A DNA stretch of 64,000 bases from Hormiphora californensis. Its lineage: Eukaryota > Animalia > Ctenophora. The DNA lies in NCBI GenBank assembly GCA_020137815.1, contig CM035355.1, forward strand, positions 4,154,001 to 4,218,000. Direction: 5' to 3'. The position numbers and the translations under genes were made by a program. Each line of letters begins with the position of its first letter. Position 1 is the first letter of the stretch. Below, piece after piece: positions 1 through 64,000 of the stretch. The notes under the pieces were generated by a model. The model was not told where the DNA came from, made no database searches, and saw nothing but the letters and a program-made list of their open reading frames with translations.

Positions 1-660
1 TTAGCGATACTTTGTACAACATGACTGCGGCACCAATACTGTACACATGATATTGTCTTTACAAAGTGTCCTAACTCCAAACCCCACCGTATCTCTCTCC
101 TACCTTTCACAGAGTCGAATCTCTCTCCTACCTTTCACAGAGTCGAATCTCTCTCCTACCTTTCACAGTGTCTCACAGAGTCTCACAGTGTCTCACGGTA
201 TCTCACGGTATTCTAGAACCCTCTTCTATGCCTGTCTACATCTCCCATTTCTTAAGCTTCATCTCTCACAATGTTCGAGCAGCAGTAGCAAGAAGAACCT
301 CCAACTGATATATATATATTGCCTCGGACTGGGCACATTCCTCAAATACCTTTCACCCTGGGATGGCATGGAGAAAGGTGTTATTACCCCGCCCTGGCCT
401 CATATCACGTGTTTTAAAGTGTGCACGTGCATCTTGAACCTCAATAGTTACCAATGATAGGCTTGGGTAGTCTCCAAAATAGTTGAGACTGCTGTTGCAA
501 TTTTGGGGTTCGGTAAATCAATAACAAATCCTGCCGTACTAAAAAAAATCGATACAATGATATTCACAACCCAATATTTCCCACTCCTTCTTTATTTCAC
601 AACCCCTCATCCTTTGTTTCACAACTCCTCTTATATTTCACAACCTCTCCATTATTTCAG

Positions 661-2868
661 ACGTATTGGAGCAGTTTGTTGATGTCACATGTTACGAGAG
701 AGTGTGTCTGTACCTTATCAGTTGTGTCCCCTATGTGCCTGAGCCTGAGGACAAGACCCTTCTGAAGACTGCCCTGAACCTGTACCTGAAATTCGAGGTA
801 ATAAATTACCTTGCTCGAGCCTGTTTCACCACGCAAAAGTAAAGGAGGGTTAGGACATAACAAACATAACATAATGGGATTCATTCCCAATAGTATATAG
901 ATCGGTGGTTAATGTTACTAGCAAAACTGGGGCGATCGTACCGATCGCAAATCGAGGGGTCTGTTTTTCTCTCTGCCTGTCTGCTATATGCTATGTGATG
1001 TGATCCCTCTCTTTTTCTCTCTTTCTCTCCCTTTTATACATGTGATGTGACCCCTCAAGTCGCAAGCAGTTCTCAACACGTGTGATACGTGATACCTACG
1101 AATCACGTCGTCACACTGACGGATCATGTCGTCACGCTGACGGATCACGTCGTCACATTGACGGATCACGTCGTCACATTGACGATAGGGTATCACATTT
1201 CCGTGCAAATTTGCATTAGATATAGTTAGATAGACGCACTTTGAATAATGTATCAGGGTCGGGGTCCTGTTGTAGACAGATGTGGTATATAATATATCAG
1301 TGTAACTCGACAGGATTATTAGCATATTCCAGCATATTGGTGACTTATCATACGGTATTTCCCCCTGTTATTGACTCATATTATAATGAACATAATATTG
1401 AACATATTCCTTCTCTGCCTTCCCGTTCTCTCCCCAGAGTCTCTCTCGGTGTCTCCCCAGAGTCTCTCGGTGCCTCTCAAAGTTCAAGTTTTTCCACGTG
1501 TACAATATATTAGTTAGCCACGATCCCGCCAAGATAAGAATATGATTCATTGTGAGATCTTGAAAAAGGGGGCAAATAATGAAGAAAAAAACCAGGAACA
1601 ATGTTCATTTTAGCAGAGAGTACATCTCAAATCATGATCACCTTTTTATCTCATCTCATTCTCTAACTGTTGTGATACTCGGTACAAGGCACCGGGCACA
1701 TGCATGCTCATAATATGGTGATTCTCTCTCTCGATGACCCAGTATTGTGCACTTTAATTAATGAATATATTCCTGATGTCTGCAACATTCCTCAACCCCA
1801 TTCACCATCTCAAATTGAGTACCCTCAGAGAATAAATTGAGAGAATCCAGATAAAACTAAGGAGAGTCAGACTCTCACCCTCATCGCTGTTCTCCAAGTG
1901 GGTGGAAGTACCGCGGAAGTACAGACACACACAACCTCACTCTCACCCCTCTTTCTCCCTCTCTAACTCTCACCCTCACTCTCACCACCTCTCTCTCCCT
2001 CTCTAACTCTCACCACTCTCTCTCACCCCCAGGTGTATCCCTCTAGGCGTTGCGTTGTGCCATCCAGCTGAACGATATGGATCTAGTTCAGGATGTATTC
2101 TCAACTTGTAAAGACCCCGCCTGTACAGAAGCAGATGGCGTTCATGCTCGGTCGACAGGTGAGACAAGAATTTAGTAATCTGCGAGTGAGAGCAAAATTA
2201 TCTGACTTCTCTTTTTTCATTTGTGATTCTTTATCATTTGCACTTTTTAGATGCTCAGCTGTTAAAAGTTTCATTCTCCTTATCGCTAATTCATCTCCTT
2301 ATCTCCACTTCCTCCTCCTCCTCCGTCTCTCTCATCCCTTCCTCTCTCTCTCTTACCCCCTTCCTCTCTCTCTCTCTCTCACACTCTCTCTTTCTCAGCA
2401 AATCTTCCTGGATTTGGATGAGGGCCAATTCCCTGAGGCTGAGGAGCTGACCGAGATAATGAGTAACGTGCACCTGAACACCAACTTCCAGTCTCTTGCC
2501 CGAGAGTTGGACATCATGGAACCCAAGGTAGGTTTGGTAACGAAATAACCCCCTCACTTGCCAGCGCGCGAAGGGGTTATTTCGTAGGTAGGTTGGGAGG
2601 CCCGCTGGTGATTTCGAAAGATCTTCTTTTTCTGAGTATGGTAGACTGGGATATTCTTCTCTTGAGTTCCTGCATAAACGATCCATGATTTTATATTTTC
2701 TGGGCGGATATATAACGAGGTGTAGGAAGTGTAGGTGTTTCTCTTCTTTTTTGACGAACTTTATCGAATCCAATTCAGCATATTCAGCAGCAGGCAGCTT
2801 GAGCACAATACATATATCATGACCCGAAAAGATGAGCATATATAATATCCCATACCACAAACGATAGG

Positions 2869-2917
<49 letters not shown>

Positions 2918-3059
2918 GTCTCTATCTCTCTCTCTCTCTATCTCTCTCTCTCTCTTTCTCTCTCTGCCTCATCAGGCAAACAGCTTGACCAACTGCTGCT
3001 GACGAATACCAACCGGTGTTGGTGGTTAGAACTGTGAGATGTGTCAGGAAGTTATAGAT

Positions 3060-3135
<76 letters not shown>

Positions 3136-3494
3136 CGGAAGAAAAGGAAAAGGAGATATGCGCACACATATATAGAGAGAGAGAGAGAGAACAAAGGCCA
3201 TTATGGGTTGGTTTTCTAAGAAAGATTCATGATCGGTGAGAATTGATGAATCTTTGCGGACTGCTATACAGGATATAAGATTTACACAGCTGCAGGCAAA
3301 AAACTTCTGAGTCTGAGGCTAAATTCAATCCAATTTTAGGTTCCTGAGGATATCTACAAGTCACATCTAGAAAATGTGAGGAGTTATGGACCTAGCAATG
3401 TTGATTCTGCAAGACAAAACCTTGCTGCTTCCTTTGTCAACGGGTATGAAATTATTGTCCTCTCCCTTTATCTCTCTCTCCCTCTCTCTCTCCC

Positions 3495-3555
<61 letters not shown>

Positions 3556-3598
3556 TTCTTTCTCTCTCTCTCTCTCCTCTCTCTCTCTATTTCTTTGT

Positions 3599-3679
<81 letters not shown>

Positions 3680-6600
3680 CTATCTCTCTCTCTCTCCATC
3701 CCTCCCTCTCTCCATCCCTCAGGTTTGTTAACTGTGCCTTTGGTAATGACAAGCTACTTGCGGAGAATGGTAACAAGTGGCTTTACAAGAACAAGGAGCA
3801 CGGTATGATGTCCGCTACAGCATCACTGGGTCTCATCCTGCTGTGGGATGTTGATGGTGGTCTTACTCAGATTGACAAGGTATGTTCAGACCAGCAACCG
3901 ACCGGAACCAATCAGAACTCGTTATTTAGGTCACGTGACTGGTTATCAGCCAATCAGGGACCAGTATTTCCTGATTCGGTCGGTTCCTGGTTCAGACTCA
4001 CCCGCAGCACTGCGGGCCAGGTGGGTTGGAATAGAGAGAACAGGTGCATCCCTTATCTCACATTCTCTCTCCCTCTCCGTATAATATGCGGGGTATTAGG
4101 GCTGGTTATTGGCTTTTCTGTAGAACGCGATGAGGCAAAAGCTGCATAAACTTTATCGAGTAAAACTTTATGACTGGAGCATACACATATCCATTTCATT
4201 TCTTTGTGTAACAAACCTATAGTTTAGGAATATATTCGATAGAAATGTTCGATAACCCTTTTCCCCTCCCCATTCCACACATTCTACATTACTTCTCCCG
4301 ACTCCCATTCCATTAAAACGTGTAACCCCCTCTCCAGAGGCCCCACTTGTAACCTACCCATCTCTCCAGTAGATCTAACTTCCTCATTTTTCCAGTACCT
4401 CCAATCCAAACAACCTACATTACTTCTCCCATTCCATTATAACATATAACCCCACCCCTCTCCAGTATCTAACTCCCTCCTTTTTCAGTACCTCTACTCC
4501 TCGGAAGACTACATCAAGTGTGGAGCCCTTCTCGCGTGTGGTATTGTCAACTCAGGTGTCAGAAACGAGTGTGATCCCGCCCTGGCCCTGCTCGCTGACT
4601 ACGTCCTCCACCAGTCCAATAACATGAGGATTGGAAGTATTGTGGGGCTGGGTCTGGCATACGCTGGGTCTAACCGGGAGGATGTTATTGAGCTGTTGTT
4701 GCCCGTTCTGACCGATAGTAATAGTTCTATGGAGGTCATTGGACAGACAGCTCTGGCACTTGGTAAGAGAGTCTTGAAGAATTGTGGAACTGAAGACTAC
4801 CAATTCGCTTCTTTTTCCTAGCACCATTGCCCCAATCCCCTAAAACATATATCTCCAGCAGATCTCCTCTACAATCTATTATAATCCCCTTCTCTCTCCC
4901 TCCCCATCTCTCCCAAACCCCCAATATTTCATCTACCTCTCCCCCTCAGCATCTCTCCCGACCCCCTATATTTCATCTACCTCTCCCCCTCAGCATCTCT
5001 CCCAACCCCCTATATTTCATCTACCTCTCCCCCTCAGCATCTCTCCCGACCCCCTATATTTCATCTACCTCTCCCCCTCAGCATCTCTCCCACCCCCCCA
5101 TATCTCCTCTACCTCTCCCCCTCAGCATCTCTCCCAACCCCCTATATTTCATCTACCTCTCCCCCTCAGCATCTCTCCCGACCCCCTATATTTCATCTAC
5201 CTCTCCCCCTCAGCATCTCTCCCACCCCCCCCCCCCCATATCTCCTCTACCTCTCCCCCTCAGCATCTCTCCCAACCCCCTATATTTCCTCTACCTCTCC
5301 CTCTCAGCATCTCTCCCAATCTCCTTTCTCTCTCCCAGGTATGGTTGCCATTGCTAGCTCTCACTTACTTTCTCCCTCCCAGGTATGGTTGCCATTGCTA
5401 GCTCTCATGGTGACGTCACGTCTACCATCCTCCAAACTATGATGGATAAATCAGAGTCTGAGTTGAAGGATACTCATTGCAAGTTCCTGGCCCTTGGTCT
5501 TGCTCTCACATACCTTGGAAAACAGGTTAGTTGTACACCGCTGTTGCCATACTACATGTACTATAACATCGCGCCCGGTTCAAAGAGGGTAGTCTTTTGT
5601 GTGAAAATACCGCTGATGGTCTTTCCATGTCAGTTGATAATTATTATTGACTTAGTTTGTATATCATTACATCATCATTCAAAATTCCACAGGAAGAAGC
5701 AGCTTTGACCATTGAGGCACTGAAAGTCGTTGGAGATCCCCTTGGAAAATGGCCGCTACACTAGTAGAGGTAATATGAGGGGAGAAGTGCAGTTCTATAT
5801 CTAGGAAAAATGAACCTCACCAGTCGACCGCCCGAATCTGAAATTATCCCATCTCCTAACTATCTCTATATTAACCCTCTTCATCTCCTAACCATCTCTC
5901 TACTTTGTAGGTGGTTGCATATGCTGGTACAGGTGACGTGCTAAAGATCCAGAAAATGCTTCACCTGTGTTCAGAGCACCACGAGATAACCAAGGAGGAT
6001 GTTAAGAAGGGTGACAAGGCTGCCAAAGCGGAGGCAGATGCGAAGAAACTCGAGGCTGAGAGTGGTAGGTTTTTAGCAGGGTGCTTTTAGTTCTTCATCC
6101 TCTAATTATTAATTCTAATCCCATTACTGACTCTCTACTAATACTGCTACAGTCCTCTCAACTCCACCGTATATCCCCTTTTATTACCTATTATTACCTG
6201 TCAGGTATTGCCCAACAAATGGTGGCTGTGATTGGTATTGCACTGATTGCAATGGCTGAGGAGTTAGGAGCGGAAATGGCACTGCGATCATATTCAAACC
6301 TTCTCAGGTACACCTTTTTTATATGTTCTAGCCCTTGTACGGGGCACGGTAAAGCTGCACACCACTCTAAACTCCCTTGTTACACACCTCAACTCCCTTG
6401 TTACACACCTCAACTCCCTTGTTACACACCTCAACTCCCTTGTTACACACCTCAACTCCCTTGTTACACACCTCAACTCCCTTGTTACACACCTCAACTC
6501 CCTTGTTACACACCTCAACTCCCTTGTTACACACCTCAACTCCCTTGTTACACACCTCAACTCCCTTGTTACACACCTCAACTCCCTTGTTACACACCTC

Positions 6601-9600
6601 AACTCCCTTGTTACACACCTCAACTCCCTTGTTACACACCTCAACTCCCTTGTTACACACCTCAACTCCCTTGTTACACACCTCAACTCCCTTGTTACAC
6701 ACCTCAACTCCCTTGTTACACACCTCAACTCCCTTGTTACACACCTCAACTCCCTTGTTACACACCTCAACTCCCTTGTTACACACCTCAACTCCCTTGT
6801 TACACACCTCAACTCCCTTGTTACACACCTCAACTCCCTTGTTACACACCTCAACTCCCTTGTTACACACCTCAACTCCTTCCCTCCAGGTACGGTGAAC
6901 CCAGTATCAGAAGGGCAGTTCCCCTCGCTCTGGCTATCCTCTCTGCTAGTAATCCCAAGCTGGATATCATTGATACACTCTCCAAACTCTCTCACGACTC
7001 TGACTCCGAGGTAAAATTATTAAAATTCTCTGATCTTGTACCGTCCAAAACTTAGAATGCTCCAAAACATGTGTTGCATGTGTTGCTTAGAAACATGTGT
7101 TGCTGAACTTAGAATGTCCTGTGCACAGTGGCCTTTTTCATGGGAGTAGGTGGTCATTAACGAAAAAATTTTTATGAGCTTATCTGGTAGCTTTTTTGAC
7201 GTAGAATCCAATGCACCCCAACTTATGCCTTGATTTTTTGAGGAAAGTGGTGTTTTTCCAAAAAGAAGGGTAATTGAAAAATTTTCGAAAAAATTTTTAT
7301 GAGCTTATCTGGTAGCTTTTTTGACGTAGAATCAAATGCACCCCTCACTCATGCCTTAATTTTTTGAGGAAAGTGGTGTTTTTCCAAAAAGAAGGGTGAT
7401 TGAAAAATTTTCGAAAAATTTTTATGAGCTTATCTTGTAGCTTTTTTGACGTAGAATCAAATGCACCCCTCACTCATGCCTTGATTTTTTGAGGAAAGTG
7501 GTGTTTTTTCAGTTTTTAGTCTTTTTAGGCTTCTTTGACAACCATACTTTAAATTTAGCTGGAGCAGGTGAAATGGGGATCCATAACAATTTAAATGTGG
7601 TTGATAGTAAGAAATCGAACAAATTTATATATCATTCAAAAATTTTTATTCAAACTTCATCCAGGGCGTTTTTATGGTCAAAAAACGAAGAACACTTGAT
7701 TTTTCGACCATAATATACAATAGTACGCACTTGAAACCTTTTTTATCTGAAAGGCCAGACAATTTCCTATCTTTTGGTCTATAGGGCATCGATGAGGTTC
7801 GATGAGGAGGCTGGGGAGAAAGCGTTAAAGAAGGCGTGTTTGTTTACTTTAAAAAAACGATCTTTCAAAAGTTTGAGACCTAACTAAACACGTTTTCCGA
7901 CCTTATTTTACACGTAGAATCGATTGCCGATAGAATTAGGACTCTAATATTGAAGGAAAACGGTGAAAACGCGTTTTTTTTCGTCTTTTTGTGGCCCTTT
8001 TTTCTCCCCAGCCTCCTCATCGAATCTCATCGATGCCCTATAGACCAAAAGATAGGAAATTGTCTGGCCTTTCAGATAAAAAAGGTTTCAAGTGCGTACT
8101 ATTGTATATTATGGTCGAAAAATCAAGTGTTCTTCGTTTTTTGACCATAAAAACGCCCTGGATGAAGTTTGAATAAAAATTTTTGAATGATATATAAATT
8201 TGTTCGATTTCTTACTATCAACCACATTTAAATTGTTATGGATCCCCATTTCACCTGCTCCAGCTAAATTTAAAGTATGGTTGTCAAAGAAGCCTAAAAA
8301 GACTAAAAACTGAAAAAACACCACTTTCCTCAAAAAATCAAGGCATGAGTGAGGGGTGCATTTGATTCTACGTCAAAAAAGCTACAAGATAAGCTCATAA
8401 AAAAATTTTCGAAAATTTTTCAATTACCCTTATTTTTGGAAAAATACCACTTTCCTCAAAAATTCAAGGCATGAGTGAGGGGTGCATTTGATTCTACGTC
8501 AAAAAAGCTACCAGATAAACTCAAAAAAAATTTTTCGAAAATTTTTCAATTACCCTTCTTTTTGGAAAAACACCACTTTCCTCAAAAAATTAAGGCATGA
8601 GTGAGGGGTGCATTGGATTCTACGCTCGAAAAGCTACCAGATAGGTGCAAAAAATAATTTTCGTAAAATTCTTAGTGACCACCAAAAGGCCACTGTGCTG
8701 TGAATGTACCAAATCACTAATTTGTGAACTTAGAATAGAAAATTGTATAAAGAGCAGCGGTCTCCCACGATATAATCAGAGAGATTAATGTGAATTCGTA
8801 TAATCGTTACTTTCCGTGGTTTTTGTAGCCGTATAATTAACGTTAAACTGTCATTAATATATGAATTAATTATTTCTTAGAAAATGAATATTATCTCTAA
8901 CTCCCTCCCTCTTCCAGGTTGCTCACAACGCTATCTTCGCGATGGGTATAGTCGGATCAGGAACCAATAATGCTCGCCTGGCTAACATGCTACGTCTTCT
9001 GGCCCAGTACTACCACAAAGACGCCAACAACCTGTTCATGGTCAGACTGGCACAGGGTTTGGTACATTTGGGTAAGGGTACCCTGACCCTGAGCCCCTAT
9101 CACTCCGATAAGATGCTGATGAGTCGGGTCGCTGTTGGTGGGTTGCTGGGTGCTGTTATTGCTTTCATGGATGTCAACACTCTGATTCTGGGTAAGTGGT
9201 GTTCAGGAACCGACCTCCACAAGTAAACAACCAATTAGAACTCGTTATTTAGGTCACGTGACTGGTTATCAGCCAATCAAGGACCAGTATTTCCTGATTC
9301 GGTCGGTTTCTGGTGGTGTTTATCATTGTTCAACTGTGATAATTGATTAGAAGTTGGTGGTGAGAGAATCAATTTCCAAGCTCATGTTGTAGCAATATCT
9401 TACTCCCCCCTCTCCCACTCTCTCAGGCAAGTCTCACTACATGCTATACCACCTCGTATCTGCCATCCAGCCTCGTATGTTGGTCACATTCAACGAAGAC
9501 CTCAAACCCCTCCCTGTTCCCGTTCGAGTTGGCCAGGCGGTTGATGTCGTTGGACAGGCCGGAAAACCCAAAACCATCACTGGATTCCAAACCCACACCA

Positions 9601-9719
9601 CCCCTGTCCTGTTGGCCCACGGAGAGAGAGCGGAACTAGGCACTAACGAGTATAACCCTCTCACACCCGTTATGGAGGGTTTTGTTATTCTGAGGAAGAA
9701 CGAGGAGATGGACGAATAG
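661..9719 (+). CDS. PSMD2: 26S proteasome non-ATPase regulatory subunit 2 (Rpn1), 5'-partial, multi-exon. Exons 661-797, 2033-2158, 2399-2527, 3340-3443, 3723-3879, 4489-4762, 5383-5525, 5693-5769, 5911-6064, 6205-6307, 6890-7010, 8918-9191, 9427-9719
   Basis: GT-AG bounded exons translate to recognisable Rpn1 segments ([112 protein letters not shown]). Stop TAG at 9717-9719. Two exons carry apparent indels (see findings). Confidence 0.96.
3892..3989 (+). mobile_element. hAT-like ~110-bp MITE family, copy 1
   Basis: TIR CAG(G/C)AACCGACCG...CGGTCGGTTCCTG; 8-bp TSD GTTCAGAC (3884-3891, 3990-3997). Confidence 0.9.
4905..5320. repeat. Intronic minisatellite, ~9 x 44 bp, pyrimidine-rich
   Basis: Unit TATTTCATCTACCTCTCCCCCTCAGCATCTCTCCC(G/A)ACCCCCTA, period 44 (4925, 4969, 5013...). 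Confidence 0.92.
6370..6873. repeat. Intronic minisatellite, 24 x 21 bp (AACTCCCTTGTTACACACCTC)
   Basis: Perfect tandem copies read directly; ends 16 nt before the PSMD2 exon at 6890. Confidence 0.97.
7124..8697. mobile_element. Non-autonomous foldback DNA transposon, Transib-like (CACAGTG termini, 5-bp TSD), in a PSMD2 intron
   Basis: Starts CACAGTGGCCTTTT and ends AAAAGGCCACTGTG. TSD CTGTG at 7119-7123 and 8698-8702. Arms ~700 bp (7124-7821 vs 8001-8697), each with about three ~125-bp subrepeats; ~180-bp spacer; no transposase ORF. Confidence 0.85.
9204..9312 (+). mobile_element. hAT-like MITE, copy 2
   Basis: Same family; TSD GTGGTGTT (9196-9203, 9313-9320). Confidence 0.9.
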
Positions 9720-10534
9720 ATCACGTGATCCGTTCATCCTGTCATCTGGTAATGACGTCACGAATTATAATGACGTCATCATTCTGTGGTGGCAGCCCCT
9801 TCTTTCTCTGCTCCCTCTCTCGGACTGTCCTGGACTTTTAGCGGCCCGGGAATGCATGTCATTTTGGCTGGTTCCCGGGCCGCGATATTTGTGATAAGAT
9901 GGAGAGATAGCGAGCTTGAGTTATCGTGACGAAACTGGGTCGAAAAGTGCTATATTATCAATTTCCCATGCTTGATGTGTGGATGAGTAAAATATATTTG
10001 TATCGCGGACAATTGTATAACGGTTTGTAACTTGTGTTTTAGAGTGTTGTGCCCCGGGGGTACCTCACTCAAATTCAACCAATTGTGTTGTCCTTCTCTC
10101 TGTGCAGGATTCAAAGACGGAGCGCGCGAGAACCCCACTGTGGATGGATACGACAGGGCACAGGATTTGTGCGCGTCGCGCATTCTGTGGTCGTCGTTTT
10201 GTTCGGTTGGAAGTGAGCGCTGACAAGGAACCAAGTCCAGACTTATCGGGCAACTTCACGAATTAGATGTTAGATGTTAATGACTTTCTTATCCAAGACT
10301 CATCAATAAGAAGAATCACAATTCCAATTATTTGATGATAAAATTTGAATATCTGTTCGGGTATCGCATGGTCTCAAAATTTCAAAATATTGGAGCCGGC
10401 GGAAAACCTTACAAAGCGCTGCACAAAAGAGCCGCGCCGCGCACGTTCAATTTCAGAATTTGTGAAAAATCAAAAATTTCAGAAATTTTCAACTTCCAGA
10501 AACGTTTTCAAAAACTTTTCACTTTTATGCAAAC

Positions 10535-17238
<6,704 letters not shown>

Positions 17239-18077
17239 AAGATCCGCGGGGATTTAGAAATGGAGAGAGAGAGTTGTGTATCCTAGATGACGTGTATGTG
17301 TCCGATCTATCTTTCTCCGTCTTATTGCTGTTGTTTGGTGCAGTGCCACCTGCCGTTTAGAGCAACTTCCCTCCGACCCTGGGATAAAGAGAACTGCAAC
17401 GAAACGAGATTCTTTTGAGTGTGTGAGTGATAAAATGGCCCCCTCTTTCGTTTTTCTTTATTTCTTGTATTTTACTCAAATTCAATCGTTTTGATTTGCT
17501 CTGTTCATGTAAAAACAATATAAACCAGTGTTCTGTCTGTCTGACAAGAAATTATGGAGCTGGTTTTGAATGTGGTCACATTCCCTTTGGTTGGAAACTT
17601 GAAACCGGTTGGAAAAATAGGAACCTGAGACCTCGAGGTCTCTCCCTTTCCGGCTCCTGTAACCCTAGGAGACGTGTGTGCGCGTAGGCTTGCTTTTTAC
17701 ATGAAACTGTCCCCGCGCGCGACGTTTAGAGAGGATCGGGGAGAAGAACTTGAATTGAGAGACGACGCACAGTTTTATAAGCTGAGAATTGCTGTTCAAA
17801 TGATCATTCATGAATTTCTGATACACACGTCACACATCAGTCATTACCTCAAATCTGGCAACCATTTCTCGATATATATAATTGTACAGAAATATATACA
17901 GGACGCTTAGAAAGGATTAATAATATATGAACAGTTGTTGTGGTATTAACAATAACGTGTACGAAACATAATTTATCGCAACTAACGACGTAAGATCAGA
18001 AGAGAGAGAGAGATTCAATTCTGAATCCTGACCTCACCTCCTAACGACAGTACCACGCTGATAAAGGATTCGCTCTC

Positions 18078-18152
18078 TGTCTAGTTTGTACCCAAACCTT
18101 CTTGAGTCTCCATTGAGAGATTGAGAGATAAGGGTGGGGTACAAACTAGACA
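18078..18152. repeat. Short hairpin / possible MITE
   Basis: TGTCTAGTTTGTACCC ... GGGTACAAACTAGACA, a 16-bp inverted repeat. Ends and TSD (TA or CTAG) are ambiguous. Confidence 0.55.
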
Positions 18153-18168
18153 ATGACAGTGTCTATAT

Positions 18169-18277
18169 CAGGAATCGACCGAAACAAGTAAACAACCAAT
18201 CAGAACACGTTATTTAGGTCACGTGACTGGTTATCAGCCAATCAGCGACCAGTATTTCCTGATTCGGTCGGTTCCTG
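18169..18277 (+). mobile_element. hAT-like MITE, copy 3
   Basis: Same family; TSD GTCTATAT (18161-18168, 18278-18285). Confidence 0.9.
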
Positions 18278-18340
18278 GTCTATATGAACCTTAAAACGGG
18301 CTTTCAAAAAACATAAACAACAATAAAACTGGGATCCAGG

Positions 18341-18398
18341 CTGTCTGGGGGCGCCAGACCCCGACAGTGTGCTCAGATGGGGTCGGGACGCCAGACAG
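18341..18398. mobile_element. 58-bp CTGTCTGG..CCAGACAG mini-element
   Basis: 8-bp TIR; perfect 8-bp TSD GATCCAGG. Relatives at 41445-41504 and 48857-48934. Confidence 0.72.
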
Positions 18399-18436
18399 GA
18401 TCCAGGACTGGGTCCACAATAACAAATCTGACTGTC

Positions 18437-21400
18437 TCACATCACAGTACAAACACTACTCTTCTCATTTTGTCTCTGCTGTATGGAACTAAGCACATCC
18501 TGAAGCTCATACATGACACTAGTTTGGTTGGTTAGCTGCTGCTTCTGGGCCTCTAGCTGGGTCTGTAGCTCTCTCACCTCACTCTCTAGTTGACCCTGGA
18601 CTTGGAGAGCGGAGTTCCTCTCATTTTCTAGGAGTGCCCGGTATTTGGCTAGTTCTCGGACCGTCTGGGGGGGATATAGTTTTAGAGGGGGTGGGTAGGG
18701 TAGTATGCATAGTTCTCGGACCGTCTATAATAGGGATAGAGGAATGAATTTTAGGGAGGGTGGTATGCACGGTGGTATGCACGGTGGTATGCACATAAAG
18801 TTCAAGTTATAGATAATAATGCTGAAGCCCCCTTCCTCGCCTAACAAAGTTCTAGAACCTTCAAGCATAACTTTTAAAGAAGCTTACCTGCTCTTTTTCA
18901 AGTTCCAAAACTCTCCATTTATCTGAGAATTTCTCCTCCAAATCCATTTTAGTGGTCCGGAAGGCATCCAACTCCCTGCTCTGTTCCGAGTGTCTCTGTT
19001 CCAAACTAGACAGCTTCTCCTGCAGCAGCTCCGCTTTTTCCTGGACGCACTCCAGCTCCCGACTAAAATTCGCAACCCCCCTCCCGCCCCCACCGTAGGG
19101 GGATTTCAACTTGAAGTTGTTCACGTTCGAGGGATTTTTAGAGCGTAGCTCTGTAGCTTTGTTTGTCCGCACGTCACTCCGCCAGTTGAGAGAGAATTTG
19201 TCACGGTAGGGGTCACCCCGCCGTGTGTTGGAGTTAAATCTGTACCGGCCCGATTTTGTTGCTAACGCCTAGGGAGGGAAATACAGGGGAGTGAAATTTG
19301 TGGGGGTGGGACTCGACAAAGTGAAATTGCTTTCACGATCGACAATAAAAACCAAGTAAAGAGAGTAATTATAATTCATGGTCGATAGTTTCTCTAATTC
19401 TGGCACCCCCACCCATCTCCCCCGGTCTTGTTGAGTATGTAAGTATCAACTCCTCCCCCTCCCCCGGTCTCTGTCCCTAGTTACCTCATCGTCACTATCA
19501 GTCGTCTCAATCTCAGTCACAACAGCACTAATTTTCTTCCTTAACCTCCTCTTATCTGATACTCGACTCTGGAAAGGGAGTATTATATGGGTTAGGGTAA
19601 ACCGGGGCAATTCGAACAACCGGGGCAATTCGAACATAGTACTGCCCGTCTCTCACCTAGTTAAGCTATCATAATGACGTCATCCTATCTCCAGAAGAAA
19701 ACTGCTCGTTCGAGCCTGCCCGTTACCACTAAATAGGCTCTAGATCCGGTTTAAGTTGGTCAATTTCCGATTTGAAAAAACCAGCTGAAAGCTAATAATA
19801 TCAGCTTTCAGATGGTATAAAAATTATTTAAATATTCGCATGTTTTCATTCCAAATTCTGGTAAATTAAGATTACCGGGGCAATTCGAACAACCGGGGCA
19901 ATTCGAACATGGGCAATTTGGTTAACACACCGGGGCAATTTGGTTAACTCCCGGGCCAATGATGTGCAGTTCTTTGTACCACGTGATCACGCGTGATACC
20001 GGGGCAATTCGAGCAAGAACGACCAGCGTGTAGATTGCGTGTAGATTACATTGTTCGAATTGCCCCCACCTCTAACAACACCAGGCGGGAATCTTCTTCT
20101 GGTGTTGTGAGGACGTTCACGTGACTCCCACGTGACGAAATAAAGCACTCCTATTGGTGTTGTCCGAATTGCCCCGGTACCATTTTTTCCGACCAAAATT
20201 TTTAAATTAGTTATTTAGTTAAGTAAATGATGGTCCCTAGAGTTAAAATTTATCTTATTTGAAAGATAAAATAATGAACTTTAATCCTATATAATTTTTT
20301 TCATTGTATCTTTTTTTAAATGTGAGTGAGAACCGATTAAGTAAAAAGTTAACCATTTTGCCCCGGTTTACCCTATATATCAGCGGTAAATGTAACAAGT
20401 TTTACATTAATTTATTTTCTATAGCATAATAGTGTGTGCTATTATCTGTTAGGCCAATGCTTTGCCAGGCTATTATTATATTAATTGTCGGGAAGGGAGA
20501 ACTCTTCTTCAGACTTGTCTGGGAGAGAGAGAGAGAGAGCAATCTGAGAGACAGTGAACAGATCTGTAGAATAATTGGGGAAGTGGGGGAGAGTTAGAGA
20601 GAACCTAGATCTGTGGAATGATTTAATGACTTCCGTGAAAGTGGAAACAAGTTATTACAACTCGTTACACTGTAACTGGAGCTGGCTTTTGGAGTACCTA
20701 TACTAGGCTATTATTTGTTGACTGCTCAACTAGGCAGCCTAGTACTGATCCTACTCTAGATCTACTAGATCATCTAGGCTAATAAATAAAGAGGGGTATC
20801 AATTAGAGATCCCTAGTTACATACCCGATTCATTAGTTACATACCCTGTTCATTAGTGTCGTCATATCTTTACTCGACTTGGTGACTGTAGAAGAAGATT
20901 GTCCCTTAGCCTGGGTTGTTTCAAATCCACTGTCCTTACTTTTGGCACTTTGAACTGGAAGCAGGGAAGGAAAGACTGGTTAATTGACTAGTTAATTGAT
21001 TGGTTAATTGATTGAAATTGGTTTCTCAGGAAGGAACTAAAGTTATGTAAACCAAACTGGTATACAGTCGGAGTCTATTAAAACTTATTGGAGTTAATAT
21101 ATTAACTCCTATAATAGTACCATTTGAAGATGGTAGACCGTTACTGGTATCTAAATCACTGGATGGTTTAGTTATTCCACCCTCCTCCAACTCCATCCTA
21201 AGCCATGTTCTCATCTCCTCCTCTTCCTCCTCCTCCTCGCCACCCAGAATGAGGTGTCGTGGTTGTGGGTCCAGTGGTGTTGGAATCTTACGAACCTGGA
21301 GGGGTTGTTATGTTCTAAACCTCCCTTTAAATTTGGGGACGTGCGAAACAGGGTCTAGCTAGGAAAGGAGGGGGGGTAATCTTGTAAATATATTCGGAAA

Positions 21401-21675
21401 TGGGAGGGAAAAAGGAGGAGGGGGAGTTAGGAAAGGGAAAATGAGATTACAATGGATCAGTGAAAAGAGAAAACAGGGGGATTTGTTGAGTTACTCAACA
21501 AAGGGGGATTAGATAGTGAAGTTATGCGATATGGATATAATTCAGAAAGAGATATTATACCGCTTGTTAAAGTAGCTCTGCTTTTCATACACACTCTCTC
21601 TCTCTCCCTCTATGTCCTACCAGGGAGAGAGAACAGTGGTTGCTAAGGCAACACAGTACAGTAGAGGTATAGCGA

Positions 21676-21765
<90 letters not shown>

Positions 21766-22976
21766 ACAATGCCTGACCTCATCCGCTGTACGGTGAGCTG
21801 ATTCCGACCGTTCAGAGCTTGCCAAGTTATCCTCAGAAGAGACTCTGAAGAAATATGATTGAAACTTTAATTTCTTCCGTGAGTAAGAAAAAATAATGGA
21901 TATAATATTTCAGGAGTCATAACTTCATAGCAAGACGCTTGAAAGTTGAAACGAAAACTGAGATCTGTAAGTGATCTATCAACTGTTTATGGTCTCATGG
22001 CTCTGTACGTACGTTTGTCTGCCTGTGTGTTTCCTTCTCGTCTTCAGAGGTGCTGTGGTACTGACCTGCAGATAGAAAATAGAAATGAGGTAAAGATTAA
22101 TTAACTCCCTGATAAAAACAGAAAAAAGTGATATGCACATTGCACACATTACACAATTGCTATTTGTTAGGGTCCGGGCGCGGTGAGAGTGATGAGAGAG
22201 GGTCGACTGTCGAGCTATACCTGAATGAGTAGTGACTGATCACAGTGTACCACCCGCTTGATATAATTCAAACCAGGGTGACCACTAGCACTGGCCCTCC
22301 TTGCTGCATCCGTTAGTGATATCTCGATAGGTGTAGTCCGCATATCATTCATTTCTATCATAGCATTCCGCTCTGAGACTGTCTTCCGGACCCCTCCCCC
22401 ACTTGTCTTGGCGCTTTTAGCAGTAACCTGTGAATTGTGTTACCTTGGTTACGCCTCCACCCCGATTTGCATCATTACCACACCTCATAATAAGAGCTGG
22501 AATATTTTGTTGTAAAATCGCGATCATGGTTATTATTGGACCGGCTTTTTAGTGTTACAGTTGCCATGGTAACTGGGGGGTTACCTGGCTAGGTGAGAAA
22601 TGGATGTCTGGATCAGATAAGGATTTGGGGAGTTTGAGGCTGCCATCTGTGGTTGTCAGGGCTGATCGGGCCTTCTTTCCACTTCCTGCACCGCTGTACA
22701 CATCTGGAGGGTACATCAGGGTAATAAATTGGTAAAATTGGTACCAGTAATATTGACTATTGAGATAAACAGGAGGGGAGGGAGAATTATAATTCCTAGA
22801 ACATTCTAGATGCCTGTTATAGTCTGGCTAGATTGCAGCTAATCATGACCACGACATGTGGATCATGTCACAGTGATCATAGTACGTCAAAGATCTGAAT
22901 ATAATATGGCATGCTGGCTGTTTAAAAGCTAACTGTTACATGTTAGTCATTACAATCATGAGTACAGCTTGGCCGT

Positions 22977-23038
<62 letters not shown>

Positions 23039-26000
23039 TGTATGAGAGGGTATAATAAAGAGGGATACTATTCTCTGGGTATGGGCCAGGAAAGCTATCC
23101 GAGTGACAATATATGTTGGATCATTATCATCGTACATAAAGAATTAAAGAGTTAGGTAGCGAGCTATGGGTGAATTTTTGCTACGGCCACAATCACTGTG
23201 TTACTGTAAGCTGTTACCCCACTCACCCATATCAGAGTCCTCTGAATCAGACAGTGCTACCCCTCGGAGCCCCATATCGTGTAGATTAGTGGGAGGGGGA
23301 TGACCCCACAGGTATATACCCTCAGTGTCTGTAACAGCTACCGTATACGTCTCGCAACACGCCACGTACTGAAGGGAGGTGATCATTAATAAAGGGCTCG
23401 AAATACTGAATATATTCATGCCTTAGTGACCACATGCAGTGAAGAATTCCTATATATTCGAATAATATTCAGATTCTGAGGGATGCAAAAGAATAGCGAT
23501 CCTTAGTCATTACCCCCGGGGTAGACCTCCCTTTAGCCTTTCCTCCGCCGATTCTTACCCCAAGTAGACCCCCCTCATTGTCCTCTCTCCCAACCCTCCA
23601 CCTATGCTGACCTCGGGTAAACCCCCTTCCACTCCCTCCCCTGGTCCTTCCTTTTCCTCCCTCCCTCCCTCCGTGTCCTCCCATCCCTCCATCTCTACTT
23701 ACCCTTGTGCGATGTGATTCCATGTTACTAGCCAGATTATCATAAGTAAAGGACCTCACACCCAACTGGCCACTTTTATTATTCCCAAACGAGTAGATCT
23801 GACCCGTGTCTACCACCACTGAACTGTGGTATTTACCAACTGATACCTCAACAACTCGCTTACTACCAATGGCCTTGACGGCAGTGGGTACGTTCACACT
23901 CTCAACTGTCGTCTCTTCTTTCTGCATTGGGAGGAAAGGAGAACTAAATATAAACGTTAGGGGTATATATGAGATACTGTCATCAGCTGTTCTTTCTGTT
24001 TGGAGGGGAAAGGAGAGGGTTTGAGGTACATTTGAAATTCTGAAAGGTGTGTCGATCGAGGTATAGAGAGTGATTCATAAATCATTTGGACGATCAGAGA
24101 GAAGCTTCAGACTTACACTGTTATAAAATAGGGCCTTCATGGTCAGCAGAAACCCTTTCCGTTTGTTCAGACCCAGCTTGTTATACTTGTTGCTGAAAAA
24201 TGAAACATTAGAATGTGATGGAACAATCAATGATATCATAAGATTAGAATATGATGGAGTATAATAACAGTAACGATCTGTACAGAGTATTCTAGTGATG
24301 AATCACACTTCTAGTATTACTTCCCTGTTTAACACAGTGCATCATGCATGATGGCATCATGGTCTTCATTGCTTTGGAGACGTAGATTTATTGTAGATAC
24401 CCTCCCTCCCTCTTACCTTCCCCTCCCCATATATCTCCAAATATATCTCTCTACTTCCCCTTCTCTCCCCAAATATCTCTCCTCTCAGGGCCCTCTCTCT
24501 CGGTTCATGAACACTCTACTAGGCAGGAATTTGAAGGGGCGAGGATCTCAAGTGATGTCATTAACATGCATCAATTACCATGGCACCCCCTCTCTCTTCA
24601 GCTCCTAGTTGACAAATACACTTGAAGAGTATCAAAGATATATATATAGATATTGTAGAAAGTAATATATATCTCCCTTTTATTGAGGATCCAGCCCGGG
24701 GCAGCCGCTTACTTCCCACACCCCCCTGACAACTAGAGAGAGGTACAATGCCACAAGCACCCTCTCCCACTCTCCCAAAACAATTTACTGTACCTGCCAC
24801 AAGCATAGAGAGTACCATCCTCTGTAAGGAAGACTGTTCCATCAAACCCACAAACTACCTTCTTGAGGCATATCCATTCTTCCATGAATGTAACCGGTGT
24901 GGGTAACAACCTGAATCAAGGGAAAATAACAGTTAGCGGGGATATAATAGTCCCAAATAATTCATCCTAAATCTCTCTCTTGAGCTGAAGTACCCAGTAC
25001 CGATACCTTACCTATCAATGCTAGATCCATGTCCCAGTTTCCCAGTATCCCCAGTACCCCAAGTGAACACTGCCCCACCCTTGGTAAGAAGTGCTGCGTG
25101 AGACGACCCACAGCTGACCGCCACTACGTCCGTAGACAGCATGCTCTCACACATCCGGGGTTTCAGGACGTCCTCAGTCGCATCCGCTTGTGCTGGGGGG
25201 AGGGGATTAGAATTAGAGGATCAGAGGTTGTGCTGAGGGAAGGGGATTAGAATTAGAGAATTAGAGGTTGTGCTGAAGGGAGGGGATTAGAATTAGACGA
25301 TCAGAGGTTGTATTGACTGTCATACAACAAGCCCGTGTTTTTGCTGTTGCTACGACCGTTGTAACGAGGGTAGTCTTATTATAACGAGACAATGCTATGG
25401 GCTGCATTTCACATGCTCTGTGAATGCGGCGAATTATAGAACTCCGGATAGCCGCTCCGGATTTGAGGATTTAGGAATGAATGAGCGATTGAAGCAGACA
25501 TTCAATGAATGACCAACCAGAGTTTTAAAAGTCCGTTCATTTTGCCATGCAAAAACACCGGATATACTGTCATTCAGAATTTAAAATCTCTGGGAAAATG
25601 ACGAGTTTATCAGGAAAAATAAAGAGATGGAGAGGACGACAAGATAAATTAACCAGATCACAACCACACGACCCTATAATAATTACCTAAGCATCTAGAA
25701 CTCGCTGATCCACATGACAGAAGAAGACCGTTATCGGTAACAAAGAGAGTGTAGCCATTACCACACGCCACGGATGATATAAACTTGCCGTGTAGGGTAT
25801 CAACACTGCAGAATAATTAGTTAGTTAATTAAATAAATATTTAGTTAATTATAGTTAGTTAGTTTGCATTTCTCACTTAATAACTATTAACTGTTAACTA
25901 GTTACCATGGTGACCAATAACTCCACCTACCATTGTGGTGTGTTGGTAGAGTTCCTATTTCCATGTCCCAGCTGCCCGTGAGAGCCCTCTCCCCAACTGT

Positions 26001-26508
26001 AGGTCGAGTGTAGCTCGGTACTCGCCACCACGTGGTTACGGCCAATGGAAACCTGTAATACAGAGAGTAACTGTTACTAACAGTTACTGATATGGTTACT
26101 AACAGTTACTAATAGTTACTAATAGTTACTAACAGCTATAAGAATGGGAGGGAAACATTCTAAAAATTCTGCACAACTACCTACCATTCTAATAACATAC
26201 ACAAAACAATGGCGGTTTATTGGTTTACCGTTCTAACAGTTACTAAAACAGGGTGGGGTGGTGAACTATTTGAGAGTCTGAGAGAAACTACCTACCGTTC
26301 TAATGATGCATGTAAGAGGAAGGTCAATAGGACACAGACAAAACAGGGAGGTATCTAGATAGTAGATCATGCTCCGGATCACTTCCTGTCTCTCGGCCCT
26401 TTCCTCTCTATGACGGTAAAACTGAACCAACCCTAGGACCTGGAGAGATGGAGGGTAGTTGACAAGTTATGGGTGGCTGGAGCTGTCAGACCAATGCTCT
26501 GACAGGGC

Positions 26509-26541
<33 letters not shown>

Positions 26542-27795
26542 AGAGTGGAATTGGAAGGTAATTTGTAAATGAAATAGGGCTACTATCAAGAAAAGGGCAG
26601 CAGCTCCTACCAACCTGATTGAGGACGATATCAATGGAAGGTCTCTTTTCTGGATCAGTGGTAAGAAGCACATCTACCACCTCCCTAAGGTGGGAACTGT
26701 AGCTACCACACACCGGCTTAAACTGACCCTAAGAGAGAGAGGGGAAGAAGGGGTGTTATGTGGGGGCCCTGAGAGAGAGGGGAAGAAACTGGGTGTCATG
26801 TGGAGGCCCTGAGAGAGAGGGGAAGAAGGGGTGTTATGTGGGGGCCCTGAGAGAGAGGGGAAGAAACTGGGTGTCATGTGGAGAAACACATCTTAGTCAT
26901 GATCAGAGCTGTCCTGATGACCTATCCGAAAAAAACCCCGAAATTACTTGGGTGGTTACCTTGATGATTTTGTTGGCCAGGGCAGGCAGGTTTGATCCTT
27001 CAAAAGCTTTCTCCCTGTTACACATCTCGTAGAGCACACAACCAAGGGCCCAAACATCACTTTTAGGTCCATACTGCTTCCCCTCACACTGCGTGACACA
27101 TGGTTATTATTTAAACGAGAGAGATCTTCTTATCACAATATTATAAAGCAGCTAATCTTAGATTGTTAGTGCCGGGGAGACCAATAGTTCTACTCTTGGG
27201 GGGGGGGGGTGATATATCCAATGTAATGTCACACGAATCCCAATGTATGGGTAGATAACAGAACACCTACCATTTCTGGTGATATATAGTAGGGTGTGCC
27301 AAGAACAGTAGACGCCCCTTTAGTTTCAATAATCTTTGAAATTCCAAAATCACCCAATTTCACCATATCATTCTTTGTCAGGAAAATGTTTGCTGTCTTC
27401 AGATCCCTGATAGGTAATTTATCTTAGTTTACTGAAAAGTAGCCCCTAATGATTCTTGTCAAGTTTTTCAAAGTTTCAAACTATAGTTGATGAAACAAGT
27501 TCATTTGGCGTGCTTTGCCTCGTTTCAGCTTCTGTTTACAGGCCTTTTCCCAAGATGAGGCAAGTAGCCTCAAACAGAGAGTGTTACCTGTGCAGGACAT
27601 TGTGATCATGTAGATGCTTACATGCCTCCAACATCTGCCTAAACATGTCCAATACCCGGTATTCAGGAATTGCCTGACTCTGGCTGGCCAACATTTGGGC
27701 TAACGTCCTGAGAAGAGTGGTTAATAATTGACTGTCAGATCTGCAATTATCTTGTTGAGATATGATCAGTTGATCGAGGGTATGAGTCTGAGTCT

Positions 27796-27860
<65 letters not shown>

Positions 27861-27984
27861 CATCTTAGCATGCTTCAGTCTGGGAGAGTGATAAATGTGT
27901 GTGATGGAGCAATAAAATGTGTATACAGTGCTGAATGCTAATATCATTAGCCATCCTTTGATGTTCATTATCCTAATATCTACT

Positions 27985-28080
<96 letters not shown>

Positions 28081-28245
28081 TCTATCTCTCTCTCTCTCTC
28101 TCTCTATCTCTTCTCTCTCTCTCGTCTCTCTCTCTTCTCTGTCTCTCCTCTCTCTCTCTTGCTCTCTCTCTTCTCCTCTCTCTCTCTCTCTCTCCCTCTC
28201 TCTCTCACACCTCTCACCTCTCTCTCTCTCTCTCTCTCTCCCTAC

Positions 28246-28283
<38 letters not shown>

Positions 28284-28450
28284 ACTCTCTTCCTCTCTCT
28301 CTCTCCCTTACCCTCCATCCGCATACTCCATTTCAATCATCAGAGTGCCATCCTCCTCGAAGCTATCGTAATAGGAGATAATGTTGGGGTGGTGCAACAT
28401 ACCAAGGACTCTCACCTGAGGGAGATGGAGGGGAGAGAGAGAGAGGGAGA

Positions 28451-28532
<82 letters not shown>

Positions 28533-30025
28533 GACAGAGAGACAGAGAGAAACATGTGGGCGAGTAGAGACTGAAAAAAGCCAACAGAGCATGTAATACG
28601 GCAATTAATTGGACCCCCACCAAGACCGAGAAACACAGCTGAGAGCTGCAATGAGCTCCATATAGATCTCTATCTGCCTATTATATCAGGGGGGGGATAA
28701 GGTGGAAAATACAGTAAACTGTCTAGAGCTTTAGTTAAGATGAAACGATATTAAACTAGACCGTGGAACACAATTATATTTGCCCCCCCCCCCCCTTTAA
28801 ATGGATTTCCCGGCCACCCAAATTGCATGAGTCAGTATTGGGCTTCTGAAGTTCAGTGGTACAGAAAATATGATCCTGAATCGTTGAACCAAAACAAAGA
28901 TCGAATGAGACACTGTTCATAGAGAATGTATTGCCATGAGAAGAATTACCCTCCTTCATCATGGGACCTAGGAAAATCTTTGGTATCGAAGACACCTCAC
29001 ACTCTGTTTAGTACATATAACAGAATTAACATAATTAAATTATATCTGGTATCAGGTCACGTACCAGGTCACGTACTAGGGTAAAACTGGTACATGTACC
29101 TACACCACGTACCTCGTTTAGCGCTAACTGCCGTTCAGTATAACTCAGATCATGCATGTTTATTTCCTTGAGTATAACAAGAGAATCGTCATCCTTTTTC
29201 CTGTACAACACAGCCGTTCCATAGGCTCCTTTCCCAACAGTCCTGATCTGAAGAAGACAATTAATTAATTAATATTGGGGATTGATTAGAAGATAATTAA
29301 TTAATTAATTAATTAATATTGGGGATTATCAAGAGGAAAGTTTTGAAGGAAGCTGGAAGGGCGGGGTCAAGTTCTCAAGAATCAGCATCAGAAAATTGTT
29401 AGGTCTCAGTGTAAAGCATAACAAGTAAAAAAGTAACACGCAAAACTTGTACATGCAGCAGCACACGTGTAACACACACAATTAAACACATTGTAACACA
29501 CCAGGAACCGACCGAAACAGGTAAACAACCAATCAGAGCTCGTTATTTAGGTCACGTGACTAGTTATCAGCCAATCAGGGACCAGTATTTCCTGATTCGG
29601 TCGGTCGGTTCCTGTAACACACACCTTCTCAAACTCCGCGAGGGTTGGCTGGAACACTCGTGCACTAGATGGTGCAGAACTGGATTCTAGCTCACTGGCC
29701 TTGAAGTACATCTCGTTGGACCTAAAATAAGAGTGTTTTAAACAGAGCTACCTTGAATCGGTCCCTCATTCCATGAAAACTTGGTTACGAAGTCACCCCT
29801 GTTATTATTATATTGCAATATACATATTGAGCTTTTGCGGAGGGCCAGGGGTAACCCAAAACCCAAAAGACAACTGAAGATCTTTAACTATACTTACAGT
29901 CCCGATTCCTCTTCAGTAAAGCTGGGCCAGGCTGATAAGTGAACTGAGCTCAGGGCATCCTGTATCGACTGAATTAGGACCTGACCTTCACTGTTCTTGA
30001 CTAGCGACGTAGCGACGATGTCCAT
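18437..30025 (-). CDS. NIMA-related kinase, NEK8/NEK9-like: kinase domain, RCC1 repeats, low-complexity region, coiled coil, C-terminal CaaX. About 25 exons; internal boundaries partly approximate
   Basis: Minus-strand exons: 29247-29113 IRTVGKGAYGTAVLY..VILKEIN, 28415-28312 HHPNIISYYDSFEEDGTLMIEMEYADGG, 27707-27588 ..HNVLHR, 27406-27271 DLKTANIFL..KLGDFGISK..GTPYYISPEM, 27088-26960 KSDVWALGCVLYEM. RCC1-like exons include YSWGEGSHGQLGHG (~25960), VACGNGYTLFVT (~25750) and VSVGKYHSSVVVDTGQIYSFGNNKSGQLG (~23800). Last exon 18664-18437 ends SSVCTVM*. The start ATG at 30025 is inferred from a phase-compatible first exon. Confidence 0.9.
19595..20373. mobile_element. MITE with TA TSD (IS630/Tc1/mariner-type target) in a NEK intron
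   Basis: TA+GGGTAAACCGGGGCAA ... TTGCCCCGGTTTACCC+TA. The motif CCGGGGCAATT(CGAACA) recurs about 8 times internally on both strands. Confidence 0.85.
20446..20468 (+). mobile_element. 23-bp solo derivative CTGTTAGGCCAATGCTTTGCCAG
   Basis: Perfect 8-bp TSD GCTATTAT (20438-20445, 20469-20476). Confidence 0.72.
26483..26505 (+). mobile_element. 23-bp solo derivative CTGTCAGACCAATGCTCTGACAG
   Basis: Perfect 8-bp TSD GGCTGGAG (26475-26482, 26506-26513). Confidence 0.75.
27989..28306. repeat. (CT)n/(GA)n microsatellite; representative of many such tracts (e.g. 2871-2960, 3068-3131, 3470-3700, 21683-21763, 43263-43380, 54760-54970)
   Basis: Direct reading; these tracts generate the SLSLSL/ERERER ORFs. 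Confidence 0.97.
29502..29614 (+). mobile_element. hAT-like MITE, copy 4
   Basis: Same family; TSD TAACACAC (29494-29501, 29615-29622). Confidence 0.9.
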
Positions 30026-31796
30026 TCGGGACAGAGTGCTGTTGGAAGGGGTGGGTATATTAATTAAACCTATGTTAACCAGTTACCGGCTGGGACAAAA
30101 TTAGTCTGTGCGTACCTAGTAAACAAAAAAACAAACAAACAAACGAATAAACAAACAATCAAACCTAGTAAACTCAGATATTAGTGCTGCAATGAAGTTC
30201 CACTCATCAGATGTCCCAACCTTGGAACTTGTCAAAATCTGCAACGTTAGAAATTTGTAGTAATTTACACAATTTTGATATCAAGGTCAGGTAACCTATC
30301 AGAGTCTTCATTTCTGTGTGATGTTCACCTGTTCTCGTTCCTTCGCCCCACAAATAGCCAGTCCTCCGTTGTGAGAATGCATTACCAGAGCGAGATACCC
30401 AAACTTTCTTCCCTCCACTTTCTCTCGTACAAACTCTGTGAAGTTATATTCATGATTAATTCATGGACTTTCATCACATTCGGTTTATTTAATCGGGCAT
30501 CAACTGTCAATAAAACCTAAATCTTCTAAGTTGCGAGAGTGCAAATGCCTTACCAAGGAGGGATTATTATTATTATTATTGAATCTTACCAAGGAGGGAG
30601 TTCGTTGTGTAGAGGTCAAACTTGTAGTGGACACAAAGGACATCGGGCTGAGCAGCCCCAATGACAGTGGGAGCATTCTTCAAGCGAGAAGAAACAATAA
30701 CTAACTTCGCCTTCACATGGTTGTCAGCCATCAGCAGCGGCCCGTACAGACATTCTAATTATCAACCTCCTACCTCCTGTCTCAAATTACACATTACCTA
30801 CAAAATTTGTTTCCTTAAAGGAGAGGAAGTTGCCTGTTGCTCATTCTATAATTTTAAAAGAGAACTCTCCAGCCAGGACTTAAAATCTCATTCAAAACAC
30901 CAATTTTTGACGAAAATTGGCTATTTTCTTTGAATAATGAATTCTCTTTTCCTCTTCATGATCCGAAGTAAAAGTGCGTCCACGTCCGCATCGTTTGCAT
31001 GGCTTTAAGGGAAAAAATTGAAGAACAACGTCGCGTGGCCTGAAAAAAAACTCGATCAGCTCATTCGTTTTTTTAACCATTTATTCTTGTAATTTCTATA
31101 CCGCGGCGCGCGCACTTAAAACGGAACGCGCGAAAAATGAATTCTTATCGCTGCATTTGTGTTCAAAAATATTTTCAAGAACTTAAAAACAAAACTGTTC
31201 TTGATTTAAAAAACGTTTTTGGTGTTATTTTTCCCTCCCTTTTGGAGCTCAAGGAGGGTTTGTGACCTCCTAGAACTCATTCCTTCACTAAAAGTTCCTT
31301 TCGTCAAACAAAGAAATATGAGTCACACTTGCACTTTTATCGGAAAGTATTTTTGACCCCCTGAGAGTTAAGTTTTTGCACACTGAGGCTACCACTGAGT
31401 CCAGGACAGACAACTGTTTCAGAAATATCAAAAGTATCTCTCTCAGCTTTAAACTGACACACAAACTGTACAAACTGTATTCCCTCTTTTCGGATTATAT
31501 ACTGGCAGCGGACAGCATCGATACTTCATACTTGCTATGAGCTATCCCGTCTTGAAATTCCGCCTTCTCAGATCACGTATCACGTATCCCTAGGTAGTAT
31601 GAGATAAGAAGATGATTAGTAGATAAGGCATCTCATGGCTTCTTTTCCTCTCGCGTGATCCAGTGTTATACAGTCTCGCTTCTTTTTATCACTCAGTAAT
31701 CATCAACTAATATTATTATCATTAACTAACTAATTATCATTAATTATACCATTAATTAAACCATCTTTAACTAACTATTGATTTTGCAGCGTAGTG
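30026..31796. promoter_or_regulatory. Divergent (head-to-head) NEK / UBE2O upstream region, candidate bidirectional promoter
   Basis: The two inferred ATGs point away from each other ~1.8 kb apart. CpG-rich core near 30975-31135. Both ATGs are preceded by pyrimidine tract+AG, implying 5'UTR splicing. Confidence 0.55.
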
Positions 31797-34700
31797 ATGA
31801 CTGAATTAGTTTCTGAAACTGATAACACCTTCTATCTCACTGATGTTGTGACCACCAAGGATGGCAAAACAGGTACTTTCATTCGTTAGAGAGAGAAATA
31901 GAGAGAGAAATAGAGAGAGAAATAGAGAGAGAAATAGAGAGAGAAATAGAGAGAAATAGATGTTTTTTCCTCTTTTACTCCCTCTATGTCTTACCCCTTC
32001 CCCTCTCCCCCCTCCCCCCCCCCCCTCAGGTGTGATTATTGAGATGCCTGATTCTGACTCTGAAGAGGAGGAAGATGATGATGAGAAATCTACCGATAGT
32101 CCCCCGACTGGATCTGCCTGGGTCTCTTGGTATCCTGATGGTAAGTAAAACTTGTGTCTTCTGACAAACTGTAACTGTCATGTTGGTATCATCAGGGTGT
32201 CTCCGGGCCAAAGTTGTTAACAGTTAGTGTTGTTAAAATCTCAGTTTATATTTGTATTTTCTCAGGTGAGGAAGCAATGATATCCCAGACCGATCTTGAC
32301 CTGAAGAGTAGGGTCATGGAGCCGGGAATGGGGGTCCACAGAACCGGGGATCTGCGAAATGGGGCACTTCTTGATATCAGTGCAAACTGTACTGTCAGAT
32401 TGGTCGGTACCAACACCGTCCTCTCTAATGTTCCTGGTTCTATTCTAACTAATTGGAATGTAAGTTTGGTCGGGAGGGGTGCAGCAGCTCTTAAAAAATG
32501 ATACATTTATCAGATCACCCCTCCCCCCCCCCCCACTCAGTTCCATAGACATTAGCTAGCTAACATTTGAGATTATAGTTATTTGTTTTTGACACTAACT
32601 CCATTCTTCTCTCAGCTACACTACAATGAGCCCAATGTGGTCCTGGGAAATTGGCTGGGATACATCCTTCAGCTGCAACAATCCCTGGTCGTGGGCCTCA
32701 AGAATGGGGCTACGTTGAGGATGAACTTTGAAACTGCCCGACATATGGAGGATAGCAAGTTCTCGGAACTCAGCCCATACTTTAGTGGGACCTGGTAAGT
32801 GGTCAGCAAGTTAGTTGGGTTCGTCATAACCCATCTTTTTCCCACTCTTCCGCTCACTCTTTCTCCAAATCTTTCTTTCTCTCACTCTTTCTGCCACTCT
32901 GACGCTTTCCTTCTCTCACTCTTTCTCTCACTCGAAAATGAGCAGTTATTGGGGTTATTATTCAACTCACATTTTCTAGGTACGTTGGTCAGCGGTTAGA
33001 GGGGAGAGCCCAGTGGTTTAAAAGAGCAACCCTGATATCTGGAACCATGCCAGTTTTCAAGAGCATGAAACAGAAGGTCAAGGGAGTCGTGCTTGAGGTG
33101 AATTTAGTACAGCTGATAATGTGCTTTGTACTGTTCAGAGTGTTTGGTTATTGTCTGTTTGTTAGTTTGTGAGTGACTGAGTACTGCTATTTAGTTGTTT
33201 CACTAATTCAGGCGACCCTGACGGGTATTGAGGTTGAGTGGATTCTGTGTGGACTAATGACTAAAGATCGCAAGGAGAAAGAGGAAGGTCCGCCTGCACT
33301 GATCAAAGGAGAAAACCTCAAAAAGTAAGGGAACTGTTGCCATGTTCCTTTCTCTCTCTTTCTCTTTACCTCTTTTATCAGATTTTTATCTGATTCTGAT
33401 TTCTTAGGAAATGCACTCACAAATTGGAAACAGCTACTACCAAAGAATTTACATTCAACATCTGAATTATTCCCATCTCTACATTATCCAATATATTGCT
33501 ATTAATTGATAATTAATTAATTAGCTTTTACCAACGAATTATCTCCCTAGGATCCGTGTTTTTGATAGGCATCAGGAGAGATTCCTTAGTATTGGACTCC
33601 CTGCCCTACTCTCTGTCCCACCCGGCTACACCTACGAGGTATGAATTAGGGCCCAATATTATATTATGAGGGCATTAGAGATATATGTACTATTCCTCCG
33701 AACGGCTTTTTGCTTCGTTCTGAGGAACAGAAAGTTGGGTGGGTTCTAAGGAACCTTTTGTAATATGATTGATCTTCCTTCGTGCGATATCTCAAGATAT
33801 ATCTCTCTTTCTCTTTTCGTGTGTTCCCCGGAATTGTGCGTTGAGTAGAAAGACACATCGGAGGGCGGAGTTGAACCTATGAAATCATATAATTCGTCAT
33901 AACAAAATCGCTAAAATATAATCAAAGTAGAGACAACACCCCTAAATTCATATTATAGGGGCTGGTAGCGACTCTAGAGAAGAGTGGCGGTGTAATGCCC
34001 GAGATTGAGACCCCTGCCTGGCCAGAGGTTGCTAGCCACACTTGTCCACGATCTAACCCAGGTAACTTATTGTTAGCTCGCTAAGGAACAGTTTACAGGT
34101 AATCAACATGATACAAGAAAAGTATTGTTCTGCTATCAATCCTGTTTGCTATCAATCTTTGTTGATCAGATAAATGAAAGCTAATGAATTAATTATATTT
34201 TGTTGCAGTTACACCTGGAAGCCAAGACGAGGAAGCAGACAAACCAACAGACGAATTATCAGACGAAATGGAAAATGATGAACCAATTACCGATAACCAA
34301 GATACAGATAACCAAGATACAGATAAGCCAGATACAGATAAACAGACAGTAAAGGAAAGTAATGACAACAGTGAAACAGAACTCAGTAACCATGGTAACG
34401 ATGGTAACGATGGTACTGAGAGTCAGCCAGATGAAATGAACCGCCAGGATGAATCGAGTGAAAACCAACAGGATGCAACCGATGGAACAGAGGCAACAGA
34501 AAACACAGAAGGAACAGAAAACACAGAAGGAACAGAGGCAACAGATGGAACAGAAGGGGAACAGGAACAGTCGCCTTTAGACATTCCACCTGCTGGAGAT
34601 GGGGTGGAGTGGTCTGTTGTTGAGATAATAGAGGAGGGGTATGTTGCAGAACAGTCAGCCGTCACTAGCGATAAAAGTAATATTTGGGGGGTGTTGGTTA

Positions 34701-35707
34701 TTTTTTATATATAATACTTGCTAGTCATGCTTCTTATACCGGAGTGCGAAGGTACTACTACATATTATACAGTTATCTTTCTCTGCCTTGCTCGAACTTG
34801 CCTTGCTCAACCCTCCATTACAAATTTAACTTTCTTTCCAACATAACATCCCTTTCTCTACTGCCCCTATATCACACAACCCCTCCTAGTTCACTCTAGA
34901 TTACTAATAAAGTCCTTTCTCTGCTGCCCCTAACCCTATACCCTCCTCCCTCCCCCAGCTGACTCTGATACTGATAGCGGAGAGGACAGCAGTGGAGATG
35001 AGAGTGATAGTGGGCTGGATGATAGCATTGAGAAGAGTAACTCAGGTAACACACCTCACTCTTTCCAACAGCCCTTTCTCTCCTCGATCCTCTCTTACAC
35101 CTCCCCACACCCCAGGTAACTCTCCAGCAGCCGCTGGTGGTGAGACAGCATCCTCAGTTCCTGTTTGGTATGGGAGAAGGAGAAAGAGTAAAAAGGGTGC
35201 TTCTAATGCTAGCGGGTAGGTGTCGTTGACATACCAAGTTTCAAACTCCCCGACTCCTTCCTGGCCCTCTCGATCATAACTTCACTCATGTAACTTCCTG
35301 GCCCCTGCCCAAAATCTGGGAAAATCTTCTAAATCCCTGCATTTTCAGTTGGTGTTCCAAGATAACTCCGAAGGGTCCGATTGAGATTGGTGGACAGTAC
35401 CTGGTGGAGGTGGTCAGTGCAGACTACACCGGCAGGGTAAGAGTTGGGAGAAGTTGGGTACAGAGTGCCCACCGCCCAGTTGGAGTAGTGGTACGATTGA
35501 AGTTGGGTACAGGGTGAGAGATTGGGAGGGGAGGGACGGAGGGTTTCCAGTTGTAGGTAGCAAATTGGGGCTATGATATATCTGTAAACTTATCATTGAG
35601 TGTTTATGTGGCCGAGTCTTGGAGCGTCTTTTTCCACACCTGAAATTTGTCTACTGCTGTTTTTCTTGCTTACACATTAACCGATACAGGAGAGAGACAA
35701 AGAAAGG

Positions 35708-35785
<78 letters not shown>

Positions 35786-38700
35786 CAGTGAAATGTGAGA
35801 TAGATGGGAAGGAAGGAAGGTGAGCTGATTATGTAAGCCCGATTTCACGCTCGTTATCACCGCCGCTGCTAATTGTAATGACGAATGAGTAACAGTGCAA
35901 CAAGACGTGATCACACACACAGTGTGTCTCCTTGTTAACTCACTAAACACTTTGTTTGTTTTGTGTCAAACACAGACACTACCCAACTAAAAAGTGTGTT
36001 GTGAGTTAACAAGAACTGGTCTTGGTCGTCAACATTAACTTATAGCAAATTCCGCTAAACATGACTCTCCCAACAGGTTCTCTGCCCACTAAACCCCCCT
36101 AAACATGACCCGCTTCCCCTAATTACCCCCTAATTACCACTAATTACTCTCCAGGTCCTCTGGGAGGATAGTGAGATAGAGAGGGTACCCTGTACTCAAC
36201 TAAACCAGATAGACCATCTAGACGACCATGCACACCTACCAGGGTACTTTGTGAACCGGATAGGGGAATCTGATAGGCTGGCAGTTGTTACCAAGTATAG
36301 CTCCCACGCTAGGACTTGTAATGTCTTCTGGATGGATACTGAGATGGTGAGTCAGGGGTAGCAGAGCCGGGGTATTACGTGGTCAATGTAGAGGGTCTGA
36401 CCGTAGTGAGTTTAGAGTGTAGAGATCATAGTTTTTAGATTCGTTACTACCGATATAATATGTACTACCAATTCTGGGGTTGAAATATGAGTTACTTTTT
36501 AGGGGTGGAAATATTTTGGGGGGGGGGAGGGGGAGGGGTGGCGGCCACAATAAATAAACCTGTAATAAATTAAATATAAAGTATAGTCAATTAACCTATC
36601 TGGTATAACTGCTCATCCATGTTGCCTTCCCCTCTCATTCTACCCCGATGCCCTCTGATAGAGATTGTTATTGAACGTACCATGGCGAAGGGTTGGAAAT
36701 ATTGTATTTTATTCTCATTTATTCTTACTCTCTCTCTCTCTAGGCTGAGAACGATGTGAGCGTCTACTCGCTAGAGTACAATAAAAAGTACGATTTCAAC
36801 CCGATGGATATTATACTAAGTTTGGTAGAGTGTTCTCACAGTTCCATTGGGCAGGTCATTACCATCACTAATACTGGCAAGGTGAGACAAGGGTTTTTTC
36901 TGCAACTTCTCCGTTGGTATCACTGTGACAAGGGGGATTAGAAGGTTATACCCAGCTAGTATGTAGATACTTACCTTGTTCGACCCTCTCTCTCCGTGCT
37001 CCGGGGATTAGAACACAACAAGTAGCCATGATACATACCACTAGACCTAATTTTATCTTGTTCAGACTATAGCAACAACAATAGTACCGCACGGCCCAAA
37101 AAAAACTAAGGGTACGTTGGCCTTCTTTTCTCCTACAAATTTAATTTCAATCACTCTGATATTTTGTCACAATATTTGTATGGTTACTCATTCGAGGAAT
37201 CCGGAGTTTCAGCCCTCTGGATGAAAATTCATTTTTTTCGCCCGCATGAACATTTAATGAACGCCAAAACGGGACCATATTTTGGTACCAGAGTTTTACA
37301 AATTTGTTTGGCTATCGATTTTCTTTCGAACGCGACCAGTTTGACCTTAATTGGATAACCACAAGAATCACAGTGACCAGTCTAGGTTGGGTGATGTGAT
37401 CCCCATAAAATTATGACGTGTTAGCAAGAGAACTTACATTCTAACGGACGCGTATCGGTATACCGTCCTAATTAGCAGATGTGATACGTGATACGCGACC
37501 GTTACACCTGCTGATTGGCACTTAGTAATGACGCTAGCGGTCCAATAGGGGTCACTTGACCAGACCTAGTGTCGGAAAAGTGGCCACTGTGTCTCTTTTG
37601 GTGGTCCAATTGAGCTAAAATTAGTCGCGTTTGAAAGGAAATCGTTACCCAAAGGCGACTGTGAAATTCCGGTTTGGAATACCTTATTTGTTTTCAAGTT
37701 CATTTAGGATTCATTCCAGTTGTAAAAAATGAATTTTTAGATAGAGGGCCGAAATTCTAGCTAACATCAATATCGATCAAGTGTTATGGCCATACGAATT
37801 TTTAGCGCCTGAATTTACCAATTTCTCGTCAAAACGGGTTAAAATCGATGTTTGGTAAAAATGACCGTTTTTTAAGGCCAGAGGGGGGGGGGTCGACGGG
37901 TTTTTTGGGGTGTTTTTTGAGGTATACGTTATATGAAAGCGCTGGGCAAGGCGAATCGATTAGAACTGATGCCATCGATGTTGCGCACACCGTTTGGCAA
38001 AAATTTGGGGGTTAACATTTGGCCTATAATGGATGTTAACCCCTATAAATCAGGATTGGTGGGGTCTAGAACATCCATCATTGTACCAAAGGCTTCGTCT
38101 TGTCTTGATACAACTTCCTGAAAAGTTTTATGTCGTTACTCCAACTACTTCTTGATTTTTTGGGGGTTTACAAAATATGCGGAAAAAGCCCTTTTTGCCT
38201 CTAATTTTGCTCTTTTTTGGGACATCCTGCCTAACTTCCTGAGATAACGGCTAGGACTCAGACCTTGCCGTTTGGCATAGTTGTTCTAGAGACCGTGTTC
38301 TTCAAATTTGGTGTAGCGATTTTTGATTAAGGCCCCCGTTCAAAATTTATAGGGGTTTACATAAAATTTTCATGGACAAAACAAATGTTAACCCCTATAA
38401 TTTTTGAACGGGGGCCTTAATCAAAAATCGCTACACCAAATTTGAAGAACACGGTCTCTAGAACAACTATGCCAAACGGCAAGGTCTGAGTCCTAGCCGT
38501 TATCTCAGGAAGTTAGGCAGGATGTCCCAAAAAAGAGCAAAATTAGAGGCAAAAAGGGCTTTTTCCGCATATTTTGTAAACCCCCAAAAAATCAAGAAGT
38601 AGGAGTAACGACATAAAACTTTTCAGGAAGTTGTATCAAGACAAGACGAAGCCTTTGGTACAATGATGGATGTTCTAGACCCCACCAATCCTGATTTATA

Positions 38701-41700
38701 GGGGTTAACATCCATTATAGGCCAAATGTTAACCCCCAAATTTTTGCCAAACGGTGTGCGCAACATCGATGGCATCAGTTCTAATCGATTCGCCTTGCCC
38801 AGCGCTTTCATATAACGTATACCTCAAAAAACACCCCAAAAAACCCGTCGACCCCCCCCCCTCTGGCCTTAAAAAACGGTCATTTTTACCAAACATCGAT
38901 TTTAACCCGTTTTGACGAGAAATTGGTAAATTCAGGCGCTAAAAATTCGTATGGCCATAACACTTGATCGATATTGATGTTAGCTAGAATTTCGGCCCTC
39001 TATCTAAAAATTCATTTTTTACAACTGGAATGAATCCTAAATGAACTTGAAAACAAATAAGGTATTCCAAACCGGAATTTCACAGTCGCCTTTGGGTAAC
39101 GATTTCCTTTCAAACGCGACTAATTTTAGCTCAATTGGACCACCAAAAGAGACACAGTGGCCACTTTTCCGACACTAGGTCTGGTCAAGTGACCCCTATT
39201 GGACCGCTAGCGTCATTACTAAGTGCCAATCAGCAGGTGTAACGGTCGCGTATCACGTATCACATCTGCTAATTAGGACGGTATACCGATACGCGTCCGT
39301 TAGAATGTAAGTTCTCTTGCTAACACGTCATAATTTTATGGGGATCACATCACCCAACCTAGACTGGTCACTGTGATTCTTGTGGTTATCCAATTAAGGT
39401 CAAACTGGTCGCGTTCGAAAGAAAATCGATAGCCAAACAAATTTGTAAAACTCTGGTACCAAAATATGGTCCCGTTTTGGCGTTCATTAAATGTTCATGC
39501 GGGCGAAAAAAATGAATTTTCATCCAGAGGGCTGAAACTCCGGATTCCTCGAATGAGTAACCATACAAATATTGTGACAAAATATCAGAGTGATCGAAAT
39601 TAAACTTCTGGGAGAAAAGAAGGCCAACGTACCCTTAGTTTTTTTTGGGCCGCGCGGTAACAAACACCTACTACAGTGCTATTGTAATAGCAGTATGTGT
39701 CTGGTACCTATTATTGGTACAGACTTTCGAGTAGATGTGTACAGCAGTGTGTTTGTTGTTTTGAGTGTAATCCAATTGTAACGTTACTGTCACACACTGC
39801 ACACGTAGAGCGACATGTTGTAGCCGGCAGGTAAAAAGTGAGAGGGGTACCAAAGAGTCTAACGATGAGAGAAAACTGAGTGAGACAGTCGTTTCTGGAT
39901 AAGGGATCTTGTGTTCTAATGAAGATGATCCTGGTTCAATTTGATTAATTCCTTTTTAATGACTAAGGATTATGACCTCAGAAGACTTATTGTAGGGTAC
40001 ACCGGGCCGAGAAAGAGAGAGAGATAGAGATATTAATGAGAGCTAGATCAAGATCCTAAAAAGTTGAACCCGCTCGGCAGGGGGTTATAGGTAACACGGG
40101 AGTTATATACGTACGGCGCAGAGATCTCCCTATAATGACATTCACTAGTGTCAACACAGCGTCACGCGCGCTCACGAAATGCTTCCACCAGAATAGTGGG
40201 GTTATTTTGGGTTGTGTTGTTTCTCCAGACCCGGGTAAAAATAAATCGGAATTAGGAAATATGCATCTAAATACAGCGATAGCGACAGTACATTATAGAC
40301 AGAACGGATTTCTATTTAAGCATAATAACATACATGAATAACTGCAGGTACGGATATTTCTTTCCTCGCTATCACTCTCGTCCCAAACCCCACTAACTCC
40401 CACCGTCTCCTAAACCCCCACTAACCAGTAACCCCCACCCCTACTCCTCCCAAACCCCAAACTAACTCCCCCCCCCACTAACTCCCACCTCCTCCTCCCA
40501 AACCCCAAACTAACTCCCTAGTTAATGATAAGATGGGCTGACGGTGTCCTAACATCCATCTCCCATGACAACGTCATGCACCTACAAACCTACCCTGACT
40601 ACGATGACATATCGGATGATGAAGATGATGATGATGATAATGCCGTTGCAGAGGACGGGGGCAGTGAAACTAGCTCATGGATGACTGCAGACTCTGATTT
40701 CTTCTCGGAACAGTACGTTCATTTTGTTAAATTCTAAGTTTCCCCCCTTTTTTCAGTTGTTAGTGGCGTGGTCATGTGGTAGTGTCAGTGAGATAGGGCC
40801 TGGGTCAGTTTCCCTAGCGTACGAAGAGGTTTCATGGGATTCAGAGGACGGGGAGTGGATGGAGAATGCGATATTACGGGCAGCAGCAGTAGGAGGGGTT
40901 GGAGGGGACGAGACTACATGGATGACTACGAGCGAGGAACAGACAACAGATGACAGTGACAATGATATAACTGAACCGTGAGTGTGAGAGATTGCTACTG
41001 TGTGAAGTGTGAATGTGAGAGCTATACTGTGAAGTGTGAGAGCTAAAATGTGAGGTGTGAGGTGTGAGAGCTACACTGTGTGAAGTGTGAGAGAATGCTA
41101 CTGTGAGGTGTGAGGTGTGAGAGCTACACTGTAAAGTGTGATTGTGAGCTACACTGCGTGAAGTGTGAAGACTGAAGTGTGTGAGAGAATGCTACAGCTT
41201 GCTGTGAGAAACCCGCGTTTTAAGCACGTGAATGATTGCATGCATAGTGTCGTGTAATGAATGACTGAAGTGTGAATGCTAAAACTGTGACCGTGAATGA
41301 GACATGTGTGATTGTGCGTGACGTGACTATACAAAGCTGACACATGCCATTGACAGAAGCACACTTACAGCTACAATAACACAGCACTTTTACAACCGCC
41401 TAGTTGGGGGAGCTACTGGGTAGAATTAGAGCCGCAATAGCTAGCTGTCTGGCGGCTCCAACTTGATATCTGAGCCCAAATCAAAATCTGGCGTCGCCAG
41501 ACAGATATCTAGATCTCATGTAGAAGGTACATAGTACCCCCATCAAAAGTTTGCATCGTTGATTCTTGATTCTCGCCGCGAATGACCTTATTTAGCGCCG
41601 TAAATCGCGACGCGAATCAAGAATTAGCGGGGCAAACTTTTGATGGGGGTAGTAGAACTCTTGGTATGCTGTCATCTAACCCAACTCTCTCAGTGGTGAT

Positions 41701-43295
41701 GAGGTCCTGGTTGATGCCTTGGAAGATCAACCTGAGGATGAATCAGGGGAGAATAATGGAGAGGGAGGGGAGAATGAAGTGGCATCCATGGATCAGGGAA
41801 CCCAATCAGAGGGATCGGAGCAGGAAATGTATCCGGTGAGTAGCGATGGTAACTATAGTAACTATGATTACTTTGCATTGGTTGCTATGGTAACCACGAT
41901 ACCAACTGGTTATATGTTAACTGGAGTGAGTGAGAACAGTAGGGATCTTTTTGAAATATCGTCTGTACAATTGAAAATAACCTCACTGATACCTCCTCCT
42001 CGCAGTATGATACTTTGCTGAAACGATGCAAAGATCAGGATGACCAGGAAGGATCCAGTACAACAGGTAACCATGGTAACCAGGAAGGATCCAGTACAAC
42101 AGGTAACCATGGTAACCAGGAAGGATCCAGTACAACAGGTAACCATGGTAACCAGGAAGGATCCAGTACAACAGGTAACCATGGTAACCATGGTAACCAG
42201 GAGGTATCCAGTGTAGCAGGGGAACAGCAAGATCCTACAACCGGAGAGGGGGAAGGCACCACTACAACTCCTAAAAGAGAGGATCAAGATACCACTACAG
42301 CTACCACTGCAGAGAATCAAGGTACCACAGCTACCACAGTAGTCAAAGAAGACCAACCTCTCCCTGTGGAAGCTGAGGCAGTGCTGACCGCACTTCAACA
42401 GGGACATATCGTTGAGTTTCGAGGTCCCCCTGTTACACCTGAGACGAACCAATCAGATTCAACAACGGTATGTTGTGGTAATTAGTATAGACAAGGGGTT
42501 CCTTAGCTGGTAGAATCTTTTGAAGGACTGCTCGCGACTTTCCTTTCCTTACGCCGCATTTGTTACCTTTTACTAGTGGTATTTTTCTATTACTGATCTT
42601 TTTACCCCCCCCCCCTCCCCCGCTTGTTGAGTAAGGGGTGAGAGAGGCCTTCTCCACCACTCAACAACTCCCCACTGTTTTCAGAGGTCACCAAGGAAGA
42701 GATTCCGTAACAGGAGGGGCAGCAGTGTAGGTTCAGCCAGTGGTCAGAGTCAGCCAGAGTTCTGTGAACCTCAAGAGGTGACAGATACCGTTCTGGAGCA
42801 CACTAAGATAATCAGGTAATATATACCACGTGACTTCATGACGTCACATGTTGTCATGACGACGTGACGTCATGATTCACATGTTGTCATGACGACGTGA
42901 CGTCATGACGATATGACGTCACCCTTTTTAGAAGCACATTTATATTGTAGATCTATGAACAAGTTATTCCTACCTTCACCTATTTCTAATTACTCTGAAC
43001 ACTATTATGTCGAAACACAATGAACCTTCCTGTTCCCCTATAATCCCTCCTTTCAAACACAGAGGGGCGCGAATTCTTCCTGTTTTTTGGCCCCCCGAAA
43101 TCAGCCCAATTGTCACTCTCATCCTGGCCTCTCCCGCTATTGGTCTTGATACACATGCTCTGTGGAGCTGGCACGTGACATGTTGTTTTGTGAGACAATG
43201 ATATTGTAGCCTTGGGCGCCCGGATATGCTCGGATGGGAAATGGGTAGAGAAAGAGGGCCAGGAGAGAGAGAGAGAGAGAGAGAGAGGGATAGAG

Positions 43296-43383
<88 letters not shown>

Positions 43384-46300
43384 AAGGGTGGGTGTGTATG
43401 TTCAGAGAATCCCTCACACCGGAAGCTAATCTCTCACAGCATCTTTTGCTCAAAGTGTGAGGGGGTTGAAAAAGAAACGATATATGGCCCCGAGCTCGAA
43501 AAGAAGAGTAAAGGGAAAAGAGAATGAACAGACCGAGGTTATATCTGTCAGGCTAATGCTCTGACCACAGTTCTCGCCCGCTCCGCTTATTTGAACGAAA
43601 TAAGAATAGGGTCAGGCCAATGCTCCGACAGGTCATATATTGAAGAACTAAGTGGCTTTTAACTTCTTTTTTTAAGAAAGAGCATACATGTGGCGAATTT
43701 ATAGTGATAATGACGGTATAAATCATCATCATCTCTCTCTATATATCTCTCTCTCCCCTCTTTCTCCTTTTCTTCGCCACGTGCCGGCAAGATGGGTCTA
43801 TATCCAAGGCAACGTCGTTAGCACCAGCCTCTCCCGGCTGCTGAATATCTATCATGGCACAATAGGGAGAGAGGGAGAGAGAGAGGGAGAGGGGGGAGAG
43901 AGAGAGGGGGGAGAGTTAAGAGTGAAAGAGAAGAGAGCCTCATTATCCTTATGGTTATTCACACTCAGTCACTTGTTACTGGTCCAAGCGTCCCCTCTCC
44001 CCCTCTCTCCCTCTCTCTCTCTCCCTCTCTCTCTCCATCCTTTTTTCCCTCCCTTCCCCTCACCCTCTTCCTCTCCTCTCCCTCCTTCTCTCTCTCCTCC
44101 TCCTCTTTTCCCTCGTTCTTGGTGGGTGGCTATCCTTTTCCCCCTTTTTTTCCCCCCTTCCCCCCGGGAACTTTGGCCCGACTTTTTTTTTTGGGGAAAC
44201 TGAAAAAGGGGGGGAAAAAGGGAGGAATTTTTTGGGGAAAAAAGGGGCCCCCCCCCCCCCCCCCCCCTTTTTTGGGGGGAAAAGGGAAAAAAAAAGGGGG
44301 GGGGGGTGGGAAAAAGGGGGGGGGTTTTTTTTGGGGGTTTTTAAAATTTTTTTTTTTCCCCCTTTCCCCTCCCACCCTCTCCCCCCGCCCCTTTTTCTAA
44401 AAGGGAGGGGTTAAAAAAAAAAGGGGCCCCCCCCCCTCGGTTTGGGAAAAATCCCGGGGTTATTCGCCCGGCTTCTCACCAATTTCCCCCCCTTTCCCCC
44501 TTTTGCAAAAAAAAATTCCCCTCCCACGGCCCCTTTTCCCTTCTTTTTTCTTTTTTAAAAACATCTGTCCTTTTTATTTTTTTTCCCCTTTCCCTCTTTT
44601 CTTCCCCTCTTCCCCTCCCCCTTTTTTCCCCTCTTTTCTCCCCTTTTTTCCCGAATTTCCAGCCTCTTTCCCCCCCCCACCCCCCCCGCCTTTTCCCCTC
44701 TTTTTTTTTTAAAAAAATTTTAAAAAATTTTAAAAGGGGGGTTTGGGGAAAAAAAAAAACCCAATTCCTTTGGTTTTCCCCGCCCTTGACTTCCCCCCTC
44801 TCCCCTCTCTTCCCCCTCTCTCCCCCTTCTCTCTCCTCCCTTTCCTCCTAAAACCCCCTCTCTTTTTCCCCCTTTTTTCCCCCTCTTTCCCTCTCACCCC
44901 TTATGGTTCTTCCCGGGGTCATTTTTCCCGAATCCGGTCTCTTCTCTTTTTCTTCAAACCGGGGCTTTCCCCGTTCGGTTTTGTCTTTTTCCGGTTTTTA
45001 CTCATCTTGCCCCCCCTTCGGGCTTCACCTCTGCTGATCCGGAGGGGAAATTGTTCAATTTAATGGGTATCTGGGTTTTGGGATCTGGCCATTTTCCCTA
45101 TCATTCCTTCTCTTCCCTTGGACGGCCGGGAAAATTTTTTTTCCCTTGGCAGGCGGGCCTTCTCTCGGGTTCTATCTCAATCCCCCAAAAGGTTGGGTGG
45201 GGGGGGGGGGTGGGCCCCGGCCTCCCTCTCACCTCTTCCTTCGGTCGGTCCTGGTTTCCCCTTCTTTTTTTCCCTGTCGGGTTTTCTCTGGGGAATTCTC
45301 TCTCTCCTGTTCTTCTTCTCCTCCTCCCCCTTTCCCCTTTCCTCTCTCTTCTTCTCTTCTCGGTCCTCTTCCTCTCCTCTTCTCTCTCTCTTCTCTCTCC
45401 TCTCTTTTTTGGGCCCCTTGCGGTGCCAAGGGAAAAAGTGTGGAGAGGGAGATCAAGAAAGGGAGGGAGTGGTAAAGCATAAAGACCAAATGGCCCCATG
45501 ATAGGACTACAATTATGGGGGACGGTGTGTGTATGTTTTCGGGAAAAGGCACCACGGCATGAGTCTTTGTTTTAGAATCTCACCCCCCCCACCCCCAACA
45601 GCTAATCACCATAATAAACTGCTGCTCATGCATACACAACAATCTCACTCACAAATTGTTGAGTTACCCAACAACTCACAAATATAAAAGATGTTCTCGC
45701 CCTCAAACCCAACTATTATATCCCTCCATGACCCCCACTTATCAAATCAAAATGACCCCCTCTACCACAAGTAACCACTCCTCCTCTGTCAGGCCAATGC
45801 TCTCACCACAGTTCTCGTGCGCTCCTTATTTGAGAGAAATGAGAATAGGGTTAGGCCAATGCTCTGACAGCTTCTCCTAACCCCCTGACAATTCCACAGT
45901 GAAAGTTTCAAGACCCTCCCAGAGTGTCCCACCACCCACCAGTTTTATGGTAATTCCTGTCCGGGATCCTTCCAGAAAAGTTTCCTCTCCGCCCTCCGAC
46001 AAGATATAAAGATGATAAGTCAGAATCTACCACCTGGAATCTGGGTTCGAGCGTTCGAGGATCGAATAGTAAGTTGATGTTCTCAATCATCCAAGCTGGT
46101 CCTGTGGATCACTAAATTACAGTTTTAGTTGGGGATCTTGATTTTCACAGTTTATCCAAATTCCAAAATAGGCCGGGATAACCCAAATTCTTTCCAATAC
46201 TACAAGATATTCAACTAAAAAAACCAGACTAATATCCCTCTCTTCAGTTTCAAAAATACCAAACTAATATCCCTCTCTTCAGTTTGAAAAATACCAAACT

Positions 46301-48290
46301 AATATCCCTCAGAACCTGTTGAGTTGCCTGATTGAGGGACCCCGAGATACGCCCTATGAAGGAGTCCTATTTGTATTCGATATCATGTTACCTAGCAACT
46401 ACAAGAACAGTCCACCCAACCTGCACTATGTCAGTTACAGCCAGACAAAACTGAATCCAAACCTTTATCCCTCCGGAAAGGTAACTACTGTCATGTCACT
46501 GACATTGTCATGTGTGTTAACTTGCTCGACCCTATCTCACCCCCCCCCCCCCCCCCCCCTCACAACGCATATCACGATTTTGCATAAATATCATTCGGTT
46601 TTGTCAGGCGTCATCACAACAACGTCCATACTCCATATTTGGGCATGTTCACGTTGTTATTCAGTGAAGCTCACAACAAAATTCAGGTGTGTTTGAGTCT
46701 GGTGGGAACTTGGGTAGGAAAAGGAACGGAAACGTGGACAGATAGCTCCAGTCTTCTTCAGCTGCTCATCTCAATCCAGGGCCTTGTCCTAAATTCAACA
46801 CCTTACTATAATGAGGTACAGATGATATGAAACAAAGTGAAACTAATGCCTCTCTTTCCGAAAGTGAAAGTAATACCTCGTTTTCCAAAGTGAAAGTAAT
46901 ACCTCGTTTTCCCAGGCCGGTTTCAACAAGTATAGGGAGACCCAGGGAGGAGAATTAAACACCAAACATTACAATGAGATGATCATACTGAAAATAAATG
47001 AGGTTTGTTTCAATTAATTAATTTTTAACTGGAAGCTGTTTTTTGCACAAACTCCCCACCTCAATCACTCACCTCAAAGTGAAAATGATGCCTCTCTTTG
47101 ATTCTTGAAAATGAAAGTGAAAGTAATGCTTCTCCCTTTCAAAGTGAAAGTGAAAGTACTCCATAGATCCCTTTGAAAGTGAAAGTGAAAGTAATGTCTC
47201 TCCCTTTCTCAGCACACTGGCCAGATGTACCTAAACCCCCATGGAGCGTTCAAGGATGAGATCATTGCGTATTACGAGCTGCAAATCCCACGAACTATCC
47301 AACGATATGAAACACTTGTGAAATGTAAGTTATTTCATCTGAATCCTTATCCATAGATCATGTTTACTAATAATAGGCCGCCCTATCATGTACTATACTG
47401 TTATATAGGGGAGTTATTTCAGAAGATGCAATAAACTAAACCCACCATCTCTCTCATCCAGGTTCTAAGTCGGGTAAATGCGATGAAGCGGGCATTACAT
47501 ATCCACTGCTTCCCCTCTCAAAAGGAGTCATGGACTGCCTCCACATTTCCCTGTTACCCCTTCACACTATCATCATGTCAAAGACCGTCTTTGGAACGTC
47601 AGATCAAAAGCAACCCGATTCCACAGAAACTGTATTGCCAGATGGTCAAATTCCTGCCGAAATTATGTTGCCCATTATAGCAACACCTGCAACAGAAACC
47701 CCTGCTCCTTCATCAACTACAACAGAAACGACTGCTCCTTCATCAACTGCAACAGAAGCCCCTGCTCCTTCATCAACCCCAACAGAAACCCCTGCTCCTT
47801 CATCAACCCCAACAGAAACTACCACTCCTACGAGTACATCAACTCCGACAACGAAACTAGGCCAAACCAATAAAGACACCAAATCTGAAGACAATCCAGG
47901 CGAGACTGGTGAGTTTTATGTTTGATTTTTGATGGTGTAACACGAACACTGTTGTTTGCACACCCACACTTGTAATTTTGATAATTTTTTCACCGTGTAT
48001 TATTTTGTTTACATATTTTTGTTATCAATCGGGAGATATAGAAATAAAATTGAAGTTGTTTTTATTGTTTTGAATTTTCAAGAAATTAACCCGTTTATAT
48101 TTTCCTTGGTACCCCTTATTATATTAAAGTTATTCATCATAATCAGTTTCCAAGACACTTCAATTCTCATATTATATCCCCACAATTAGCTGCAATGTCA
48201 CAAAACATCCTCCTTTGGAACACCCCACCCCCATGACATGACGGAGATGAACTCTGTGTGAGAGTGGCAGAGAGTCCTACCGAAGAATAG
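31797..48290 (+). CDS. UBE2O: E2/E3 hybrid ubiquitin-conjugating enzyme UBE2O-like; multi-exon; last exon and stop uncertain (~48236-48290)
   Basis: N-terminal exons [24 protein letters not shown] (32030-32140) and [15 protein letters not shown] (36744-36881) match the UBE2O layout. UBC domain: [37 protein letters not shown] (46312-46480), [38 protein letters not shown] (46687-46816, catalytic Cys), AGF..YNEM (~46916-47002). Long acidic, low-complexity middle exons. Confidence 0.88.
37087..39657. mobile_element. 2.57-kb near-perfect palindromic (foldback) element with TA TSD in a UBE2O intron
   Basis: TA+CCGCACGGCCCAAAAAAAACTAAGGGTACG ... CGTACCCTTAGTTTTTTTTGGGCCGCGCGG+TA. Arms ~1275 bp with a 22-bp loop (38363-38384). 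The ORF track shows identical mirror ORFs (37164/39386, 37933/38623). Confidence 0.92.
41445..41504. mobile_element. 60-bp CTGTCTGG..CCAGACAG mini-element
   Basis: TIR CTGTCTGGCG/CGCCAGACAG; flanks ATAGCTAG/ATATCTAG (7/8). Confidence 0.68.
41537..41649. mobile_element. ~113-bp hairpin MITE, TA-flanked (Tc1-like TIR)
   Basis: TA+CCCCCATCAAAAGTTTGC ... GCAAACTTTTGATGGGGG+TA, with further internal pairing (ATTCTTGATTC/GAATCAAGAAT). Confidence 0.75.
42045..42200 (+). repeat. Coding tandem repeat, ~4 x 36 bp ([12 protein letters not shown]), in a UBE2O exon
   Basis: Unit CAGGAAGGATCCAGTACAACAGGTAACCATGGTAAC; in frame within exon ~42006-42467. Confidence 0.85.
43545..43631 (+). mobile_element. 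Second long-form CTGTCAG element
   Basis: Aligns along its length with 45786-45870; flanks GTTATAT/GTCATAT (degenerate TSD). Confidence 0.7.
44100..45550. other. Probable low-quality assembly sequence (homopolymer-smeared)
   Basis: Long alternating G/C/A/T runs unlike the rest of the window; follows a GA/CT microsatellite region. Confidence 0.8.
45786..45870 (+). mobile_element. 85-bp CTGTCAG..CTGACAG element (long form)
   Basis: 7-bp TIR; two internal direct copies of T(C/T)AGGCCAATGCTCT; flanks CTCCTCCT/CTTCTCCT (7/8). Second copy at 43545-43631. Confidence 0.75.
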
Positions 48291-48856
48291 ACGGAGAGAA
48301 AACCGATACTCCTACATTCACTCTCACGAAAACATTTAAACACAGTCATCCCACCAGTCGTGTCGGTGTAATAAAACCAGGTATAATATACCGTATATGT
48401 AATATGGTTTTGTAATAGTTAGCTGTTTTGTGTGTAACTGTGTGCTGCACATTACTTGAAGAGGTCCCCCAGCTGAACTTCATACATCGCTGGACACCCC
48501 CCCCCCTCGGTGGACCTCTCTGTCGTTCCTCTCAAATATCAGTGTGGTCGTCCCTCTCACACACACACGGACAGTTGTTCTATGTGTCTGTACTCTGTGT
48601 TATTGTGAACAATAATATAGTGGCCACGTGTTGTGTTTGTAGGTTGTAGTACAACCTGTGCAGTGTCCAGTGACTTGTTTTAGGTCCCACAAGTTTATAA
48701 ATAACCTTTTCCCTCTGCTCAGCCTTGTTGTAGCTGTAGGTTCACCATGATTTCTCATCTCCTGAGGCAAGACAATTGCTGTACTTGGTCGCTAGCTGAT
48801 ACCATATGTCGCTAAACTTTGTTGTTATACAACCAGCTAAATCATTTAGTAAATGT

Positions 48857-48934
48857 CTGTCTGGCGCCGCACACCCCATCTGAACGCACTGAATCAAATC
48901 GTGGTCTGGCGGTGCCGAACGTGGCGCCAGACAG
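48857..48934. mobile_element. 78-bp CTGTCTGG..CCAGACAG mini-element
   Basis: 12-bp TIR CTGTCTGGCGCC; no clear TSD. Confidence 0.55.
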
Positions 48935-50608
48935 CTAAAATAAAACAATAAGCTGCTAAACGTCGCTTTTCAAAGCTATTGTCCTAGGCGGTGTCTCCCC
49001 GACCCCATTGCTACCTGTTTCAATAATGCTAAATGTACTTTAAAATATTTGCTGTTCATGTTACGTCCGGTGTCTCACAAAAGACTGTGCAGCCTCTCCA
49101 AAAACCCGATTAGAATTGTTGAACAAGGGTAGAGATCCCTCGAGAGCCAGAGAGGGTCGAACAAGGCAGGGGTCCGGCGTCTCTCCCTGATGGTTGGTTT
49201 GTCAGATGGTACCTTGTTCACACACGTATAGTCTGAAATGTTCACTCAACTGCATCGATCAGAATTCAGTCATGTTGTCAAATCCAGAGGGGAGCATAAC
49301 GCGCGCTCGCACGTGCGGCTACACACAAACTGTGTGTGTGAGTGCGGGAGATAAAATCTCCCCTTTTCTCTCCCTGTTTCGTTACCGTCGTTTCATATTT
49401 CTTGTGTGTCTTGAATTTGGGCACGTCGCGCCCCCCATGTTCGCGCGCCCGTAGGGCGATCCCCTCCTACGGGGCTTGCCTGCTTCGCAGGCAAGTCTTG
49501 AATCTGATTGAATATCAGCCTCGTATGCCGTTTAGATGCCACATCGGATGTGACAACCGGTTCCAGGTTCAAATCCAGGTATGAATATGAGATTCCTCTC
49601 TCAGTTCCCTAAATCCTAATTCCCACGTATAGAGGTTCTCTTGCCCGGTATAATGGTGCATCAGTTGGTGTCTAAATCTTCATAATACGGGCCTCTTAGG
49701 ACATGATGTGACATGTTTAAATTGATCTCTAGTCCGGTGCGGCGTCCCTCAGCACTTAGGTCTCGGCTAGGAAGGGAGTGCTAGCTAGTTTCAACCCTAA
49801 TTTGGGGGAAGGGAGGGTTAGCTTCCACTCCTTCTGGGGAAGGGAGGGTTTGCCAGCTCCTCCCAGCTAATGTTACTACCCAGCGTGCACCCATTTCCTA
49901 GGATTCACCTTTTGTAAACCACACCATTACCATGATCTGCCATTAGTTATTACCATTATCACATCTCAGCTCTCTCTTTCTGTCTCACTATTATTACACA
50001 CCGATATCTTTCGCTCTCCCTCTGAGCATTGCCAATAGTTCAGACTTACTTGCCGACCTGTTTCCACAGTCCATTTCCGGCTTGTCAGATCCTTTTCAAA
50101 CCATGCAGTTTTCTCTGAACACCCATAAATCTGATCTATAGCTCGCTATGATCTAGAGTCCCCCTCTTTCTATCTGATCACACCACCACGTTCTCGTTAC
50201 GTGTTCTCACCGCTCTGTCAATAAGTTTCATTACTCAGTGGTAGGGGCACGTCATACCTAGATGTTATAAATCACTCTCCCTCGGTATAAGCAGATGATC
50301 GTCTTCGTCTATCTTTCTCTCTTTCTCTCTGCGACTTATGTTATTATCCCTCCTCTCTCTCTCTCTCACTATCCCTCTATCGCTATCTCTCAGTCTCAGA
50401 GTGTGCAAGTAATTGTGATCATGATAATGTCAGTGTTGCCCACTCTGTACCACCACTGAACAGTTCCTTTGCCCCCCCCCTCTCTCGTCCCTGGAACAGC
50501 TGCTCCTAGTTGACACCTCCCACCGTAGTATAATAAACACATGATAAATGAGGGAATGTGATGGAACTCTATCTTTTTTCTTCTGATGGTTCAGGCGGAA
50601 GTCATCCT

Positions 50609-50639
<31 letters not shown>

Positions 50640-50688
50640 CATCTCTCCCTCTTCCTCGCTTCCGTCCAACTTATCCCTCTCCTCGATC

Positions 50689-50788
50689 NNNNNNNNNNNN
50701 NNNNNNNNNNNNNNNNNNNNNNNNNNNNNNNNNNNNNNNNNNNNNNNNNNNNNNNNNNNNNNNNNNNNNNNNNNNNNNNNNNNNNNNN
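50689..50788. other. Assembly gap (100 N)
   Basis: Run of n characters. Confidence 0.99.
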
Positions 50789-51095
50789 TGAAACCCCGCG
50801 GTTTTTGTTTCCTTTCACCGCATTTCGCATATATATCCAGTACATTTCACTCTAAAACATTGCAGCTGAACTAGCCTGGTACTATAGTGCTCCTTCATAA
50901 ATACAGCCATTGCTCCTTCATAAATACAACTGCACACTCTTGCAAGCGCTATATATACACACAGGAACAATCCATCATCCCGCTCCCACTCACATACACA
51001 CTAAATTGAAACTAAAAGCTAAAAGCCACTCTAACCAGCTCCCATACCGCTCCCTCTTTACGGGGTTGGTCCCCAGCTCTGCTTTATATACACAT

Positions 51096-51207
51096 CAGGA
51101 ACCGACCGAATCAGGAAATACTGGTCCCTGATTGGCTGATAACCAGTCAGGGGAACTAAAAAAAGGGGAGTTCTGATTGGTTGTTTACTTGTTTCGGTCG
51201 GTTCCTG
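51096..51207 (-). mobile_element. hAT-like MITE, copy 5 (inverted, core diverged)
   Basis: CAGGAACCGACCGAA..TTCGGTCGGTTCCTG; flanks ATACACAT/ATATACAC (6/8 match). Confidence 0.8.
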
Positions 51208-52555
51208 ATATACACACACATCGTGACTGCTGGAAATGTTACAATCTTGCAAAGTACCAATATTCCTGTTTGCTGAGCGAATATAAACCACAATGTACAC
51301 ATGCTGCGTTGTATATACATTGTACCAATATATTGTATTGCTGTTTACTTGTACAATGAATTATATAGCTGTAACTGTTCTGGCAAGGGTGCTGGGTGCC
51401 TTTTTGTCAGACGCAAAATCTGGAACCAGCTGTTAATTGGCCTCTGTTTTAATCAAATTTTTACCCTGTTCCCCAATTCCTTTATCCCAACTCCTATCCC
51501 AACCCCCTCTCCCATATCTTTACCCCTCTCTCTCTCCCTCTCACTCTCTCTCCCCCTCTCACTCTCTCTCCCCTTCTCTCTTATTTCTATATCACGTATC
51601 TCACATAATTATTGCCATATCGCCGTGCAACTGCAGCTTCCACATGTCCCCTTCATAAAAAGTGAAAATGCTATTATAATAAGGGATCGAGCTATGACAA
51701 CATCTTTATTTGAATCAATTTGATTTCAATTTCATTATTTATTCCTAAAAAGTGGGTTGGTTGGTATATCACGCGCTGTTCTGATCCACTATCAGAGTAG
51801 TATATCTACTAGATAATATCTATATCTACTAGATAATATCTAACCTTTTAGCATTGATGTGATATAGCTTTGTTCCTTTTCATTTTACATTACTCTCTGG
51901 ACTGTATATCTGATCGGGTTATGATGAGGTTTTACACAATGGCCATCAGTTTGAGTGCATTTAAGTGAACACCGACTTCGGTAGTGGTGGTTATTGGACA
52001 TCTAGTTTCTTAGTTTCTTACTGGGTGGAACTCGAGACTTGAGTCAATGTCGAAGTTGTCTTTGACTTTCTTTCTCTCACTCTCTCTCTCTATCCCTCTC
52101 TCTCCCTCTCTCTCCCTCCCTCCCTCTCTCTCCCTCTCTCCCCTCACGAACTTTTATACAATGGAAGCTATGACGGTTTCTGCATTTCCTCGCGGTGATT
52201 GTAATAAATTCCAATGATGGTGAGAGAGAGAGAGAGAGAGAAAAAGACACTCGAATAGAAAGTTAGAGATTTACGATATTTTTGTCACGTCTTCCTATAT
52301 TTCTACCGCTTGGTATTTTGACTGAAACACACTTTTGGGTCACCATGGGAATTTGTCTAGCACGAGCGAGACACCTTTTAGGTGATCTGTCTAAAACGGT
52401 GGGAAAGTTAGACAAGTAGGGATTGGTACCGCATGCAGTGAAATTGCCTCTTAGCTTTAGCCCCCCCCCCCTCCGTTCTGGCTCAAGTATGACAGATTGG
52501 AACCCGAAAAGTTTCGTGACACATCCCATCATATATAAATGATTGGGGAGAGAGT

Positions 52556-52598
<43 letters not shown>

Positions 52599-54149
52599 AA
52601 AGAGAGAGCGAGAGAGAGAGAGAGACTAAGCGATTGAGAGAAAGACTTGCTATCTGAGAGGTGCAAGTTTGGTCACAGACAGAGGGATAAAGAAACTGAG
52701 AAGAGAGCTGAAGAACGAGAGAGAGAGAGAGAGAAATTGAGAGAAATTCAAAGAGAATATGAGGGAGATTTAAAGAGAAGCAGGATCGCAACATCCCACG
52801 TGACCAGGTGAGGTGATCACGTGACTGGGTAGGTATAAAGAGTTCCCTTTTATCCCAAACTAGGCATTTTAGCGCATCGTGTCGCATTCTAATTAGCCCA
52901 TATATGGGCCGTGCATCCCCCAGCATCCCTCTCGGCTGTCAACTACCCCCCCCCCCCTCTCCACCATTCTAACTCACGCGTCCTCCCGTGTGTTTTACTG
53001 TTTATAGTTTCCCATACGGGATGTTACAATCGGGATCTTATCACACACTGTCCTGTATTGAACGTCTGCCTGAAGTTGTTTAGATTGTTTGGGTGGTGGT
53101 AGTGGTAGTGACTAGTGGTAGAGAGTGGTCGAGTGAGAGGGGGAGAGGGAGGGAGAGAGAGTGAGGACATTGGAGGCAGCAACATAGAGAGTAAAAAGGC
53201 AATAACTGCTACCGATATTATCACTACAGCAGCTGTGTGTGGAACACACTACTGAAAGAGAACCTTCTTTTGTTAAAGCGGCATTGTCCCCTCCTCCCCT
53301 TGGCCTTACCCCTTGTTATAGCTTGTCAAATTTCCATTCTTCTTTTTTCTATCTTTTTTGCAATGATAACTAATATCTTTACTATCATTTGACTATCCTT
53401 TAAGTTTGGGCGGGAAGTAAAGTGTTACATACGATATAACACAGATGGTCGCCGCGGGACTAGTACAATTTTCAGTCGTACTCGGATAGGGTTACAAGAG
53501 GGGACCCCTGTACTCAGAGCCTCCCTGCGACAGCAGAGGGAGAGATAGAGAGAGAAAGAGGGAGATAGATAGGGAGAGAGAGAGGGCCAGCTATTACGTT
53601 TCACATATAATCTGGTTTCGTCTGAGTTGATATATACATTGCGCTCCTCCTTTACCTGTTCGTTGTGTGTGTGTGACCTGTGTTCTAAGAATAATCTACA
53701 TCAAGAAGTGATATACTACATCATCGAGATCTTCTCTAAAGTTAACTATGCCGCAACCAAAAGAATTAAAGGTAGGTTGACTGAGAGGTGTTAGTGACTT
53801 GGTTCATTGGAATTATAGAATAGAGGAATCCTGTCATACTGGTACATTAGTGAAATGAGATTCGTGCATGACACGTTGGGTGCTCCAACTGTGTCAATGT
53901 CAGCATTATTCCCAGGACCTACTTTGATCCCAATTGGGCTATTACACTGGAGGGGGTGTACCCCTTTTCATTCAGTACGTGGAGGGGGTGTACCTTTTTG
54001 GGGCTCATGACAATGGTGTAATGTCAGTACATTCTGACAGCTCCCTATTATACTTCTGTCACTCTACGTAATCGTGTACCCAATCTCTTTCTCATCATCT
54101 GGGGGGTCCCCCCGGGGAGGGAGGAAAGGGAGAAGTAAAAGGGAAACAC

Positions 54150-54237
<88 letters not shown>

Positions 54238-54402
54238 AGAAGACGACATCTACATGTTGTTTTTGCAGTAAAAACAAACATAAACCTCTCTCCCACACAT
54301 CTGGTTTTTCTCACTTTCCTTAGTGCACTACACGTTTGCTCAATTTATTGCTACTCACATCGCCATGAGTCACCGCAGATCAAAGATGATACATCAACAG
54401 AA

Positions 54403-54474
<72 letters not shown>

Positions 54475-54754
54475 CTTGGGTAACAGCCCCTAAGGGGTGC
54501 GAACACACACGCAGATGGTATGGGGTCTTTGATTAAGGGCTTTAAGGGACAGGGAGAGAGAAAAGGCAAGCATCTTGCTAATTCTCTTTAACACGTTTCT
54601 CTCTCTCTCCCTCTCTTTCTCTCCCTCCCTTTCTCTCTCTCGCTCTCTCTCACTTTTAAAGCTCGACCCACGTGACAGGCTCAAAGAATGAGAGAACTGT
54701 CACACAAAGCAAACTATCAACCCATTTACATTTTTTGTCGCCGAGTTAAATCTA

Positions 54755-54823
<69 letters not shown>

Positions 54824-54879
54824 TCTCGTCTCCTCTCTCTCTCTCTCTCTCTATATCTCTCTCTCTCTCTCTCTCCTCT

Positions 54880-54934
<55 letters not shown>

Positions 54935-55760
54935 TCTCTCTTTCTCCTTCTCTCTCTCTCCCTCCCTCTCTCCAAACCACACGTCCTCCCTCTCAGCTGA
55001 TTTGTTGGATTCCGGACCTCCTTCACCATTCAGGTTTGGTGCAAGGCAAAGTGTGCCCTATATCACGTGCTCTATAACCCCCGGCTGTAATGAGGGGAGG
55101 GATTTTATATTTTAGTCGCATGCTCACTAGCTCAGCTGCTCCGCTGATCATCAGTATCATATCGCCTCTCTCTCTCTATCTTTTTTACTATCTATCTTTT
55201 TTTCTGTTTTTACCATCTAACTCCCTCTGTATTTTTACTATTTACTTATCCTCTGGTTGTCTTGACCAGCTGGTGTCCACTGAGTTGCCAGGGTGATAGC
55301 CACTTTTGAGTGGTGGGAGTGGTGGATAGAAAGAGAAGTGGAGAGATAGAGAGAGATAGATAAGGGGTGTAGGGCGAGCTATTATTCCCAACTAGGCGAG
55401 TGTTCCGAACAGGTGTCCTTTTTCTCTCTGCCCCTCTTTCTCTATTTGTCTCCCTCTCTCTGTCCCTTCTTTTCTGTTTCTATATCGCTCTCATTCTCTT
55501 TCTCGCTCCCTCTTTTAAGATGCAATGTCTCTTTAATTCTTTACCGTTTTGTCTGTGTTATACTATATGATCGTTTTTCAATACCCTCTTTCTATTGGCT
55601 GAATATAAAACCACTATGGGCATTTATTGTAAGGCAAATTGGGTACTTGCTACATGACTTGACCGCCCAGGAAGAAAGGGGAGTTTAGTCTAACATCTTT
55701 AAAAAGGGGGAGTTTATTAGAGTCTAATATCTTTAAAAGGGGAGTTTATTAGTCTAATAT

Positions 55761-56661
55761 TAGGCTGTCCAGTATTGATTGTCGTTGGGCTTTTATCGAA
55801 AAATGGTTTGAGATAGAGCAAAATGGACTTCACCACCGTTTTTCTCATGCGATTTTAGATCGTAATATGATGCCTGATACTGGTATTTGGTTGTTCTCGG
55901 TTCCCACCAGGCTATTTCCTCTACGCCACTCTTTTTGCTGCTGCACGGGGTTACCAATGTTTTTTAAATGCTGCTGGAAGAAAATTGGTACGGTTTCTTC
56001 AGCTCCCGTAGTGCTCAATCGATAGACAATCGTCTAAGGATGAGATATGTATGCGATTTGGGTCTCTAAGTGTTCACTTATAACCTCTAGAACAGTAAAT
56101 GTATCATGAAAAAGCGAAAAAGTGCATACAAAAACTGGCCCGTTTTTGAAAACGTCAATTAGTCACTTTAAAAGTCAACCAATCACATAATTGGCTTCAC
56201 AACGTCTTAGAGCTTACTTAGAACTATCTTTTACTGCAGAGTTTTTTATTACAAGTCAATCCTGATGAGACCCGGAAGTAAAAGTTTCTAATTTTTACCA
56301 AAACTTTTTGGAGGCACATTGCTCAGTGAAAAATAAAGATAGGATATTTTATTACATCTTAAACGATAGATAATTGTCCAATGAACAAGCTTGATGCAAC
56401 AAAACATCACTCAGGTACCATTTTTAAGAAGTACAGCAGTTTTGGTGCTAAAACTCGAAAATCGCGATTTTTCATATGCAGCGTGAACAAGAGTGGGGTA
56501 GAGAAAATAGCCTGCTGGGAACCAAGAACAAGCACATACCGATACCGGGCATCTTATTCCGATCCAAAATCGCATGAGAAAAACGGTGGTGACGTCCATT
56601 TTGCTCTATCTCAAACCATTGTCTCATAAAAGCCCAACGACAATCAATACTGGACAGCCTA
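55761..56661. mobile_element. ~900-bp MITE with long imperfect TIRs, apparent 4-bp ATAT TSD
   Basis: TAGGCTGTCCAGTATTGATTGTCGTTGGGCTTTTAT at the left end and its exact reverse complement at the right; ~180 bp of imperfect arms; ATAT on both sides. Confidence 0.85.
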
Positions 56662-56895
56662 ATATCTTTAAAGGGGTATTTTAAACTACTTGGTAATTCT
56701 TTCAACTAAAAAATAAGTACTATTTTCTTTTTCAATTTTATATTCATGATATTGCGATCTTATTTATTTCTCTCTCTCTCTCCACCATTTTGCGTGGTAT
56801 CCAAAATGCTGTTAGCTTGTTCGGTCCCCTACAAATTAACTGCAGCCAGCTTGCATCTCTCGTATATATCAATGCTGTGTGAACACGATATATTA

Positions 56896-56979
56896 CCGTC
56901 GGACCCCGATTTACCGGGATGCTTGGGGGAAAGGGTTTGCCCGGTAAATCGGGGTACCGGGTATATCGGGGTCCGAATG
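56896..56979. mobile_element. 84-bp mini-MITE related to the pogo-like element at 62887
   Basis: TA+CCGTCGGACCCCGATTTACC ... GGTATATCGGGGTCCGAATG+TA. Confidence 0.75.
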
Positions 56980-57275
56980 TATTCTCTATCGCTCCCTCTG
57001 AGTATCGCTGTGTGATAAAAGAAGATATAATATTATTTTTAGTATCAAAGCTGCTTTACCACAAATCAACTAGCATCCGCACCTTTCTTCCCCTATCTGT
57101 TTCTTCCCCTACTCTCTTTCTTCCCCTTTCTCTTTCCCAATCTGCCCACCTCCTCCTCCCTAATCCCTATCTTCCCCTCCCTCTCCCCCACCACATTGAT
57201 GATATTTGTTAAGCTGCTCCACCCTCCCTCAGTAGTAGTACCCCCATGATCTAACACCCCACTCCTCCTCTCCAG

Positions 57276-57670
57276 AATATGATTTCCCCATGGGGCTTTA
57301 TGGTACCCCAAGTGATGCCTCTCTCCTTCACCCCCACTGCTGTCATGATATCAGATGTACCAGCTTCCGGTGGACGGAGGAAAGACAAATCAGACAAACT
57401 TGAGGTAAGTTAAACTGAAAAACTCGTCAAAGAAAATTGAATAACTGGGGGTAAGTTTGCCTAGCTAGACTGTGTTTCGCGCGCCCCGCGAGGGTTAGAA
57501 CATAACAAGGGTAAGTTTGGTAGTTTTCTTTATCTTTATGTTCGTCAAAGTATTCTGAATATTTATTTTATGTTTCGGCGATTTATTGCCAACAAAGTAG
57601 AAAAGGAGGGAGAGTGAGAGAGAGAGAGTGAGAGAGAGAGAGAGAGAGTGAGAGAGAGAGAGAGAGAGAT

Positions 57671-57721
<51 letters not shown>

Positions 57722-60192
57722 GAAAGGGGAGAGAGAGAGAACTAGCTAATACAGCTACATGTTGGTCCTTGCAATCTTCCCTAATATAGATTCCTATTAG
57801 AACCACCTTTCTCATTCTCCTAGTTGACTTCTCTCTCCCTCGATTCTCTCAATATCTCTCCCTCTCCTTTATTCTCTCAATCTTTTTATCTCCCCCCCAA
57901 TAATCTACTAGAAACAAAAATCGTTTATTTTAACAATCTACCTCTAATTTAAGACAGCCCACGTACAGAAAAAGCTATACCTATTTATGAAACTTATATT
58001 CCCTGTTTTACACTGGTAACGAAGTAAACCCTTGGTTATTACTTATTTTGTAACCAACGTTTTAGAATAGTTCCCCCTCCTCCTTATTTTATAGCCCCCC
58101 CCCCTCCCTCCAGGTATGCCGGGAATATCAGAGATCCCAGTGTCCCCGAGGTAACGATGAATGCAAGTACGCCCACCCTGAGGCCCACATCCATCCTGAC
58201 CCTAACGATAATATGGTCACTGTCTGTATGGACTTTATGAAGGTACGTGTAACCGCAGTCAGTGCCTGAACCCTCTCACCCCCAATCTCTTTGATTCTCA
58301 TAACACCTCTCTAACACCCACCTTATCTCTCTCTAACACCCACCTCTCTAACACCTTCTCTCTCTCTAACACCCACCTCTCTGTCGCCCAATCTCTTCCA
58401 TTCTCTAACACCCACCTCTCTAACACCTTCCTCTCTAACACCTTCTCTCTCTAACACCTTCCTCTCTGTTATAGGAGCGTTGCGAGCGAGAAACCTGCCG
58501 GTATTTCCACCCTCCACCTCATCTTCAAGCGAAGGTCAAAGCCAATCAGCTTAACGCCTCAAGTCTAATGGCTGCCGCGGCTCAAAGCCACGCTCTTGCC
58601 CTGGTACGGTCCCCTAGTTGGAGCGCCACATGCTATATCATTTAAATATCCAGCTCTTAACCTTCTTCTTGTTCTTAGTTGTCGGATTTTTTGAAGTTGT
58701 CACCCCAAACTCATGCGTTTGTGATATTTTTGACGTGTATGCACCAAACTTTATAAAACATTATAGTCGCGCTTGAGAAAGGGGAGACAACTTCAAATAT
58801 ATCCGACTTTACCCTGTGTAGTACGATACATGCTCTACAACACTACTACACTGCTCTATACTATAAACTGACGCGCCGCCCGCGCTGCCTCTAAACGAGC
58901 AGCTGTTGCAAAGCTGCGCAGCTTTAACACATTTAACACACTCTCATGTGTAACAAGGGTTTTACATTCTGCCGTGACCCACACCTTTTTACATGGCTGT
59001 TACGTTTTTTAAAACGTCTCTAGATAGGATAAATACCAGCGTATCTCTTTCACAGATATCCCAAAGATATGTCAGAGAGAGATACGCTGTAGTTGTATAG
59101 AAGTTGTATAAAAGTTATTCAATACCTGCAGACGTATAGAAAGGACTAATACCTGTCCTTGCTATATGATTTATTGCAGTCAGTCAATACAGCTTGTAGA
59201 GGACAAGGTGGGACCCCCTCCTTGCCCTTTCTCAACTCTTAGAGGGCAAGAACACCCCCTGCACCTTGCCCCCTCCCTATCACATGATGGGGGGCAAGGA
59301 GTTCCTAGGAACCCCTCCCCTCCCTACAAGTCAGCTGTTATAGGGACTAATAGGGCTTGTAGGGAGGGGAGTACCTACTACCTATATAAGCTGTTACTAC
59401 TACTACAGTTCTAGTACTAGTAGTAGTCCCTATATAAGCTGTTAGATGGAAAGGACACCCCTCTCCCTGCCATCTCAACAGGACACTATATAAGCTCCTT
59501 GCCCCTTCCTATCACCTGTTAGGGGGCAAGTAGTCCCTATACCTAAGCTGTTACTACTACTACAGGTACTAGTAGTAGTAGTAGTAGTCCCTATACCTAA
59601 GCTGTTACTACTACTACAGTACTAGTAGTAGTATACCTAAGCTGTTATATGCTATGTAGCTGTTTCACCTCAGGGAGGGACGTCAGGTGGAACGCCCAGC
59701 GCCGCAGCAGCAGCAGCAGCCCCGCCCCCTCCAGCTGCTGTATCAACCTCTACCAGCCACCTGCTGCCTACCTCCTACGCCGGGGCCGCTGCCGTCGCTG
59801 GATACTACCCTGCCGCTCCAACCCACCACCACCACACCGCGGGGATGATCCACCCGAACCCGGCCATGGCCCTTGGACCCGCCTCCCTGGGTGGTCTAGG
59901 AGCTGCTGGACAGTTCCACCAGTCACAACTTGCTGGAATGATGCACCCCGGAGCTGCAGGAATGTACGACCCAGCGACCGCGGCAGCAGCTATGGCGGCG
60001 GCGGCGGCCCACCATCATTCAGCTGGATCGCTTGCAGCTGCTCTGCCGAAAGACCCACTGGCAAGATCTACTGTGTTGGCGCAAATGGCCGCAGAAAAAG
60101 CTGTTCTTACTAACAGAAAGCGCAAATTAATGGACTCTATGGTAGGTGCAAGATGCAGTACTATGGGCCGTCAGTAACATCTCTCTCTCTCG

Positions 60193-60269
<77 letters not shown>

Positions 60270-61424
60270 CCTCTCTCTCTCTCTTTCCCCCTCTCTCTCT
60301 CTACGAACATATCGTGCTGTAAAGTGAATCAGAGAATCGAATTCTCATACCCTCAGCCAGATATCATCTTGTTTTCCTCACTTTCTGTTACTGACGGTTC
60401 CTACTACTGTGTATGTGTGTGTAAACCCCGTCTGTGCGTGTAATATCGCTGCTCTTATTAAAACCACGTCCCAGTATTATAAACGTACGTGTGTATGCTG
60501 CTTCAAACCACCCCCATCCCCTGAGCGCTAGCTGTTTAACCACTTTCCTAACCACTCTCTCTCCCCATTGTTATTACAACAATCTCTCCCCCTCTCTCCC
60601 TATTGTTATTACAACACTCTCACCTCCTCTCTCCCCCAGTCTGGGTACCCTGATATAGTAAAGAGACAAGCTCTGGCCGGTGTAGCTGGACCAGCCTCTG
60701 CTGCTGCCCTAATGAATCCGTGGAACATGTCCCAACAGTTAGCCCTACAGGGAGCACTGGCAGGGGGCGTGCCAGCACAGCATCAACTACTGAATAATTC
60801 GCTAGGTAAGTGAACCACTGCAATGTTGTTACAACAATGTTGTAGTAGAACCTGTCTGAAAGGGTCAGTGCTCTGACAGAGTTGAAGCAAATGGCCATGA
60901 TGATTCATTATAGTTCTAGATCCTCAATATTTTACCCTAACCCCCATCTCTCTCTCTCTTTATCCTAACCCCCATCTCTCTCTTCAGCGGCATCTGCTCT
61001 CGTCCAGCAACAGTTGAATTACCTAACAACATCATCCTACGACAACAACTATAATTGTAATACCAAAATTCTGTAACATTTCATTACCCCCCCCCCCCCT
61101 CCTTAATAACCCTGAATTATATTCTGTAACATTTTAACTCTAACTAAAATTGTAATCCCCGAATTCTGTTTATGTTTTATCCCCCCCCCCCCCCAATCCC
61201 CATACCATAACCCAGTTCCTACCAAAGTCTCACCATATCTCTTTTCCACAGCAGCCACAGCATTGATGCAACAGCAGGCCGCTCTCAACTACCCAACTTC
61301 CTACGCCTCCCTACCCATCTCTAGCAGTGCAGCATCCTACGCTGCTATCCAGGCGGCAGCTACCCCCTATAACACAGCACCTCAGCAACCCTCGACCTCC
61401 CCTACACCTACCCCTACCCAATAG
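57276..61424 (+). CDS. MBNL: Muscleblind-like CCCH zinc-finger splicing factor. Exons 57276-57404, 58114-58242, 58475-58603, 59674-60141, 60640-60805, 60988-61056, 61252-61424; first exon upstream, uncertain
   Basis: [64 protein letters not shown] is the MBNL tandem ZnF pair. It is followed by Ala-rich sequence and basic NRKRKL / KRQAL motifs. Stop TAG at 61422-61424. Confidence 0.93.
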
Positions 61425-62566
61425 CGGGGAAATAGAGATACCACTCCCCCCAAATGACGAACATGACGTCGTGTTAGCTTATTATACTCAACTTAATAAG
61501 CCATTTCATGAGTTTTTAGGATTTTTATTTATTATTGTGTGTGTGAGTGTGACTTTGTGAAATTCACGAGTGAGAGTGAGAGAGAGATGAAGAGAAAGAT
61601 AAAGTGATTTATTTCACTTTGAGTACTTATTTGTTTTATTTGTGCGTGAGAGAGAGAGAGAGAATTAGACGATTTTAAGAGAGAGAGAGGGGTTTCCCTA
61701 TTATATATCCGTGACAGATCAGCAACGATTTCTTTCGAGCGCTCCCCCCAACATAAATTTACCCCAACCCTCAGATGAAAACTGTTTTCCTTCCCCCCTA
61801 TCCGCCTCCAAATCTTCACGTGAATGTGAAAGGAGAGATAGTATCTCGAGCAGATCGAGAGCAAACAGCTATAATTTCTCTTATTTGCACTCTCAATTTG
61901 TATTCCGTTTCGGTTTTTAGAAGTATGTGGTTATAATTCGATATGTGATCTCTATCAATGTGTAAATACCAAATCTTGTACAAGAGACATCCAGAACGCC
62001 GCCGCCGCCCCGCTGTGCAAACGCCAAAAAAGAATCCAATTTTTCCAGTCTGTACAAAATGTCCCCCCTGCTGCAAATACAAGCTGCTATATCCCCCCAG
62101 AAATATACAAATTCATCTTTCAGTTCATCTCCCGGAATTCCCTTGTTTTTCTTATCTCTAGGAAATCCCCAGAAAATGTGTCCCCCCGCTGTCGCAGCTA
62201 CATATCTCGAGCTAAGCTGAGCACGTGATATTATGATAATGATCTCTCATTTCTTGTTATTTTTTGTTGTTTTTTTCCCCGCTGACAATTGAGCTGCAAA
62301 TTTGTTATGTTGGAATTGCGCTGGTTTTCGTGTCTTGTGTGAGTGTATGTGTGTGTGTGTTTATTTTATCGAGGTGATGAAGATGCAATGATTTGAACAC
62401 TATATGCTGGCTGTATGAAAATGCCGTGCGTGCTGACTTGCCAAGAGAGGAGAGGAATGTGTTTCACCCATATTTTATGATCACTTTACATGTAGTTAAC
62501 TCAGACCAATTTTATGTTACAAAATCCGACTTTTTAATTTGCCGCTCCCAATTCAATCGATTTTGC

Positions 62567-62809
62567 ATGGCAGCAACACAAATACCCTGGTACCGGGTTC
62601 TAAAGACAGTTGGACAAAACTGGAGAACTGGAGATGAAGAGTGGAAACATTGGGCCTCCTTAGCTCTGAAACCGGTGACCTTTCCAGCCCAGGAACGCTT
62701 TCCAGCGCCGCGCACTCACAATTATTACCGTTCAAATGTTCGGCGCGACCAAAACTCGGCTGCTAACATTGAGTACTTTCATTATAAGAGAGGCAGTGCG
62801 CGCTCCTAA
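62567..62809 (+). CDS. Small intronless 80-aa ORF, possibly complex I subunit NDUFA7 (B14.5a)-like
   Basis: MAATQIPWYRVLKTVGQNWRTGDEEW..PAPRTHNYYRSNVRRD.. is non-repetitive and coding-like. NWxxG and NYY..xRR(D/E) recall NDUFA7 motifs; similarity judged by eye only. Confidence 0.45.
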   Translation: MAATQIPWYRVLKTVGQNWRTGDEEWKHWASLALKPVTFPAQERFPAPRTHNYYRSNVRRDQNSAANIEYFHYKRGSARS

Positions 62810-62886
62810 ACATTAGACACTGCCAGAAATAGGGTGGAGCTGTTTTTGGCAGAGTATTCTGTAATTGAGGAATGCGCTACTAAGTA

Positions 62887-63730
62887 CAGTCGGACCCCGA
62901 TTTAACGGCCCCCGATTTAGCGGCACCCCGATTTAACGGCAGGATAAATTTCCCCCAAAAATTTTTTGAAATTTTTTTTGAAAATTTTTCAAAGGTGTAT
63001 CAACCACGTCCGAATCGTTTTTCGAATCGTTGCATCTTATTGCATGTCTTGCTGGTAATTAGACGGTTCGAAACGAACAGATATGTGATCCCCATGAGGC
63101 CCATCGAGTCGCAATTTTGACGTTTGTTAAACTGGCCCCATGGGGATCCCGTATCGGTTCGTTTCGAACCGTCTAATTAGCGACAGGACGTGCGATAAGA
63201 TACACTGACTCGAAACACGATTCGGACGTGGTTGATATACCTTTGAAAAAATTTCATAACTTTTTTTGCAAAATTTTACAGATTGATTTTCAATGCTTTG
63301 ATCGATGCTCCCCATGAATTTTCAGAGAAAAATATATTTTTAAATTCGAATTCTTCCTCATCCCGCTTAAAGTGCCCCGATTCGGCATGGTATCACATAT
63401 CGGTTCGTTTCGAACCGTCTAATTAGCAGCAAGACATGCGATAAGATGCACTGATTCGATAAACGATTCGGACGTGGTTGATGTAGTACCTTAGAAAGTT
63501 TTTATAACTTTTTTTGAAATTAAAAAAAGTATTTTCTTTTTCTAATCAGAAATGATCATGTAATCAATACATGGACATTGCATTTAACACTTAGATGTGT
63601 TTTAGTATAACATTTTGGACAAAAATAGGGTTTTATGGGCCAAATATGCTCTACCCCGATTTAACGGACACCCCGATTTAACGGACAAAACCCTTTCCCC
63701 CGAGGGTGCCGTTAAATCGGGGTCCGACTG
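62887..63730. mobile_element. pogo/Tigger-like MITE, TA TSD
   Basis: TA+CAGTCGGACCCCGATTTAACGGC ... GCCGTTAAATCGGGGTCCGACTG+TA. Subterminal CCCCGATTTAACGG repeats. An internal ~105-bp module is present three times (one inverted). Confidence 0.9.
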
Positions 63731-64000
63731 TAGTAGTAATATTCGATCAGCGACAAAATGGGAAGTGCATTACGCACACTCACACCTTGTGAATGGAGAA
63801 AACGTAGTTTCTAAATGTTATCGGGGGAAAATAATTTCATGAATATATAAATAAACACACACGCAATCTTTAATTTATACATTTCGTATAATACATCCTG
63901 TACATCATAATCTGTGTCCCATATATGATAGTTCGTCAGAATTTAAATAACCACACACAGTTCATCCATTCAGCATCTCTATCTCTTTATCTCTGGCTGC

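Follow-up and report, generated by a model that had tools for sequence, protein, structure and literature searches.

A polymorphic foldback element with unequal CACAGTG ends in a ctenophore intron, likely mobilised by a Transib transposase

The closest described relatives of the element reported here are the Transib transposons, whose DDE transposase is related to RAG1. In the accessible part of the 2005 description (Kapitonov and Jurka, 2005; PMC1131882), a 5-bp target duplication sets Transib apart, as of that year, among the superfamilies of DNA transposons; five families have ends resembling RSS12 and RSS23, targets have C first and G last (CASTG or CAWTG), and hairpin intermediates are predicted. 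Tao 2022 (PMC9435367) reported six Transib-like proteins in ctenophores and a Subgroup I of Transibs, all of which have asymmetric ends and lie nearer to RAG1L, and whose features include the alpha11-alpha12 region of the transposase and a CTT1 tail. From the order of the legend and the unequal ends, we infer that the MleTransib and PbaTransib elements of that paper belong to Subgroup I. In the portion of the paper and its supplement that was available, the complete end pairs (3/3) are long at 5′ and short at 3′ and differ by 10 bp; CTGTC flanks PbaTransib_0868, and MplTransib_1482 has subterminal tandem repeats.

The RAG1L-RAG2L (RAGL) transposons PflRAGL-A, AanRAGL and ProtoRAG are similar to our element in their CAC ends, 5-bp duplication and bipartite unequal ends, but they carry RAG1L and RAG2L, and their ends differ in length by 10, 9 and 4 bp, respectively (PMC10462144, PMC9435367, PMC8289069; accessible parts). 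There is debate over the origin of the 12/23 rule, which either arrived with RAG2 or existed earlier in a RAG1-like transposase acting alone (PMC8355894, PMC10462144). As far as the accessible text of these papers goes, RAG1 alone has no 12/23 preference (PMC8355894), ProtoRAG activity needs its unequal ends (PMC8289069), and asymmetric ends have been proposed to be ancestral (PMC10462144). With 12/23-like Transib ends (PMC1131882, 2005) and asymmetric ctenophore Transibs (PMC9435367, 2022) already in print, as given in the parts of these papers at hand, the concept is not new.

We analysed a stretch of 64,000 nucleotides from Hormiphora californensis (the window), in which a non-coding foldback element of 1574 bp (7124-8697, 35% GC) lies within an intron of PSMD2/RPN1 (Table 1). 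With unequal CACAGTG ends, a 5-bp target duplication and a polymorphic presence in this ctenophore intron, the element was likely mobilised in trans by a ctenophore Transib transposase. It appears to be a new non-autonomous member of the Transib type, with an 11-bp rather than a 10-bp asymmetry, and foldback arms, as features of its own. A literature search that took in few subscription papers and lay outside Repbase returned no report of the family or of a foldback non-autonomous Transib, and no assay of the activity of a ctenophore Transib; Repbase may already contain the family.

The host gene was recognised by tblastn of P0004, which gave exon matches at 6888-7013 and 8915-9196; taking away the element and one copy of its target duplication leaves an intron of 328 bp. 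The RPN1 exon is 95% identical to a Mnemiopsis leidyi protein and 91-95% identical to four further proteins. Other named matches are at most 85% identical among the 120 matches listed of 1172, and the first by E-value in these best 120 of 1172 is a moth protein that is 47% identical. In the RPN1 intron just upstream, a 21-bp unit is repeated perfectly in 24.3 tandem copies (window 6370-6879).

Table 1. Features of the element and its host intron, in window coordinates.
Feature	Position	Strand	Basis
Host intron of PSMD2/RPN1, GT..AG	7011..8917	+	Splice sites read from the sequence; tblastn of P0004
Left copy of the target duplication, CTGTG	7119..7123	+	The empty allele in run X10, which joins 7110 to 8696, has it once
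Long end: heptamer, GCCTTTT (7 bp), 11-bp insert (7138-7148), second box to end-positions 32-38	7124..7161	+	Insert found again in run X8 (loose end at 8683)
11-bp insert that makes the ends unequal	7138..7148	+	Arm alignment
Left subterminal array, 125-bp unit × 2.8	7161..7508	+	
Inner left arm, 409/412 columns identical to the inner right arm	7411..7821	+	
Central spacer, 179 bp, non-coding	7822..8000	.	
Inner right arm	8001..8313	-	
Right subterminal array, 126-bp unit × 2.8	8314..8670	-	
Short end: heptamer, GCCTTTT, second box to end-positions 21-27	8671..8697	-	
Right copy of the target duplication, CTGTG	8698..8702	+	

Both termini open with CACAGTG, at 7124 on the forward strand and at 8697 on the reverse strand, and thus with the CAC of Transib within an RSS-like heptamer. 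An earlier note on this DNA had described CACAGTG-GCCTTTT at each end, a 5-bp duplication of CTGTG, an 11-bp insert at the left end and a second box displaced by it, and we find all four: the terminal sequences are complementary at 14/14 positions, CTGTG stands on both sides, the insert reads TCATGGGAGTA in the arm alignment, and the GGTGGTCA box begins 18 bp past the heptamer on the left vs. 7 bp on the right. The left end is also without the 8 bp immediately inside the box, which goes beyond the earlier note. The 14-bp terminal match is not a product of chance, since the window holds 6 matches to the terminal 14-mer with at most 2 mismatches where 0.50 are expected, and 0/100 shuffles reach 6. 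Two of the six are exact and constitute the element ends; the remaining four form two mirrored pairs within another palindrome. At this site, the one insertion seen with both of its flanks, the duplication has the 5 bp characteristic of Transib, is present once in an empty allele (run X10, below), and begins with C and ends with G, as do the GC-rich targets of Transib.

Arms of about 700 bp each flank the central spacer, and each contains about 2.8 copies of the subterminal unit, which the earlier note had not mentioned. Identity between the arms rises inward, from 54/85 columns at 7124-7200 through 199/211 at 7201-7410 to 409/412 at 7411-7821, and arm identity is therefore unfit as an insertion clock. 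The earlier argument that near-identical arms make this a young insertion thus loses its clock but keeps its conclusion, which is carried instead by the coexistence of filled and empty alleles. The left tip of the element passes directly into inner-unit sequence, minus the 8 bp. Two contigs of run X8 show the long tip followed by a continuation of the right-end type, which suggests that the 8 bp were lost in this copy or in its lineage. Across the whole element, the longest stop-free frame is 87 aa, or 47 aa counted from a Met, and none of the five frames overlapping it matched a Pfam family. There are no RAG1L and RAG2L genes between the ends, an observation that is silent on a partner element.

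Four of the 19 public runs listed were examined, X1 and X5 from organism A and X8 and X10 from organism B; rows from marine metagenomes (shares 0.04-0.08) were left out of the evidence on copies and alleles. An X10 contig joins 7110 to 8696 with a single CTGTG and is a clean pre-insertion site. Run X1 contains both alleles, the filled one seen at its right junction (depth 8.25) and the empty one (6.51), in keeping with a heterozygote, and may be the source of the assembly itself. The one X5 contig displayed at the insertion site is empty. In the empty allele of organism A (X1 and X5), the 79 bases of window 7045-7123 are replaced by 23, which end in CCCTA where TCCTGTG is expected, so that the clean target is seen in organism B only; the CCCTA allele is either a separate haplotype or an excision footprint. 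Given that empty alleles exist and that one run holds filled and empty alleles together, the insertion is recent, with the element on some chromosomes and absent from others. This bears out the suggestion of recent activity in the lineage.

The insert had been open to the objection that it is private to this copy. However, an X8 contig carries the long end beside another flank, with 10/11 insert bases and 6/7 spacer bases alike, so that the insert is common to two organisms. The final insert bases precede the box in two more X8 contigs, and an X5 contig aligned from 7123 has a foreign flank. The inequality of about one helical turn that marks Subgroup I Transibs amounts to 11 bp here, and the long end recurs in X8 and X5. 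In the four runs, the central bins are 7-111 times as deep as the flanks, which indicates many copies of the family, although depth is not usable as a copy number. The left and right end bins are of similar depth (329/518, 7698/5732, 4348/5108 and 8059/10536), as would fit one long end for each short end, but these bins take in shared repeats, a further 105 loose ends lie beyond those displayed, and no contig spans an element.

We compared the ends by eye with the eight published ends of five ctenophore Transibs in the Tao 2022 supplement (PMC9435367), as far as it was available (MleTransib_2823, _6236 and _3931; PbaTransib_0868 and _8175). These elements come from the same phylum, share the CACAGTGG start, have one long and one short end, a second box ending in T-A-R-G in the same register, a G-rich insert in the long end, and a 5-bp duplication of the form CTGTN. 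All eight ends begin CACAGTGGG, and our element begins CACAGTGGC. T-A-R-G, which has a background rate of 0.005 per position, occupies end-positions 24-27 in 4/5 published short ends (25-28 in the fifth) and reads TAAG at 24-27 in the short end of the element; in the published long ends it lies at 34-37 or 35-38. The long end of the element resembles the 5′ end of MleTransib_2823 at 7/9 positions (G30 and C32-A33-T34-T35-A36-A37), and the 11-bp insert has A17, G19-G21 and G23 in common with MleTransib_3931 and PbaTransib_0868 at their 5′ ends. The box test is not foolproof: of the 13 other distinct CACAGTG sites in the window, one combines G8 with TAGG at 24-27 without being a terminus, and 4/13 have T-A-R at one of four positions tested. 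Unlike the published elements, which in the available supplement encode a transposase and have ends 10 bp apart, ours is non-coding and has an 11-bp difference between its ends, a box sequence unlike theirs, foldback arms of 700 bp, and subterminal arrays with a 125-bp unit. The assignment to Transib made in the earlier note is therefore supported by the CAC ends, by the 5-bp duplication with its empty site, and by this likeness to ctenophore Transib ends.

The second box had also been set against the RSS nonamer. Counting a spacer of 23 from the heptamer reaches TCATTAACG, which agrees with the nonamer at 5/9 positions, as previously counted, and a spacer of 12 reaches TCACTAAGA, which agrees at 4/9. 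By its letters, however, the second box does not qualify as an RSS nonamer, because positions 5-6 are T,A rather than A,A at both spacers, and the register that does give A,A (spacers 13 and 24) matches at just 2/9. The absolute values of 12 and 23 depend on where counting starts within the common stretch; the sequence fixes only the 11-bp difference. The ends thus resemble the vertebrate 12/23 RSS in the exact heptamer, in the 11-bp difference and in a conserved T-A-A that spacers of 12 and 23 place at positions 5-7 of the nonamer, but they differ in the low nonamer match, with T at position 5, and in being transposon ends with a target duplication. Similarly, the insect elements Transib5, Transib2_AG and TransibN1-N3_AG (PMC1131882, accessible part) have an RSS-like heptamer, a 5-bp GC-rich duplication, 12/23-like ends and non-autonomous members, but also an A-rich nonamer-like box, and ours is without a box of that kind. 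The A-rich nonamer of the 2005 insect consensus, with AA at positions 5-6, is not definitive of the ctenophore clade, since the published ctenophore Transib ends, as far as the supplement at hand shows them, are without such a nonamer too.

The structure might in principle be an assembly artefact or a local hairpin duplication that was never mobile, for which the near-identity of the inner arms and the lack of a contig across the whole stretch could be adduced. This is hardly credible in view of the difference between the tips, the duplicated target, the empty alleles, the filled right junction in X1, and a depth of the element far above that of its flanks in 4/4 runs examined. Long arms with subterminal repeats, such as these, are common in the Chapaev and EnSpm/CACTA groups, and a transposase of one of these other CAC-ended superfamilies might have moved the element if the 5-bp repeat arose partly by chance, given that the right end itself closes with CTGTG. 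The inverted repeat is in fact one base longer than the element (G7123/C8698), which allows a 3-bp TGT duplication to be read. That reading, however, produces GCAC ends, unlike the CAC-ended families, and Chapaev and EnSpm (CMC) elements duplicate 2-4 bp of target, whereas here 5 bp accompany CAC ends. We consider this origin improbable, in view also of the C-first, G-last targets reported for Transib (PMC1131882), the match of the ends to ctenophore Transibs, and the subterminal tandem repeats of MplTransib_1482 (each as given in the accessible part of its source). A RAGL transposon as mobiliser seems quite improbable. RAGL elements do have CAC ends, 5-bp duplications and ends that are 9-10 bp unequal (PMC10462144, PMC9435367), but Tao 2022 (PMC9435367) gives Transib proteins for ctenophores, and the part of its supplement at hand shows five Transibs and no RAGL under the heading. 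Moreover, an A-rich TR2 lies beside the RAGL heptamer (PMC10462144, accessible part), vs. the T-rich GCCTTTT here; PflRAGL-A also has a nonamer-like box.

A different alternative rivals the mechanism and not the family: the element would be mobilised by Transib, both ends would be read through T-A-R-G at 24-27, and the 11 bp would be a tolerated, inherited leftover without function. TAGG occupies 24-27 of the long end too, so that a reading in the short-end register is possible for both ends; positions 22-27 of an X8 copy are ATTAGG, as in PbaTransib_0868 and MleTransib_3931 at the 3′ end in the available supplement; and the indifference of RAG1 alone to 12/23 pairing (PMC8355894) points in the same direction. 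Yet the insert resembles the published 5′-end inserts, every complete published pair at hand (3/3) is unequal, ProtoRAG depends on unequal ends (PMC8289069), and the tips of our element are still unequal though its inner arms are nearly identical. We regard a functionless asymmetry as possible but doubtful. It is with similar reserve that we suggest that ctenophores carry a currently active, RAG2-free Transib which enforces a one-turn pairing of the 12/23 type, the 11-bp difference being kept in two organisms since only copies with one long and one short end could move. The persistence of unequal tips in two organisms, despite convergence of the inner arms, speaks for a requirement for an unequal pair, although a plain failure of conversion close to the tips would give an identical picture.

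As the most likely mechanism, we propose that a ctenophore Transib transposase acts in trans, binding one long, 5′-type end and one short, 3′-type end through the heptamer and the second box, which on the long end would lie more distant by one helical turn. Judging from family membership, it would cut at the CAC border and insert with a 5-bp stagger into a C-NNN-G target. The 700-bp arms could have arisen by copying of one subterminal region onto the other, with the outer tips spared, after which the left tip of this copy may have become joined to an inner repeat unit with the loss of 8 bp. A polymorphic, multi-copy family points to an enzyme that worked recently and offers many natural end pairs. 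The element is a useful substrate on which to test a RAG2-free rule of the 12/23 type. If such a pairing rule holds, the 12/23 rule would predate the capture of RAG2, in one of the earliest-branching animal lineages, and the foldback family, with arms homogenised nearly to the tips, would be a natural readout of its transposase.

The search for a partner transposase covered the window itself, where Pfam matched neither RAG1 nor any transposase family in 150 of the 272 complexity-filtered frames (from 455 frames of at least 55 aa). A scan for the end motif gave 0 loci in viral contigs, 2 in metagenomes, neither with a BLAST match to the window, and 5 in prokaryote genomes, where the motif alone or short AT-rich pieces matched. 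One metagenome locus reads as lying inside an aminoacylase-like coding stretch. We rejected all of these as chance, as there was no element beyond the motif.

Elsewhere in the window, a near-perfect palindrome of 2575 bp (37085-39659, 98.7%) with TA-CCG ends lies between UBE2O-like exons and is presumably a Tc1/mariner-type foldback. In each of its arms there is an older inverted repeat (66%), whose two CACAGTG sites point inward and are 9 bp unequal to a common CTAGGT, together with 11 bp that match the short end of the element at 7124-8697. It was rejected as a Transib relative, as the CACAGTG sites fall within the older inverted repeat, which overruns them on both sides, and there is no duplication. 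An element at about 62885-63730, with CAGTCGGACCCC ends, TA flanks, repeated subterminal motifs and an internal 320-bp palindrome, is one that we take to be a pogo/mariner-type MITE. A dispersed repeat of about 130 bp occurs in five copies that are 86-98% alike (3906-3991, 9203-9323, 18159-18288, 29502-29605 and 51083-51217), and its ends, which resemble short inverted repeats, suggest that it is likely a MITE or SINE-like family. According to Pfam, the host genes in 660-9716, 11206-16955, 23472-29268 and 32571-46693 are PSMD2/RPN1, a DEAD-box helicase that appears eIF4A-like on reading, an RCC1-repeat gene with a weak kinase match nearby, and a UBE2O-like gene. Finally, an inverted repeat pair of 189 bp, 88% complementary, spans 55757-56665.
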